From contig OZ244561.1 in NCBI GenBank assembly GCA_965217585.1, positions 800,001 to 864,000 of the forward strand: 64,000 nt of DNA. Reading direction: 5' to 3'. Made by a program: the position numbers and the translations under genes. Positions 1 to 64,000 of the stretch are shown here, one piece after another. The notes beneath the pieces were generated by a model. The model was not told the origin of the DNA. It saw only the letters and a program-made list of their open reading frames with translations, and ran no database searches. Origin of the DNA: Candidatus Latescibacterota bacterium (GTDB lineage: Bacteria; Latescibacterota; UBA2968; UBA8231). Position 1 is the stretch's first letter; every line of letters begins with the position of its first letter.

Positions 1-890
1 CACCGTCATTGAGCAAAATGACGGCACGCGCCGAGGTCTTGGAGTACAGCTCAGTCAACCATATATCCTCGTATCCATCCCCATCGACATCTCCTATACC
101 CAAGGGGATCGCCCTATCTGCATGTCGTGCCACCGACCATCCGGCCGGTGCATGCTCCAGTATGTCGAGTGAATGACCAAAGCCCACCACGAGTTCCATA
201 CGCTGATCGCCGCTTAGGTCGGCACCGACCAGCCTGGGTATGGGGCCGATTCTGGGAAATGGCTCTATGCGTACCTCGGGGGAGAAACGGCCCCCTTCAT
301 TAAACGCGCACAGCCAACCGGCCCTGCCGGAATTAGGCTTGGGATCCCAGTCTTCCCATACTGCTGCCATATCCATGTCGCCATCGCCATCCAGATCTCC
401 CAACTCGGCTACGGGCCTGCCGCGCTGTCCTATGTCCAATCCTTGCAGATCTAACGGGTAAAAGAGCGGTAGAGCAAAGAGCGTCCCGACAGGATGCGGC
501 TCTTCCCTTCTCGGCGGCGCGAACTCTGAGTCTGGCCTTTCCGCATGGGTCAACTCGATCCAATCAACTTCCACCGCCTCGGGGATTTCCCCCGGTCCCT
601 CCACAACCTTCGAATGGTTGAACAAAGACAGTTGAAGGCGTATTTCGATCAATTCATCTTCCCAGACGCGCCGATATACCTTCAGTCGTCTCCGAATGCA
701 GCGGTGCTCTAATTACTGCTCCCGAAGCGTCACTTTCCCAGGCCACCCAACCCTGGGCGTCGTCTTCCTGGGTAAAATCCCAAGTGAGGGCACCGAGGCG
801 CGAAGGATGTAGCAACCACAGGGCCACTAACGCGACCAATCCACCAGATCGCAACGCATATTTCACTGCCGATGCGGAGGGAGTAACCAT
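1..890 (-). pseudogene. Disrupted FG-GAP array paralog (copy G), runs off the window edge
   Basis: ORF 654..890 gives signal peptide + ALTWDF..QGWVAWE..LHSE..EGI. Another frame from ~667 reads VWEDELIEIRLQL..PEAVEVDWIELT..GDLDGDGDMDM.. and stays open towards base 1. About 110 codons present in the paralogs are missing, and one extra base shifts the frame near 670-680. Confidence 0.8.
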
Positions 891-990
891 AGAACAACCT
901 TCCTCTGAAGAGTTTAAAGTGAGTTAGGAGGGAAGTTATCTCAGGAAGCAGAGGCACAGCGCAGCACCGCCTAAAACACAGGAGGTCGAT

Positions 991-1533
991 TCATAGGGGG
1001 CTACCCGCAATCATTTTTTCTAGGTCCTCTGCTTGCTCTATCTGGCCCAGTTGACGGAAGATTTCCTGCGCCTGTTTCCAGTTCAATATCGCGTCGTAGC
1101 CCTTTCCCCAAGCCGAGTACATAGCGCCCAACCACACGTGAGCGGCAGCACAGGCCTCGTCGTTGCCCAGGCTCTTTTGGTAGATCAGGCATTTGCGGTA
1201 CATTTGCTCGGCGCGCTCGAACGAACCCTCGGCACAATACAGCTCGGCTAAGAGTCCCGCCTGCCAGGCAATGCCCTGCATATCCTCTATTTCTTCGAAC
1301 AACTGTAGCGATCGGTGCGCCATCTCGGTCGCGCGCTCGTGCGCTTGGCTCTTCTGATATACCACGCTCAGATAGCCGGCGGCGGCGGCTTGGTTGCGCT
1401 TGTGTCCCAAGCGCTCCTGCACGGACAGGGCTTTCCGATACATGGATTCGGCCTCGTCGAAGCGCTCTGTCTGAAGATAGATTTGTCCCAAGGTGCCGTA
1501 CTCTGACGCGCCGCGATACCCTGTAGCCGACAA
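991..1533 (-). CDS. TPR-repeat protein, probably a 5'-truncated fragment
   Basis: TPR helices (YGTLGQIY..AESMYRKAL; LAELY..AEQMYRKCL). The 5' end overlaps the upstream ORF in another frame. Confidence 0.65.
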   Translation of the reverse strand: MSATGYRGASEYGTLGQIYLQTERFDEAESMYRKALSVQERLGHKRNQAAAAGYLSVVYQKSQAHERATEMAHRSLQLFEEIEDMQGIAWQAGLLAELYCAEGSFERAEQMYRKCLIYQKSLGNDEACAAAHVWLGAMYSAWGKGYDAILNWKQAQEIFRQLGQIEQAEDLEKMIAGSPL

Positions 1534-2672
1534 AGGGCGATAAACGCATTGGATAGTGTTATGCAGTGGCCGCCGCTATCGTTCAATACCACGTGGATAG
1601 AAGAGGCCAGATCCTGCGATTGCTCTTTGGTTTTTTTAAAGCGCTTGACCCCGACCAATTGGGCGTACATGCGACGCGCCTTTTCCAACGGATCTTCCAC
1701 GCCGTCCAGGTCCAGTTCGGCAAAAAAGTTTTTGACTACCGCTTCTCGCGCCAGCTTTGGGTCGATTTCGCTGTAGCGGCGGTATTCGCAGGCCGACAGC
1801 GAAGCCGAGGCCGTTGGGCCTATGCGGCCCTGCACGGTCAACTCACAGGTGTAAGAAAAATCCACCGAGGCTGAAGCGGCCTCTTCCACCTGGATGGGAT
1901 AGCCGTAGAAAAAACCGGCCTGCGGCACCAAGCAAGTTCGCAGGTCGTCTGGCACACAGGCGCGCAACTCGATATCCCCCTGATGCGGACTGGGGATGGG
2001 ATAGGGCAGAAAGAGCTGGGCCTTGGTGTCTGGCGGCAAGGTCGGTGGGTAGAGCCGATAGGTATAGGTGAGGCGGTAGCGCTGACGATCCCGATGCAGT
2101 GCGATGTGGCCATTGGCGTGCTGGAAAAAATGGCGGCGTCTCTCTTCGAGGGCGCGATAATCGCTTTCAAAAAACGCGGGCTCGTGGTCGTAGAGCCAGT
2201 TCCAGGAAGCGGCCCGATCAAAGGCGATTCGGCTGCCCTCTCGGGTGTGCGGCATACCGCGACTCAGGTTGCGGTGGAGCAAGGTGCGGATCGCCTCGAC
2301 GTCGAGGTCGGTCGGGGTGCTCAAGTTGAGAGAGTGGACAAATTCGGGCTCCGACATCAGGTAGGCCGTCCCTATGTGATGGGCGGAATGCTGGCCTACA
2401 AAAAAGGCGTCGACCGCGTACACCTGAAAGCCCTCGGCGGCGATTCGGGCAGCGTGGGGTCCCATCCCGGCGAATTCGACGGGGTAGCCGCGCGCCCGCA
2501 GCGCTCGTCCCACGACCAGCGGCCGGATGGTGTGGGCTAGGCTGTAGCCGTGGAAAAAGATCAGTACGGGACACTCGTGGTGCGGTAGGCGCTCGATCGT
2601 GCCGGCCCGTTGCAGGCGGACGCTCAAATGCTGCAAGCCAGCCGCTAAGTTTTGGCGCAATGTCTCTAGCAT
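1368..2672 (-). pseudogene. Mosaic ORF: GT-B glycosyltransferase N-terminal fragment fused to a truncated transglutaminase-like domain
   Basis: FFHGYSLAHTIRPLVVGRALRARGYPVEFAG resembles a GT1/GT28 N-terminus. A second likely start (MSEPEF) lies at 2357. The GGHCITLSNAFIALCRLQGIAAR transglutaminase Cys motif is not followed by a His/Asp segment. Confidence 0.55.
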
Positions 2673-2693
2673 GTCAGATTCAGATTCGTGCGT

Positions 2694-4793
2694 CTAGTCG
2701 AGTTTGACCATCTTGCGGATGCGCGTCTGTTCGCCCATCTGAAGCCGATACAGATAGACCCCAGCGGCGACAGGCTGCCCCTGCCCGTCCCGGCCATCCC
2801 AAGTCAGCCGGTGTTCGCCCGCCGCCAGCGGACCTGCCCACACTTGGCGCACCGGCTGACCCAACACGTTGTAGATGGCCAACCGCACCGCCTCAGTTCC
2901 GGCCGGCACGGATAGGGGGATGGTCGTGGCTGGATTGAACGGGTTGGGGTAGTTGGAACCCAAGCGAAAGGCCGAGGGTACCGCCACCTCGCTGGCCACG
3001 GCCGTAATCGGGGTGCCCTGGTTGATATAGACGAACACGCCGCCGGGACCGCCTTCAATACTGAGTCCCAGCACGACCAGATCGTCGTCGCCATCGCCGT
3101 CCACATCGCCAGCGAGCACCTGGGTGCCCGTGCCCGGCAGGGGATAGCGCCCTTCGACGACGGGCACCCCGTCGCGCTGGCCCACCAGCACCACCAGCGC
3201 CGGACCCGTGAGCAAGTTGCGATCAACCAAGGTCAAATCCAGCAGACCATCGCCGGTCAGGTCACTGGCCGTGGCCGCATGCGAAGGAAATACCTGCAAG
3301 TCGAGTAGGGAGTGGTGTGCCAACACGCCCGATTCATCCAGACGCCACAGGTCCAATCCGTGGTGGCTGGTATCGCCGTATAAGTTTCGCTTGGGAGAGC
3401 CGAGTACATCCACCGCCCCATCGCCCTCCAGATCGACGAGCAGGTGCAGATTACACGGATTGATCGCCGCCTCGAAAAACAGCGGCGGCTCCGCGCTGGC
3501 CGCCCACGGCCGGGTCAATTGCCAAGTCCCCTGGGGCTGATAGCAGGCTCGGTTCCATAACAGGCGTACAGCTTGGCCCAGCGGTTGCCCGGCGGGTAGA
3601 TAGGGGAAGCGCCGCACCTTGCCGTCGAGGACGAACCGATGGCTGCGGACAAAACCGTCAGCGCTATCGTTAAGCCACAGGATTGCGTGGGACGATTCGT
3701 CGTCATCTATGACCAACAGGTCCACCTCGCCATCGCCATCGCCATCGGCCAAGCCAACGAACTCGACACCGGACAGTTGCAGGATGGTTGCAAAGCCGTC
3801 CTCGCCTTGGTTGTGCCACAGTTCGATATTCGGACCTTCGTTAAGGACCAAGTCCAAGAGCCCATCCCCGTCGAAATCGCTCCCCCAGAGCCCCCAAATG
3901 ACAGTGCTTGAACTCGTGAACTGTCGGGTGGGGACAAAGCCACCCAACCCGTCGTTGGACGCCACCATCCAGCCCAATACTTCTTCTCCGGTGTCCGTAT
4001 AGCGCTCCCAGACTGCCACTAGATCCACATCGCCATCGCCGTCCACATCGCCCAAAGCGCCCCTCGATTGTCTCAGAAAGCCTCTGACCCCGATGCCCTC
4101 GCCGAGGGGGAAAAAGCTAGGCGCAGCGAATAACGCACTGGACAACCCCGCCTCGAGCACGACCTCCCGAGGCGGCAATTCCCCCAACAGCAACTCCTCC
4201 GTCCCCGTCAGTTGAATCCAGTCCACTTCTACAAAGTCGGGATAGTCATCCGGGCCCTCAGCGTCGTAGTTTAACTCCAAGTCGAGCTGAAAATTAAAGA
4301 GGGTGTCCTGCCAGATGAGCTCCGCTTCTGGGTCCGCAGCCAGAGCGCGTATATCTATCGTGATGTCTTCCCATTCGGTGGGATAGAGTTGCCAACGGCC
4401 TGTAACAAACCTTGACTCCCAGAAATCGGATGGGTCCGCTGCCCTGATGCGTCTGGCCTCGGAGTTGAACCACCATATCTGGAGTCCCCCTGGGGTGGGG
4501 CGATGGTGGATGATGCGTAGCCGTAGGGTGACCCGATCGAATAGGGCTGAGTCTTCCTCAATCAGCGGCGAGTGCAATCGAATGGACGACAAAGAGCCCG
4601 GCACCGGCGCAATGCGCCAAATGCCGTCGGCCACTTCGCTGCGCACCGTGTTGAGAGCCGGTACACTTCGACGGCCGAGGAAACCTTCCTGGGCCGTCCA
4701 ACCCCAGGTGGTATCCTCGGTGAAGTCCCACGTTAAGGCACTCCCCCCCCGTGGAGCCGCCAACAACAAGATGGCCAAGAACATGCCGCGCAT
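2694..4793 (-). CDS. Secreted FG-GAP/VCBS propeller protein with N-terminal CBM-like domain and C-terminal FlgD-Ig (T9SS-CTD-like) domain, copy F
   Basis: Signal peptide, ALTWDF motif, six D-x-D/N-G-D-G-x-x-D-L type motifs, and tail NYPNPFNP..WDGRD..GVYLYRL..RKMVKLD. Confidence 0.9.
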   Translation of the reverse strand: MRGMFLAILLLAAPRGGSALTWDFTEDTTWGWTAQEGFLGRRSVPALNTVRSEVADGIWRIAPVPGSLSSIRLHSPLIEEDSALFDRVTLRLRIIHHRPTPGGLQIWWFNSEARRIRAADPSDFWESRFVTGRWQLYPTEWEDITIDIRALAADPEAELIWQDTLFNFQLDLELNYDAEGPDDYPDFVEVDWIQLTGTEELLLGELPPREVVLEAGLSSALFAAPSFFPLGEGIGVRGFLRQSRGALGDVDGDGDVDLVAVWERYTDTGEEVLGWMVASNDGLGGFVPTRQFTSSSTVIWGLWGSDFDGDGLLDLVLNEGPNIELWHNQGEDGFATILQLSGVEFVGLADGDGDGEVDLLVIDDDESSHAILWLNDSADGFVRSHRFVLDGKVRRFPYLPAGQPLGQAVRLLWNRACYQPQGTWQLTRPWAASAEPPLFFEAAINPCNLHLLVDLEGDGAVDVLGSPKRNLYGDTSHHGLDLWRLDESGVLAHHSLLDLQVFPSHAATASDLTGDGLLDLTLVDRNLLTGPALVVLVGQRDGVPVVEGRYPLPGTGTQVLAGDVDGDGDDDLVVLGLSIEGGPGGVFVYINQGTPITAVASEVAVPSAFRLGSNYPNPFNPATTIPLSVPAGTEAVRLAIYNVLGQPVRQVWAGPLAAGEHRLTWDGRDGQGQPVAAGVYLYRLQMGEQTRIRKMVKLD

Positions 4794-4849
4794 AATGCAC
4801 CTCCAAAGTCATAGGGACAGTTTATATCCCTCACCTCTAGCTCTATCGT

Positions 4850-6982
4850 CTAGTCGAGTTTGACCATCTTGCGGACGCGCGTCTGCTCGCCCACCTGCAG
4901 CCGATACAGATAAACCCCAGCGGCTACAGACTGTCCCAGCTCATCCCGGCCATCCCAGCCCAGCCGATGCTCGCCCGCCGCTAGCGGACCAGCCCACACC
5001 TGGCGCACTGGCTGCCCCAGCACATTGTAGATAGCTAATTCCACGTCCTCAGCTCCGGCTGGCACTATCAGGGGAATGATCGTGCTCGAATTAAACGGGT
5101 TGGGATAGTTGGCTCCCAAGCTAAAGGCCAAAGGCTGCACTGCCTCGCTGGCCATAGCCGTGACCGGAGCGCGCTGGTTGATAAAGACAAAGACGCCATC
5201 GTTGCCCGCACCCGGCTCCACCCCCTCCCCAGCTTCCGCACTGATACCCAGCACCACCAGATCATCGACCCCATCGCCATCCACATCGCCCGCCAGCACC
5301 TGCCGGCCCTTGCCTAGCAGCGGGTAGCGCCCTTCGAGCACGGGCACCCCGTCGCGCTGGCCCAGCAACACCACCAGCGCCGGACCGGTCGCCAAGTTGA
5401 TATCGACCAGGGCCACGTCGAGCAGCCCATCGCCGTTCAGGTCCCGGGCGATGCCCCTAGCCGAAAAGAAGACCTCGGAGTCGAACAGGGTGTGGTGAGC
5501 CACCACGCCCGACGCATCGAGGCGCCACAGTTCCAACCCGTGGTAGGTGTTGAAGTAGACGCGGGGACGTAGATTCCGCTCCGGGGAGCCGAGTAGATCC
5601 ACATGGCCATTGCCATCTAGATCGGCCAGCAGGTGTAGGGCGCACGGGTTGACCGCGGCCTCAAAGAAAAGCGCCGGCTCCGGCTGGGCCGCCCACGGAC
5701 GGCTCAGCCGCCAAGGGCCCAGAGGCTGGCCGCACCGTCGGTTCCACAACAGGCGCACGGCCTCGCCGGGGGGTTGGCCGGCGGGCAGGACGGGTACATA
5801 GCCGTTCAGAACCAACCGATCCCCCTGGACAAAGCCACCCTCGCCGTCGTTGGCCCACAACGTCGCGGAGGACGTCGCGTCCTCCCACTCGCCTTCTTCT
5901 GCTGCTACCACCAGATCCACATCGCCATCGCCGTCGCCATCGACCAGACCGATCAGCCGGACGCCAAAGGGCAGGTGCAGGATGGGTTCAAAACCGGCCT
6001 CGCCCCGGTTGAGCCACAGTTCGGTGATCAGACCCTCCGTAAGGACCAGATCCAGCAGCCCATCGCCGTTGAAGTCGTGGCCCTTGAGCTGAAATAAAGA
6101 GGCTTGGCGCGGGATCCGTTGGGTCGGCCTAAAGCGACCCTGCCCGTCGTTAGACGCCACCGTCAAGCGCATTTGATCGGCAACCAAGAGGTCTTCTTGA
6201 TGGACAGACACGGCCGTCACCAGATCCACATCCCCATCGCCGTCCACATCGCCCAACGCGCCATATGAGAAGAACGGGATCCCTGAATTGTCAACTCCTC
6301 CACCTAAGGGCGAAAAGACGGGATCGGCCAACAGCACGCCGGGCCGCCCCGACCCCACCGCCACCTCCCGAGGCGACAACTCCCCCAGCACCAACTCTTC
6401 GGTCCCCGTCAATTGAATCCAGTCCACTTCTAAAAAGTCGGGAAAGTCCTCCGGCCCCTCAGCATAGCTGTTTAACCCTAGGTATAGCTCAAAGTGAAAG
6501 AGAGTGTCTTGCCAAGCGAGACCCTCTTGGTCTAGCGCGATGGTGATGTCTTGCCATTCAGTAGTAAAGACGGGACCGGGACGAGGAGTCACTATATAAC
6601 CCGGTACTATGAATTCGTTCATTTCATAGAGGCGTCTGCGCTCGGCATTGAACCACGACATCTGGAGCCACCCCTCGGTAGGGCTATGGTGTATCAGACG
6701 CAGCCGGAGAGTGACGTGGTCGAACAGAGCCGAGTCTTCGCCGATCCACGGCGAAAGCAATTCAATGCTAGGGTACCGAGAGCCTGGTGCCGGTGCAATG
6801 CGCCACACGCCGTCGGCAACCTCGCTGTGCACCGTCGTCGTCGTTGCCGTACCACCCATACTGGCACCGGCCCCCTCCTGTGCCGCCCAGCCCCAAGTGG
6901 TCTCCTCGGCGAAATCCCACGTTAAGGCGAAAACCCCGGGTGCAGCCGCCAACAACAAAATGGCCAAGAACATGCCGCGCAT
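4850..6982 (-). CDS. Secreted FG-GAP + FlgD-Ig protein, copy E
   Basis: Same architecture and motifs as 2694..4793. GGAGG RBS upstream. Confidence 0.9.
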   Translation of the reverse strand: MRGMFLAILLLAAAPGVFALTWDFAEETTWGWAAQEGAGASMGGTATTTTVHSEVADGVWRIAPAPGSRYPSIELLSPWIGEDSALFDHVTLRLRLIHHSPTEGWLQMSWFNAERRRLYEMNEFIVPGYIVTPRPGPVFTTEWQDITIALDQEGLAWQDTLFHFELYLGLNSYAEGPEDFPDFLEVDWIQLTGTEELVLGELSPREVAVGSGRPGVLLADPVFSPLGGGVDNSGIPFFSYGALGDVDGDGDVDLVTAVSVHQEDLLVADQMRLTVASNDGQGRFRPTQRIPRQASLFQLKGHDFNGDGLLDLVLTEGLITELWLNRGEAGFEPILHLPFGVRLIGLVDGDGDGDVDLVVAAEEGEWEDATSSATLWANDGEGGFVQGDRLVLNGYVPVLPAGQPPGEAVRLLWNRRCGQPLGPWRLSRPWAAQPEPALFFEAAVNPCALHLLADLDGNGHVDLLGSPERNLRPRVYFNTYHGLELWRLDASGVVAHHTLFDSEVFFSARGIARDLNGDGLLDVALVDINLATGPALVVLLGQRDGVPVLEGRYPLLGKGRQVLAGDVDGDGVDDLVVLGISAEAGEGVEPGAGNDGVFVFINQRAPVTAMASEAVQPLAFSLGANYPNPFNSSTIIPLIVPAGAEDVELAIYNVLGQPVRQVWAGPLAAGEHRLGWDGRDELGQSVAAGVYLYRLQVGEQTRVRKMVKLD

Positions 6983-7028
6983 AATGCACCTCCCGAGTTT
7001 GTGATCGTGCGGTTTAGCCTTGCGTTGC

Positions 7029-8387
7029 TCACTCCACCGCCACCAATTGCTGCGCCAAAGAGCCTTCCCGCGTCAAGGCATACACCAAGATGTTGACGCC
7101 GAGGTCATAGGCCGGGAACTCGTCCGCGACGGCGACAAAACGACCGAGAATGCTGCGGGCTCGATCCCACTCGCGTTGCCGCTCGGCCTCGCCCCCCCAC
7201 ATATCTGGGTAGCGCTTTTGCGAATAGAGCCCCACTAGACGGCCATCGACCTCAATGCCCTCCAGGTAATTGGGCGACGGTTCGGCGCGGCCCGCAGTGG
7301 CAGTGTTCCAATACCAGTCGCTGAGGTCCCAGAAGCCCCGCGGCAGGGTGTCGATGTCGTAGAAGCAATGATAGAGCGGGTGCTCCGGCAGCAGCCGCAC
7401 AAAAGCCCAATCTTTGCCCTCGGCGTAGCCTATCTGCGCAAAGGCCTGGCGGATGAAATCGCGCAACGCCGGCAGATCGTGCACAAGGCCCTCGCCGATT
7501 TCTAGGGGCACAGAGACGATATCCGTATAGAGGAACCCCCCGGACGTCAGGTAGCGCCCCAGATTTTTCGCTTCGGCCTGAGTGAACGCCACCTCGTAGT
7601 TGATCGTCAGCAGCAGAAACGGCACTTGCAGCAGGCGCGGATCGTCCAAGTCAATGCCGTCGAGCACTTGGGTGCGCACGCCCGTGCGCTGGCTCATTTT
7701 GTCGGCCAGTCCCCGCAGGGTGCGCCGCTCGGCGACGCTCCGCCGGACAAAACCGCTGCGCGGCATCACTGCGGATTCGGCGCGCTCGAGGGCTTCGCTG
7801 TGGACACCCGATAGGTAGAGGAAGCCCTTGAGCGCGCGCCGGTCGCGTGGATCAACGACCACTAACGCCCGATGGCGACCCGTGTCGAGGGCATCCACGT
7901 CGAGCAATTCCATGTTCAGGTCGATCTCTTCTGCTTCCTGGTGGACCCCCTTTACGACGCCCGTGCGCATCTGAGGACCGATGTGTTGCGTCGGCGGGAG
8001 AGAAGAAGTAACCGTCGGCAAAACAGGGGGCGGAGCCTCGGTGACGGTTAGGGGTATGGACATGCCCTGACGCAGGTTGCGGCGGGTGGTTAAGGGGGCG
8101 GGGCGGACCGCGGCCACGGGGGTCGGTCGCACCGCTGGACGGCGCACCAGAGGTCTTTGTATCTGCGGGGACACCTGCCGACGAGCTAGGAGGCGGCGGT
8201 CGGGCGGTGGGCTTTTGTCAAATTTCAATAATATGGGTCGCCGGTGCTCTAGCGGCTGGTCGGCGCTCCAGAGGAAGAGCAAGGATAGATGGAGCACCGC
8301 AGAGAGCCCGATGAATCCGGCGATGCGGAGACGCTGGGGGGATCGGGGCATAGTCGGTTTAGACTTTTCTCGTCTAAGTGTAAACAT
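7029..8387 (-). CDS. DUF4159-like protein with N-terminal membrane anchor and Pro-rich linker
   Basis: IGLSAVLHLSLLFLW anchor, Pro/Arg-rich stalk, then EAKNLGRYLTSGGFLY, HPLYHCFYD, LEGIEVDGRL and GVNILVYALT motifs typical of DUF4159. Confidence 0.7.
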   Translation of the reverse strand: MFTLRREKSKPTMPRSPQRLRIAGFIGLSAVLHLSLLFLWSADQPLEHRRPILLKFDKSPPPDRRLLARRQVSPQIQRPLVRRPAVRPTPVAAVRPAPLTTRRNLRQGMSIPLTVTEAPPPVLPTVTSSLPPTQHIGPQMRTGVVKGVHQEAEEIDLNMELLDVDALDTGRHRALVVVDPRDRRALKGFLYLSGVHSEALERAESAVMPRSGFVRRSVAERRTLRGLADKMSQRTGVRTQVLDGIDLDDPRLLQVPFLLLTINYEVAFTQAEAKNLGRYLTSGGFLYTDIVSVPLEIGEGLVHDLPALRDFIRQAFAQIGYAEGKDWAFVRLLPEHPLYHCFYDIDTLPRGFWDLSDWYWNTATAGRAEPSPNYLEGIEVDGRLVGLYSQKRYPDMWGGEAERQREWDRARSILGRFVAVADEFPAYDLGVNILVYALTREGSLAQQLVAVE

Positions 8388-8422
8388 CTAATAGCGCTAG
8401 CGTTGTCGGTGGGTCGGGGCGT

Positions 8423-10579
8423 CTATTCGAGTTTGACCATCTTGCGAGTGCGCGTCTGGTCGCCCACATGTAACCGATACAAATAGACCCCAGCGGCGAC
8501 GGGTTGGCCCCACTCGTCCCGGCTATCCCAAGTCAGCCGGTGCGAACCGGCCGCCAGTGGACCAGCCCACAATTGGCGCACCGGCTGCCCCAACGTGTTG
8601 TAGATGGTTAAGTCCACATCGCCGGCTCCAGCGGATACCGTAAAGGGGATGGTCGTGGCCGGATTGAACGGGTTGGGGTAATTGGCACCAAGGACAAACG
8701 AAACCGGCTGATATCCCCCTATTGTTTCGGCGACTGCCGTGGCCTCGTCCGAAGTAGTGTTGAGCAGCACATGCACTCCTCCTCCCCCTACAGCAGCCGA
8801 CTCCGACACTACTATATCTACATCGTCATCGCCGTCTAGGTCGCCGGCAGCGATGCTCCCACCCGGTCCACTGAGAGGGTAGTAGCCCTCCTGTCGTGGT
8901 GGACCGTTCTCCTGACCTAGGTGAACCACGACGCCGGGATGGCGAAAATCGCTGTTGACGAAAACCAAATCGAGCCGACCGTCGCCGTTCAGGTCTCGGG
9001 ACAGGACCCTGCCGACGAGGACCACGTCCCGGTGTAACCGCATCTCCTCCAAGCCCCCATCGTCCGTGTTGATCCCTAGGGTCAGCCCTTTGAACATCGG
9101 ATTATTATCAAAAATTTTCACATCGGCCGTGGCCCAATCCACATCCCCGTCCCGGTCAAAATCTCCCACATAGCGGAGCAGGCTAGACTGTTCAAGATGG
9201 TCTATCCGAACGGGGAGAGACCTAATCTCCAGCTCTCCGACCGCATTGATATGCGTCGTCTTGTAGCCCGCCCCCGGATTGTCAAAAGGCGGCCGCCACA
9301 ACATACCTGGCACTTGGCTCACGCCTATCGCCTCTATGAACCGGGACGGCTGAAACCCCATCTGTGGGCTCAGCGACAGGCTATTCTGCGAGCCAAATTG
9401 GCCCGTGCCGTCGTTTAACAGCACCAGCACGTCGGCGTCGTCAAAGCCAAAGTTCATGAGGCCCCACATATCTTCGTAGCCATCTCCATTAATGTCCGCC
9501 AAGGCAAAAGACGAAAAGGTTTTGTAGTCGAAAAAGAAAGAGCCTAACTCTTCTTCAGTGAAACCCTCTGCGCCATAATTGACGAGCACCTCGATGGTCG
9601 CTCCGTTTGACACCACGATATCTAACAACCCGTCTCTATTGATATCGCCACCGTTTATGCGTGACCACCCCCTCGGTGTTGGCACCGTCTTCGCATACCC
9701 GTATGAAAATCCGCCTGAACCGTCTCCAAACGCGACGAGCCAGCCTTTTCTTACCTTTGCAACCCACTGGGCAACCAAGTCTATCGTCCCGTTCCCGTCC
9801 ACATCACCCAGCAACGGTGCAAATTGTGTACTCGGTCGCACCTCCAGAGGATGGAAAGTGGGCGAGTTAAACAAGCGGCCAAAGGAGGCGGACAACTCTA
9901 CTGCGGGCGGCGGCAGTTCGCCCTGGATCAGCTCTTCCACGCCCGTCAACTGTATCCAGTCGATCTCCACGGCCTCCGGCACCTCGTCTGCTCCCTGCAC
10001 CAAGGCATTCTCTGAGCCCGCTGTAGATAGCTGTAGATCGATCCGTATGTCGTCCAATGCCCCTTCCCATAAGATGTTGACCAACCTGCCGCTCAATTCG
10101 GAGGGCCTCGTCTCCAAATCTGCGTAGACGATCTCCTGCCAGTCCGTGGTATAGACATGCTGCTGGAAAACCCAGAAGAAGACATTCCGATCTACTTGTT
10201 CACGAGGTTCCCAACCAGGGGTCAAGCGATTGTGCGCATTGGTCCAGTGGAGTTGAGAACTACCAAAAATCGGGTCGGTATGCACCACGCGAAGACGCAC
10301 CCGGACCCGATCAAACAGACCGGAATCCTGCCCGATAAGAGGAGAGACTAACTGGAGCGACGGATTGCGCCCACGCTCAAAGGGGGGTATATCAATGCGC
10401 CAGACCCCATCGCTCACTTCTGAGCGCAAGTGGGCTAGAGTATTCGTAGGGACGTCCGAGTAGAAGCTTTCGCGGGCGGTCCAACCTTGGGTGTCTCCTG
10501 CTGCGTCGAATTCCCAGGTTATAGCGCCAGCGCGGGGAATTTGAGTGGCGAGGAACAGAACCGCGAATAGAACTTTCAT
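8423..10579 (-). CDS. Divergent secreted FG-GAP + FlgD-Ig protein, copy D
   Basis: AITWEF..QGWTARE, SPLIGQDSGLFDRV, EIDWIQLTG, FG-GAP motifs and an FlgD tail ending RKMVKLE. Confidence 0.9.
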   Translation of the reverse strand: MKVLFAVLFLATQIPRAGAITWEFDAAGDTQGWTARESFYSDVPTNTLAHLRSEVSDGVWRIDIPPFERGRNPSLQLVSPLIGQDSGLFDRVRVRLRVVHTDPIFGSSQLHWTNAHNRLTPGWEPREQVDRNVFFWVFQQHVYTTDWQEIVYADLETRPSELSGRLVNILWEGALDDIRIDLQLSTAGSENALVQGADEVPEAVEIDWIQLTGVEELIQGELPPPAVELSASFGRLFNSPTFHPLEVRPSTQFAPLLGDVDGNGTIDLVAQWVAKVRKGWLVAFGDGSGGFSYGYAKTVPTPRGWSRINGGDINRDGLLDIVVSNGATIEVLVNYGAEGFTEEELGSFFFDYKTFSSFALADINGDGYEDMWGLMNFGFDDADVLVLLNDGTGQFGSQNSLSLSPQMGFQPSRFIEAIGVSQVPGMLWRPPFDNPGAGYKTTHINAVGELEIRSLPVRIDHLEQSSLLRYVGDFDRDGDVDWATADVKIFDNNPMFKGLTLGINTDDGGLEEMRLHRDVVLVGRVLSRDLNGDGRLDLVFVNSDFRHPGVVVHLGQENGPPRQEGYYPLSGPGGSIAAGDLDGDDDVDIVVSESAAVGGGGVHVLLNTTSDEATAVAETIGGYQPVSFVLGANYPNPFNPATTIPFTVSAGAGDVDLTIYNTLGQPVRQLWAGPLAAGSHRLTWDSRDEWGQPVAAGVYLYRLHVGDQTRTRKMVKLE

Positions 10580-10672
10580 CCTTTTACTCCTAATTGCACT
10601 ACTTCGGTCACAGTATAGTCGAGCTTAGACCTCAAAGGTCAACAACAGACGAATCCTCTTAGGTCAGGGCGT

Positions 10673-12837
10673 CTATTCGAGTTTGACCATCTTGCGGGTA
10701 CGCGTCTGCTCGTCCACCTGCACCCGATACAAATAGACTCCGTCGGCGACGGATTGGCCCTGCGCGTCCCGGCCATCCCATGTCAACCGATGCGAGCCGG
10801 CCGCCAGCGGACCCGCCCACACGTGGCGCACCGGCTGCCCTAAGATGTTATAGATGGTTAAGTCCACATCCCCGGCTCCGGCAGGTACGGTAAGGGGGAT
10901 GGTTGTGGCGGGATTGAACGGATTAGGATAGTTAGCACCCAAAGCAAAGGCCATTGGCGTTGCCGCCGTCTCGGCCGCGATAGCGGTGGCTGGAACGCCT
11001 TGGTTGAGGAAGACGAAGGCCCCGCCGGGACCGCCTTCCACACTCCGCCCCAGCACCACCAGATCGGTCGCCCCATCGCCGTTTACATCGCCGGCGAGCA
11101 CTTGGCTACCAATGCCCGGCAGGGGGTAGCGCCCTTCGACGACGGGCACCCCATCGCGCTGGCCGACCAGCACCACCAGCGCCGACCCGGTGGCCACGTT
11201 GACATCGACCACGGCCAGGTCCAACAGGCCATCGCCGGTCAGGTCACTGGCAAGGACCCCACCCTCATCCGACACGAGCACCTGCGGCCCGAGCAGGGTG
11301 TGGCGTTCCACCCCGCCCGAGGCGTCCACACGCCACAGCGCCAAACCGTGGTGGGTGGTGGCACCAAAAAAGTCGAAGTATAGATTCCGCTCAGGGGTCC
11401 CGACGAACTCCACCGCCCCATCGCCATCCAGATCGGTGAGTAGGTACAGGTCACAGGGATTGACCGCGGCCTCAAAAAACAGCGGTGGCTGCTGGCTGGC
11501 CGCCCACGGCTGGGTCAGTTGCCAAGGCCCCGTGGGCTTGTAGCACACTCGGTTCCACAACAGGCGCACGGCCTCGCCCAACGGTTGCCCAGCGAGCAGA
11601 AAAGGATTGAGCTCCTCTTCGCTGTCGAGGGCGAACCAATCACTGTGGGCAAAACCGGCCGCGCCGTCATTGATCCACAGAGTCACGTTGGACCACGTGT
11701 CGCCTTCTATGACCAACAGGTCCACATCGCCGTCGCCATCGCCATCGGCTAGGCCAAGGGAAAAGACGTCGGATAGCTGGAGGATGGTTTCAAAGCCATT
11801 CTCGCCCCGGTTGAGCCACAATTCGAGGGTCAGACCTTCCCGAAAGGCCAAATCGAGCAGCCCATCCCCGTCGAAATCGCCCCCTGCAATCTCCATGATA
11901 GGCGCGAACTCGCCTTGGCTTGGGCGGAGAACCTCTCGGGTGGGGACCAAGCCGCCCAAACCGTCGCTGGTCGCTACCGTCCAGCCCGCTTGGGCCGTCA
12001 TCGTACTCGTCTCTGGGACACCGTGTAGTGTGTCCAGACCACTACCAGATCGGCATCGCCATCGCCGTCCACATCGCCCAAAGTACCTTGCGATAGTGGG
12101 CCACCGATACCTTGGCCCAGCACAGAAAAGCGCGGTTCGGCGAACAACGCGCCGGGCGACCCGGCCTCCACGGCGATCTCCCGGGGCGGCAATTCCCCCA
12201 GCACCAGCTCTTCGGCCCCCGTCAGTTGAATCCAGTCCACTTCGACAAAGGCTGGATGATCGGCCGGGCCCTGTGGGTCGATGTTTAAGTTTAGGTCTAG
12301 TTGCAAGTGGAAGAGGGTGTCCTGCCAAGTGATCGCGAGCCACTCTTCTTCTGGGTTCGCTTCCGCCGCGGCCTCCAAGGCGCGTATGTCTATGGTGACG
12401 TTTTCCCATTCCGTGGGATAGAGTTGATAACGGCCCGTATAAAACCCCGCCCGGCTGTCCATTCCGCGGTCGCCTGCTTCCTTCCTGAGGTGTCTGGACT
12501 CGACATTGGACCAGTCCATCAGGAGGTTCCCCTCGGTGGGGCGATCGTGTACGATGCGTAGCCGTAGGGTGACCCGGTCGAACAGGGCGGAGTCTTCCCC
12601 AATCAGCGGCGAGAGCAAGCGAATGGCTGGTCGTTGACCGACCGGCACCGGCGCAATGCGCCAGACGCCGTCTTCGACTTCGCTGTACACCGTGGTGGGA
12701 CTAACTCCACCGTTATTGCCTAAGTAGCTCTCGTGGGCCGTCCAGCCCCAAGTGGTGCCCTCGTCAAAATCCCACGTTAAGGCAAAGGCGCTAGGTGGAG
12801 CCGCCAATAACAAAATTGCTAAGAGAACACAGTGCAT
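10673..12837 (-). pseudogene. Frameshifted FG-GAP + FlgD-Ig paralog, copy C
   Basis: ORF 11998..12837 holds the N-terminal part up to GDVDGDGDADLVVVW. ORF 10673..12409 matches the paralogs from AGWTVATSDG onward. One frameshift near 12005-12035 (real or a sequencing error). Confidence 0.85.
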
Positions 12838-12897
12838 TGTTTGCCTCCAGAGTTTGTGGTCGTGCGGTTTAGCTGCCTCATCTCCAAGCCCTATCGC
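12838..12897 (-). repeat. Conserved 60-bp inter-unit spacer carrying the RBS (copy 3)
   Basis: tgtttgcctccagagtttgtggtcgtgcggtttagctgcctcatctccaagccctatcgc. Near-identical at 15102..15161 and 17247..17306; diverged or partial at 4794..4849, 6983..7019 and 19413..19445. Confidence 0.9.
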
Positions 12898-12931
12898 CTA
12901 TTCGAGTTTGACCATCTTGCGGGTGCGCGTC
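12898..12931 (-). pseudogene. Orphan 3' tail of an FG-GAP/FlgD gene (TRTRKMVKLE-stop)
   Basis: Reverse complement reads ACG CGC ACC CGC AAG ATG GTC AAA CTC GAA TAG, matching the gene ends at 8423 and 10673. No FlgD gene body lies upstream of it. Confidence 0.9.
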
Positions 12932-12968
12932 GTGCTTAATTAAACCGTATTGATCTTAAAACGGCTTC

Positions 12969-15101
12969 TCACAAGCTCGCCTCAATCGCCGCTACCGTCG
13001 CGTCTGTATTCCCCCTTAAGCCAGAATCCTCCACGATCAGCCCTTGTGAGTCCACCAAGTAATACGAAGGAATGCCCATCACTTGGTAGGACTTGGCCAC
13101 GTCCGCACCCCAGCCGTCCCCCCGCACGTGGACGCCTTTGATCTCGTGTTTGTCAATCGCCTCTCGCCAAGCAGCCTCATCCGCGTCCAGCGATATGTTG
13201 AGGAAGACGACCGGCCAGCCAGACGTCTTTTCCTTGACTTCTCGGAGATAGGGTAGGTCGCCGATACACGGGACACACCAACTCGCCCAGAAGTCGAGCA
13301 GAACCACCTGCCCCTTGAACTGGCTCAGCGATACCGGCTGACCGTCGAGGTCGTCGAGGGTAAAGTCGGGGGCGGCTTGTCCGGGTTGTAGCTTCATGGC
13401 GGTAGCCAGAGCCACTAGGACGGCCTCATTGTATTCCGGATACGGGTTGATCTGTTGGAACTCTTCCCACTTGCGCTGGGCCGCCGCAAAGCCTTCACTG
13501 CCACCGCGCTTGAGCGTATTGATCAGCTCTCCGGCTAAAAACCAGTAGAGCACTCTCCCCTCCAGTTTTTCTTTGGCCAAGTTGTATTTAGACCCAAACC
13601 AGTGTCCTTTTTCGGCATAGATCGAATCGAGTTGCGCTTGGGCGGCTTCCGATAGTCCCAAGCCCGATAGATCAATCTTCGCCGACAGCCCGAGCGGTTG
13701 GCGATGTTCGTACATCGAGTCGAGCTGGGCCTGAGCGGCTTCCGACAGCCCCAAGCCCGATAAATCGAGCTTTGCAGACAGCTTGAGTGGCTCTTTGGTT
13801 AGGGAATTCCACGGTACTGAGAAAGGCTTATGGAACACCACCTCTCCGTCCGTCGTATCCGCCCTAGGCTTCTCTTCCTCACTTGGGTAGACGTTGAGAG
13901 CCCTAGCGGACTTTTCGTACAGAGAGTCGAGTTGCGCGTGGGCACTTTCCGAAACACCAAACGCCGATAAATCGTACAGTTCGGACAGCTTGAGCCAGCG
14001 GCCATCCCTTTCGTACAGAGAATCGAGTTGCACTTGGGCACTCGCTGAAACACCAACCACGGACAAATTGACCATTTTCGACAGCACGGGCTGTCGGCCG
14101 TCCTTTTCGTACAGGGAGTCGAGTTGCGCTTGGATCTCCTCCGACAACTCCAAACCCGATAGATCGTACCGCTTGGATAGCTTGGGGGGGCTCCATTCGA
14201 ACTCGTTATGGTCTTCCTAGCCCAAGGTCCTCTCCACAAACTCGCGATAATGCCAGACGCCTATGGCCTTTTCGTCCACTAGGGGGAATTCCTGCAGGAA
14301 GTCGTAGTACTCTGGGGTGATGTCTCTGTTCTTGCGTTTGTTGGCAAAGCGGTAAGCCGTCGAGTAAGACATCATCTCATTGACCCACATATAGTTGACG
14401 TAGTTTGTCACATAGTCGATGCACCCTAAAGACAGCGCATATCGCTCGCGCCCTGCGGCCAAGAACTCGAACTGATCTCGCCGCTGCTGTTCCATGCGGC
14501 GCGAAAACTCTTCCAACTCCAGACCCTCGTAATCGAGGTGGAAGAATTGGAAGCGCGGAAACCACTCGGAAGTGAAGCGGCTGTTGTCTGCGTTGGAGCC
14601 GCTGAACGAATAGGAAGGAACGAAAAAGCCCTCCTCCACGGCCACGTGCAGACTGTCGCCGGGTTCGACGAAGAGAGTCAGGAATTTGCGCTCGAAAAGG
14701 AACGATCCTAACCACTGTACCCATTTCCATCTCGGCTGCCCGCCTTCGAAATACCCCCAGACGAGGGTCCCTCGGACGACAGGCAGCTCAAGGGCGAAGC
14801 GATCCAAGCTGTCGAGCGCGACGCGCTGCTCGGGGCTTTCCAGCGCCGACAGCGATTCGTACCTAAATGTGATTTCCCGCGAGCGAGGATCCCGGACTTC
14901 GCCGGTGATGATCACAACCGATGGCTGGCTCTGAGTACTATCTGCGTCCAAACGAGGACTCGCTACCATGCTTTCGCTGCTCACCATGGTAGCCGTTGCG
15001 GAACTCTCCTGTGCCGCCCAGCCCTCGGCGAAATCCCACGTTAAGTCAGAGACTCCGTGTGGAGCCGCCACCAACAACATTGCAAAGAGAACGCGGCGCA
15101 T
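12969..15101 (-). pseudogene. TlpA/ResA-like redoxin with array-derived leader and internal helical repeats, split by one in-frame TAG
   Basis: ORFs 14217..15101 and 12969..14153 share a frame, with TAG at 14217-14219 and an open frame on both sides. C-terminal APDFTL..VLLDFWASWCVPC..GIPSYYLVD is a thioredoxin fold with CxxC. Confidence 0.8.
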
Positions 15102-15161
15102 AATACACCTCCAGAGTTTGTGGTCGTGTGGTTTAGATCCCTCATCTCCAAGCCCTATCGT
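15102..15161 (-). repeat. Conserved 60-bp inter-unit spacer (copy 2)
   Basis: aatacacctccagagtttgtggtcgtgtggtttagatccctcatctccaagccctatcgt. Confidence 0.9.
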
Positions 15162-17246
15162 CTATTCGATTTTGACCATCTTGCGGGTACGCGTCTGATC
15201 ATCCACCTGCAACCGATACACATAGACCCCAGTGGCGACGGGTTGACCCTGCGCATCCCGGCCATCCCAAGTCAGCCGATGCTCGCCAGCGGGCAGCGGC
15301 CCCGTCCACACCTGGCGCATCGGCTGCCCCAGGACATTGTAGATGGTTAAGTCCACGTTCCTCGCTCCGGCGGGTACGACCAAGGGGATGGTCGTGGTGG
15401 GATTGAACGGATTGGGATAGTTGGCACCTAAAGCAAAGGCTGTTGGCGTGGCCGCCTCGGCCGCTATTGCTGTGGCCGGAGTGCCTTGGTTGGTCAAGAC
15501 GAAGACGCCGCCTTGGCCGCTGGCCGGATTCGTTCCCAGCACGACCAGATCGATGTCGCCATCGCCGGTGACATCGCCGGTGAGGACCTGATTGCCCTCG
15601 CCGGGCAGGGGGTAGTAGCCTTCGAAGACGGGTGCGCCGTCGCGCTGGCCGAGCCACACCAATAGAGCCGGACGACCGATGCTCAAGTTGCCAGCGACCA
15701 TAGCCACATCCAGCACGCCATCGCCGTTGAGGTCGCTGGCCGTGGCTGCGTGCGCCGGGAGCACCTTCCAATCGAGCAAGGAATGGCGTGCCACCACGCC
15801 GGAGGCGTCCAGACGCCACAGGGACAAGCCGTAGTAGTGGTTGCCGAAGAAGAAAAAACCTTTGGGGGAGTCGAGTAGGTCCACCATCCCATTGCCGTCG
15901 AGATCAGCCATCAGGTGCAGGGCGGAGGGATTGACCGCGGCCTCGAAAGAGCGCGGTGGTTCTGGGATGGCGGCCCACGGTCGGGTCAGTTGCCAAGGCC
16001 CCTGGGCCTGGTACCACAACAGGCTCGCAGCTTCGCCGAGGGGTTGCCCGGCGGGTAGGTAGGCAGGGAAATGCTCTCCGCTGTCGAGGATGAATTCCTC
16101 GCCGCGGACAAAGTCGTAGCCGTCGTTGATCCATAGAACCACTTTTCGGGACAACGCGTCGTACTCCCCGACCAACAGGTCCGTATCGCCGTCGCCGTCG
16201 CCATCGGCCAAGCCAACGAGCCAGACATCGAACAGTTGCAGGGAGGGTTCAAAGCCGTCGCCCCAGTTGTACCACACTTCGACGATTCCGTTCTCGTCAA
16301 CGACCAGATCTAGGAGTCCATCGTCGTCGAAGTCGTTTCCCCAGAGGTCCATGATTGGAAAGGAGTCAAAGGATGCGGTGGTTGAGAGAGTGACCTCTTG
16401 GGTGGGTTCAAAGCCGCCTAGCCCGTCGTTGGACGCCACCGTCCAGCCTAGTTGTCTTTCGCGGTCCACGAGGCGGTTCCAAGCCACCACGAGATCCGCA
16501 TCGCCATCGCCGTCTACGTCGCCCACCGCGCCTTGCGATGCTCGCCAATAGATTGGGGTGCCGATGCCCTTTCCAAGCGGAAAAAAGTCGGGGGCGGCGA
16601 ACAGCGTGCCGGGCGGCTCCAACTCCACACCGATATCCCTAGGCACCAATTCCCCCTGCGCCAACTCTTCGGCTCCTGTGAGCTGGATCCAGTCTATTTC
16701 TAGAAACTTTGGGTGGTTGTCCACGTCCTGCGAGTCCCGATATAACAGCATGTCTATAAAAAAATTAAAAAGAGTATCCTGCCAGGTGATCGCCCATTCT
16801 GTGTCTGCTTCTGCCAAGGCGCGTAGATCTACGGTGATGTCTTCCCATTCGATGGGATACGATTGCTCACGTCCCGTACTAAACACTCCTTTTGTGTCAG
16901 AGTCAGGGTGGCTCACGGCATTGGACCAAATCATCGAGAATTGTTCCTCAGTGGGGCTATGGTGTATGAGGCGCAGCCGTAGGGTGAGGCGGTCGAACAG
17001 GGCCGAGTCTTGCCCGATCAACGGTGAGCGCAATTGAACAGTGGGTCTGCGACCAGGCACGGGCGCAATGCGCCAGACGCCATCGACGACTTCGCTCTGT
17101 AGTGGTTCGAGACTGCCTCTTGTATTGCTATGAAAACCTTCCCGGGCGGTCCAGCCCCAAGTGGAGCCGTCGGCGAAATCCCACGTTAAGGCAAAGGCCC
17201 CGTGTGGAGCCGCCACCAGCAACATTGCAAAGAGAACGCGGCGCAT
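15162..17246 (-). CDS. Secreted FG-GAP + FlgD-Ig protein, copy B
   Basis: Same architecture. Long blocks are near-identical to copy A. Confidence 0.92.
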   Translation of the reverse strand: MRRVLFAMLLVAAPHGAFALTWDFADGSTWGWTAREGFHSNTRGSLEPLQSEVVDGVWRIAPVPGRRPTVQLRSPLIGQDSALFDRLTLRLRLIHHSPTEEQFSMIWSNAVSHPDSDTKGVFSTGREQSYPIEWEDITVDLRALAEADTEWAITWQDTLFNFFIDMLLYRDSQDVDNHPKFLEIDWIQLTGAEELAQGELVPRDIGVELEPPGTLFAAPDFFPLGKGIGTPIYWRASQGAVGDVDGDGDADLVVAWNRLVDRERQLGWTVASNDGLGGFEPTQEVTLSTTASFDSFPIMDLWGNDFDDDGLLDLVVDENGIVEVWYNWGDGFEPSLQLFDVWLVGLADGDGDGDTDLLVGEYDALSRKVVLWINDGYDFVRGEEFILDSGEHFPAYLPAGQPLGEAASLLWYQAQGPWQLTRPWAAIPEPPRSFEAAVNPSALHLMADLDGNGMVDLLDSPKGFFFFGNHYYGLSLWRLDASGVVARHSLLDWKVLPAHAATASDLNGDGVLDVAMVAGNLSIGRPALLVWLGQRDGAPVFEGYYPLPGEGNQVLTGDVTGDGDIDLVVLGTNPASGQGGVFVLTNQGTPATAIAAEAATPTAFALGANYPNPFNPTTTIPLVVPAGARNVDLTIYNVLGQPMRQVWTGPLPAGEHRLTWDGRDAQGQPVATGVYVYRLQVDDQTRTRKMVKIE

Positions 17247-17306
17247 TGTTTACCTCCAGAGTTTGTAGTCGTGCGGTTTAGCTCCCCCACCTCCAAGCCC
17301 TATCGT
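17247..17306 (-). repeat. Conserved 60-bp inter-unit spacer (copy 1)
   Basis: tgtttacctccagagtttgtagtcgtgcggtttagctcccccacctccaagccctatcgt. Confidence 0.9.
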
Positions 17307-19412
17307 CTATTCGATTTTGACCATCTTGCGGGTGCGCGTCTGGTCGCCCACCTGCAACCGATACACATAGACCCCAGCGGCAACAGGTTGACCCTGCGCA
17401 TCCCGGCCATCCCAAGTCAGCCGATGCTCGCCAGCCGGCAGCGGCCCCGTCCACACTCGGCGCATCGGCTGCCCCAGGACATTGTAGATGGTTAAGTCCA
17501 CGTTTTTGGCTCCGGCGGGCACGGCCAAGGGGATGGTCGTGGCGGGATTGAACGGATTGGGATAGTTGGCTCCGAGGGCAAAGGTCGTGGGCGTGGCCGT
17601 CTCGACCGTCACGGCTGTGGCCGGGGTGCCTTGGTTGATCAAGACGAAGACGCCACCGAGGCCGCTGGCCGGATTCGTTCCCAGCACGACCAGATCGGTG
17701 TTGCCATCGCCGTTGACATCGCCGGTGAGCACCTGATTGCCCTCGCCTGACAGGGGGTAGTAGCCTTCGAGGACGGGTGCGCCGTTGCGCTGGCCGAGCC
17801 ACACCAATAGAGCCGGACGACCGATGCTCAAGTTGCCAGCGACCATAGCCACATCGAGCACGCCATCACCGTTGAGGTCGCTGGCGGTGGCTTCGTGCGC
17901 TATGAACGCCTTCCAGTCGAGCAAGGAATGGCGTGCCAACACGCCCGAGGCGTCCAGACGCCACAGAGCCAAGCCGTAGTAGTCGGTTTCACCGAACCTA
18001 TCTATGCTCTCAGGGGAGCCGAGTAGGTCCACCATCCCATTGCCGTCGAGATCAGCCAGTAGGTGCAGGGCATAGGGATTGACCCCGGCTTCGAAAGAGC
18101 GCGGTGGTTCTTGGCTGGCGGCCCACGGCCGGGTCAGTTGCCAAAAGTCTTGAGGCTCAAAGCAGCCCCCATTCCACAACAGGCTGGCGGCTTCGCCCAA
18201 GGGTTGGCCGTCGGGCAGATAGGGGCACAGCTTCTCTCTGTCGGGGGAGAATGTATCACTGCTGACAAAATCGTAGCCGTCGTTGCTCCACAAGGTCGCG
18301 TAATACGATTCGCCGTCATACCCCCCGACTAACAGGTCCACATCGCCGTCGCCGTCGCCATCGACCAAGCCAATGGGCCAGACGTCGAACAGTTGCAGAG
18401 CGGGATCAAAGCCGTCGCCCCAGTTGTACCACACTTCGACGATTCCTCTTTCGGCAACGACCAGATCTAGGAGTCCATCGCCGTCGAAGTCGCTTCCCCA
18501 GAGGTCCATGATTGGAAAGGAGTCAAAGGATGCGGTGGTTGAGAGAGTGACCTCTTGGGTGGGTTCAAAGCCGCCTAGCCCGTCGTTGGATGCCACCGTC
18601 CAGCCCAGTTGGCTTTCGCGGTCCACGAGGCGGTCCCAGAGCACCACGAGATCCGCATCGCCATCGCCGTCTACGTCGCCCACCGCACCTTGCGATGCTC
18701 GCCGATAGCTTGGGGTGCCGATGCCCTTTCCGAGCGGAAAAAAGTCGGGGGCGGCGAACAGCGTGCCGGGCGGCTCCAACTCCACACCGATATCCCTAGG
18801 CGACAATTCCCCCTGCGCCAACTCTTCGGCCCCGGTCAGCTGGATCCAGTCTATTTCTAAAAACTTTGGATGGTTATCCACGTCCTGCGAGTCCCGATAT
18901 AACACCATCTCTATATCAAAATTGAAGAGAGTATCCTGCCAGGTGATCTCCCATTCTGTGTCTGCTTCTGCCAAGGCGCGTAGATCTATGGTGATTTCTT
19001 CCCATTCGAGGGGATAGGATTGCCGACGTCCCGTACCAAATACTCTTTTTGTGCCAGAGACAGGGCGGCGTCTTTTCTCGGCATTGGACCAGTTCATCAC
19101 GAATAGTTCCTCGGTGGGGCTATGGTGTATGAGGCGTAGCCGTAGGGTGAGGCGGTCGAACAGGGCCGAGTCTTCCCCGATCAACGGTGAGCGCAATCGA
19201 ACGGTGGGCCTTCGACCGGGCACGGGTGCAATGCGCCAGACGCCATCGACGACTTCGCTCTGTAGTGGGTCTCTATTAATAAAAGTTACATTGCTATGAC
19301 CACTTTCCCGGGCGGTCCAGCCCCAGGTAGAGCCATCGTCGAAATCCCACGTTAGAGCAAAAGCCCCGTGTGGAGCCGCCAAGAAGCCAATAGTGAATAG
19401 CAAGTGGCGCAT
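17307..19412 (-). CDS. Secreted FG-GAP + FlgD-Ig protein, copy A
   Basis: Signal peptide, ALTWDF, FG-GAP motifs and FlgD tail ending RKMVKIE. GGAGG RBS. Confidence 0.92.
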   Translation of the reverse strand: MRHLLFTIGFLAAPHGAFALTWDFDDGSTWGWTARESGHSNVTFINRDPLQSEVVDGVWRIAPVPGRRPTVRLRSPLIGEDSALFDRLTLRLRLIHHSPTEELFVMNWSNAEKRRRPVSGTKRVFGTGRRQSYPLEWEEITIDLRALAEADTEWEITWQDTLFNFDIEMVLYRDSQDVDNHPKFLEIDWIQLTGAEELAQGELSPRDIGVELEPPGTLFAAPDFFPLGKGIGTPSYRRASQGAVGDVDGDGDADLVVLWDRLVDRESQLGWTVASNDGLGGFEPTQEVTLSTTASFDSFPIMDLWGSDFDGDGLLDLVVAERGIVEVWYNWGDGFDPALQLFDVWPIGLVDGDGDGDVDLLVGGYDGESYYATLWSNDGYDFVSSDTFSPDREKLCPYLPDGQPLGEAASLLWNGGCFEPQDFWQLTRPWAASQEPPRSFEAGVNPYALHLLADLDGNGMVDLLGSPESIDRFGETDYYGLALWRLDASGVLARHSLLDWKAFIAHEATASDLNGDGVLDVAMVAGNLSIGRPALLVWLGQRNGAPVLEGYYPLSGEGNQVLTGDVNGDGNTDLVVLGTNPASGLGGVFVLINQGTPATAVTVETATPTTFALGANYPNPFNPATTIPLAVPAGAKNVDLTIYNVLGQPMRRVWTGPLPAGEHRLTWDGRDAQGQPVAAGVYVYRLQVGDQTRTRKMVKIE

Positions 19413-19521
19413 GGTACCTCCAGAGTCGAAGAGTGTGCGTTTAGCCGGTCCCCAACGCGGCTCTATGTGGCCGCTGGAGGACGTGACGAATTAATTAGTG
19501 GACCGGATAAGACAGGGTTGG

Positions 19522-19551
19522 CGTAGGGGCGGTCCTCAAGCCGCCCCTACG
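19522..19551. repeat. GTAG-type REP-like hairpin
   Basis: cgtaggggcgg-tcctcaag-ccgcccctacg, a perfect 11-bp stem just downstream of the TolB-like gene. Confidence 0.7.
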
Positions 19552-19563
19552 GACGAGACGCGA

Positions 19564-20436
19564 TTAACGGGTACCCTCTGAACGCAGCGCTTTGATCCGT
19601 CCCCACGACTGGGCTTCGACACTAGTAGCAGCAGGAAGCACCGGTCGCCAAGCAGGAGAGTGTCCACCTAAGCCGTTGGTCAGGTCGACCCAGTTGTCCC
19701 CGTCTGTATCAGCGGCCCAAATCTCAAACTGACCCATGAAATCGAGAAAACCAGAGAAGGCTATTCTCATGCCATCGGGCGACCAAGTAGGAAACGTTCG
19801 CCAATTTTCGTAGGGTTCGGTGTATATCAGTTTATTCTGGAGTGATTCAGGTAGGAGATAACCTGGGTGCATGTGATCACTGGCACTGGTGCGGATGTAG
19901 AAATTGACATGCTTATGGCCCCCTCCATCCCACAACGAGACGGTTGCTAGTAGGGTTCCGTCTGGAGAAACACCAGGGAGGAAGCGGCTATATACCTCTC
20001 TCCAGTCCACAGGCGACGCGCCACTGCCGTCCAGCGCCGTAACAAACGCATCAGGGCCGTCCCACTCGTCTGGAATCGGCAAAGTCATGACGGCGATATA
20101 GTAAATGTTACTCCCGTCTTCAGACCAAAAAAGCCTCGCTTTATCGACTGCATCGTCTGTCACCTGTTGCGGATTACTGCCGTCGGCATTCATCAACCAG
20201 ATTTCACCACTGGCAATATAGGCGATCTGCGTGCCATCTGGAGACCAAGCCGGGCTAGCGCACTCCCGGCCTTGGGTTAGGTTTATGGGATCGCTCCCAT
20301 CCGCATTCATAATCCACACGTCACCGTACCCCTCGCGGTCGGATATAAATGCGATTTTACCGCCGACTTGCCCCCAGCTAGCCACGGCCAGCCCCAGCGT
20401 TGCCAAGCAGACGATCAGTATCGACCGATAGTTCAT
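19564..20436 (-). CDS. Secreted TolB-like/PD40 beta-propeller protein with C-terminal SWGRIK tail
   Basis: Signal peptide MNYRSILIVCLATLGLAVASWG; KIAFISDR, PAWSPDG and PTWSPDG motifs; ends ATSVEAQSWGRIKA. Start placed at the AAAGGAG-preceded ATG 20436. Confidence 0.85.
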   Translation of the reverse strand: MNYRSILIVCLATLGLAVASWGQVGGKIAFISDREGYGDVWIMNADGSDPINLTQGRECASPAWSPDGTQIAYIASGEIWLMNADGSNPQQVTDDAVDKARLFWSEDGSNIYYIAVMTLPIPDEWDGPDAFVTALDGSGASPVDWREVYSRFLPGVSPDGTLLATVSLWDGGGHKHVNFYIRTSASDHMHPGYLLPESLQNKLIYTEPYENWRTFPTWSPDGMRIAFSGFLDFMGQFEIWAADTDGDNWVDLTNGLGGHSPAWRPVLPAATSVEAQSWGRIKALRSEGTR

Positions 20437-20510
20437 AACGCATCTCCTTTCAGATGGATGGATTGAGTAAGAAGAGTTCATACACGCATCTCCTTTCAGA
20501 TGGATGGATG
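20431..20510 (-). repeat. Tandem duplication of RBS + start codon, ATGs 45 bp apart
   Basis: atccatccatctgaaaggagatgcg-t(g)t-ATGAAC occurs twice on the minus strand. The ATGs at 20481 and 20436 are in frame. Confidence 0.85.
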
Positions 20511-20599
20511 GAATATTTGCCCCAAGAGTTGGGGGGTGGCTGCGAGATGATCTGTTGGCGTCGCCTGCACGCTTGGCAACAAGCATCAATTCTATATAT

Positions 20600-20615
20600 A
20601 GCATACTTCGTGCCA
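20600..20615 (-). promoter_or_regulatory. sigma54 (-24/-12) promoter
   Basis: Minus strand TGGCACGAAGTATGCT: TGGCAC box with exact GG-N10-GC spacing, ~240 bp downstream of a sigma54 activator gene and oriented into the array. Confidence 0.85.
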
Positions 20616-20750
20616 CACAGCAGATCCCGCACAAAAAAATCCTTTAGGATGGACCCTAAAGGATTGGAAAACATAGTGGTTATATAGCGTGAAACTTCTT
20701 TTTATTAGGCGTGATGTCCGTCGTCGTTACAAGGTGATCTAAAGTAATTC

Positions 20751-20808
20751 CGTATTAAATACGACTTTCCCGTATTAAATACGACTTATTTCGTATTAAA
20801 TACGACTT
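20751..20808. promoter_or_regulatory. Three phased palindromic repeats, putative enhancer (UAS) sites
   Basis: cgtattaaatacgactt at 20751, 20771 and 20792. The core CGTATT-A-AATACG is an inverted repeat. Spacing 20/21 bp; ~135-195 bp upstream of the -24 box. Confidence 0.75.
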
Positions 20809-20852
20809 AACCCCAACAGCGCCGTGGCTCCGGCCGGCCGCGGCCCTCCCCT

Positions 20853-23800
20853 TTAAGGCCCTTTCTTCGGTCGTCGCAACCCGTACACGCGCATGCGGGA
20901 ACGCAGTCGCTCTGGGTTCATGCCCAACAAGTGCGCCGCCCCCCGCTCTCCATAGATCTTCCCCTCGGCGGCTTGGAGCGCCTCCACGATTTGCTGTTTC
21001 TCGGCCTTGAACTCGGCTTCAACCGGAGCGGCGGCCGGCGGCTCAAGAGGCCCCTCCGTGGCCTCGTCTTCAGCAGCCAGCGGCACATCCTCCACCTGAA
21101 TGACCTCCCCTTGGCATAGCACCACTGCCCGCCGGATCAGATGCTCCAACTCGCGCACATTCCCCGGCCACGCGTACGCCTGCAAATGCTTCACCACTCC
21201 GTCGCCCAAAGCTGGCACGGGTCGCTGCAGACTTTGGGCATACCGGCGCGCAAAATCCGCCGCCAAGACCGGGATATCCTCTCGACGCTCCCGCAGCGGC
21301 GGCAGCTTCACCGGCCACACGCTCAAGCGGTAGAACAGATCTTCCCGGAACGTCCCCGCCCGGATCACCTGTTTCAGATCCTTGTTGGTCGCCGCAATCA
21401 CCCGCACATCCACCGGGATGGACTTCTCGCCGCCGACGCGCGTCAGGTAGCGATTCTCCAGAATGCGGAGCAGTGCCTGTTGGACTTCTAACGACAGATC
21501 GCCGATTTCATCGAGGAACAAGGTGCCGTAGTTAGCTCGTTCAAAACAGCCGATATGCCGCTTCACTGCGCCAGTAAAAGATCCTCGCTCGTGGCCAAAC
21601 AGCTCGCTCTCGATCAGCCCAGCGGGCAGGGAGCCGCAATTGAGCGCGACAAAGGGGTGCCCTCGGCGCTGGCTCAGGTTGTGGATCCTACGAGCGAGTA
21701 CGCCCTTGCCCACCCCAGTCTCGCCTAGCACCAGCATCGTCATATCGGTATCGGCCATCTGCTCGATCCCCTCTAAGAGCTCGGTCATGGCTGGGCTCTG
21801 ACTGAGAAAGTCCTGACCCGCATCCCTCAGCATGTGTTCTAAGCGCTGAAGGCGTACGCTCTTCTCGTCGGCAAACACCTGTACATCGAGAGTGGCGACT
21901 TCCGACATGAGGCCATCCCGATCTAAGGCCCGCACTTCAAAGCGGAATTGGCCAGCCGGTACGCGGTGGTACGACACTCTGTTGGAAGGAGTGAACGCAC
22001 TCCACTCTTCTGCCGGGTCGTAGCCGACGAGCCGATGGCTGTAGCGCATCTGCTCGGCCCCGCTCCGGAAGCTGAGGCCCTGGAAGTGAAACTGAATCTC
22101 GGGGGTGCTATCCGGGCAGGACACGGCTTGGGGCATCTCCAAGAGACGCCCCGCCACGACTTGGCGGATCACGATACCCGGAGGCGTATCGCCAGGCTGG
22201 TACGCAATCAGCCCCGCCCTCGTCCCAAACCACAACCGGCCCCGGCTATCGGGCAGGATGGCCTCGACGATATTCTCCAAGGTAGACTTGCCCAAACGGA
22301 TGCTCTGAAACCCCCGACCATCGTACTTCAGCACGCCCCCACCGCTCGTCCCAATCCACAGACATCCCTGCTGGGGATCAGCTACCAGAGCCAAGATGCT
22401 ATTGACGGAAAGATCGCCTTGGTCCGCCGTAAACCGACGCACCTGCTGAGCGCGGTAGTCAAAGGAGAAAAGGCCGTTGGCCGTCCCGACCCAAAGCGCA
22501 TCTTCATGTTCACACAATGCACTCACATAAGCGACGGTTTCTATCCCGGCCATGTCAGACGCGTGGAAATGGCCGTCTTTGTAATAGTACAGAGCCGGCG
22601 TTGTCCCATAGCTACCGATCCACAAGGTGCCTTCGCTATCCTGCAACGCGACTCGGCAATAATCAGGTCCCTGCTGCTCGGCTATAAAGCGGTCGTCTTC
22701 TATCCTGCCCAAGCATCCCCCGGAAGTGCCGACCCTTATGCGCCCTTCTCGGTCTGGGTACAGCATGATTTCTTCGGCGTTGTGGTCTTTTGCCACCTCG
22801 ATCACTTGGGCCTCTTCCCCCACCCCTTTAATTACTTTGTCCTCGGGGCTCCCGCGCCAGATTTGCCCCTCGCGGTCTATGGCCAACGCCGTGACCTTGT
22901 GCCCGGTCTCCACCGGGCGAATCCGGTCGTCTTCAAGACAGGCTAAGCCCCCCATCGTGCCGATCCAGATCCGGCCTTGGTGATCTTCGCTTAGCTGGTG
23001 GACCCCGCTATCGGGCAGACCGTCGGCTTCGGTGTATAGCTGGACGCTGACCGGATCGCAAAAAACCAGCCCGCCGCCCCAAAGCCCCACCCAGATATTT
23101 CCTTCGCGGTCCGCGTAGGTCAGCCGCGCATCCGAAAAGTGAATATCCGGCAAGCCAGCGGAAAAGGGATGCCACTCCTCTCCGTCGTACACTAGCACGC
23201 CCCGGCGAGTCATCCACAGCCAGCCTCTAGCGTCCAAACGCACATGGCGCGTGCCGTGATTTACGGCCTCCGTCCCTTCGATAGCTGCGTCCGCATTGAT
23301 CAGGTCGAGTTGTTGGCTATCTGGATCATAGCGGCCTATAACGGCTTCGGTGCCAATGTAGCGAAAGGCGATCCACAGCAGGCCGGAGGCGTCTTGGGCG
23401 AATTTCCACGGCCACTGCATCGCGCCGTTCCCCGCACTCATGCGCCGACCGTCTAGGCTAATGACCCCCCACTTCAGCGTCGCCAGCCACGTCGTACCCG
23501 TTGCGTCGGTGGCCATGTCGAACATCCGCCCTATGGGCTGACCCGCAATTTCTGTCACGCGCTCTACGCACCGCCCCTCGGCGAACCAGCCTATTCCTGC
23601 GCTGGTCAGAACCCGTATCGAGCCATCGGCTTGGGATTGCAGGCCCAATATGTCGTTGGAGGGCAGCCCGTGCTCGGTGGTGTACACCTGAAAGCCACGC
23701 TCGTCGTAAGCCGCCAGCCCACCGCCGAGCGTACCGAAGAGCAGTCGCCCGTCTTGGTCCTCGGCAATGGTCATTACCGTGAGAGTGGGTAGTCCATCCG

Positions 23801-24008
23801 ACAGGCCAAAGGTATCGAAATGCGCTCCGTCGAACCGGCTTACGCCGCCGTCGGCCGTGGCGATCCACAGCAGGCCGCGCTGATCTTGGTAGATGTCTTC
23901 CACCTGCATCCCGGCCAGCCCGTCGAAGACGGTGTACTGGTGCCCTAGGATGCGATCAAAGGGCTTTTTCTGTGTTGGGGGGGTTGCGGATTCCCTCGCG
24001 TCGGTCAT
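20853..24008 (-). CDS. sigma54-dependent enhancer-binding protein with N-terminal Reg_prop beta-propellers and Y_Y_Y domain
   Basis: Repeated DGLP / D..G.LWIGT..GL blades; YSHRL..Y..VPAGQFRFEVRA (Y_Y_Y); AAA+ motifs GETGVGK, ESELFGHERGSFTGA, LFLDEIG, FREDLFYRL and WPGNVREL; C-terminal Fis-type HTH. Confidence 0.93.
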   Translation of the reverse strand: MTDARESATPPTQKKPFDRILGHQYTVFDGLAGMQVEDIYQDQRGLLWIATADGGVSRFDGAHFDTFGLSDGLPTLTVMTIAEDQDGRLLFGTLGGGLAAYDERGFQVYTTEHGLPSNDILGLQSQADGSIRVLTSAGIGWFAEGRCVERVTEIAGQPIGRMFDMATDATGTTWLATLKWGVISLDGRRMSAGNGAMQWPWKFAQDASGLLWIAFRYIGTEAVIGRYDPDSQQLDLINADAAIEGTEAVNHGTRHVRLDARGWLWMTRRGVLVYDGEEWHPFSAGLPDIHFSDARLTYADREGNIWVGLWGGGLVFCDPVSVQLYTEADGLPDSGVHQLSEDHQGRIWIGTMGGLACLEDDRIRPVETGHKVTALAIDREGQIWRGSPEDKVIKGVGEEAQVIEVAKDHNAEEIMLYPDREGRIRVGTSGGCLGRIEDDRFIAEQQGPDYCRVALQDSEGTLWIGSYGTTPALYYYKDGHFHASDMAGIETVAYVSALCEHEDALWVGTANGLFSFDYRAQQVRRFTADQGDLSVNSILALVADPQQGCLWIGTSGGGVLKYDGRGFQSIRLGKSTLENIVEAILPDSRGRLWFGTRAGLIAYQPGDTPPGIVIRQVVAGRLLEMPQAVSCPDSTPEIQFHFQGLSFRSGAEQMRYSHRLVGYDPAEEWSAFTPSNRVSYHRVPAGQFRFEVRALDRDGLMSEVATLDVQVFADEKSVRLQRLEHMLRDAGQDFLSQSPAMTELLEGIEQMADTDMTMLVLGETGVGKGVLARRIHNLSQRRGHPFVALNCGSLPAGLIESELFGHERGSFTGAVKRHIGCFERANYGTLFLDEIGDLSLEVQQALLRILENRYLTRVGGEKSIPVDVRVIAATNKDLKQVIRAGTFREDLFYRLSVWPVKLPPLRERREDIPVLAADFARRYAQSLQRPVPALGDGVVKHLQAYAWPGNVRELEHLIRRAVVLCQGEVIQVEDVPLAAEDEATEGPLEPPAAAPVEAEFKAEKQQIVEALQAAEGKIYGERGAAHLLGMNPERLRSRMRVYGLRRPKKGP

Positions 24009-24053
24009 CTCCGCCCTCTCTTTTCTAAGTGGTCCGTCGGGCCCGACAAGGCA

Positions 24054-24083
24054 TTGACAAGCTTCGGCTGGAAAACATAGGTT
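24054..24083 (+). promoter_or_regulatory. Possible sigma70-type promoter
   Basis: TTGACA at 24054, then TAGGTT after an 18-bp spacer, upstream of the 24165 CDS. Confidence 0.3.
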
Positions 24084-24164
24084 GGGACAAAGATAGGCCA
24101 GGGCTTGGCCTCCACAAAATCCCCGTGCTCAGCCCACCGAGCGACTGCAATCTAGGCATCCGGC

Positions 24165-26159
24165 TTGAAAAAAGAAATCCCCGCCAGTCTGCGGGCCCGT
24201 CTCGCCGAACGCTCCGCGCCCCGGGCCCGGGAACGCCCCGACGCCCACATCACTTTCCGCGGCCTGTTTCTCGGCGCCCTGCTGTGCGTTGCCATCGCCT
24301 TGGGCGTGCCCCATACCACCATGCTGGTCAAGGGCACGCCCATGGGCTTTTCCTCGTCGACTCCGGCGGCGTACTGCCTGCTTTTTTTTCTTCTGATTAC
24401 CGTCCACGTGGTACTGGCCCTGCCCAAGCGGCAATGGGGTCTGCAATGGGGCGAACTGGTCACCATCGCCATTATGATGATGGTCGCCGCGGCCATCCCC
24501 ACCCGGGGCGTGACCGGCATGCTCCTGCCCATGATCACCGGGACCTACTACTACGCCTCGGCCGAGAACAAATGGGCCGAAGTCGTCCATCCCCATCTCA
24601 CCGAATGGATGCTGATGGGCGACCCCGAGGCCGTGCGCGGTTTCTACGAAGGCAGTATCGGCACCACGGCCATCCCCTGGGCCAGCTGGTTGCCCCCCCT
24701 GGGCTACTGGCTGCTGTTCTACGCCGCCCTGTACCTCACCCTCATCTCCATTGCCGTGATCCTGCGCCGCCAGTGGGTCGAACACGAGCGTTTAGCCTAT
24801 CCCCTGGCCCAGGTGGCCCTAGCCATGATCGAGGACGAGGGCCGGCCCTCCCTGCTCAAGCCCTTTTTTAAAAACAGGCTCATGTGGATCGGCTTTGCCA
24901 TCCCCTTCCTGGTCGGCAGCCTCAATGCCCTGCACCACTATTTCCCCTCCGTGGCCCAGATCGGGCTGAAAACCAGCGTGTCCTTCCTCGGCACCAATCT
25001 GCCGGTCAACCTCAATTTCCTCATGCTGGGCTTCTCCTTCCTCATCAATTCCACCCTCTCGCTCAGCCTGTGGTTCTTCCTCCTAATCTACACGCTGCAA
25101 CAACACGTCCTCGGCCTGTTGGGCATCGATACCCTGCAGGCCACCCTCGGCCCCTGGAGCAGTCCAGTGACCGGCCACCAGATGATGGGGGCCCTGATCG
25201 TAATGGTGGGGGCGGGCCTGTGGGTGGGGCGGCACCACCTAGCCGAGGTGTGGCACCAAGCCCTGTCGAGGAAGGCCCCGGTCGACGACGCCGATGAGAT
25301 CATGTCCTACCGCAGCGCCCTGTTGGGGCTTCTCGTCGGCACCGCGGGCATGACCCTCTGGCTGTGGCAAAGCGGCATTCCCGCCTGGGTCGCGCCGCTG
25401 TTCGTCTTTTCGGCCCTGGTCATCTTCATCGGCCTGACGCGCGCCATTGTCGAGGCCGGCATCCCCACATTGAGCCCGGCCATGGTGCCCCTCGGTTTCG
25501 TGGTTTCCGCGGTGGGCGTCCCGGCCCTCGGGGCCAAGGGCATGGTGGCCGCGGCCTACTCCCTCATCTGGGTCGGCGAATTGCTGGTCTTCATGATGGC
25601 GCCCCTGTCCAACGGCCTGCGCCTGACCAGCGAGACCGCGGGCAACCGGCGCCGGCTCCTGTGGGGCATTGCCGGCGCCATGTTCATCACCTTGGCCGTC
25701 TCCATCTACTACACCCTCCACTTGGCCTATGACTATGGCGGGGTCAATCTCCACAGCCAGTTCTTCGGCCAGAGCTTCCCGAGCTATCCCTCCAGATTCG
25801 CCCTGCGCAAATTGAGCGAGCCCTCCGCAGTCAGCGTCGATGGCTGGCTCTGGACCTTGAGCGGCGGCTTGGTCATGGCCCTCCTCATGATCGCCCGCCA
25901 GCGCCTGATGTGGTGGCCCTTCCACCCGCTGGGCTTTGCCGTCAGCGCCGGGTGGACCATGCGCTACATCTGGTTCTCCGTCTTTTTGGCCTGGCTGATC
26001 AAACTCGCCATCCTGCGCTACGGCGGCGTCGGTCTATACCACAAAATCCGCCCCTTTTTTCTCGGCCTGATCGTCGGTCAATTCGCCACCGGAGGTCTGT
26101 GGCTAGTAGTCGACGCGTTTACCGGCACAGTGGGCAATGTCATTCCGGTGATGTACTGA
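24165..26159 (+). CDS. DUF6785/DUF6784-like polytopic membrane protein (putative transporter), paralog 1
   Basis: Many TM helices; YYYASAENKW, RRQWVEHERLAYPL, WWPFHPLGF and LRYGG..Y..IRPFFLGLI motifs. Confidence 0.75.
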   Translation: MKKEIPASLRARLAERSAPRARERPDAHITFRGLFLGALLCVAIALGVPHTTMLVKGTPMGFSSSTPAAYCLLFFLLITVHVVLALPKRQWGLQWGELVTIAIMMMVAAAIPTRGVTGMLLPMITGTYYYASAENKWAEVVHPHLTEWMLMGDPEAVRGFYEGSIGTTAIPWASWLPPLGYWLLFYAALYLTLISIAVILRRQWVEHERLAYPLAQVALAMIEDEGRPSLLKPFFKNRLMWIGFAIPFLVGSLNALHHYFPSVAQIGLKTSVSFLGTNLPVNLNFLMLGFSFLINSTLSLSLWFFLLIYTLQQHVLGLLGIDTLQATLGPWSSPVTGHQMMGALIVMVGAGLWVGRHHLAEVWHQALSRKAPVDDADEIMSYRSALLGLLVGTAGMTLWLWQSGIPAWVAPLFVFSALVIFIGLTRAIVEAGIPTLSPAMVPLGFVVSAVGVPALGAKGMVAAAYSLIWVGELLVFMMAPLSNGLRLTSETAGNRRRLLWGIAGAMFITLAVSIYYTLHLAYDYGGVNLHSQFFGQSFPSYPSRFALRKLSEPSAVSVDGWLWTLSGGLVMALLMIARQRLMWWPFHPLGFAVSAGWTMRYIWFSVFLAWLIKLAILRYGGVGLYHKIRPFFLGLIVGQFATGGLWLVVDAFTGTVGNVIPVMY

Positions 26160-26162
26160 CGC

Positions 26163-27173
26163 TTAAGGCCCTCCTTCAATCCACGTCGGCTCAAAGCGAG
26201 CCAAGCGCAAACAGCCAGAGCGCTCGGCCTCGTACAGACACAAAACCTGCCCGTCGGGAGCCACCGCCAAATCGGAGTACGCAGCCGCACCCGGCTCAAG
26301 TACTCGCGCTATGGGCCAACTGTGACCTTGGTCCCCGCTCAGTCGCAAGGTCAACTCGGCGCGCTCGTCGGGCTTACTGGGATGCGCCATTAAGATGCGT
26401 CCATCGTCGAGGCGCACAATGCTACCCTGGCAAGAGGGTTCGGGCAGGGCCGGCTCGTAGGCGACCGCAGACCAAGTTGCGCCGCCATCGCGACTGCGCG
26501 ACCAGCCCCGGCAGCGGCGTTCGTTGCGACTGCGCAGCGTCATGTACAGAGAGCCGTCGGCCATTTCCACGGCCTCGCATTCGTCCGAGGCGTCGTGCGT
26601 CAACTTAGCTCCAGCCTGCCAAGTGTGGCCGCCATCGTCGCTGTAAAAAGCGATGGAAGACTGCACTTGGCCCCAAGTCGGCGGTGGCTGACGCCAAGTG
26701 GCCGGGCCGGGACTTTCATCGACCCACGAGGGCACGAACAAGCGACCGCTTTGCAGTTGAATGCCGTGGCCGGGTCCAGTGCCGAGGTAGGTCCACAAAG
26801 GAGCCTTCACTTGGGATGTGATTTCCACGGGGTCGGTCCAGGTGCGCCCACCGTCGGTGCTGCGGCTGACAAAGATTTCTTGGTTGTCCTTGCAAAAGGG
26901 CAGCAACACGGTGCTGCGGTCGTGGTCAACTACGGGACAGGGGTTGCCGCAGGTGCGCTCGCCATCGGCGACAATCCGTTGGCGAGGTGCCCAAGTGCGC
27001 CCGCCGTCGGTGCTGCGGCGCAGGAGAATGTCGATTTGATCGTCGTCGCGGCCGGTGTGGCGACGCGCTTCGCAAAAGGCCAGCACCGCGCCGTCTGGCG
27101 CTACGGCCAAGGCGGGGATGCGATAGGTGTGGTAGCCTTCTTGGCCGGAGATGAATAGGTCTTGTATTTGCAC
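26163..27173 (-). CDS. Sialidase-family (GH33-like, Asp-box) protein with no signal peptide
   Basis: YRIP motif and multiple S-x-D-G-G-x-T-W Asp boxes. Confidence 0.85.
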   Translation of the reverse strand: MQIQDLFISGQEGYHTYRIPALAVAPDGAVLAFCEARRHTGRDDDQIDILLRRSTDGGRTWAPRQRIVADGERTCGNPCPVVDHDRSTVLLPFCKDNQEIFVSRSTDGGRTWTDPVEITSQVKAPLWTYLGTGPGHGIQLQSGRLFVPSWVDESPGPATWRQPPPTWGQVQSSIAFYSDDGGHTWQAGAKLTHDASDECEAVEMADGSLYMTLRSRNERRCRGWSRSRDGGATWSAVAYEPALPEPSCQGSIVRLDDGRILMAHPSKPDERAELTLRLSGDQGHSWPIARVLEPGAAAYSDLAVAPDGQVLCLYEAERSGCLRLARFEPTWIEGGP

Positions 27174-27197
27174 GTTTCGCTCCTGTGGGAAAGGGCT

Positions 27198-28154
27198 TCA
27201 GCCACGCACGAGTCCGTGGGCACCGTAGCCAATTAGGTAGCGCACGGTAGGCGACAGTGCGCGCGCTTTGTGTGGCGCAATGCTGTTGTGGAAGTCGTTG
27301 AAGGGCTTGACCCACGAGCGGCTGTAGTAGCACAGCACAGCGCGGCGGGGGGCTTGGGTCCGATTGGGACCGGAGCGATGCCAAGTATTGGACAACCACA
27401 GCGCCACCGAGCCGGCCGGCCCGGTGAGGGCGATCTCGTCTGCCAATGGACCGCCCCCCCAAGGCGGTTTACGCCGCCAGCGGTGACTGCCCGGCACCAC
27501 GCGGGTAGCCCCGTTGTCGGGAGTGAAATCGTCGAGCATCCATACGTTCTGGGTCGTCAGAGGAAAGTCGGGCAAAGGCTCGGGGAGCTGGCCCAGCGGC
27601 ACATCGACGTGCCAGGCTCCGCCGTCGTCGGTGCCGGGGCCAATGCTGGTGGTGCTGCAATCGGATAGCACGCAGTCGGCTCCCAAGACAGCCCGCGTCA
27701 GACTCAATACCACGGGGTGTTCAACCAAGGCCGGGGCAGCCTCGCACTTGTCCAGCAAATTCCACAGCCGCTGCGAGCGCTCATCGTCGAACAAGGTCGG
27801 CAAGTGCAGGAAGAGCTTTTGCACTTGGCCCAGCTCAACCGGCCAAGGGGTGTCGAGTTGGGTGGCCCGCGTATGGCGAATGCGCCGCATGAGGCGGGCC
27901 CGTTCCGCAGGGCTGACCGCGTAGTTGGCCGCCAGAAAGGCTTCAATGGCTTCGTCGTCCGGCATTGGGGCTCCGTCGCCAGGATCGAAAGGCGCGGCGC
28001 GTTCGATGGCCAACGCAGCGTCAACTTGGTGCCGCAGCGTTGCGAGGCACTCTTCATCCAGCACTCCAGGCAGGATCGCATAGCCGTGCTCCTGCAAGTG
28101 GTCGAGGGCGGCGCGGTGCTCCGATTCGTCGAGGGCTAGTGGGTCCACAATCAA
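27198..28154 (-). CDS. Phytanoyl-CoA dioxygenase (PhyH) family protein
   Basis: WHVD, LDDFTPDNGATRVVPGSH, and TWHRSGPNRT..RR motifs. Confidence 0.88.
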   Translation of the reverse strand: MIVDPLALDESEHRAALDHLQEHGYAILPGVLDEECLATLRHQVDAALAIERAAPFDPGDGAPMPDDEAIEAFLAANYAVSPAERARLMRRIRHTRATQLDTPWPVELGQVQKLFLHLPTLFDDERSQRLWNLLDKCEAAPALVEHPVVLSLTRAVLGADCVLSDCSTTSIGPGTDDGGAWHVDVPLGQLPEPLPDFPLTTQNVWMLDDFTPDNGATRVVPGSHRWRRKPPWGGGPLADEIALTGPAGSVALWLSNTWHRSGPNRTQAPRRAVLCYYSRSWVKPFNDFHNSIAPHKARALSPTVRYLIGYGAHGLVRG

Positions 28155-28228
28155 TTCTCCACAGTTGCGTGAGGGTGTGCCTTAGCGCATCCAGCCCACC
28201 TGTGCAAAGACGGGATTTTGCGTGCTGT

Positions 28229-29059
28229 CTAGGTGAGTTTCTCCAACACGTGTTCCTGGTAGTACGATTTGGAAAAACCGGCCTCGGCGTAGGCCTGGGT
28301 GGCCGCGGACCACTGGCTGTAAAAGATGCGTTGCTCGGGGTCTGGATGTTCGGCCAAGCGCTGGGGTAGAAGCACCCAATTAGTCAAAGGCTGGCTGGCG
28401 GCGCGGCTGTAGTAGTGGTGCAAAGTGCGCCGAGCACGGACGCGCTGTCCGGGCAGGCGGGTGTGAAAAATGGCGATGTCGTACAAAACCAAGGTGCCGG
28501 CCGGGCCGCGGATGGGCACTTCCGCATAGGCATCGCCCAGTTCGGCGCGGGCCTCAGCCAACGTCTCATAGGAGCCGCTGTTCGGCACGACGCAAAAGCA
28601 GGGATCACTGCCCCCCACGTCGCTCAAGTAGTGAATGGCGCAGACATAGGTGCATTCGTAGGGGCGCTTAGGCTCGGTCCGGGTGGTAGGTTCGTAGGAC
28701 CGGTCGCGATGGAAGTGCATCTCGCCGTCGCCCTTGCCAGCGGGCACGTCGCGGAAATCGAATTGGGCAAAGCGGGGTTGAGGAGCCATAACGGCTTGCA
28801 CTATATCGTAGGAGATCGCCGGCTGGACAAAGCGGTCCAACTCGGGGTGGTGAACTAGGATTTGCCCGTGCGAAAAGACGCCCAAGCGGTCAGGCCCCCA
28901 TTCGCGGGGAATTTCCCCTTTGGAGCGATCGACAAAGGCGTTGAGGGTGCGGATGTCGTCGGCTGGTAGGGCGTCGGCGACTGCGACGTACTTATACTGC
29001 TGAAAAAAAGCGAGTACGTCTTCCTTGTTGTCCGGGTCAAAAATGGGGGGCTGGGCCAT
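28229..29059 (-). CDS. PhyH family dioxygenase
   Basis: FHRD, YLSDV..FCVVPNS, and AGTLVLYDIAIFHTR motifs. Start placed at MAQPP. Confidence 0.82.
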   Translation of the reverse strand: MAQPPIFDPDNKEDVLAFFQQYKYVAVADALPADDIRTLNAFVDRSKGEIPREWGPDRLGVFSHGQILVHHPELDRFVQPAISYDIVQAVMAPQPRFAQFDFRDVPAGKGDGEMHFHRDRSYEPTTRTEPKRPYECTYVCAIHYLSDVGGSDPCFCVVPNSGSYETLAEARAELGDAYAEVPIRGPAGTLVLYDIAIFHTRLPGQRVRARRTLHHYYSRAASQPLTNWVLLPQRLAEHPDPEQRIFYSQWSAATQAYAEAGFSKSYYQEHVLEKLT

Positions 29060-29183
29060 GATGAATTCCCTTTTAAAATTGCTGTTTGGAATGGTACTCT
29101 GAGCCTCCACCGCCTGCAACTGGAGTTTAAGATAAGGCGACTACCCAAGCCAAGAAGTACATTTGGGGCGGATATTTATTACA

Positions 29184-32100
29184 TCAATTTCCATCTGCCT
29201 CCACATAGGCATCTAGATCCCGCTGTGCCTTCTCGCTATTGGCATGACCTCCAGCCCGATAGCACCGCACCCTAGCTTCGAGCAGTTTGCGCTTCCACGG
29301 TATGTGCGGCTCCAGTTGTTCGAGCACCTCTATACAGCCGCGCGGTGAGTCGAGCCGAAAACTCAAATTCAACAGAGTTTCCAGACGTCCCTCTTTGGCA
29401 AAGTCCATGACAAAGGGTTGGCGCAGGGCATTGTACAGCCGGCGCGCATGACCCGCATCCCGGGTCCCCAAATCCACAGCCAGCGCTAGGGCGCTCTTCA
29501 CCAGCGCGGGCCAGGCCCATGGGTCGGTCCGGCAGCCCAAAAAGGCCGACTCCAGGGCGGCCACCCCTTTATCAGTCTGCCCCTCGTGGGTGTGCAGAAT
29601 GGCCATAATGATATCGGCTTCGATCGGTTGGAATGCCCGCAGCCGCTCGGCATACTGCAGCGTTTCCTCGCGCTGATTGTGGGCCATGATGGCCGCCACA
29701 AATAGCTGTTCGTGCAGACCCGCAGGTGGATCCGATTGCTTGGACCACCATTCGAACGCAGTGGTCGACTCACCTTGTTGCCAAGCCGCCAGAGCCTTCA
29801 TACGGTTTTTCTGGTCGGCGTTCAAGTGGGGATACCGACGCGGATGGAGGCGCTCTCCCTGACCGATCAAGAAGGCAATGCGCTGATTTTGCACCCGTTC
29901 CCAATCCACCGTACCGTTCGCAATCTGCGGTCTATGCTCTTGGCCGTCGCGGGCCAAATTCTCAAGTGTCTCCACGTCGAAGTGCTGTCTGGCACCCAAA
30001 CTCCGCGCTAGGGCATATTCGACGTGCGTGCGGTCGTCCGTGTTCAGCTTCGCCCCAGCACTCCAAAGGCGCGCGGTTTGGGGACCGGCGACGAAGTGGG
30101 CCAAAAAACCTTCCAAATCAACCGACCGCCAAGCCACTGCCAGCGCGCTGCGGTAGGGCTCCTCCGCAATCCGGGCCCGCAGCCGGGAGACGTCGTAGGA
30201 CACTGGCTCTAAAGAAGCGACCAGCAGTAGATCCCGCTTCTTGGTCTGCCAGGTTTCTACAAATGGGAAGACCGAGCCGAGACTGGCGTAGATGGTCTGG
30301 ATGGTTTCCTGGTCTATTTCGTAGGCCTGCAACCACTGGAGGAACAGACCCCCTTCATCCAGCCGCGCAGCAATGCCCTGGTAAAATTCCCGGGTGTAGA
30401 GGCTGGAGACACCGGCCCTGAAGGGATTCGAGGGTTCGGAAAAAACAAGGTCGTAACGCCGGCGACCGGTCAGCACGGCCTCCCGCGCGTCCCCAATGAG
30501 CAGGTGCACCTTGGCATTGCCGAGGACATCTTTGTTGACGGTCTCAAACACCGGCGCTGCTTCGATCACCGCTGCCTCCAGCTCCACTACATCGACTCGC
30601 TCGACGCTCGGTATGGCGCCCAACCAGCCGGCACTGCTTCCCGTTCCCAGACCGATGACCAGCGCCTTGCGGGGATGCGGATGTAAGATCGCCCCCACCA
30701 TCCCGCCCATAATTTGGGTGGGGGCATCGCCGATGGCCGAACCGTCGCTTTTGCCATTTAAAAAAAGGGCCGGTCCCGCGTCCGTCAGGCGCAGGGCCAC
30801 CGCGCTTTCCCTGCCCTCCCGCTCCCAGAAGACCGCCCGGCGCTGTTCGTGCAACCAATCGCGCATCTCGTTGGCGTTGCGACCATAGAGCACCTCCAAG
30901 CCCGCTCCGATCGGACTATGGCGCCACGCCGCCGTCGGCCCGGTCGCCCGCGCCAGCAGCAGGGCTGACAGCGCAGTCGCGAGCACCAACCCCGACCTCC
31001 AAATCGGTCCAGTCCGCGCTTGCTGACGTTCCTTGCTAATCCGCGAAACTGCCGCAATCCCCATCCCCAAAATCGCCAGTAAGAAGATCGCCAACTTCCA
31101 AGCACCGGGGGCGGATAAAAGCGGCAGCAGTGCGAACCCTCCGGCCAACGCGCCCAGCATGGTGCCCAGGGTGTTCCAGGCGTAGGCCCAGCCCACATCA
31201 CCGCCCAATCGGCGCTCCCCCGACCCCATTAGCGCAATGAGTAGTGGGAATTGATAACCAGCGACTATAGCTGTGGGCAGGACCACGAGGCCGGTGACCG
31301 CAGTCCACGAGAGCAGCAATCCGCCAAACCCCGCACTGCTCCATTGGCGCAGCTCGCCTGCCAACACGGCCACCCGGTCGCCCAAGGCGTAGGGCAGGGC
31401 AATGCACAGGGCTTCGATAACGCAGGTGAGTGCCAGATCGGAAAGCACCGGGGCTTGCCTTCTCCCCCATAGGGCGTAGACGATGCTACCCAAGCCTATG
31501 CCCAGCAACCCCATGGCCAGAATGATTCCAAAGGTATAGGTAGTGCCTCCGAGCACAGAGGCCAGCATCCGGTACCAAACCAGCTCCATGAGCAGAAAGG
31601 CAAATCCCACAGCCGCGGCCGCGGCCAAGACAAATGCCCTCTGACGCGCGGGCTGCCTCGACCCTTCCCCTTTTGCTAGGTCACCCTGCCCATGAGTTGC
31701 ATTTGCAAAAACGCCCGAATGGGAGAACCTCAGGGCCAGTACTCCGATAGCGGCGTTGACTGCGCAGGCCAGCCACAGCGTGCCGCGGGCTCCCAGATAT
31801 TCCAAAAGGGCAAAGGTGGCCAGTAGGGTCCCACTTACAGCACCTAAGGTATTGGCGCCGTAGAGCGCAGCCACCCGCTGCCGGCCCGCATCTTTATCGC
31901 GGGTGACGGCTCTGGCCGCGGCGGGCAGGGTTCCGCCCATGAGCAAGGTCGGCGCAGCCAGCACCACAGCGGTTAGACCGATGCGAACCCAGGTCGCCAA
32001 CACCGGCCCCAACGCCGTTGTGCCGCCCAGCGCCACATAGAAGGTGCGCGCCACCCAGATCAGCAGTGGGGTGAGGGCGGCTAGGATGGCAATGAGTAGT

Positions 32101-32348
32101 TCCAACCGGGCGTAGAGTGCGAGGGGATTCCGGCTGCGATCGGCTCGCCGTCCGAGCCAGATCCCCCCGGCACCCAGTCCCCCTAGAAAGACAGCCAAGA
32201 CAGCGGCCGAGGCCGAGGTGCTGGCTCCGAAAACGAGCCTAAATTCCCGCAGCCAGACCACCTGATAAACCAGGGCGCACGACCCGGACCCGAAGAGCAA
32301 AACAGCGGCGCGGGTCAGCGGTCGAACCCTGTGAATATATCCTGACAT
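29184..32348 (-). CDS. Fused MFS-like membrane domain / spermidine synthase-like SAM-fold protein
   Basis: SGSCALVYQVVW.R, LYGANTLGAV, LFLNGKSDG, ALVIGLGTGSSA, VVELE, GDAR and YDLVFSEPSNP motifs. Confidence 0.88.
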   Translation of the reverse strand: MSGYIHRVRPLTRAAVLLFGSGSCALVYQVVWLREFRLVFGASTSASAAVLAVFLGGLGAGGIWLGRRADRSRNPLALYARLELLIAILAALTPLLIWVARTFYVALGGTTALGPVLATWVRIGLTAVVLAAPTLLMGGTLPAAARAVTRDKDAGRQRVAALYGANTLGAVSGTLLATFALLEYLGARGTLWLACAVNAAIGVLALRFSHSGVFANATHGQGDLAKGEGSRQPARQRAFVLAAAAAVGFAFLLMELVWYRMLASVLGGTTYTFGIILAMGLLGIGLGSIVYALWGRRQAPVLSDLALTCVIEALCIALPYALGDRVAVLAGELRQWSSAGFGGLLLSWTAVTGLVVLPTAIVAGYQFPLLIALMGSGERRLGGDVGWAYAWNTLGTMLGALAGGFALLPLLSAPGAWKLAIFLLAILGMGIAAVSRISKERQQARTGPIWRSGLVLATALSALLLARATGPTAAWRHSPIGAGLEVLYGRNANEMRDWLHEQRRAVFWEREGRESAVALRLTDAGPALFLNGKSDGSAIGDAPTQIMGGMVGAILHPHPRKALVIGLGTGSSAGWLGAIPSVERVDVVELEAAVIEAAPVFETVNKDVLGNAKVHLLIGDAREAVLTGRRRYDLVFSEPSNPFRAGVSSLYTREFYQGIAARLDEGGLFLQWLQAYEIDQETIQTIYASLGSVFPFVETWQTKKRDLLLVASLEPVSYDVSRLRARIAEEPYRSALAVAWRSVDLEGFLAHFVAGPQTARLWSAGAKLNTDDRTHVEYALARSLGARQHFDVETLENLARDGQEHRPQIANGTVDWERVQNQRIAFLIGQGERLHPRRYPHLNADQKNRMKALAAWQQGESTTAFEWWSKQSDPPAGLHEQLFVAAIMAHNQREETLQYAERLRAFQPIEADIIMAILHTHEGQTDKGVAALESAFLGCRTDPWAWPALVKSALALAVDLGTRDAGHARRLYNALRQPFVMDFAKEGRLETLLNLSFRLDSPRGCIEVLEQLEPHIPWKRKLLEARVRCYRAGGHANSEKAQRDLDAYVEADGN

Positions 32349-32473
32349 CCACCGGCTCCTCTCTACACTATCCTCAGATTTACTAAATTGTTGTGCCTAT
32401 AGGCAATTGATATGTTTCAAGCGGACCGAGGTAGAGGAGTATTGATGATCCCCGACGTGCATACGAGCGTAGC

Positions 32474-34417
32474 ATGGCGAACATTTTGAGCCCATCGTCT
32501 TTTAGCCTGACAGGCCTGTTAGTGGGTACCTTTTTTGCCCTCTTGGTGGGCCTGGGCGCTCCCTACGCTCTCTTTGTATTGCAGGGCTCTTTCATGGCCA
32601 AGACGCCGGCCTCGCTGATTGCCCTCTTTCTGTTCTTTCTCCTGCTCTTTTTTATCAACACCCTCTTGGGCATGATGCGCAGATACTTCGCCCTGACCAA
32701 GGCGGACCTGGTCCTGATCTACATTATGATGCTAATGGCCGCGACCGTGCCCACGCAGGCATTCGTGGGGACCCTGATCCCGGTCATTGCCGGACTCTAC
32801 TATTACGCCACCCCGGAAAACCGCTGGGAGGACATCTTCTTCCCCTATGTCTCGCCTTGGCTGGCACCGCAGGATTTTGCGCTGGTCAAGGATCTGTTCG
32901 AGGGAATCCCGGCAAGTAAGGCCATACCCTGGGGGGTGTGGGCGACCATCCTAGGGTATTGGTACGTGTTTTTTTTAGCATTGAGTTTCTTGATGATCTG
33001 TATGAGTACCATTCTCCATCGGCAGTGGTCCCAGCACGAGCGCCTAGCGTACCCCATGGTACAACTGCCCTTGCAAATGATCGAGACCGGTGAAAGTCCC
33101 CTGGAGCGGTTGCGGCCTTTTTTTAAGAACGGGGTAATGTGGCTGGGTTTTTTCGTACCCTTCACGCTCTTTAGTTTAACCGGGCTGCACCACTATTTTT
33201 CTTTCGTGCCGCCGGTGTCCATCGGCTTGGGCACCTTCTGGTTCTTTCGGGATACTATCTGGATAGAGACGTGGCTTAGTTATGCATGGGTGGGCTTTTC
33301 CTACTTGGTCAGTCTGGAAATCTCCTTCAGCATCTGGTTCTTTTTTTTATTGGCCAAAGTCCAAGAGGGCACCTTCAATATTTTCGGCATCTCCAGCAAT
33401 GAGCAGTTGAGTTTCTACTCCTATTCTCAGACGGCAGATCTGACCCACCAATCCATGGGGGCCTGTCTGGTATTCGTATTCTACGGTTTGTGGATAGCCC
33501 GTCGGCATTTGCGAGAGGTGGTCACCAAGGCGTGGAATCCCGCGGCAGGCATAGACGATTCCGCTGAGCTGCTGTCCTACCGCACTGCGGTCTGCGGCTT
33601 GTTGGGCAGTGTACTCTTCCTAGCACTGTGGTTGTGGCATACGGGGATTCCCCTCATCGTGCTGCCGATGTTTATGGGGGTTTGCCTCGTATTCTACATC
33701 ATGGTCACTCGCGTGGTCGCTGCCGCTGGAGTAGTCACCGTGCGCTCGCCCATGGCCGCGGCTTTCTTCGTGATCTCCGGTGTGGGCACCTCGCTGATTG
33801 GCACCAAGGGGCTGGTAGCACTGACCTTTACCTATATCTGGCAGGGGGAGATGCGGCTTTTCCCGCTGCTTGCCTGCGCCAATAGCTTGAAGTTAGCGGA
33901 AATCATCCCTGGTTCGAAAAAGCGCCTGTTCTGGGGTATGATCATCGCGTTGATCTGTGGCCTGGCAGGGGCGACATGGGTCATTCTGGGGTTGAGCTAC
34001 AAGTACGGAGGGATCAATCTGGGGTTTTTCATGACGGCCCAAAGCGTGCGCGTCTTCGAAGATATGGCCCGACCGCTGCAGAATCCGAGCCTAATGAATT
34101 TGCGCGGCTGGGTCTTCACCGGCGTTGGCGGCCTCATCGAAGGGCTGCTGATGTTCGCCCATCATCGCTTTTTCTGGTGGCCGCTGCATCCTCTCGGTTT
34201 CGTGATCGGCGTGGGTTGGCTGACCGGACAGATTTGGTTTTCCGTGCTGGTCGCCTGGCTGCTGAAGCTGATCGTCCTGAAATACGGCGGCAGCAAACTC
34301 TACAATCAAACCAAGCCGTTTTTCTTAGGCATGATCTTGGGGGAAGCGACTGTTGCCGGAACCTGGCTGGTGATCGACTGGATCGCGGGCGAGACAGGGA
34401 ATTTCTTGACCTTTTGA
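32474..34417 (+). CDS. DUF6785/DUF6784-like membrane protein, paralog 2
   Basis: YYYATPENRW, HRQWSQHERLAYPM, WWPLHPLGF and KPFFLGMI motifs. Confidence 0.75.
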   Translation: MANILSPSSFSLTGLLVGTFFALLVGLGAPYALFVLQGSFMAKTPASLIALFLFFLLLFFINTLLGMMRRYFALTKADLVLIYIMMLMAATVPTQAFVGTLIPVIAGLYYYATPENRWEDIFFPYVSPWLAPQDFALVKDLFEGIPASKAIPWGVWATILGYWYVFFLALSFLMICMSTILHRQWSQHERLAYPMVQLPLQMIETGESPLERLRPFFKNGVMWLGFFVPFTLFSLTGLHHYFSFVPPVSIGLGTFWFFRDTIWIETWLSYAWVGFSYLVSLEISFSIWFFFLLAKVQEGTFNIFGISSNEQLSFYSYSQTADLTHQSMGACLVFVFYGLWIARRHLREVVTKAWNPAAGIDDSAELLSYRTAVCGLLGSVLFLALWLWHTGIPLIVLPMFMGVCLVFYIMVTRVVAAAGVVTVRSPMAAAFFVISGVGTSLIGTKGLVALTFTYIWQGEMRLFPLLACANSLKLAEIIPGSKKRLFWGMIIALICGLAGATWVILGLSYKYGGINLGFFMTAQSVRVFEDMARPLQNPSLMNLRGWVFTGVGGLIEGLLMFAHHRFFWWPLHPLGFVIGVGWLTGQIWFSVLVAWLLKLIVLKYGGSKLYNQTKPFFLGMILGEATVAGTWLVIDWIAGETGNFLTF

Positions 34418-34443
34418 AAGGCCGGAGTTACCTAACTCTGCCG

Positions 34444-36096
34444 CTAACGCTGGGGATTGGGCTGCACAACCCGCAATATTTGATTGGTAGGCACTTGGTG
34501 CAGTCGTTGGACCTGGCCGTCTGGCCAGTGAACTTCCACTTCGGCGCGTTCGGCTTGGTCCAAACCAAAATGAAGGCGGGGATCGTGGCTGGACAGGTAG
34601 CTGCCGCCGGACTGGCGCTCGCGAATTTGGCGGCGACCGCTGGCCGTGACCACGACGCGGGCCCCCAGACCATCTCGCAGCAAGGCCCCTTTTAGCTCGA
34701 CTAGAAGCCAGCGACGGCGGTTGCCTCCGTCGTTGCGCAGCAACTGGGGCCTGTCGGCTTGGTTAGACACCAGAATATCGAGATCGCCGTCGTTATCGTA
34801 GTCGGCTACGGCTGTGCCCCGGCCCACGTTGGCGGCCCGCCAATCGGGGCCGAGGCTGGCCGAGACATCCTCGAAGCGCTTCCCATTCTCATTGCGCAAC
34901 ATCTGGTCGGGTTGGGCATAGGTAGTGCTTGAGTCTATCAGCGCAATCTTGTCCAGCACGTGGCCGTTGGCCACGAACAGGTCCAAGTCTGCGTCGTGGT
35001 CATAGTCCAGAAACTTAGTGCCGAATCCCAAGGGGGCCAGCGTCGGTTGGGTCAGGTCTACTTGGTCCGTCACATCGTCGAAGTGGCCCGGAGCACTGTT
35101 GTGGTAAAGGGTATTGGTCTCGCGGGCGAAATTGGTGACAAACAGGTCCTGCCAGCCATCGTCGTCGTAATCTCCGAAATCCACCCCCATACCCGCCTCG
35201 GGTTTGCCATACTGGTTGTAGCGACCTCCGGCCTGCAGGCCCGTCTCGACGAAGTGGCCCCTCCGGTTCTGGTAGAGAAAGTTCATGGTGGCGTCATTGG
35301 CCACGTAAACATCGGTATCGCCGTCTAAGTCGTAGTCCGAGAAGGCCACGCCCAGTCCGCGGCCCTTGAGTCCGATGCCGCTTTCCAAGGACACATCGCT
35401 GAAGTGGTCGCCGTCGTTGCGGTAGAGAATATCTGCGCTGGGAGCAAAGGTCTGGGGTTCGCAGTAAGTGCGTATCTTGCCGCGCTTGCAGACGACGTTG
35501 CGATTCAGAGCGAAGTCCACGTAGTTGACGACGAAGAGATCCAGATCCCCATCCAGATCGTAGTCGAGAAAACCGCTGCTGCTGCCCCAGCGTCCATCCC
35601 CCACGCCGGCGCGCTTCGTCACGTCCTCAAAGCGGCCGTCCCCGCCGTTGCGCAGCAGCGTGTTGGATCCGTAGTTGGTTACGTAGAGATCCTGGTCCCC
35701 ATCGTTGTCGTAGTCGGCGGCAGTACAGCCCATACCATAGTTAGGGTCTCCAGTGCCGGAGGTCTCTGTTGCAGCGACGAATGTGCCTTCTCCAGTATTG
35801 CGGTACAGTCTGTTGATCGGCCGCGGATCCGGAACGGCACCGACGAGATAGGTGCCATTGACCAAATAGATATCCTGCCAGCCATCGCCATCACTGTCGA
35901 AAAAGGCGGCTCCAGAGCCAAAGGTTTCGACGTAGTAGTACTCACCTGAAAAACCATTGTAGTGGCGGAAATCCAGACCGGAAATCTGTGCGACTTCGGC
36001 GTATTGCACCCTCTCATTGGCTGGAGTAGAGTCCAATTCTCCCCCGCAGGAGCACAGCAGAAACGCCAGGCATAAGAGACTAGATATAAACTTCAT
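34444..36096 (-). CDS. CRTAC1-family lipoprotein (FG-GAP repeats + ASPIC/UnbV)
   Basis: Lipobox LLCSC; DYDNDGDQDLYVTN-type repeats; C-terminal GGSYLSSHDPRLHFGL..EVHWPDG. Start placed at MKFISS. Confidence 0.88.
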   Translation of the reverse strand: MKFISSLLCLAFLLCSCGGELDSTPANERVQYAEVAQISGLDFRHYNGFSGEYYYVETFGSGAAFFDSDGDGWQDIYLVNGTYLVGAVPDPRPINRLYRNTGEGTFVAATETSGTGDPNYGMGCTAADYDNDGDQDLYVTNYGSNTLLRNGGDGRFEDVTKRAGVGDGRWGSSSGFLDYDLDGDLDLFVVNYVDFALNRNVVCKRGKIRTYCEPQTFAPSADILYRNDGDHFSDVSLESGIGLKGRGLGVAFSDYDLDGDTDVYVANDATMNFLYQNRRGHFVETGLQAGGRYNQYGKPEAGMGVDFGDYDDDGWQDLFVTNFARETNTLYHNSAPGHFDDVTDQVDLTQPTLAPLGFGTKFLDYDHDADLDLFVANGHVLDKIALIDSSTTYAQPDQMLRNENGKRFEDVSASLGPDWRAANVGRGTAVADYDNDGDLDILVSNQADRPQLLRNDGGNRRRWLLVELKGALLRDGLGARVVVTASGRRQIRERQSGGSYLSSHDPRLHFGLDQAERAEVEVHWPDGQVQRLHQVPTNQILRVVQPNPQR

Positions 36097-36145
36097 TTTT
36101 TGACTATGACTTTTCGCAGCCGCACTGCCGATAGACGGGCATAGA

Positions 36146-37753
36146 TCAGGATAGCAGGAAAGCGGCGACCGCGGCGACAAAAAGTGCCCAACAGATCCAG
36201 CCCAGTAGAGATTCGGTGGCCACTAGGAGACGGATGGGGCCGCTAGGCAGACAGGGGGTGGGGCCCATATGGATAAAAATCCGCAGACTGAAGAAGATCC
36301 ATGCCCACCAGGAAGAGGGACGAGGTTCGGGTCTGTCCCCCCAAAAAGAGCGCAAAAGACGATAGAGTAAGGCAAAAGTCAGGATGCAAATGCCAGCAAG
36401 CGGTCCCAAAAACCACGGCTTGGCACCGTAGTACATGGTCGGCCTCAGTAGCTGGAGCCAGTACCATTCTCCCGCTCTCCAGTCCAAGCTCCGGCGCCGA
36501 TGCTCCAGCCACGCCGTCCAACAGGCTCTAGCCTCGTCGTCCAGACCTTGGGTACGCAATTGATGTCGCAGGACCGCGTAGATTGGAGATAGGTCCTCCA
36601 AGCCGGAGCTTTCTTCGGCGGCCAGATGGCCTTCCATTTGGGACCAGTGGACGAGCAGGCGATCGAAAGTGGCGTGCTGCAGATAAATCAAGGCGCTATC
36701 GGCAAAGCTAACTTGGCGCTGAAAAGTCGACTGGGCGGGAAGCCTCAGATCCAGCACGGTAGTTTTGCTGTGTCTCAGGTCCAAGGTCCCGTCGAAGAAG
36801 GCATTGAGTTGCAGACCAGCGCGGAACTGGGCACCGGTAAACGCGGCATCCATGACAAAGAGACTGCCCTCGAACGAAGCCGTATCGAGAAAGATGGCGT
36901 GGGCAAAGCGGGCGGGAAGGGCGAAGATGAGACGGCGAAAGAAAGCCGGGCCGGCAAAGACGGCCTGGTCGAAGGCGATCTCGCCGGTAACTCGCGCCTT
37001 GTCAAAATAAAAAGCGCGCGCTAGGCGGGCACTCTGGAAAAAAGTCTTGTCCTTAAAGCGGCTACCCGCGAAAGAGACCTCTTTTTGCCAGGTGGTCTCC
37101 TTAAACGAGGCGACGCCTTCAAAGAAGGCATCCCGGAAATTGGCCCGGCCGGCGAAACGAGCGCCTTCGAAATAGGCACCGTCCCCAAACTGGACGCGAT
37201 CAAAGGCCGCTTCGGCCCCCTCGAAATCGGCTTCGATAAAAGACCCAGTCCCTGCGAAGTGGCTGCCGGTAAAATCGGCCCGCTCCACAAACGCGGCCCG
37301 TTTGAAATTGGCCTGCCAAAGGGAACGGCAGTCCTGCAAATCCAGGACGGATTCGAAGCGGGCTTCCGGCATGGATAAACCCCTGGCAAAAACAGTGCGG
37401 GCAAAGCGCACCGGGCGGCGAAAGACCAACCCCTTAAAATCTACTTCGCCGAGAAAATAAACCGCTTCGAAGTCGAGATCCGCCCTTACTGTATCGATGC
37501 CAGCCGACGCGGCGAAGAGCCCACCTTCGAAGGCCGTCTGGCGGTACGTGAGCGTCGTCTGCTCGCCGCCCTGGAGCAGTTGAGCGACCAAGACCGCGGT
37601 CGGCACGAGGGCATACGTCTGGCCGTCAATGGCGATAGTGCGCTCAGGGGTAGGAGCCATGCCGTGGACCGACCAAGGCGCAAACAGGAGGAGTACGAGA
37701 GGAAACCAGTAGCCGATCCTGCCGGCCTTCACTAGGTCAGACCCACCAGCCAT
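36146..37753 (-). CDS. Pentapeptide-repeat protein with C-terminal membrane (two-TM channel-like) segment
   Basis: Long A-x-F-x-x repeats; C-terminal YYGAKPW..IFFSL..GP..LLVATESLLGW. Start uncertain. Confidence 0.75.
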   Translation of the reverse strand: MAGGSDLVKAGRIGYWFPLVLLLFAPWSVHGMAPTPERTIAIDGQTYALVPTAVLVAQLLQGGEQTTLTYRQTAFEGGLFAASAGIDTVRADLDFEAVYFLGEVDFKGLVFRRPVRFARTVFARGLSMPEARFESVLDLQDCRSLWQANFKRAAFVERADFTGSHFAGTGSFIEADFEGAEAAFDRVQFGDGAYFEGARFAGRANFRDAFFEGVASFKETTWQKEVSFAGSRFKDKTFFQSARLARAFYFDKARVTGEIAFDQAVFAGPAFFRRLIFALPARFAHAIFLDTASFEGSLFVMDAAFTGAQFRAGLQLNAFFDGTLDLRHSKTTVLDLRLPAQSTFQRQVSFADSALIYLQHATFDRLLVHWSQMEGHLAAEESSGLEDLSPIYAVLRHQLRTQGLDDEARACWTAWLEHRRRSLDWRAGEWYWLQLLRPTMYYGAKPWFLGPLAGICILTFALLYRLLRSFWGDRPEPRPSSWWAWIFFSLRIFIHMGPTPCLPSGPIRLLVATESLLGWICWALFVAAVAAFLLS

Positions 37754-37811
37754 GCGATCGTTTGCTGCAAGAGGCCCATCCTCTGCGATAGGCCGGCACC
37801 CACCAAGGAGT

Positions 37812-39356
37812 TTAAAACGGCTTCGCAAGGCTTTTTTCGCTTTCCTCAGCGAGTTGACTCAAACGGCGAGCCTGCTCCAAGTGGAAGTGGCTCTTTTCGA
37901 CCTGTCCCAATTTGGCGTAGACATCGCCCAGATAGCGGTGGATCCGGGGATTTTCAGGATCTAATTCCGCTGACCGGGCGTAGGCGTGCAGAGCTTCGGC
38001 GACATGCCTTTCTTTCATGTGGGCAACGCCCAAGTTGAGATAGGCTGCTGCATAGTTGGGGCGCAACGAGATCGCTTTGGAAAATTGGCTTATAGCTGCC
38101 GCTAGGTTCCCGGTGCGCGCCTCCACCAAGCCCAGACTGAAGGCGACTTCGGGCAAGTCCGGATCGAGGCGGGTGGCTTGTTCGAGGGCTTGGCGGGCCT
38201 GGACGTAGTCGCCTTTTTTGAGGTAGACCCCCCCCAGGCGCATGTGGCTTATCGCATCCTCTTCGTCCAGAGCAATGCCTTTTTGGAAGCAGTAGATCGC
38301 CTCGTCATAGGCGGCTTTCCAAGTGAGCAATATGCCCAGACTAATGTGGGCATTTTTATGCTCAGCATTGAGTTCAATTACATTGCGGTACTCGAGCTCG
38401 GCCCGTTCGTAGTCGCCCCTCAGGACGTGGTTGAGGGCCATATTGTAGCGCGCCGTCGCCGGGCCTATCGGTACATGACCGGTAGTGGGCATCGACAGTT
38501 CGGAGTAGAGGCCGCGATCAAACTGGCGCAAAAATTCCGATCGTTCTAGATGCCGCCGGCCCTCTTCCCGGCGTCCCAGGCGCAGGTAGATACCGCCCAA
38601 GTTGGTATGCACTTGCGGCGAATAGGGGTTGAGCGAGACGGCCTTTTCCAGCGTTTTTAGGGCTTCCTGGTACTGGCCCCGGGCGCTGTGTAGCAGACCC
38701 AGATGGAAGAACCCCTCGGCATCCTCTGGATCGTGCCTAGTCGCTTGCCGGAGGTAGGTCAGGGCTTGTTCTGTAGCTCCCTGTTTGCGGTAGAGCAAAC
38801 CTAGCTTTTTATAGGCTGGAGCCAGGGTGGAATCGGCGGCTAGGGCGGCCAGATACGTCTGCTCCGCCAGGTCCGCGCTGTCCCGATAGGTGTAAATGAG
38901 GCCCAAATTGTAGTGGGTAGTCGCCCGCTGTGGATCCAAGGCGAGGGCCCTTTGGAAAGCGGCTAGGGCGGCATCTGTGTCGCTGTACTGCACCTCGGCA
39001 AAGGCTCTGGCCGTGTGTATAACGCCAAGTATATCGTAAAGTTCGGCCTCTTCGGGGCCGAGAGCCATTGCCCGCTCCACCGCCTGTTGGGCCTCGGTGA
39101 ATTGGCCCATAGCCAGATGGGAACGGGCCAGATAGCGGTAGGTCTCGCGCCCCTCGCCGCCCTGTTCGAGCGCCTTTTGGAAAGCCGCGATGGCGAGCTG
39201 GTGATTACCCGCTAGAAAGTGCTGGAGACCGCGCTCGAAAAGCGGATCGGCCCCAACTTCCTCCAATTCCCCGCTCTTTGCACAAGCCGCCAGCATAGGT
39301 GTGGAGGCAGCGATCAAAAAGCGGACTATGAGCGAGCAGATGAACGGGATAGCCAT
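37812..39356 (-). CDS. TPR-repeat (lipo)protein
   Basis: More than 10 TPRs (HYNLG..Y..AL..DP); possible lipobox LAAC. Confidence 0.85.
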   Translation of the reverse strand: MAIPFICSLIVRFLIAASTPMLAACAKSGELEEVGADPLFERGLQHFLAGNHQLAIAAFQKALEQGGEGRETYRYLARSHLAMGQFTEAQQAVERAMALGPEEAELYDILGVIHTARAFAEVQYSDTDAALAAFQRALALDPQRATTHYNLGLIYTYRDSADLAEQTYLAALAADSTLAPAYKKLGLLYRKQGATEQALTYLRQATRHDPEDAEGFFHLGLLHSARGQYQEALKTLEKAVSLNPYSPQVHTNLGGIYLRLGRREEGRRHLERSEFLRQFDRGLYSELSMPTTGHVPIGPATARYNMALNHVLRGDYERAELEYRNVIELNAEHKNAHISLGILLTWKAAYDEAIYCFQKGIALDEEDAISHMRLGGVYLKKGDYVQARQALEQATRLDPDLPEVAFSLGLVEARTGNLAAAISQFSKAISLRPNYAAAYLNLGVAHMKERHVAEALHAYARSAELDPENPRIHRYLGDVYAKLGQVEKSHFHLEQARRLSQLAEESEKSLAKPF

Positions 39357-39400
39357 CGGTCAGTGGTCCGCGCCAGATTGAATATTTTCCTGCACAGCGT

Positions 39401-41140
39401 CTATATTTTATCGACAACATCACCCTGCCGCAGCTCGTGCATCCGCGCCAAATTTTCTGCAAAGATGGCAACGGGGTACTGCTGCCGCAGACCACGGACA
39501 TAGTTCACATAGCCATTTCTGGCCTTGTCGATCTTCACATAAGCCCGGGCCCGCCGCTGGGAATTGTCATCGTAGGGATATGTTTCGCGCTTGCGCTCCT
39601 CGACCTTGAATACTGAATATCCTTCCTCGACCTTGATTGGCCCCCCCACTGCACCCACTTCCAGTGCCTGGACCGCCTCGTAAATCCGCGGGTACAGGTT
39701 TTGGGTGTACATATTGAGTTTCAACCTAGCTCCATGGTGTCCGCTTTCCTCGCGCTTGGTGTATTGCTGCGCCAGGCGTTGCGGATCTTGGGTCTCTTGG
39801 AGTTCCTCCTTGAGACGCTGGGCCAGAGAATCAGCGGGCACCAGAATCTCGATGATGGTGGCGGTTTCGGGCGAGGTAAACTTTTTGGGGTTGGCCTCGT
39901 AAAAGGCGCGGGCTTCTTCGTCGCTGACCGTCAAGTGCTGGTCTACCTGGCGCCAGCGCAAAACACTGGCGAGCAGTTCTTGGCGCTTCGCCTCCAGTTT
40001 TTTTCGCAGGCCTGGGTCCCGGTCTAGCCCAGCGGAGCGGGCCGCTGCCATTACCAGATTCTGGGGCACGATCATCCGTTCGATAATGGACGCCACTTGG
40101 ACGCTATCTTGCAGACTGCGGTAATCGACCTGGGCTTCTTGGACGATCAGAAAAAAATCCTCGATGGTGACTTGGCCTCCCTCGTACAAGCAGATTATCT
40201 CTTTGCTCTCCGCTTGGGGAGGCATAAAATCCGCATCCGCCAGGTCCGGGACCATCCGAGTGATCAACGCAATCTTATCGCGCTGCAAACGAGGGTTGTA
40301 CACCTTGCGCAATGAGTCGATTACCGCCGCCCGGCGTTGGTCTATTTTGGCGGTCAGCAGTTCTTGGTATACGATCTCTTCCGCAGCGCGGAGCGGCACC
40401 GGCATCTCGTCCAGAATCTTGAAGATCACGTAGTGGACCTGGCCGGCGTGCCCCATGGGGACGGGATTGGATACGGCACCCGTCTTTAGGTGGTAGATGT
40501 GATCTGCTATGGTCTTTTCCACCTGATCCTTCATCATATACACCCCGCTATCGCCGCCGCGCGCTCCGGTTTCCCGGTGCACCGATCGCTCCTGTGCCAG
40601 TTGCTGAAAATCGCCGCCGGCCTCGAGTTCGGCCAGCACTTGCAGGGCATCATCCTCGGTCTTCAGCATGATGCCGCTAAAGCGGAGGGCACGGTCTCGA
40701 TGAGTCCGACGGTAGTGCTCTTCTCGCTCTTGCTCGGTGATGACAATCTGGCTTCTCACCGCCCGATCTCTGTAGAGGTCGAAGAGGAGGGTGCGCTCGT
40801 ACTGGGTTATCTTTCGCCTGAACCTGGGATCATCCTCAATGTCCATAGCGCGCGCTTCCATTAGCAGTATTTTCTTGTCGATCTGACTCTCCAAGAGTTC
40901 TCGGTCGATTTCCAAGGGCGTGGAACCTTCCTTCATGCTCTCGGGAATGCTGGCACTAAAAATCTGAAAATCGGCAACTTCGATCTGCTCATTTCCCACC
41001 GTAGCCAGAACGGGATATTCCGCGGGTTTGGTCGAACAGCCGCACAGGTGAGCCAGTAGGAAACCGGCACCGGCGAGTACCTTGAAGTAGATGCAATTAG
41101 TCGATGGGTTCACTTTCCCTCCCAGCATGCATTGGCGCAC
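39401..41140 (-). CDS. Peptidyl-prolyl isomerase / SurA-PrsA-like foldase lipoprotein
   Basis: LCGC lipobox, VLATVGNEQI, GGDFQQLAQERS..GGDSG and GAVGGPIKVEEGYSVFKV; two parvulin-like modules. Confidence 0.8.
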   Translation of the reverse strand: MRQCMLGGKVNPSTNCIYFKVLAGAGFLLAHLCGCSTKPAEYPVLATVGNEQIEVADFQIFSASIPESMKEGSTPLEIDRELLESQIDKKILLMEARAMDIEDDPRFRRKITQYERTLLFDLYRDRAVRSQIVITEQEREEHYRRTHRDRALRFSGIMLKTEDDALQVLAELEAGGDFQQLAQERSVHRETGARGGDSGVYMMKDQVEKTIADHIYHLKTGAVSNPVPMGHAGQVHYVIFKILDEMPVPLRAAEEIVYQELLTAKIDQRRAAVIDSLRKVYNPRLQRDKIALITRMVPDLADADFMPPQAESKEIICLYEGGQVTIEDFFLIVQEAQVDYRSLQDSVQVASIIERMIVPQNLVMAAARSAGLDRDPGLRKKLEAKRQELLASVLRWRQVDQHLTVSDEEARAFYEANPKKFTSPETATIIEILVPADSLAQRLKEELQETQDPQRLAQQYTKREESGHHGARLKLNMYTQNLYPRIYEAVQALEVGAVGGPIKVEEGYSVFKVEERKRETYPYDDNSQRRARAYVKIDKARNGYVNYVRGLRQQYPVAIFAENLARMHELRQGDVVDKI

Positions 41141-41318
41141 CTGATAGGTGCGCTGCGGGAAGCATAATAACGGGCATATAAGGAGGCGAGGTGCCTTGAA
41201 AAAACTTGCTCTGGCGGAAGCTAATACCTTAATATTGCTCTCGTTTAATGTGGCTTTCGTTGGCCAGAAGTGCGCAATTCGAGGATTGCGTTTTCCATAG
41301 TTCTACTGCGGGTTTTCA

Positions 41319-43655
41319 TTGGATAAACTAGTGCCTAGTGCCACCTCTGTCTCTGCAGCCCCAGCTTCCATTAGATCGAAATTTAACCACCAAACCAGAG
41401 GTTTTCGTCCTTGCCCCACTGTGCCCGCCCAAGCGAGCGGATCCGCGGGATGGCGTCGGATCCGGATAGTGCTGGCAATCTATGGTGTTCTGGTATTTTT
41501 CGAAACTCCAATTGCCGCCGAACTCATCGTCGTCGGTGGGCCCCAAGGTCTGAGCTGGCAGAGCGGAGGAGGCACCATCCCCGCCTCGGTGATCCGCACC
41601 AGTCGCAGCGTTGAGCGCACCAATACGCCGGGTAGCGTCATCGACTTCGATCCCGAGGCGCGAACTAACTGGATTTTCCCCCAGCGCGCCGATACTTCGC
41701 GCAATATTGCCGTCGGTGCTACCGCCGAGAATCGCGGTGGCAGCATTCGCTCGCTCAACAATCCGGGCGTCCGCAGCCAGCTATCCAACTTGATCGACGA
41801 CAACGGCCTTACGGCGTTGGACCTGCGGCCGACGGCCAGCGGTCAAAGCATTGGTGCCTTGGGGCTGCTCATCGACCTGGATTTGGGCGCCCCATTCGGC
41901 GTCAACCGCTTCAAATTCTTTCCCCGCAACGCCGATCCCGCTTTCCCCGCGCCCGACTTCCCCTTCCAGAACGACTTTATGCGAGCCTTTGAAATTTTTG
42001 TCAACGACGGCTCGGCTCAGAACCAGCGCGAGGGTGTGCCGATCCTGGAAACCTCCGTGCTGGTGGGCCAAAACGAAGAGGCGGTGGTGGATATCCGCAT
42101 CCCCCCCCAGTACATCCGCTTTATTCGCCTCAAATCCCTGACTGCCACCGGATTCGAAATCGCCGAATTTCAGGTCTTTGGCATCGGTTTCGTGCCCGAA
42201 GCCGTGTATTTGTCCAATATCTTTGACTTTGAAGATCTGGCCTTGCTGGGCAACCTGCGCTGGTCCCAAGACGCGCTTGGCGACCCCGACCGGGCCAGTG
42301 CTTGGATCCGCACGCGCACTGGGCGCGATCCTCAACCAGTAGAATTCAACAAAATCCGGCCGGGCGAACGGATCTTCGGCACCTCCGACATTGAGGTGCC
42401 CTGGAAACAGGCCGCCGATGTGGAGGACGAAGACCTCGCCAACCTGATCGAATCGGTCCTCGATAACGAGTCGGTTGATGTGCGGCAAGCTATGGGTGTC
42501 TTTGCAGAGTTGTCCCTTGCGCGCCAGGAACTCATCACCCTCGACGCAGCAGACTACGCCAAGCTGAAGCGCGAAGCCAAAGGCGGCATCCGCGACGATG
42601 TGGTCAATTGGAGCGGCTGGTCTCCCCCCTATCCGGCGACGGGCATTGTCGCCACAGGTCGACTAGAGGACCTCAGCACCGGGATCCCAATAGTCTCGCC
42701 TGGACCCCGGCGCTATTTTCAGTTTCAAATCCAATTCTTCAGCGAGGATTTCGGGGCGGCTGCGGGGGTGGGAGGCTTGGCTTTTGAGGTGCTCACCCCT
42801 CCCTTTGCCGAACAGCTCATTGCCGAAATTGCGCCGCGCACAGTCGCATTGGGCGAGAGCACCCGTTTCACTTACGCCGTGCTCGTTCTGTCCAGGCCGG
42901 GCAAGGACAGGGGCTTCGACCGCCTCGAGATCGATACTCCGCTGCGGGTCACTTCAGTTGGCCAGATCCGGATTCACCGGGGCAAGCAAATCATCCAAGA
43001 GAGCGATTTCTCTGCTGCTGATCTGGACAATCTGCCCGTCTCCGAGAATGGCATGACCATCGTCGAGGTCCGGGACGACGGCTTTGTCCTCTCCTTTCCC
43101 CCCATCGCCGAAGACGGTCTCGTTCTCAGCGTCGAATTCGAAAATGCCGTTCTGGGCTTTGGCACGGCCTTTAGCGGTCGGGTGCAGGAAGGCTCGGCGA
43201 ACACGGGGATATGGCAGGAAGTGATGGCTGGCAACGCCTTCGATCTGGGCTTATTGGGCGTGGATGATCCGGACGTATCGCCCCAGGCTTCCCTGCTGAG
43301 CGGAAATCTCTCCGTGGCCGTGCCCATTTCCAGCAATCTGCTCATTAACGCAGTTCCCGAACCCAATGTTTTCACCCCCAATGGGGACGGAGTCAACGAC
43401 CAGGTATCCATACGCTACGACATCGCCAACATCGTGAGTTCGGCTCCGTTGCAGATCCGCATCTTCGATTTGGCCGGCCGGCCGATCCGGCAGCTCTACG
43501 CAGGAGCCGACCCCAGCGGCCGCTTCTCCCGAATCTGGGATGGCCGGGACGATGGCGGACAGTTGGTTGCTCCGGGGCACTATCTGTTCAACATTGACCT
43601 CGATGCAGCTACAGGTGCCGAGCGTGCGGTGGGTTTGATTAGGCTGGTCTATTGA
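41319..43655 (+). CDS. Large exported protein with discoidin-like domain and C-terminal FTPNGDG (CHU_C/FlgD-like) domain, paralog 1
   Basis: IDLDLG, FEIAEFQVFG, WSGWSPPY..SPGPRRYFQF and FTPNGDGVND..FDLAGR..WDGRD..PGHY motifs. True start probably downstream of 41319. Confidence 0.75.
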   Translation: MDKLVPSATSVSAAPASIRSKFNHQTRGFRPCPTVPAQASGSAGWRRIRIVLAIYGVLVFFETPIAAELIVVGGPQGLSWQSGGGTIPASVIRTSRSVERTNTPGSVIDFDPEARTNWIFPQRADTSRNIAVGATAENRGGSIRSLNNPGVRSQLSNLIDDNGLTALDLRPTASGQSIGALGLLIDLDLGAPFGVNRFKFFPRNADPAFPAPDFPFQNDFMRAFEIFVNDGSAQNQREGVPILETSVLVGQNEEAVVDIRIPPQYIRFIRLKSLTATGFEIAEFQVFGIGFVPEAVYLSNIFDFEDLALLGNLRWSQDALGDPDRASAWIRTRTGRDPQPVEFNKIRPGERIFGTSDIEVPWKQAADVEDEDLANLIESVLDNESVDVRQAMGVFAELSLARQELITLDAADYAKLKREAKGGIRDDVVNWSGWSPPYPATGIVATGRLEDLSTGIPIVSPGPRRYFQFQIQFFSEDFGAAAGVGGLAFEVLTPPFAEQLIAEIAPRTVALGESTRFTYAVLVLSRPGKDRGFDRLEIDTPLRVTSVGQIRIHRGKQIIQESDFSAADLDNLPVSENGMTIVEVRDDGFVLSFPPIAEDGLVLSVEFENAVLGFGTAFSGRVQEGSANTGIWQEVMAGNAFDLGLLGVDDPDVSPQASLLSGNLSVAVPISSNLLINAVPEPNVFTPNGDGVNDQVSIRYDIANIVSSAPLQIRIFDLAGRPIRQLYAGADPSGRFSRIWDGRDDGGQLVAPGHYLFNIDLDAATGAERAVGLIRLVY

Positions 43656-43674
43656 ATTAACGCGGGGAGCGGGT

Positions 43675-46458
43675 TTGAGATTATTAAGACGCGATGGCCT
43701 CATCATCCTAGTCGGCTTGCTGCTGAGTGGCCCCAACTACGCCCAAGATTACGGCGGACGTCTGGGGACCCCAAGGGGCGGCCAAGTCCACTTTGAGCCC
43801 CGGGGCCCTGGGGTTCTTTTTGGGGCGTTGGACCCGGCCGTCAAGAAGTGGTATGTGCCGCAGGAACTGTTTGCAGACTATGGCTGGCGGCAATGGCAAT
43901 ACTCCAATTATGCCAGAGAATCCTATCAACGCTATGTCAATACCGCGCTGGAAGGGGACTATTTCTACGATTTCTACGGCAATTTTATCGGCCGTGGCTG
44001 GCTGATCTACGACTGGCGTCAAAACCAACCCCAGCAACTGGGTAGTAGCATTTTCAAGGACTCCCTCTTTGGCAACTGGTTCAATTCCGTCGTCATCGGC
44101 GGCGAATCTCAGGGGCAGTACCACTATTCCATAACTGTGGGCAATCAGATCCGCACGACCCTCACGCCGATGACCTTCTCCAAGCCCGCATTCAACGGCG
44201 TGCAAATCGATTTCGCCGCCGACAAGTACGCGGCGACCATACTAACTTCGCGGATCGGCGATCCCGTCACCGGCCAGACCGGGGAACCTGCGAGCCTGAC
44301 CAATACCACCGGCATGCTCGGGGCTCGGGCCACGGTTCAGTTGGGCGATTTTGTCGAAGTGGGTGCAACCCTGGTCAATGCCCGCAATAGCAGTACCAGC
44401 CTCGACCTGTTCAACGGCAATCTGGTCGCTGGCAGCCTAGTCGCCGGCCAGAGTAGCAAGCCGGTGACGGCCATTGCCATCGTACTGAGCGACGATACTC
44501 CGGAGGATGGCAAAGGAGGTGCGGCGCTTTTCTCTCATCAGGTGCGCATCGTCAGCCTGAACTTTGCCACCAATGAGGAGGAAATTTCAACCCTCGAGGA
44601 TGTGGTCCGTCCGGGCTCTGAATGGCCCGTCGTCTTCGGAGGATTCCGTCGCTCCCGGTTCGTGGCCGCCGATGGCGCAGAGCGCATTATTCTGAACTAC
44701 GACTTCAACGATCCAGGCTATGTAGGCCCCGATCCCACTGCGATTGTCAAAGTAGAATTCGACTACGTTCTGGCCAATGACTTCAAGATCGAGATGTGGT
44801 CCGACCGACAGACCGGCAAGCAAAACCAGCCTGCGCCGCCAATAAGTTCCGAAATTATCAGCGCTGCCCAACCCGCTCTCCTGACCGTGCGTCGGGCAGC
44901 GGGCAATGTCCAGGATGCTTCCAATCTACAGCGAGTCCAATTCGCTTATGGTCTGCCCACAGCCAACTTGGTAGGGGGGTTCACGCTCTCGGCAACCAGT
45001 CTGTGGGGTTTTGATTTCTACGGGGAGTGGGACCGCAATAGACGCTATAGCCAGTATCCCAATGCCGCTCTTTTCAGCGCGGGGAAAAAACACCAGACCG
45101 CCCACCGCGAAGCGGATGCCTGGCATTTTAACCTCTCCAGACAGATCTATCCCTGGTTCGGCTATGCCGAAGTCTACTCCTTCGACGAAGCCTATTCCAC
45201 TTCCGCCTTTCTGACCGATGCCAACGGAGATATACACTACGACGACCCTCAGCGCTACCTCTACGAATTTGTCGAGGACAACGATGACCAAGATCGCTTT
45301 GCGGATTGGATTCGCTTCGGCACTGCCAGCGATCGGCTCATCTTCCCCGGCTGGGACGAGAACAATGATTTCATTTCGGACTTCAATCAGAACGACAATT
45401 CTTCGGTGGCCAACCTCGTACCCGACTACGACGAGCCCTTTCTGCGCTACGAGGTCGATCGGCCCGAATTTCTCTTTGGCATCGACCTGAACAACAACAA
45501 TTGGATCGATCGCTTTGAGGACGACGACCTAGCGGACTATCCCTACAAACCCGACCGGCGCGGCTACAACGCTTTTCTTGGGGTCAACCTGAATCCGGCA
45601 GCCCGCTTGATCCTCGGCCACACTGACGAGAAAATGCCTTCGAGCGAAGGTAAAAATCGCACCACCTACGCCCTCCTTACCTTCGACCGGAACGATCCCA
45701 AGCTCGGGCGCCTGCGTTTTTTTGCAATGCTCAAACGGAGTGCAGACACCATTCCCGACGACCGCAGAGAACCCACGCCCTTCATCGATGCGCCACCTAT
45801 TCAGCCCATCGTGCGGGACCTCCTGTCGGCCCAGGACACCTGGATTAACACTACCTGGATCGGCTGGGATAATAAAGGCAGAAGCCGGCTGACCTTCGTC
45901 AACAAGCTAAAGTACGAGATCTTCCACCAAAACGGGGCGCTGGGTCTCGACCGGGAAGGACGCCGCCTGAGGAGAAACGCCAGCTTCTTAGGGCTGATCA
46001 ACAAAGTGGACTACACCTATCCAGTACATCGCTTTGAGGTGCGGCCCCAATTAAAGAGCGAGTTCCTGCGCCAGATACCCTTCGTGCGCCAGCAGGAAAA
46101 GCGGCAAAACTGGATCGCTACCCTCCAACTGCTGGCCGGCTTTCCCCTCCTGCGCCATACCCAGATCGAGGCTGGCTGCGAGTTGCTTTGGTTCCGGGAT
46201 CTAGTGCGGGACGAAGAAGAATTGCTCGAATTGGGTCTGGCGCAAGAGACCGGAGATCTGCAGTCCACGATCCTGGCGATGCAGCTATCCACCAACTCTG
46301 CCTACCAAGGCTATCAGCTAATCACCCAGATTGGCTTTCGCGTCGGCCGCACCCGCAATGAGATCCTGCGCGGAGGCGAGGGGGACCGCTTAGAAAAAGC
46401 CCACGAGAGCAATAACGAGATGACCAGCTTTATCACCGTCTACGCTGGAATCGAATAA
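43675..46458 (+). CDS. Hypothetical exported protein, putative outer-membrane beta-barrel with Ca-binding loops (A)
   Basis: Signal peptide; amphipathic strands; DNDDQDR, DENNDFISD and DLNNNNWID motifs; ends FITVYAGIE. Confidence 0.6.
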   Translation: MRLLRRDGLIILVGLLLSGPNYAQDYGGRLGTPRGGQVHFEPRGPGVLFGALDPAVKKWYVPQELFADYGWRQWQYSNYARESYQRYVNTALEGDYFYDFYGNFIGRGWLIYDWRQNQPQQLGSSIFKDSLFGNWFNSVVIGGESQGQYHYSITVGNQIRTTLTPMTFSKPAFNGVQIDFAADKYAATILTSRIGDPVTGQTGEPASLTNTTGMLGARATVQLGDFVEVGATLVNARNSSTSLDLFNGNLVAGSLVAGQSSKPVTAIAIVLSDDTPEDGKGGAALFSHQVRIVSLNFATNEEEISTLEDVVRPGSEWPVVFGGFRRSRFVAADGAERIILNYDFNDPGYVGPDPTAIVKVEFDYVLANDFKIEMWSDRQTGKQNQPAPPISSEIISAAQPALLTVRRAAGNVQDASNLQRVQFAYGLPTANLVGGFTLSATSLWGFDFYGEWDRNRRYSQYPNAALFSAGKKHQTAHREADAWHFNLSRQIYPWFGYAEVYSFDEAYSTSAFLTDANGDIHYDDPQRYLYEFVEDNDDQDRFADWIRFGTASDRLIFPGWDENNDFISDFNQNDNSSVANLVPDYDEPFLRYEVDRPEFLFGIDLNNNNWIDRFEDDDLADYPYKPDRRGYNAFLGVNLNPAARLILGHTDEKMPSSEGKNRTTYALLTFDRNDPKLGRLRFFAMLKRSADTIPDDRREPTPFIDAPPIQPIVRDLLSAQDTWINTTWIGWDNKGRSRLTFVNKLKYEIFHQNGALGLDREGRRLRRNASFLGLINKVDYTYPVHRFEVRPQLKSEFLRQIPFVRQQEKRQNWIATLQLLAGFPLLRHTQIEAGCELLWFRDLVRDEEELLELGLAQETGDLQSTILAMQLSTNSAYQGYQLITQIGFRVGRTRNEILRGGEGDRLEKAHESNNEMTSFITVYAGIE

Positions 46459-49359
46459 ATGAAACGGGATGTGCTGCCTAAAGGGCGGCTTCTTTCAGTC
46501 CAAGTGCTTCTGGTATTGGTCTGCTCCTCGGCCGTCTCCGCCCAGACCGACTACGATCATCGCCTCGGCAGACAGCAGGGAGCGGGGCGTATCTATGGCA
46601 CAACGGGGCCAACCACACTATTGGAGGCGCTGGATCCCACCGTCCATCGCTGGTACTTGCCACAAGAGCTGTTCGCGGAATACGGCCGGCGTCAGTGGCG
46701 CTACACCAACTACGCCCGGGAGCCTTATTTGCGCTACCTCAGCCGGGGGCAGGAGGGCCTCTTCTTCTACGATGTGTACGGCAATTTCACTACCCGGGGT
46801 TGGCTCGTATACGACTGGCGCCAGACCCAGCCTTTGCCCTTTGACGCCAGTCAGCTCACCAAACCCGGACGCTACGATAGCTGGTTCCAGCGCCTGCTCA
46901 TCTCATCCGATGCCAGCGGCGACTACAACTATTCGATCATCATCGGCGATGAGATCAATGCCACGCTGACCCCCATGACCTTTCGCAAGGCGGGTTTCAA
47001 TGGCGTGGTAGCCAATCTGGGAACCAGCCGCTTCCAGGCCACGAGCTTATTTTCCCGGGTCTCGGCACCCAGCATCGCCATTGACCCCCTAGCGCCCACC
47101 GCTTCGGTTGCGAACTTTACCAACCTCGTCGCCGGGCGTCTTCAGGCCGACATCCTCCCCCATCTCTCCCTAGGTCTGACCCTGGTCAATGCCCACAACG
47201 GCAACGGCTCCAGCGAGAGTTTTAAAGACAATCCCTTCCAAGGCTCGCTGACCACAGGCCAGTTAGAGCGGCGCCAAAACTTAGTCATAGTGCGTCTCGG
47301 CGACGATTCGCCCGAGGATGGCGAGGGCGGTGCCATACTTTTTGCGCAGGAGGTGGAAATTGCCCTCAAACTCAAACGCCAGATCGTGGCCGGAGACTCA
47401 GTGACCGTCGTGGCCAAGGACACCCTCATCGCGGGCAGCAGCATCGGCTTTAGACCGCTGCGCCAGGGTGGTAAACTGCGCGATGGATTCTTGACAGCCG
47501 ATGGGGCCGAGTCCATTACCCTCAAGTACGTGCTCGCACCCGAGGAAGGGGAGAGCGAAGAAAGCAGCCTGCGCCTGGCCCTGCAGCGGCGTCTGGGGAT
47601 GAGCCTGGCAGAGGCAGAGGACGCTATAAGCAGCATCGAAAACGTGCGCTTCCACTTGCTTATGGCCAACGACTACCGCATCGAAGTGAGCTCGGACCGG
47701 CAGACCAATGCCGTCGGCCAGCCCCAATTCCTGCTGGTCGCTCAAGCTCCGGGAAATATCAAAAACCGGGCGAACCAACGCGAGATCATCTTCGACTACG
47801 GTCTGCCCACGGCCAACCAACTCTTCGGGATTAGCGCCGAGGTGCGCAATTTCCGTGGATTTGATTTCTATGGAGAATTCAACCTGAACAACCAGTACCG
47901 CAAATACCCGGGCATCAGCGCCAAAAGTCACCGAGCTTTTGCGGGTATCGTAGGAGAGGAGCAAGCCATCGGCTGGATGGCGAATTTGTCCAAGCGAACT
48001 GGCCCTTGGCACCTTTTCGCAGAAGCGTTTGGCATGGACGCAACCTACACCACCAGTGTCCTGCCCGTCGATAGCCGCGGCGTGACCGACTATTCACCCG
48101 CAGCCACGGTCCGCCTCTACGATTTTGTCGACGACAACGACGACCAAGACCGCCATCCCGACCAACTGCGGATCTTCCAGGGCAGCTTGATTCCCCTGCC
48201 CGGAGAGCGCTTCAGGATCCGCCCTAGGGGCTCGGCCGATCCGGCTGTTTTCCCCGGCTACGACGAGAATGGCGATTTCATCTCCGACTTCAACCAAAAC
48301 AGCAACGGAGACCGGGAAAATTTCTTCCCCGACTACGAGGAGCCTTTCCTGCGCTATTATTCAGATCGACCGGATTTTCTCTTCGGGGTGGATCTCAACA
48401 ACAACGGCTGGATCGACCGCTTCGAGAACGACGATCGGCCGGATTATCCCTATAAAAAAGACCACTGGGGCCATAACCTCTACGCCAGCCTCCAGTTCAA
48501 TCCACAGATCAAATTGACCGTAGGGCGTCTGCATCAGACCAAGCGCCAAGACGATCGCCGCAATACCACGATGTACGGACTGTTCACCTTTTCTAAAGAC
48601 TGGTCCGGGCGCGGCAAGCTCCGACTCTTCGACATGCTGAAAAAGGCCCGGGACACCATCGCTGACCCCCTCTCCCAATGGATGCTGCCCCCGACCCAAT
48701 TCGGCCAACCCGCCGAGACCAGCGGACTCCATATACCCGTGCCCGATGCCTTGGCCGCCAAGGACACCTATATCAATACCTTTTACGCCGACTGGGAGCA
48801 AAGCACCCAGCGTTGGGCTTCTCTGCACCGGTTCAAGTGGGAGATCTGGCAACAGGCCAAAAGTGGGGATGCCCTCAACGCACTGGGTAGCGAGGGGAGT
48901 AGCGACAGGAGGACTTCGGGTTTTCTGGGTTTAATCAATAAAATAGAGCATCTGTTCTATCTGGGTCCCCTGACCATAGCGCCCAAATTCAAGAGCGAAT
49001 TCCTGCGCCGGGTGCCCTTCACCCAGACCGAGGAAAAGCAGCGCTCGTGGGACGCCTTGTTCTTTTTAACCGCCGCCCTTCCCTTGCTGCGCTCCACCGA
49101 GGTGGAAATGGGTGTGGAACACCGGCAGTTCTTCGATCTGCAAAAGCGAGAGGACGGCCTAGGTGCCGGTCGCTTTAGCGGAGACTTCGGAGGTTGGGTC
49201 CTGGCTCTGCAGTTGACCACCCAGAACCCCTATCAGGGATACGAGTTGACCACCCAACTGGGCCTGCGCTTTGAACGACGCACTCTAGAGGTAGTGGGTG
49301 GCGAAGGTGCCAACCGGAGCTCGGGACTGGCTTTTCTTTCGATCTTCGCAGGCTTTTGA
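46459..49359 (+). CDS. Hypothetical exported protein, putative outer-membrane beta-barrel (B), paralog of A
   Basis: Collinear motifs shared with A; starts directly after A's stop (TAAATG); ends FLSIFAGF with a terminal Phe. Confidence 0.6.
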   Translation: MKRDVLPKGRLLSVQVLLVLVCSSAVSAQTDYDHRLGRQQGAGRIYGTTGPTTLLEALDPTVHRWYLPQELFAEYGRRQWRYTNYAREPYLRYLSRGQEGLFFYDVYGNFTTRGWLVYDWRQTQPLPFDASQLTKPGRYDSWFQRLLISSDASGDYNYSIIIGDEINATLTPMTFRKAGFNGVVANLGTSRFQATSLFSRVSAPSIAIDPLAPTASVANFTNLVAGRLQADILPHLSLGLTLVNAHNGNGSSESFKDNPFQGSLTTGQLERRQNLVIVRLGDDSPEDGEGGAILFAQEVEIALKLKRQIVAGDSVTVVAKDTLIAGSSIGFRPLRQGGKLRDGFLTADGAESITLKYVLAPEEGESEESSLRLALQRRLGMSLAEAEDAISSIENVRFHLLMANDYRIEVSSDRQTNAVGQPQFLLVAQAPGNIKNRANQREIIFDYGLPTANQLFGISAEVRNFRGFDFYGEFNLNNQYRKYPGISAKSHRAFAGIVGEEQAIGWMANLSKRTGPWHLFAEAFGMDATYTTSVLPVDSRGVTDYSPAATVRLYDFVDDNDDQDRHPDQLRIFQGSLIPLPGERFRIRPRGSADPAVFPGYDENGDFISDFNQNSNGDRENFFPDYEEPFLRYYSDRPDFLFGVDLNNNGWIDRFENDDRPDYPYKKDHWGHNLYASLQFNPQIKLTVGRLHQTKRQDDRRNTTMYGLFTFSKDWSGRGKLRLFDMLKKARDTIADPLSQWMLPPTQFGQPAETSGLHIPVPDALAAKDTYINTFYADWEQSTQRWASLHRFKWEIWQQAKSGDALNALGSEGSSDRRTSGFLGLINKIEHLFYLGPLTIAPKFKSEFLRRVPFTQTEEKQRSWDALFFLTAALPLLRSTEVEMGVEHRQFFDLQKREDGLGAGRFSGDFGGWVLALQLTTQNPYQGYELTTQLGLRFERRTLEVVGGEGANRSSGLAFLSIFAGF

Positions 49360-49475
49360 TAGGCGCTTGGCCTCTTACTTGCAGGCTGGGTGCACTATTC
49401 GGACTCCTCGAGCGGTGTTCTACAAAAAAGTTTGACATTCTTTCTTAGATGTCGTATTTATGAAAAATTAGCTTA

Positions 49476-49594
49476 TATAGCAGTCCTAAATGACTTGAAA
49501 GCACGGAATGTTCATCGGCACGGTCTCTTCTGCCTATAAGAAGTCATTCCCGCGCAAGCGGGAATCCAGTCTTGAATGATTTAGGGTTGCTATA
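49476..49594. mobile_element. MITE-like element (TATAG..CTATA ends) containing a dRS3-like palindrome
   Basis: Imperfect TIRs tatagcagtcctaaat / atttagggttgctata; internal gtcattcccgcgcaagcgggaatccag at 49543..49569. Confidence 0.6.
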
Positions 49595-49650
49595 TGACCA
49601 TCTCGATTAGGCTATTTTACCATCTATATCTCCCTCATCAAGGAGGCAAT

Positions 49651-50586
49651 ATGTCCAAAAACGCGCTATCGGCTGCTCTCGCCATAGTATTTCTCGGATT
49701 GACCAGTGCTGCATTTGCCCACCTACCCGACAAAGTCTTTGGTGCCTTTCAGTGGCCAACGAACCAACTGCCTACCCTAGACGGTGATATTTCCGAGTGG
49801 GAGGCCGCGGTCCCGGCAGAATTGTGGATTGATATCAACCGGGACCACACGGATACCGTGCTGGGCGGCAAGGCGGTCGACACGGCCGATCTGTTTTTTC
49901 GCTACGCAGTCGGCTGGAACGACGAGTTAGATCGAATCTACTTTGTCCACGACCGCTTCGACGACCTCTACGACCGCAGCGGGGACAAGGACGACACCAT
50001 TGAGATCGGCTGGGATGCGGACCACAGCGGGGGCAATTTCTGGCACGACAACGACGAGGTCCAGGAAGACCAGTGGCGCAAAATGGGCCAGCAGGCCCAG
50101 AGCGGCCACTTTGCCTGGCCGGCCCTCGGCACGGGAGAAGGTCAGAGCAGTTGGTTCTGGTTCTGGATGACCGACCTAGGTCCCGGGGTCCAGTGGCCCG
50201 ACGACGAGCCCTATGCCTGCTGCGCCGATTCTTTTACGCTCGAAGGTGGTCAGGACGCTGAAACGTCGCTCCAAGCCGAATGGTATGTGACGGGTTGGGA
50301 CGATTACAACTACAATGGGCCCGATCAAAGTGTTCAGCACGACTTTGTCGAAGGCGAAATCGTCGGTATTGGCTTTGCGGTCCACGACACCGACGAAGTC
50401 ACTGTGGACGACAATGGCGATGAAGTGCCTGCTTTCACCAAGTATGTGCTGGGCGGCGAGAATCTGATTTTCGGAGATGCCAGCTTCTTCAGCGACTTCC
50501 AACTGCTTCCGGTCTGTGCCGATTGCTTGCCAACTGCGGTGGAGAACGATTCCTGGGGCCGCGTCAAAGCCTCTTTTGCACCCTAG
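49651..50586 (+). CDS. Secreted acidic CBM9/DOMON-like protein with SWGRVK tail, paralog 1
   Basis: AGGAGG RBS, signal peptide, PTLDGDISEW, VGWNDE..IYF and DADHSGG motifs; ends PTAVENDSWGRVKASF. Confidence 0.7.
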   Translation: MSKNALSAALAIVFLGLTSAAFAHLPDKVFGAFQWPTNQLPTLDGDISEWEAAVPAELWIDINRDHTDTVLGGKAVDTADLFFRYAVGWNDELDRIYFVHDRFDDLYDRSGDKDDTIEIGWDADHSGGNFWHDNDEVQEDQWRKMGQQAQSGHFAWPALGTGEGQSSWFWFWMTDLGPGVQWPDDEPYACCADSFTLEGGQDAETSLQAEWYVTGWDDYNYNGPDQSVQHDFVEGEIVGIGFAVHDTDEVTVDDNGDEVPAFTKYVLGGENLIFGDASFFSDFQLLPVCADCLPTAVENDSWGRVKASFAP

Positions 50587-50615
50587 CTGATTGGCACCGA
50601 GTTCAATAAAATAAA

Positions 50616-50657
50616 AAGGAGGGTGGATCGCTCAAGCGATCCACCCTCCTTACTTTT
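50616..50657 (+). terminator. Intrinsic terminator
   Basis: aaggagggtggatcgc-tcaa-gcgatccaccctcctt stem followed by acttttt. Confidence 0.85.
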
Positions 50658-50682
50658 TATCGATAATTACAGGGTCTGAACC

Positions 50683-52632
50683 ATGCTGCAGCCTATTTCA
50701 TCCTTTTTTTTGCTCGCGCTTTACTGTCTGCTCTGCTCGGACTTTTTCACTGGGCGGCCGGCGGCAGCACTGACGATTTACCGCATCGGCGGTGAGCAGT
50801 TGCCGGCACCGGTGCTGGATGCCCCATTCGATTTTGTCCAGCTATCGTGGCGAGAAGTTGATGCAAGCCGGCACGGCAGCACCCATCAACTCGCAGTACT
50901 GCCCGAGCACATCGCCCCCCAGCGCCTGGATCCCAATATAAATCTCACGTCCCAACTCGCAGCGATCGGGGGCAAAATCCAGCACCTGAATTGGGCTGGC
51001 TGGCAGAAGCCCACCGACGAAGACGCGCTGATCTTTGATGCGGATACGTCCACGGCCTATTTGGGGGACGGCCGTTTTTCCCGCTCAGTCGGCGATCCGC
51101 CCCAGAAGAATTGGCTCTTCGACTTTGGTGGCGATTTCTTTATCGAGCGGATCCGCTTTTTTCCGCGCCAGCGCTTTTTGAGCGACCGCTTTATCGAACA
51201 CTTCATCATCGGCATCAGAGACTCGGATCCGCTCAAGGAAGGCTCGCGGGCATTCGTCGTGGGTCAGGTCAGGGTCGGCAGCCGACCGCTGGATTTTGAC
51301 ATCGTCTACAATATAGATGAAAACAGCGCGCCGGTGCTTGATCTGGAACTGCCGCCGGTGCCCATCTCCCAGCTCCTTTTCCACGGCTTCAAGAACAACC
51401 GTGGAATCTGGGAAATCGCCGAATTTCAAATCTTTGGATCCGGCTTTGCTCCCTCCGCCAGCTATGTGTCCAACGTCATCGAACTGGGCGGAGTAGCCAG
51501 CCTAGGTACCCTATCTTGGTCAGGGCAGCAGGATCTAGGTGCCCGCATCGAGCTACGAATGCGCAGCGGCGATGACGACGATCCCAACACCTATTGGCGT
51601 TTTACCTTCAACGGCGACACCCAGAGCCGCTTCGACAACGGCGGCAAGCCGCTGGACCGGCAGAGCCACCGGCGGCTGGAATCGGGCGAGCGGGCGGGCA
51701 TTACCCACGATACCGAGCACTGGCAGTTCTGGTCGCCACCTTTCGCTTGGGCCTCCGGTTCCAGCCCTATGGCCGGTTCCAAATCGAGGCAGTTTGTCCA
51801 ATTTAAGGTCGATATCTCCTCGACGAAGGAGGCGTCGGGGCGGCTAGACTACTTGCAGTTCTCCGCCTCTACTCCGCCCGTAGCCAGGGAAGCGTTGGGC
51901 GAGATCGTCCCCATTGCAACGACGCCTGGGACCGTCACCTCTTTTACCTACAAACTAAAACCCCGTCTGGACCAGGCCGATCTGGGGTTTGATACCATAG
52001 CCATCGATACGCCCGTGCAACCAGTGGGTGTGGATTCGGTGCGCATCAGCGGTCAAAGCGTTGCGTTTGACCTAGCGCGAATAGACGAGAGGGGGTTTGC
52101 CGTGCGCATTCCACGCATCGATTTTCAGCGCACCCAAGAGTTGATTGAGGTCGTCTTTCGGGCTGAAATTTTTGAGTTTGCCACCATCTTCTCGGGCCGT
52201 CTTTTCGACAGCCAGCGCCCCCACGAAGTGCCGCATACCGTGTCGCCAGGCGATGCGGATGAGCGGGTGGACAGTGACGACTTGCAAGTGGACCTCGAGC
52301 ATCTAGAACAGCAGGCTCTGCGCTCCCTGCGGCTGATCCCAGCAACCTGCACCCCCAATGGAGACGGCATCAACGACATCGTGCATATCGAATACGAGCT
52401 GTTAAATCTGACCGAGGCGGTGGCAGTGCAGGTCTTGCTCTACGACCTGTCGGGCCGCTCTTTGGGTCCGCTATACCGGGGCGAGGCGGCCAGTGGTCGT
52501 TTTAGCACCACTTGGACGGGTCGAGACCAGAATGGCGCGCTCCTAGCTCCCGGGCTTTATATCCTGCGCCTGAAAGTGGATGCGGATAAAGGCGAGGAGA
52601 GCCGTGGTCGCGTGGTCTCTTTGCTATACTGA
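50683..52632 (+). CDS. Large exported protein with C-terminal TPNGDG (CHU_C/FlgD-like) domain, paralog 2
   Basis: Signal peptide; WEIAEFQIFGSGF, WQFWSPPF and CTPNGDGIND..YDLSGR..WTGRD..PGLY motifs. Confidence 0.78.
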   Translation: MLQPISSFFLLALYCLLCSDFFTGRPAAALTIYRIGGEQLPAPVLDAPFDFVQLSWREVDASRHGSTHQLAVLPEHIAPQRLDPNINLTSQLAAIGGKIQHLNWAGWQKPTDEDALIFDADTSTAYLGDGRFSRSVGDPPQKNWLFDFGGDFFIERIRFFPRQRFLSDRFIEHFIIGIRDSDPLKEGSRAFVVGQVRVGSRPLDFDIVYNIDENSAPVLDLELPPVPISQLLFHGFKNNRGIWEIAEFQIFGSGFAPSASYVSNVIELGGVASLGTLSWSGQQDLGARIELRMRSGDDDDPNTYWRFTFNGDTQSRFDNGGKPLDRQSHRRLESGERAGITHDTEHWQFWSPPFAWASGSSPMAGSKSRQFVQFKVDISSTKEASGRLDYLQFSASTPPVAREALGEIVPIATTPGTVTSFTYKLKPRLDQADLGFDTIAIDTPVQPVGVDSVRISGQSVAFDLARIDERGFAVRIPRIDFQRTQELIEVVFRAEIFEFATIFSGRLFDSQRPHEVPHTVSPGDADERVDSDDLQVDLEHLEQQALRSLRLIPATCTPNGDGINDIVHIEYELLNLTEAVAVQVLLYDLSGRSLGPLYRGEAASGRFSTTWTGRDQNGALLAPGLYILRLKVDADKGEESRGRVVSLLY

Positions 52633-52675
52633 AGATTGACTGGCAAGTCTTGGTCTTAACCGGGGGCGATCATCT

Positions 52676-55222
52676 ATGAGGTGGATCTATCTGGCAGCTA
52701 CCGTCTTTGGCCTGATCGGCGCCGGAGCGGTTGGAGCACAGACCGAGGGCTACCGCCTCACCGACGACCGGATCATCGTCGACACCCGTCAGTCCTGGCA
52801 AAACTGGCAATTTCCTCAGGGCACATTGGAGCTTGCAGCAGACGGCCAGGTACGGCCCCGGCGCTTGCGGCGCAACATCAACGCCGGGCTCGATATCGTG
52901 GATTTTTTGCGGCGCTATCCACCGCGGTCCGCCAAAGGCAAATCCCCTGAGGAAATCACCTTATTGGACGCCATTCAGGCTGGTTCCAACCGCGAGCAAG
53001 TGGTACATGTGCTGGATGGGGATCATAGCACGTACTGGGAGCCGACCCCGATTGACCAGGAGGCAGATCTAGCTTCTCTGTGGTGGTTTGCAGTAGATCT
53101 TGGCCGCCTGACTTTCATTGAGAAGATCGTGCTTAAATTTGCCGACGAAGGCCAGGGCGACCCCTTCCTGCTCTTCGACGTTCTCGTTTCGAACGGACTG
53201 GCCTCGTCGCGGCTGTCCGGCAATCAGACTCCCCAATTCAAGAGCGTCCTGCGGACCTTAAAACCCAATAAGAGCCAGCGACTTTTCGCAATCGACTTCC
53301 GCGATATTGTGGAGGTGGGTGGCGAAGGAGCTCGCCTAGTCAAGGTGGTCATAACCGGCAGCGACTTGGAACGAGGTCAGGAGATCGACCCCGCAGCATA
53401 CGAGCGCCTAGCGGAGGCTGACCGGGGAGCGATCGACTACTTCAAGCGCCAGCCCGATGGGCGGGAGGCCGTGGTCAAGCAGACGCTCTACGAGCAACTG
53501 GAGCCGGAGCGCCAAGGTCCTGTGCGCTACTACCGCCGGGAGCGCCCCCGTCTGGCCGAATTAGAGGTGTGGACTGAAGGCGACGAAATCGCCGGAGATG
53601 CCATCGCCCGCGGTGGCTTTATAAGCTCCAACCGCAATCTCAATGTGGCCTCCTTCCTCGACAGCGATCTAAGCACCTTTTCCTTTTTGCAGTTCGACGA
53701 TCTGGACATGGAGATCGTCTCCGACCTAGGGGGCCATTTCTGGATCGATACCCACCGGCAATTTTACCATATCGGCGGGAGCGCCGCTTCCTCCAGCTTT
53801 CCCAGTTACAAGCTGGATTTTTCGGACGGTAGTCGCGCTCCGGACGGCAGCCTGAGATGGCGCAATGCGGTGGAGCGGGAACAGATCCCAATTTTCGACG
53901 CCCAAGTGGAGGGCAATGAATTTGCACTGCTCAAGGCCCGATTTTTCCGCTTCCAGTGGACTGCAACCGGCGGTGCCGCGGTGTTGGCCGAACTCCAGTT
54001 CTACGGGCGCGGCTATCAACCCGAAGTTTATTTGCAGTCGGACCTGGTCCGGCTGGGAGGACGCCGCAATCTGCTCTCTATTGACTGGGAGGCAGATAGT
54101 CCCCCGGGGACTCAGGTGCTAATTCAGACCCGCACCGGCAATGAACTGGGGCAAGTCCTCCACTATTTTGACAAAGGCGGCAACGAGGTCACCGAAGCGG
54201 AGTACCGGGATATGCTCTCCTTTTCTAGGGGCGATAGTATTCCAGAGGCCGTGCCGGGCAGCGATTGGAGCGACTGGAGCGAACCTTATGCCGACCCTAC
54301 CGGCAGTCCCATACTCTCCCCTTCACCGCGCGAGTTCCTCAAGATCCGAGCCACGCTGCTGTCGGACAATCCGGATACCAGCGCCGCGCTCAGGGCCATC
54401 CATATCGACTTCGCCAAGCCTCTGGTCCAAAGTATAGTGGGCGAGGTCTTCCCCGCCCAAGTCGATTCGCTGGGCGTAGAACGCCGCTTTTCACTCTATA
54501 TCCGGCCCCAATTTGCCGCTGGCGACATCGGCTTTGACGAGTTGCTGCTGAGAGCTTCAGCCGACATGCAGCTACAATTTTCTGGGCTCTACGGAGGGCA
54601 GGCCAACGATTTTGCCGCAGAATCACAGCTAGAGGGCGTTGTCCGCCTGCCTAGCCGCCAGGACAGCCTGCATCTAAAATTTTCGGGCATCGACCCCTCA
54701 GATGAGATCGAGTTGCTGCGGCTCGATTTTACTACCGCCCTCTTTTCTACCGGAACGATCCTGCGGGCGGCCCTGCGCCACAGCACCTCCGGCGGAGAGG
54801 GCTGGCAACGAGTAGATCCAGGCGATGCCCTAGCCTCGGTTGCCAGTAATACGACCACGCTGCTGGGCACGGCGCAGAGCAAGGCCCTGCTAATAGACGT
54901 AGAGGTGCATCCGCCCGTGTTCACACCCAATGGAGACGGGATCAACGATAGTGCAGACCTAGTCTTTAAGGTCGTCCGTCTCAGCGACGACAGTCCCGTC
55001 GAGTTGAGCATCTACGATCTGAGTGGCCGGCGCATCCGCCACCTAGTCGAAAGGCGATCCCTGAGCACGGGCCAGTACCGCATGAGTTGGGACGGCCGGG
55101 ATGATACCGGCGCGAAAGTGGCACCAGGTATCTATTGCGGGCGTTTGCGCATCGACGCGGAACTTGCGGGAGCCGGGGTCACAGACCGGGAAGTACTGCG
55201 AACTATTGCCGTGACCTATTGA
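52676..55222 (+). CDS. Large exported protein with discoidin-like domains and C-terminal FTPNGDG domain, paralog 3
   Basis: Signal peptide; LDGDHSTYW, VDLGR, WSDWSEPY..SPSPREF and FTPNGDGIND..YDLSGR..WDGRD..PGIY motifs. Confidence 0.78.
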   Translation: MRWIYLAATVFGLIGAGAVGAQTEGYRLTDDRIIVDTRQSWQNWQFPQGTLELAADGQVRPRRLRRNINAGLDIVDFLRRYPPRSAKGKSPEEITLLDAIQAGSNREQVVHVLDGDHSTYWEPTPIDQEADLASLWWFAVDLGRLTFIEKIVLKFADEGQGDPFLLFDVLVSNGLASSRLSGNQTPQFKSVLRTLKPNKSQRLFAIDFRDIVEVGGEGARLVKVVITGSDLERGQEIDPAAYERLAEADRGAIDYFKRQPDGREAVVKQTLYEQLEPERQGPVRYYRRERPRLAELEVWTEGDEIAGDAIARGGFISSNRNLNVASFLDSDLSTFSFLQFDDLDMEIVSDLGGHFWIDTHRQFYHIGGSAASSSFPSYKLDFSDGSRAPDGSLRWRNAVEREQIPIFDAQVEGNEFALLKARFFRFQWTATGGAAVLAELQFYGRGYQPEVYLQSDLVRLGGRRNLLSIDWEADSPPGTQVLIQTRTGNELGQVLHYFDKGGNEVTEAEYRDMLSFSRGDSIPEAVPGSDWSDWSEPYADPTGSPILSPSPREFLKIRATLLSDNPDTSAALRAIHIDFAKPLVQSIVGEVFPAQVDSLGVERRFSLYIRPQFAAGDIGFDELLLRASADMQLQFSGLYGGQANDFAAESQLEGVVRLPSRQDSLHLKFSGIDPSDEIELLRLDFTTALFSTGTILRAALRHSTSGGEGWQRVDPGDALASVASNTTTLLGTAQSKALLIDVEVHPPVFTPNGDGINDSADLVFKVVRLSDDSPVELSIYDLSGRRIRHLVERRSLSTGQYRMSWDGRDDTGAKVAPGIYCGRLRIDAELAGAGVTDREVLRTIAVTY

Positions 55223-55293
55223 TGGCCAATATTGCACCTTGGGATTCGCTTTTTTAATCCTCAGCAAAGATAAATTTCCACGAAAGGTATTCT

Positions 55294-57108
55294 ATGCTAG
55301 AAAAGCTCAAAATGAGCTACCGTGGCCCCAGAGAGTTTGTCGTGACCCCGCGCGAAAAACAGTCGCTGCACCTAGGTCTGGAATGTCCCCAAGGCCTGCC
55401 CGCCGGAACCGAAATTCGCGCTACAATCCGCAATTTTCGCGCTTTCGGCGATATGGACTGGATCCTAGAGGGCATAGAAGTGGCAGAGGGACGCGGCCGT
55501 CTGGTAGTGGGACATGGTCCACCGCGCACCTGGGATGAGATGATGCGGGGAGCGGGGACGCCCGGTGGAGGCGGGCTGATAGGGGGCGAACACAATCAGC
55601 TCCACCTATGCACTGCTGTGGTGGCAGAGGCACTGGGCGAAAACGCGCAGGTTATGGTGCATCTCCAAGCCACTCCTACGACCTACGCCGGGCTCGACGC
55701 CGGGCTCGAATTGCGGGTCCGCCCACAGGGAGCTAACGCCTTCTCGAACATAGGAGCACCCGTCCAGATACGCAGTATCCCCGGAAGCCCATCTCGTCTA
55801 GAAGTGCGGACCACCTCGATGGCCGACGATTCGGGCAGCATACGCGTTGTGTTATTCGCCACCGACGCTTTGGCCAATCCGGTCCCTACCTATCGGGGCA
55901 AGTTGGCGCTGAAATCAACCGGGCACGTCGAAGGCCTTCCCGCCGAGGTAGTCATCGGCGAACAAGACGAAGGCCGCTGCGAACTCGAAAATCTGCGGGT
56001 CTCCCCCGGAATCCCGGTGCGCTTCGAAGCGCTCGATAGCCAGCTCGGGCTCGCAGCGACCAGCTCGGCGGTTGTGGACCAATTCTCTGAAAAGCGGCAC
56101 TTCTTTGGCGCCATCCACTTTCACACGGACCTTTCACTGGATGGCGGTCGGCAACTGAGCGAGGCCTACGCTTATGCCCGGGACTATTTAAACCTCGATG
56201 TGGTCGCGGCGACAGACCACGCACCCCTAGGCCAGGCCTGGGAAGAAACGCTCAGAGTCAATCAAAGCTTTTACCAGCCGGGCCGCTTTGTCACTCTGCC
56301 GGCTTGGGAGAGTTCCAATATTCTGGGACACGCCAATATCTATTTGCGTTCTCCCGACGTCGATGCCGGTCCCGGCTACTGGCAGCCCGAACTCAATCCA
56401 TCCGCAATACCCTGGCCCGAAGACGCCGTAGTGGTGCCGCACCACACGAATATCGCGGGAGGACAATACTGGTCCCATTACCACTGGTCGACGCCTAATG
56501 AACGCGTCCGGCTCGTCGAGGTCGTGCAAGGACGGGGCAACTTTGAAGCCGATGAGCTGGATGAGGCCTGGGGCATAATCAATGGCGGACACAAAGCCTC
56601 TGTGCAGAATGCACTGTCAATGGGGTGGCGACTGGGCTTTGTGGGCGGCACGGATAATCACCACGGTTTTCCGACGCAAATGGGCGGCAAATATATCGGG
56701 CTAACCTGTTTCCTAGCTAGCGAACTGACCCGCGATGCCGTCTGGCAGGCCATGGACCAGCGCTCTACGTACGCCACTTCGGGCGTGCCTATTCTGTGTC
56801 AGTTTTCCGTGAATGGCAATTCGCTGGGAAGCGCCGCTTGCCTAGGAAAAGACGAAGAAGTGTTCTTTGACGCCTCCCTGCACGGCACGGCTCCCATTGA
56901 GGTGGTTGAGATCATTTCCAATGGTCAATGCGTTTGGCGCGCCACGCCCGGAGAGTGGGATGTCGAGCTAAATGCAGTCTCTTTGCCCGCTCCAGCAGGC
57001 AGAGAAGCCTACTATTACCTGCGTCTGCGCCAGGTGGATGGGCACAAGGCTTGGCTGAGCCCGGTGTGGCTCGAGCGCAAAGGATCACCTACGCAGATAC
57101 GACCTTGA
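55294..57108 (+). CDS. PHP-fold metallohydrolase (DUF3604 / CehA-McbA-like)
   Basis: GAIHFHT, ATDH, GHANI, PHH, GFVGGTDNHHG and YATSG motifs; C-terminal YYYLRLRQ..AWLSPVW. Confidence 0.75.
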   Translation: MLEKLKMSYRGPREFVVTPREKQSLHLGLECPQGLPAGTEIRATIRNFRAFGDMDWILEGIEVAEGRGRLVVGHGPPRTWDEMMRGAGTPGGGGLIGGEHNQLHLCTAVVAEALGENAQVMVHLQATPTTYAGLDAGLELRVRPQGANAFSNIGAPVQIRSIPGSPSRLEVRTTSMADDSGSIRVVLFATDALANPVPTYRGKLALKSTGHVEGLPAEVVIGEQDEGRCELENLRVSPGIPVRFEALDSQLGLAATSSAVVDQFSEKRHFFGAIHFHTDLSLDGGRQLSEAYAYARDYLNLDVVAATDHAPLGQAWEETLRVNQSFYQPGRFVTLPAWESSNILGHANIYLRSPDVDAGPGYWQPELNPSAIPWPEDAVVVPHHTNIAGGQYWSHYHWSTPNERVRLVEVVQGRGNFEADELDEAWGIINGGHKASVQNALSMGWRLGFVGGTDNHHGFPTQMGGKYIGLTCFLASELTRDAVWQAMDQRSTYATSGVPILCQFSVNGNSLGSAACLGKDEEVFFDASLHGTAPIEVVEIISNGQCVWRATPGEWDVELNAVSLPAPAGREAYYYLRLRQVDGHKAWLSPVWLERKGSPTQIRP

Positions 57109-57616
57109 TATACGCTCCGTTTCTATAGAGTCTCTCCAGGGTCTTTTTCCCGGTTGGGTCAAATTCGATCCACTTCCCGCTTCCCATAGAAAAAGTGCCT
57201 TCCCCTCTTAGTTGTTCGTTCTCGTCCACATAAATCCACTTCCCGTTAAATCGCCCATTTTTATAGTTTATCTCTTCTTTTACTTTTCCATTTCTGTAAT
57301 ACTCGACCCATCTTCCCTCGCTTTTATCATCCTTAAAGCGGCCCTCGTAGCGCAGCTCACCGCTAGCGAAATATCCGACCCATTTACCATGTTTTTGCCC
57401 GTTTTTGTATTCCCCTTTGTATTCTACCCCACCATCGGCGTGGTAGGCGATCCATTGTCCGTCCTTATGGCCGTTGTCGTATGTGCCTTCTTTGCATATC
57501 TTGCCGCTTTCGTAATACTCAATCCTCTTTCCGTGCAGTTTTCCATCTTTGTAGCTGGCTCGGCTTTTTATTTTTTCACTCGGATAGTGGTCTAGGCGAT
57601 ATTCATCTTCCTCCAT
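57089..57616 (-). CDS. MORN-variant repeat protein (YwqK-like)
   Basis: Repeats of G-x-Y-K-N/D-G-x-x-H/D-G-x-W-x-x-Y; GGAGG RBS before MEEDE; visibly more AT-rich than its neighbours. Confidence 0.8.
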   Translation of the reverse strand: MEEDEYRLDHYPSEKIKSRASYKDGKLHGKRIEYYESGKICKEGTYDNGHKDGQWIAYHADGGVEYKGEYKNGQKHGKWVGYFASGELRYEGRFKDDKSEGRWVEYYRNGKVKEEINYKNGRFNGKWIYVDENEQLRGEGTFSMGSGKWIEFDPTGKKTLERLYRNGAYIKVVSA

Positions 57617-57795
57617 GAGTTCAGCTCCTCCTTGCCAAATCGAAAAATAGCCCGCGTCGGGAAATGGGCCAGCGATCGAGAGCGAATATATAAGTCTCAT
57701 TGTCCGTTGCCAAAACAAGGACACCTGGGAAGCTATTAGTGATCATCGACGCTCATACCCAATACTGTCCAACCTCTAGCCGGTCCACCTCACCC

Positions 57796-59736
57796 ATGCC
57801 ACCTGAACCCGTTAAATCCCCGTTCACCTTCAAAGGCATCGTTGTCGGGGCCCTCTTCTCACTGATAGTCAGCCTCTGCGCGCCCTTTGTTGTCTTTATG
57901 CTTCAGGCCTCCTCCGTGGGTATCAACAGTTCGTCGCCCGGTGCCATCTTTTTCTTTTTTGTGCTCACCCTCTTCGTCAACCTCGTCCTCGGGCTGATTA
58001 AGCGTCAGTTTGCCCTAGGCCGGGCCGACCTCATCCTCGTTTACTCCATGCTGCTGATGGCGGTAACCCTGCCGACCTACAATTTCCTTAACTATCTGAT
58101 CGGCATGATTTCCTCCCCCTACTACATGGCCTCGCCGGAGAACAATTTCGCCGAAGTTTATCTACCTCATATCCCTGACTGGATGGTACCCCAAGATGAA
58201 AAGGCCGTTTTTGCACTCTACGAGGGATTGCCAAGCGGCCAATCCATACCCTGGGCCGCGTGGATCGAACCCCTGTCGCACTGGTTTGCTTTCTTTTTAT
58301 GCTTGAGCTTTATGATGATATGTATGGCCACTATTTTACATCGTCAGTGGTCGGTCCACGAGCGTCTTAGTTATCCTATGACGCAGCTGCCCCTGCAGAT
58401 GATCGAAGGCACGAGTCCGGGGCAGGTGGCACCCTTTTTTTTTAAAAAACTGATGTGGCTCGGCTTTGCCGTGCCTTTCATTCTATTCAGTTTTTCGGGG
58501 TTAAACCACTACCTGCCGATCGTGCCCGAATTTCCCTTTTACATCGCCTGGATTCACTGGTTTCGCGATATCAACACCTGGGGAGAAGGCCTGGCGCTCA
58601 GTTACGCCTGGCTCGGGTTTTTCTATCTGGTCGATTTGAATATTTCCCTCAGCATTTGGTTCTTTTTTTTAATAGGCAAGCTCCAAGACGGACTCTTCCG
58701 CACCTTGGGCATTCACAGCACCGAGCAGCTGAGTCAGTACGAGTACTCCCAGTTGGCAGATCTGACCCATCAGGCCGTGGGCGCTACCATAGTCTTTGTA
58801 CTCTTTGGCTTGTGGACGGCCAGGCACCACTTGCGGGATGTGGTAGCCACGGCCTGGCGGCCGGCCAGTGGCGTCGACGACAGCGAGGAGCTGATGTCCT
58901 ACCGCCTGGCTTTTTTTGGTCTGATCGCCAGTTTGCTCTTTGTCTGTTTCTGGCTGTGGCGCTCGGGGCTTCCCCCCGTCGTCATTCCCGTTTTTCTCTT
59001 TATTTGCCTGATCTACTACATTCTCATCACCCGGGTCGTCTCGGCCGGTGGTGTGCCCACGGCTCGGCCCCCGCTAGTGGCACCTTATTTCATCATCTCG
59101 GGACTAGGCACTTCGATTCTGGGCGCCAAAGGCATGGTAGCCCTGTGCTTCACTATGGTGTGGCAGGCGGAAATGCGCCTCTTTCCCATGCTCGCCTGCG
59201 CCAACGCGCTCAAGCTGGCCGAATCGGTCCGCGGCTCGAAGAGGCGCCTTTTGCTGGGCCTGCTACTGGCTCTGGTGTGCAGTATGGTCGGCGGGACGGC
59301 GATGAATTTGCATCTGGGGTACACCTATGGCGGCATTAACCTAGGGTCCTATGCCGGCTTTGGCGGCAACTGGGACCTGTGGTTGTCGCTGATGCACAAT
59401 CCCCGGGGGATGGATGTGCGCGGTTGGGTCTTCACCGGCCTCGGCGGTGTCTTCGAGGCTTTTCTGATGGTCGCCCAGAAGCGCTGGTACTGGTGGCCGT
59501 TCCACCCTTTGGGTTTTCCTTTGGCCATTGGCTGGCTCACCAGCGAGATATGGTTTGCCGCCCTGCTCGCCTGGCTGTGCAAATTGACGATTCTGCACTT
59601 TGGCGGTCCCAAGATCTACCGCATTTTAAAGCCCTTTTTCTTGGGCTTGATCTTAGGCGAAGTCTCCGTCGCCGCTTTCTGGGCCGTCATCGATACGTTG
59701 CTGGGCGGGAGCGGCAATGTCATAACCTACATGTGA
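57796..59736 (+). CDS. DUF6785/DUF6784-like membrane protein, paralog 3
   Basis: YYMASPENNF, HRQWSVHERLSYPM, WWPFHPLGF and KPFFLGLI motifs; closest to paralog 2. Confidence 0.75.
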   Translation: MPPEPVKSPFTFKGIVVGALFSLIVSLCAPFVVFMLQASSVGINSSSPGAIFFFFVLTLFVNLVLGLIKRQFALGRADLILVYSMLLMAVTLPTYNFLNYLIGMISSPYYMASPENNFAEVYLPHIPDWMVPQDEKAVFALYEGLPSGQSIPWAAWIEPLSHWFAFFLCLSFMMICMATILHRQWSVHERLSYPMTQLPLQMIEGTSPGQVAPFFFKKLMWLGFAVPFILFSFSGLNHYLPIVPEFPFYIAWIHWFRDINTWGEGLALSYAWLGFFYLVDLNISLSIWFFFLIGKLQDGLFRTLGIHSTEQLSQYEYSQLADLTHQAVGATIVFVLFGLWTARHHLRDVVATAWRPASGVDDSEELMSYRLAFFGLIASLLFVCFWLWRSGLPPVVIPVFLFICLIYYILITRVVSAGGVPTARPPLVAPYFIISGLGTSILGAKGMVALCFTMVWQAEMRLFPMLACANALKLAESVRGSKRRLLLGLLLALVCSMVGGTAMNLHLGYTYGGINLGSYAGFGGNWDLWLSLMHNPRGMDVRGWVFTGLGGVFEAFLMVAQKRWYWWPFHPLGFPLAIGWLTSEIWFAALLAWLCKLTILHFGGPKIYRILKPFFLGLILGEVSVAAFWAVIDTLLGGSGNVITYM

Positions 59737-59744
59737 GAAGAGAT

Positions 59745-60503
59745 TCAAATGCCGACTTCGCTTGGGCGATAGGGTTCACCGCCTTCAAGTCGCCGCTCCC
59801 AATCACTCACTCCGGGCTCTGGGACGCCGAAGAGCTGGCGTCGATTGTGGGATTGGGTAATCCGCTGCTGAATGGACGCGGGCAGGTCCCGGTAGTCATA
59901 CTGCGTCTTCATCCACGAGCGGACGTACGAGTACTCGAGCACTTTGCGGTCGCTGTTACTGCGGTTGTGAAAGCGGGCGTGCCAGCAGTAGCCGTTGAAG
60001 AGCACCGCGTCGCCGGCTTTGGCCGCTAGCTTGGCGTGATGTGGCATATCCTCGTGATTCTCAATGTCGGGCAAGGGATGTCCCATCTCAAAGCGATGGC
60101 TGCCGGGAACGATGGCGAAGGTGGCACCGTTTTCGGGGACGTCCACCAGATAGGTGAAGACTTTGGTCATGATCAGCGAGTCCGGCAAATACACGCCCGT
60201 TATGTCGCAAAGATCGCAGTGCCAGCCGCCGCCCGATTCGGTGTTGGCTTCCCTGACGCCTCCATGGGCATAGCGCAGTTGCACATCCTCCCCTAGAACC
60301 GCTCGCACGACTGGGAAGATGGCGGGGTGATCCACCATATCGACGAACACCTCGTCCTGATGGAGAAGGTCGTAAAGCGAGTCATTCTTCGCCGCCTGGT
60401 CAAAGGCATTGAGTACCCGCTCCACCTCGGCACCCGACAGCGCCCCGCGGATAAAGACAAATCCCTGTGAGTTATACTGTTGCCTGGCTTGTTCGGGTGT
60501 CAT
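59745..60503 (-). CDS. PhyH family dioxygenase with intact facial triad
   Basis: WHCD, YLVDVPENGA..VPGSH, and AGDAVLFNGYCWHAR..NRS..RK motifs. Confidence 0.88.
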   Translation of the reverse strand: MTPEQARQQYNSQGFVFIRGALSGAEVERVLNAFDQAAKNDSLYDLLHQDEVFVDMVDHPAIFPVVRAVLGEDVQLRYAHGGVREANTESGGGWHCDLCDITGVYLPDSLIMTKVFTYLVDVPENGATFAIVPGSHRFEMGHPLPDIENHEDMPHHAKLAAKAGDAVLFNGYCWHARFHNRSNSDRKVLEYSYVRSWMKTQYDYRDLPASIQQRITQSHNRRQLFGVPEPGVSDWERRLEGGEPYRPSEVGI

Positions 60504-60536
60504 ATTGGGGCCCAGTTTTTCGTAAAGTTTGGCAAT

Positions 60537-61334
60537 TTAATGATTTGGCTCGGTGCCCTTGCCGACGCTGCTCAACGGCGAGTAGCGTCTCTGAGGAAGG
60601 CCATCCGAGCGCGGATAGCCCTTTACCTTGCCCGTCCAATAACTGGGCGCGGCGGCGACGCCGAAAAGGTGGGCGAGGTTATCGCTGGCAGCGATCGTCT
60701 CCAGCGCCTGCGGCGATAGCTCTGGCAAGGCCTGTCGCATCCAGCTATGGACGTAGGAGTATTCGAGCAGTCGCAGAGCTACATCAGCGCGGTTGCCCGT
60801 GCGCGCCTGCCAGAGATTGCCGTGCAGCACTGCGGCCGACCCCGCCTTTAGGCGCAGCGGCAGGTGGTGGGGCATCTCTTCTATGTAGGTGATAGCGGGA
60901 AACGGGACTTCAGCTTTGCAACGGTGGCTCGCCGGAACCACAGTCAGACAGCCACCGTCGGGTGGGGTATCGTCTATGCACACGAATAGCTGGAGGCACA
61001 GGTTGGAGGCGGCATGATGGACCCCGAGCATGCCGGCGACCTTCCGGTGCCAACCCCTGCCGGCTGCTCCGGGCTCGACTGAGATAGCGGCAAGGGAGCG
61101 CAGAGACACATCGTCGGATAAGATCCGATGGATTATTGGGAACAGATTCGGATGTTCTGCCAGGTGGATGAAACAGTCGTCTTGATTGGGCAGATCTTCC
61201 ACAGCGCCTACCTGCGCGGCCTCAGCAAAAGCGCGTCGGACGCGGTCGAGCTCATCTGCACTCAGGGCATCTTCGACGCGGAGATAACCCTGGCTTTCGT
61301 ATTCGGCCTGCTGCCACTCGGTCAACTCATTCAC
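60537..61334 (-). CDS. PhyH-fold protein with degenerate metal ligands
   Basis: Aligns end to end with 59745..60503, but has WHRK for WHCD and LWQAR for CWHAR. Confidence 0.8.
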   Translation of the reverse strand: MNELTEWQQAEYESQGYLRVEDALSADELDRVRRAFAEAAQVGAVEDLPNQDDCFIHLAEHPNLFPIIHRILSDDVSLRSLAAISVEPGAAGRGWHRKVAGMLGVHHAASNLCLQLFVCIDDTPPDGGCLTVVPASHRCKAEVPFPAITYIEEMPHHLPLRLKAGSAAVLHGNLWQARTGNRADVALRLLEYSYVHSWMRQALPELSPQALETIAASDNLAHLFGVAAAPSYWTGKVKGYPRSDGLPQRRYSPLSSVGKGTEPNH

Positions 61335-61388
61335 CTCTCATTTCGTTCACAGATTATGAGTTGGGCCGGCCTCGAACTGGGACCAATA

Positions 61389-61432
61389 TACAAACTCTCC
61401 CGCTGTAGCCAGAGCCAGCGGGAGAGTTTGTA
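61389..61432 (-). terminator. Hairpin / probable terminator
   Basis: tacaaactctcccgctg-N10-cagcgggagagtttgta, downstream of the 61458 CDS. Confidence 0.7.
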
Positions 61433-61457
61433 GCAAAAAATTAAATGGTTGGAGCTT

Positions 61458-62375
61458 TTACCGATTGAAAGAGGCCTTGATATGGCCCCAAGTATCGTTT
61501 TCGACGGCCGTCGCTAGCAGTTCCGTGTTGACCGGCAAGAGAACCCAGTCCGGTAGGAAGTCGGCGTTTTCGGAAGATTCATTGAAGTTGAGGGCCCAGT
61601 CGGAGAAGACTTCGCCGGTCTCTTCATTGCCGCAGCACAGGCCCACGTCCCCGTCCTTGTGGCGGGCTGCCAAGCCGATGATCTCCCCTTCTTGCAGATC
61701 GTGGATGATACTGCCTTCGGGATCTTGCCAGTTGAAATCGTCCCACCACACGTGCCACAGCTCGATTTGCCAGTTGTATTCCTGGCCCAGTTCGGGCTCG
61801 GTCCACTGATAGGCGCCATCGGAATAAGGTTCCCCCCGATACCAATCGGCCTGGGTCATCCAGTGCCAGTTCCAAGGTACTCCAACCTCTTCCGTTTTGC
61901 TGTGGAAGAAGAAGTGGGAAATCTGGGCGTGGCGGTTGCGCTGACGTTGCGCTTCCTCATCGCTCTGCCCTTCCGAACTCCAGTAGAGCCCACCCGAATG
62001 ATCGGCATCGACGGCTAGTTCGATATCGTCGCGCTGGTGGCTCCAATAGTCATCGTAGCGATCATAAGCCAAGTAGATGCGCTCGGTTTCGTCGTTCCAG
62101 CCAAAGGTAAAACGCACGGCTAAATCAGACGCATCCGGCTCGGTATCAGTGACATCAATTTGGGTGATCAAGAGGTTGTTTAGATCCTGTTCGGTGATCC
62201 ACAACTCCTCTGGCACGATATCCCACTCAGACAAATCGGCATCCAGAACCGGTAATTGCGAAGTGGGCCATTGCCACATCTCGAAGATTACGCCCGGCGG
62301 ATCGTGGGCACCAGCGGATGTGGTAAAACCGAGCGCTATGGTAAAGGCCACAACACCCTTTAAGAGCTTGCTCAT
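61458..62375 (-). CDS. Secreted acidic CBM9/DOMON-like protein with TWGHIK tail, paralog 2
   Basis: Signal peptide; QWPTSQLPVLDADLSEW, FGWNDE and DADHSGG motifs; ends ATAVENDTWGHIKASF. Confidence 0.7.
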   Translation of the reverse strand: MSKLLKGVVAFTIALGFTTSAGAHDPPGVIFEMWQWPTSQLPVLDADLSEWDIVPEELWITEQDLNNLLITQIDVTDTEPDASDLAVRFTFGWNDETERIYLAYDRYDDYWSHQRDDIELAVDADHSGGLYWSSEGQSDEEAQRQRNRHAQISHFFFHSKTEEVGVPWNWHWMTQADWYRGEPYSDGAYQWTEPELGQEYNWQIELWHVWWDDFNWQDPEGSIIHDLQEGEIIGLAARHKDGDVGLCCGNEETGEVFSDWALNFNESSENADFLPDWVLLPVNTELLATAVENDTWGHIKASFNR

Positions 62376-62552
62376 AGATTCCTCCTTGTGGAAGGGCAGG
62401 AGCGCTTATGGATTGGAGAGGCTACACTGTCTTTTTGTAGCTACCATTTTAGTATAGATAACCATCTATAGACTGCAAGTCAATGTTTTCTTAATAGCCA
62501 ATCGGGACGCAGCAAATGTATAATTTACGTTGATAAAACATCTATATCGCTC

Positions 62553-62659
62553 ATTTTGGTCTTTCAATTAAGTTTATTGCCTGAATCCACTGGACTCCCG
62601 CTTTCGCGGGAGTGACGTCATTCCCGCGAAAGCGGGAATCCAGACTAAAAGACCAAAAT
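62553..62659. repeat. Nested inverted-repeat element: two inverted dRS3-like palindromes inside 12-bp outer inverted repeats
   Basis: Outer attttggtcttt (62553) / aaagaccaaaat (62648); inner ctggactcccgctttcgcgggagtgac abutting gtcattcccgcgaaagcgggaatccag (62590..62643). Confidence 0.8.
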
Positions 62660-62708
62660 AAAAATGGCAACTAACCTTTTTGAAACACCAATTTAGCGCG
62701 GCGTTAAA

Positions 62709-64000
62709 TTGTTTAAAAAACGCACACAAGCCGAATCTTTTGGCATTTTCTCCATTCCGTGGGGTGTATTCGTCCTAGCTTTGGCCATGCGGGTGGCCTA
62801 CATTTTCCAGCTCGAGACCAGTCCTCTGTTTGCCCACCCCCCCGTCGACGGCCTCACCTACGTAGAGCACGCCGAGGACCTAGCATCGGGGAACTGGCTG
62901 GGACGGGGTCGGGAAGCCTTCTGGCAACCGCCTCTATATCCCTATATGCTGGGCCTGTTATATGCTCTCTCTCCCGATCTATTTTTTTACGCGGTACGCT
63001 TTTTTCAGGCGCTCTGCGGCGCTTTGCTCTGCGTCCTGACTTGGTCGCTAGGACGACAGCTTTTCAATACCGCGGTCGGCGCAGTGGCGGCCGGCGCTGC
63101 CGCCCTCTATGGCCCGCTGATCTTTTTTGCCGGCGAAATACTTCCGGCCACGATGGGTAATTTTCTCAATATGGCGGGATTGGCGCTGCTGCTTAGGGCC
63201 CTTCGTCGCCCCTCTTTTTTGCGATTTGCCGGGGCGGGCCTGGTGTTTGGTCTGGCCGTTCTGACGGTGGCCACCGTGCTCAGCTTCGCGCTCGGGGCCG
63301 CTATCTACGTCTGCTACGAGATCCGCAAGCAAAACCGGTCTTTGCTGGAACAGTTGCTCCTGCCCAGCGCCTTGCTGTTGGGTTTGCTCGTAGCCATCGC
63401 CCCAGTGACCGTGCGCAACTACGCCATCGGTGGCGATGCCGTGCTCATCTCTTCCAATGCCGGCATCAATTTCTACCTTGGCAATAATCCGGATTACCAG
63501 CGCACGGTGAATGTTCGTCCGGGATGGGAATGGTACGAACTGTTGAACCGGGCCAGAGCCGAGGCCCAAGCCGAACGGCTGGTGCAGCAATCCGATTTTT
63601 ACATGGACAAAGCCCGAGAGTACCTAGTCGCCCGACCCGTTGATTATTTGCTCCTGCTGGCCCAAAAAACCCACCTTTTCTGGCAGGGCGATGAAATTGG
63701 CCGCAATCAGGACCTGTATTTTTGGCGCCGCTATACAGCCATCCTGAGCGCGACTATGTGGAAATGGGGCCTTGCCTTTCCCTTCGGTCTGGTCGGTCCT
63801 CTGGCGCTGGTGGGCCTCTCACTGGCCATTCGCCATCGCGCTTTCTCCTTGCCCCTTTTGTTTGTCGTGCTGTACGCCCTTTCCGTCATCGCCTTTTTCG
63901 TAACGGCGCGTTATCGCCTGCCGGTTATTCCCCTGCTGCTGGTGTACGCCACTTATGGTGGGTACTGCGCTGTGAATGCCCTGCGGCAGCGCTGTTTCTC
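62709..64000 (+). CDS. GT-C fold (GT39/ArnT-like) membrane glycosyltransferase, runs off the window edge
   Basis: Manual translation: ..ALAMRVAY..PPVDGLTYVEHA..AFWQPPLYPYMLG..PVTVRNY..SSNAGINFYLGNNP..FFVTARYRLPVIP. Absent from the ORF track because there is no stop within the window. Confidence 0.8.
   Translation, partial: MFKKRTQAESFGIFSIPWGVFVLALAMRVAYIFQLETSPLFAHPPVDGLTYVEHAEDLASGNWLGRGREAFWQPPLYPYMLGLLYALSPDLFFYAVRFFQALCGALLCVLTWSLGRQLFNTAVGAVAAGAAALYGPLIFFAGEILPATMGNFLNMAGLALLLRALRRPSFLRFAGAGLVFGLAVLTVATVLSFALGAAIYVCYEIRKQNRSLLEQLLLPSALLLGLLVAIAPVTVRNYAIGGDAVLISSNAGINFYLGNNPDYQRTVNVRPGWEWYELLNRARAEAQAERLVQQSDFYMDKAREYLVARPVDYLLLLAQKTHLFWQGDEIGRNQDLYFWRRYTAILSATMWKWGLAFPFGLVGPLALVGLSLAIRHRAFSLPLLFVVLYALSVIAFFVTARYRLPVIPLLLVYATYGGYCAVNALRQRCF

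Follow-up and report, generated by a model that had tools for sequence, protein, structure and literature searches.

A TlpA-like redoxin gene carrying the leader of a tandem FG-GAP array: a probable export-signal swap in a Latescibacterota lineage

How does a redoxin come to fill one place in a tandem array of FG-GAP units, starting with the array's own leader and ending just ahead of a stray array tail? This question is raised by positions 12838-15161 of the window, which is the whole 64,000-nt stretch of DNA analysed here. A preliminary description took this slot for a recent cassette swap, in which the unit borders act as a general capture frame for foreign cargo. We find instead, with a probability of roughly 80%, that the slot belongs to an old subfamily of chimeric genes that arose by a swap of export signals, and that the window copy was later broken by an in-frame TAG. 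The slot does not reveal a new capture mechanism; it is an ordinary case of a chimeric gene evolving within a cluster of tandem paralogs.

Layout of the slot and its two junctions

All features of the slot lie on the minus strand and are listed here in their order of reading.

15102-15161, minus: array-type spacer of 60 nt upstream of the slot, with a GGAGG ribosome-binding site (RBS; alignment to other spacers)
14973-15101, minus: codons 1-43, unit-derived, with the array signal peptide and a decaying LTWDF..GWAAQE..SSE remnant (DNA alignment with six units)
14937-14972, minus: codons 44-55 (SMVASPRLDADS), a decayed stretch of the redoxin's native signal peptide, its second half (DNA alignment with native paralogs)
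14220-14936, minus: N-terminal domain of the mature redoxin, made up of a beta-sandwich and a helical bundle (AF2 models of an intact paralog)
14217-14219, minus: nonsense mutation, an in-frame TAG at codon 295, where relatives have Trp (TGG)
12972-14216, minus: remainder of the redoxin, in which five LS..QLDSxY repeats are followed by a helical linker and then by a thioredoxin domain that is TlpA/ResA-like
13617-14126, minus: cores of the LS..QLDSxY repeats
about 13023-13388, minus: thioredoxin domain
13266-13280, minus: WCVPC motif
12969-12971, minus: redoxin stop, TGA
12934-12968, minus: AT-rich filler of 35 nt separating the redoxin stop from the orphan tail
12898-12933, minus: orphan tail of a unit (T-TRTRKMVKLE, then TAG), in a different frame from the redoxin and not translated
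12838-12897, minus: downstream standard spacer and RBS, upstream of unit U4

The spacer ahead of the slot shares 51 of its 60 nt both with the spacer upstream of unit U2 (15162-17246) and with the one at 12838-12897, and thus is of the standard type, as had been described. Residues 1-16 (MRRVLFAMLLVAAPHG) are identical to those of U2, codons 1-26 agree with it at 72 of 78 nt, and homology to the units, interrupted by a 12-nt deletion, reaches codon 43 in the DNA alignment with six units. The array leader and the LTWDF..GW motif are both present at this N-terminus, and an HMM of unit N-termini scores the frame at 44.7 bits, so that an array-identical leader followed by a degenerate array N-terminus of about 43 codons is confirmed. 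The 5' junction falls at 14973|14972, and from codon 44 on the protein is unrelated to the units.

Redoxin paralogs with a different, native signal peptide, for which a search had been proposed, do occur and begin MxNTYxxxLIAxLIASSACLAS-QSQPS. The DNA alignment of chimeric with native genes reaches back into the native LIASSACLAS segment, which now reads SMVASPRLDADS in the chimeras. Because the chimeras align back into the second half of the native signal peptide, the direction from native to chimera is fixed; the polarity rests on this decayed remnant, since the redoxin tree was rooted at its midpoint and the search beyond the genus yielded no full-length outgroup, only matches to the thioredoxin domain in G019-G030. 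It follows from the native signal peptide of the paralogs that the slot redoxin acquired the RBS, spacer and signal peptide of the array. This part of the earlier account holds, but the cargo is not foreign, since in another cluster (6.815-6.834 Mb) redoxins with the native signal already lie among diverged units of the array family; in G001, a native redoxin lies directly upstream of a unit and overlaps its start.

The unit remnant has been deleted differently in different relatives. The slot protein retains the hydrophobic array leader, and the residues at the unit cleavage site have changed from AFA in the units to VSD in most chimeras. By the usual form of the -3/-1 rule of signal-peptidase cleavage, this change may block cleavage and leave the leader in place as an anchor.

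On the 3' side, the stop of the redoxin is followed by the filler, the orphan tail with its own stop, and the next spacer. This is the order given in the preliminary description, with the filler now set at 35 nt and the tail at 11 codons. The orphan tail matches real unit tails at 31 of 33 nt (U2) and 32 of 33 nt (U4), and about the first 8 nt of the filler alone resemble native 3' flanks. An orphan tail follows 6 of 10 chimeric copies, in four species; the filler is complete in the three copies of the genome under study and in G013_L019, and is partly deleted in G003_L011, G010_L018 and G011_L010. All seven tails of the W array, the orphan included, read CGCAAGATGG, an AAG variant specific to that array, and all eight tails of the B array, both orphans included, read CGCAAAATGG; orphan tails of other species also have AAA.

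The borders are real features of the array: mean pairwise identity among units is 0.78-0.84 over the last 270 nt, compared with 0.42-0.79 in the interior. The period of the slot (2264 nt) does resemble that of the units (2145-2258 nt), as had been pointed out. However, this likeness is no pointer to a frame, since it arises because native members of the redoxin family are 656-702 aa long.

The redoxin family and the age of the fusion

The switch to an unrelated protein with a WCVPC TlpA domain is borne out by the Pfam matches of the frame at 12969-14216, which scores 73.3 bits with PF08534 (Redoxin; cut-off, 26.6) and 66.7 bits with PF00578 (AhpC-TSA; cut-off, 26). The W, C, P and C of the WCVPC motif are invariant in 25 of 25 aligned family members. 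Neither Pfam FG-GAP families nor an HMM of the unit interior matched the slot, and it encodes no translated T9SS sorting domain, all that is left of one being the 11 tail codons behind the stop.

AF2 models were made of an intact paralog that is about 80% identical to the window copy, and Foldseek aligns this model with ResA and Bacteroides TlpA-like structures over about 140 residues (E, 1.9e-9; TMt, 0.85; rmsd, 2.1-2.4), the thioredoxin domain dominating the results for the full model. The N-terminal domain (14220-14936) matched 0 Pfam families, and its fold search gave generic matches alone (transthyretin-like, Ig-like, beta-sandwich and helical; Z of 8-9, up to 8.9). In the Atlas, the clusters nearest to residues 58-320 are "TlpA family" (0.95) and DUF4369 (0.88; 170 shared features), a lead only. 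One source calls the homologs "TlpA disulfide reductase family protein". The intact product is accordingly predicted to be a CxxC thiol-disulfide oxidoreductase.

The family thus has the C-terminal thioredoxin fold, the WCxPC active site and the above-cut-off Redoxin and AhpC-TSA matches of TlpA/ResA/DsbE-type oxidoreductases. It differs from them in its size of about 700 aa, with an N-terminal extension of about 520 aa that lacks a Pfam family, and in scoring far under the NCBIfam equivalog cut-offs (intact paralog: 57 bits for TlpA, NF047696, cut-off 230; 78.3 bits for ResA, NF002854, cut-off 170), and the window copy is in addition interrupted by the TAG. Bacteroidota DUF4369-type multidomain TlpA-like (lipo)proteins likewise place an accessory N-terminal domain before a TlpA-like domain; however, the slot redoxin has no match to Pfam DUF4369 and its fold matches are generic, and we take the likeness as a lead only.

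Both junctions are identical in three copies within the genome under study, namely, the window slot and the genes at 3644296-3646470 and 3650923-3653001, which form part of a second array 2.8 Mb away. Chimeric copies are also present in G003, G006, G010 (two copies), G011, G012 and G013, which extends the fusion junctions to six or more further species of the genus. In a tree of 28 mature sequences, the 10 chimeric ones fall on one side of a single branch (100/100), with a native "5929-like" clade as their sister. Among 120 listed cluster representatives from the database, 74 have the array leader and 33 a native start, and 13 are unclear. The recency of the proposed capture finds no support in this distribution, and the comparison of sequences argues for an old fusion of single origin.

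The premature stop

The in-frame TAG at 14217-14219 splits the slot gene into two open reading frames, 14217-15101 and 12969-14153, and interrupts the frame between export signal and catalytic domain in the window copy. The preliminary description had passed over this codon. Both chimeric paralogs in the same genome have TGG at this site, and Trp is found in P0040 (94% identity) and P0043, the intact proteins nearest to the window copy in the database. A 151-nt contig from run X1 is identical to the slot, TAG included; because X1 may be the sample behind the assembly, it does not confirm the TAG independently. Run X5 reads TGG at the site.

We observe no other lesion in the 2.1 kb of the slot gene, and the differences from P0040 are spread evenly, with 22 before the stop and 20 after it; the break is therefore either very recent or tolerated. 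The window copy is probably a young pseudogene, and as such an evolutionary relic and not a working gene-capture device. Two further redoxin paralogs of the genome also carry one in-frame stop each, TAA at 5936378 and TAG at 3716332.

It is improbable that the TAG is harmless, whether by read-through or by the making of two products, a secreted N-domain of 294 aa and a TTG-started piece of 394 aa with the repeats and the thioredoxin domain. Such a reading would fit two halves that are both open and otherwise unspoiled, as well as paralogs with exactly one in-frame stop apiece, but it leaves the second piece without a signal peptide in a family that is extracytoplasmic by architecture, and those close relatives of the window copy that were looked at have an unbroken frame, with Trp at the site. 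Recoding of a stop codon is rejected as the explanation, since both TAG and TAA occur among the three interrupted paralogs.

Origin of the chimera and its alternatives

In the sequence of events that we favor, for which recombination mechanism, Sec export, periplasmic location and spread by unequal crossing-over are our reconstruction, units with FG-GAP repeats and a T9SS C-terminal domain (CTD) and TlpA-like redoxins of about 700 aa would already have been neighbors in an ancestor of several species of the genus. Illegitimate recombination would then have placed a unit's spacer, RBS and first 43 codons in front of a redoxin, with the 5' break in the middle of the native signal peptide, and have joined the redoxin on its 3' side to the last 11 codons and spacer of a unit; two deletions of about 2 kb and one replacement are indistinguishable as the route. 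The array leader would have taken over translation start and Sec export, leaving both the remnant of the unit and what remained of the native signal peptide dispensable and decaying. Having lost the T9SS sorting domain, the product would be expected to remain in the periplasm or at the membrane. As both unit borders were kept, the chimera could be copied like any other unit, and unequal crossing-over would account for its three copies in two arrays and for the further copies in relatives. The last step would be the TGG-to-TAG mutation at codon 295 of the window copy.

The reading as a recent swap, with the borders serving as a general capture frame for foreign cargo and a DUF4159 gene as a second capture, is already largely refuted, and we consider it very improbable. 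The borders are better conserved than the interiors and the chimera keeps both of them, which speaks for such a frame, but the same junctions recur within a single clade across paralogs and species, and the redoxin is a habitual neighbor of the units. The leader, moreover, was found only on FG-GAP units and one redoxin family: of the 25 frames that its HMM finds in the genome under study, 22 are units, two are redoxins and one is an 89-aa fragment, and its 56 database matches divide into 37 FG-GAP proteins and 19 members of that redoxin family. Matches to the tail number 21 in the genome and are unit ends, the three redoxin slots and one decayed CTD, so that the leader and the orphan tail, the latter searched for as had been proposed, led to no third cargo. 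The tail-like match at genome position 778744, considered as an orphan beside new cargo, was rejected as the end of that decayed CTD. Nor is the DUF4159 gene a capture, because it has its own TM-type N-terminus and recurs beside arrays (four paralogs); it has neither array leader nor orphan tail. An origin of the junctions from misjoined repeats in the assembly is refuted, its probability being negligible: the region is rich in repeats, and public short-read contigs over it are fragmented (about 150 nt), but the junctions recur in independent assemblies of at least six further species and at two other loci of the genome. Of the two junctions, whose confirmation with reads had been proposed, the 3' one is covered by a 128-nt contig of run X7 that bridges spacer, tail, filler and stop (12849-12976); among the pieces listed, none spans the 5' one with 31 nt or more to either side.

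More of a chance, although still unlikely, belongs to ongoing shuffling, in which gene-converted tail-spacer-leader segments act as homology arms that move one chimeric redoxin about, the fusion being old and its place in this slot recent. Copies in two distant arrays, the pair in G010, the array-specific tail variant shared by the orphans (CGCAAGATGG against CGCAAAATGG) and the leader in common with neighboring U2 are all in its favor. However, the tail variant is a single site, and the slot differs from its paralog (about 80% protein identity) much as neighboring units differ from one another (81-84% nt identity), which plain block duplication explains equally well. A shade more doubtful is the wider proposal that these gene-converted segments are portable homology arms with expression and export signals, amounting to a cassette system that is driven by homology and needs no recombinase, in an uncultured lineage of FCB type; were it true, any gene landing between the arms could be amplified, moved between arrays and coregulated with T9SS cargo.

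RNA folds of four border regions did not go beyond their shuffles (z of 0.10 for the spacer at 15102-15161, and 1.60, -0.14 and 0.56), and scans of 2400-20900 gave 3 promoter-like sites (6.3 expected) and 12 terminator-like sites (14.9 expected), none usable. Eight contigs of RNA run X21, 90-95% alike and mostly running on into unlike sequence, were rejected as evidence of slot transcription because they come from relatives.

Among known systems, integron gene cassettes share a repeated border element around different interiors and expression from array signals. The array differs in that a Pfam scan of 30 window ORFs turned up neither an integrase nor any other recombinase, in having one cargo type only, and in a fusion that lies inside coding sequence; RNA folds of its spacers, at least, show no attC-like structure. 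[quoted passage not shown] A tandem paralog array with gene parts reshuffled by recombination is common to both, but here the borders are conserved and the interior of one unit is replaced by a nonhomologous gene. In the literature searched, no paper on the array or the chimera appeared.

The case is a clean and datable one of a secreted bacterial protein acquiring another export signal through recombination within a cluster of tandem paralogs, and both molecular scars can still be read, namely, one half of the former signal peptide and the orphan tail of 11 codons. The donor units are of the same kind as T9SS type A cargo (FG-GAP/VCBS with a FlgD_ig or Por_Secre_tail CTD). They carry TIGR04183 (39.7 bits; cut-off, 23), the genome has a PorU homolog (627.5 bits; cut-off, 420), and the arrays of predicted cargo lie downstream of sigma-54 activator genes, the one in the window being at 20853-24008. 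The slot protein, unlike such cargo, keeps the unit signal peptide only and has neither FG-GAP repeats nor a translated CTD. Gene neighborhood hints at a functional link between the predicted T9SS cargo and this large, uncharacterized TlpA-like family, whose genes habitually lie among the arrays.

The window array and its redoxin slot

The window comes from a single-contig genome of 7.32 Mb and carries on its minus strand a tandem array of genes of ~700 aa, laid out as follows.

Features of the window array
20853-24008: sigma-54 activator with Reg_prop/Y_Y_Y sensor, upstream of the array
17307-19412, minus strand: array unit U1
15162-17246, minus strand: array unit U2
12969-15101, minus strand: slot gene, a redoxin chimera in array position
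12969-12971, minus strand: redoxin stop codon, TGA
10673-12837, minus strand: array unit U4, frameshifted
8423-10579, minus strand: array unit U5
7029-8387, minus strand: DUF4159 gene
4850-6982, minus strand: array unit U6
2694-4793, minus strand: array unit U7

The units consist of FG-GAP repeats followed by a C-terminal FlgD_ig/T9SS type A sorting domain (TIGR04183, 39.7 bits; cut-off, 23), and the genome encodes a PorU homolog (627.5 bits; cut-off, 420). Database counterparts are named [quoted passage not shown] or [quoted passage not shown] U4 comprises two overlapping ORFs (11998-12837 and 10673-12409), with a frameshift near 12000-12040, directly after the first DVDGDGD motif, that marks U4 as a pseudogene or stems from an indel in the assembly. 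At 657-923 on the minus strand, an 89-aa frame with an array-type leader precedes a unit-like ORF lacking a sorting domain (genome positions 799336-800652), and together they form a degraded unit.

Everything that the preliminary description reported of the slot's anatomy is present. The slot begins with a standard 60-nt spacer with GGAGG (15102-15161); residues 1 to 16 are the same as in U2, codons 1 to 26 match it at 72/78 nt, and unit homology reaches codon 43 at 14973, with a 12-nt deletion inside this stretch. The remainder of the protein bears no relation to the units and carries a WCVPC-containing Redoxin domain at its end. Beyond the redoxin TGA, 35 nt of filler lead to the orphan tail, T-TRTRKMVKLE-TAG (12898-12933), which is out of frame, identical to real unit tails at 31 to 32 of 33 nt, and followed by the next spacer. 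The slot length (2,264 nt, versus 2,145 to 2,258 nt in units) indeed approximates the array period, but the redoxin family is natively of this size (656 to 702 aa), which accounts for the match. An overlooked in-frame TAG at 14217-14219 splits the slot gene into ORFs of 294 and 394 aa.

An AF2 model of an intact paralog (mean pLDDT, 73.4) places leader and unit remnant in a disordered segment (residues 1 to 58), followed by a beta-sandwich, a helical bundle, helical repeats, and a C-terminal TlpA/ResA-like thioredoxin domain (Foldseek TMt, 0.85). The redoxin did not reach NCBIfam equivalog cut-offs, and the N-domain on its own gave generic fold matches only; the nearest Atlas clusters, TlpA-family and DUF4369-type, serve as a lead only. 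Homologs are named [quoted passage not shown]

Origin of the chimera

A tblastn search with the slot recovers many paralogs in the genome, and the six full-length ones with a native leader carry, as the preliminary description had proposed to check, a different signal peptide, of the type MxNxY..LIAxLIASSACLA or MNPY..LVALLSTASVGLAQ, running directly into the conserved ..ITGE.. with which the mature protein begins. When chimeric and native paralogs are aligned as DNA, homology already starts in the latter half of the native signal peptide (LIASSACLAS in natives pairs with SMVASPRLDADS in chimeras), which places the 5' junction between 14973 and 14972. P, R, and D stand where the old signal peptide had hydrophobic residues, as expected after the array leader had taken its place, and this decay gives the polarity from native to chimera. 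The unit remnant (LTWDF..GWAAQE..) is deleted to a different extent in different lineages and is therefore dispensable. Within the filler, only about 8 nt past the stop resemble native flanks, and roughly 27 nt more show no such likeness. The chimera would have arisen either by one replacement or by two deletions of about 2 kb each within a unit-redoxin-unit arrangement.

The cargo had been called foreign and the swap recent, and neither reading is supported. Two native redoxins, at 6.815 to 6.834 Mb, are flanked by diverged members of this FG-GAP unit family, and in genome G001 a native redoxin overlaps a unit start; the cargo is therefore not foreign to these arrays. As for age, a second array at 3.64 to 3.66 Mb contains two additional leader-redoxin chimeras, one intact (724 aa) and one lacking 63 nt of the remnant, and all three copies have the 3' junction, filler, and orphan tail in common. 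Chimeras were also found among the best matches in 31 genomes, in at least six others (G003, G006, G010 [two], G011, G012, and G013, all with the same genus label), a minimum count given 253 further matches beyond those listed. In a maximum-likelihood tree of 28 mature sequences, rooted at its midpoint, a single branch (100/100) sets the 10 chimeric copies apart; their sister group is a native "5929-like" clade, and several species occur in each of three chimeric subclades. An orphan tail is present behind 6 of the 10; in the other four the tail is deleted, or the gene lies outside an array beside scraps of spacer or leader. Among 120 listed database representatives (563 hits), 74 carry the array leader, 33 the native one, and 13 are unclear or truncated. 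The slot holds the product of a signal-peptide swap within a cluster of tandem paralogs, which was probably propagated later as a unit; judged from these sequence comparisons, the swap appears to be old and to have occurred once.

We also observe that the intact paralog has, relative to the window copy and the third copy, a 30-nt tandem duplication inside its N-domain (about 6020-6050 of its locus; genome position about 3646030). Around 6815000-6835000, diverged units alternate with native-signal redoxins and redoxin fragments, and ABC-transporter-like genes adjoin some native redoxins.

Spread within arrays and the capture-frame proposal

The preliminary description was confirmed as observation and partly supported as interpretation; no evidence was found for its proposal that unit borders act as a gene-capture frame. 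An HMM of the unit N-terminus, run over all six-frame segments of the genome, matched 25 frames, namely, 22 units (14 by construction), 2 chimeric redoxins (the third was missed), and one 89-aa fragment. A database search with residues 1 to 48 of U2 returned 56 proteins, 37 FG-GAP and 19 chimeric redoxins, with no third body type behind the leader. The 21 tail matches in the genome fall on unit ends, on the three redoxin slots, and on one decayed CTD; the tail was not seen beside other cargo. No integrase or transposase occurred among the 30 window ORFs scanned, and RNA structure at the array borders was no better than in shuffles. The DUF4159 gene, suggested as a second capture, has its own N-terminus and no tail, and four paralogs (52 to 79% identity) adjoin other arrays of this unit family; it is a regular neighbour of the arrays and not a capture. 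The slot preserves well an event of an already known type and is not a new capture system.

The last 270 nt are the best conserved part of the units (mean pairwise identity, 0.78 to 0.84, versus 0.42 to 0.79 for the interior), with the first 90 nt averaging 0.73. Both borders are kept in the chimera, which multiplied inside arrays. All 7 window-array tails, orphan included, read CGCAAGATGG. The 8 tails of the second array, its two orphans among them, all have CGCAAAATGG, and so have the orphan tails from other species. The array-specific difference is one synonymous site, AAG in the window array (even in the untranslated orphan) and AAA in the 3.64-Mb array, a hint that gene conversion acts locally on the tail-spacer region. 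Given these borders and this site, it is conceivable, though unproven, that the chimera spread by a homology-driven, recombinase-free route; the nearest published parallel found is the S. aureus lpl cluster (PMC2568036).

Further clusters of the unit family (genome positions 6784000-6816000) run from a sigma-54 activator through units and a transglutaminase-like gene to a DUF4159 gene, and the arrays resemble regulated modules that occur repeatedly. The window DUF4159 gene (7029-8387, minus strand) and another just before the window (genome positions 797982-799400) are 79% identical and each end a run of units, the latter also coming after a transglutaminase-like gene (1368-2672), which points to a tandem duplication involving two whole modules.

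Probable decay of the slot copy, and other genes of the window

The slot copy is now broken. Both other chimeric paralogs in the genome have TGG at the TAG position, and the nearest database proteins, P0040 (94% identity, 710 aa) and P0043, are intact with Trp there. Sequencing run X1, which may be the source sample, contains a 151-nt contig matching the window exactly, TAG included; two contigs from run X5 have TGG plus other differences and therefore come from a relative or a paralog. The remaining differences between slot and P0040 are spread evenly (22 before the stop, 20 after), and the break looks recent. Two native-signal redoxin paralogs (genome positions 5936378, TAA, and 3716332, TAG) also have one in-frame stop each, where relatives have Gln. 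Single nonsense codons thus interrupt 3 of 9 full-length paralogs, slot counted, and frameshifts none. Stop recoding was rejected, as the other interrupted paralogs carry one TAA and one TAG, which favours ordinary decay within a redundant family.

Elsewhere in the window, CHU_C or FlgD_ig C-terminal domains occur on further large plus-strand genes (41319-43655, 50683-52632, and 52676-55222), making the region rich in predicted T9SS cargo; adjoining ORFs of 927, 966, and 330 aa matched no Pfam family. Three paralogous DUF6785/DUF6784 genes (24165-26159, 32474-34417, and 57700-59736, plus strand) are also present, the first adjoined by a BNR-repeat gene (26163-27173), and the first and third lying near PhyH-type dioxygenase genes (27198-29119 and 59745-61334).
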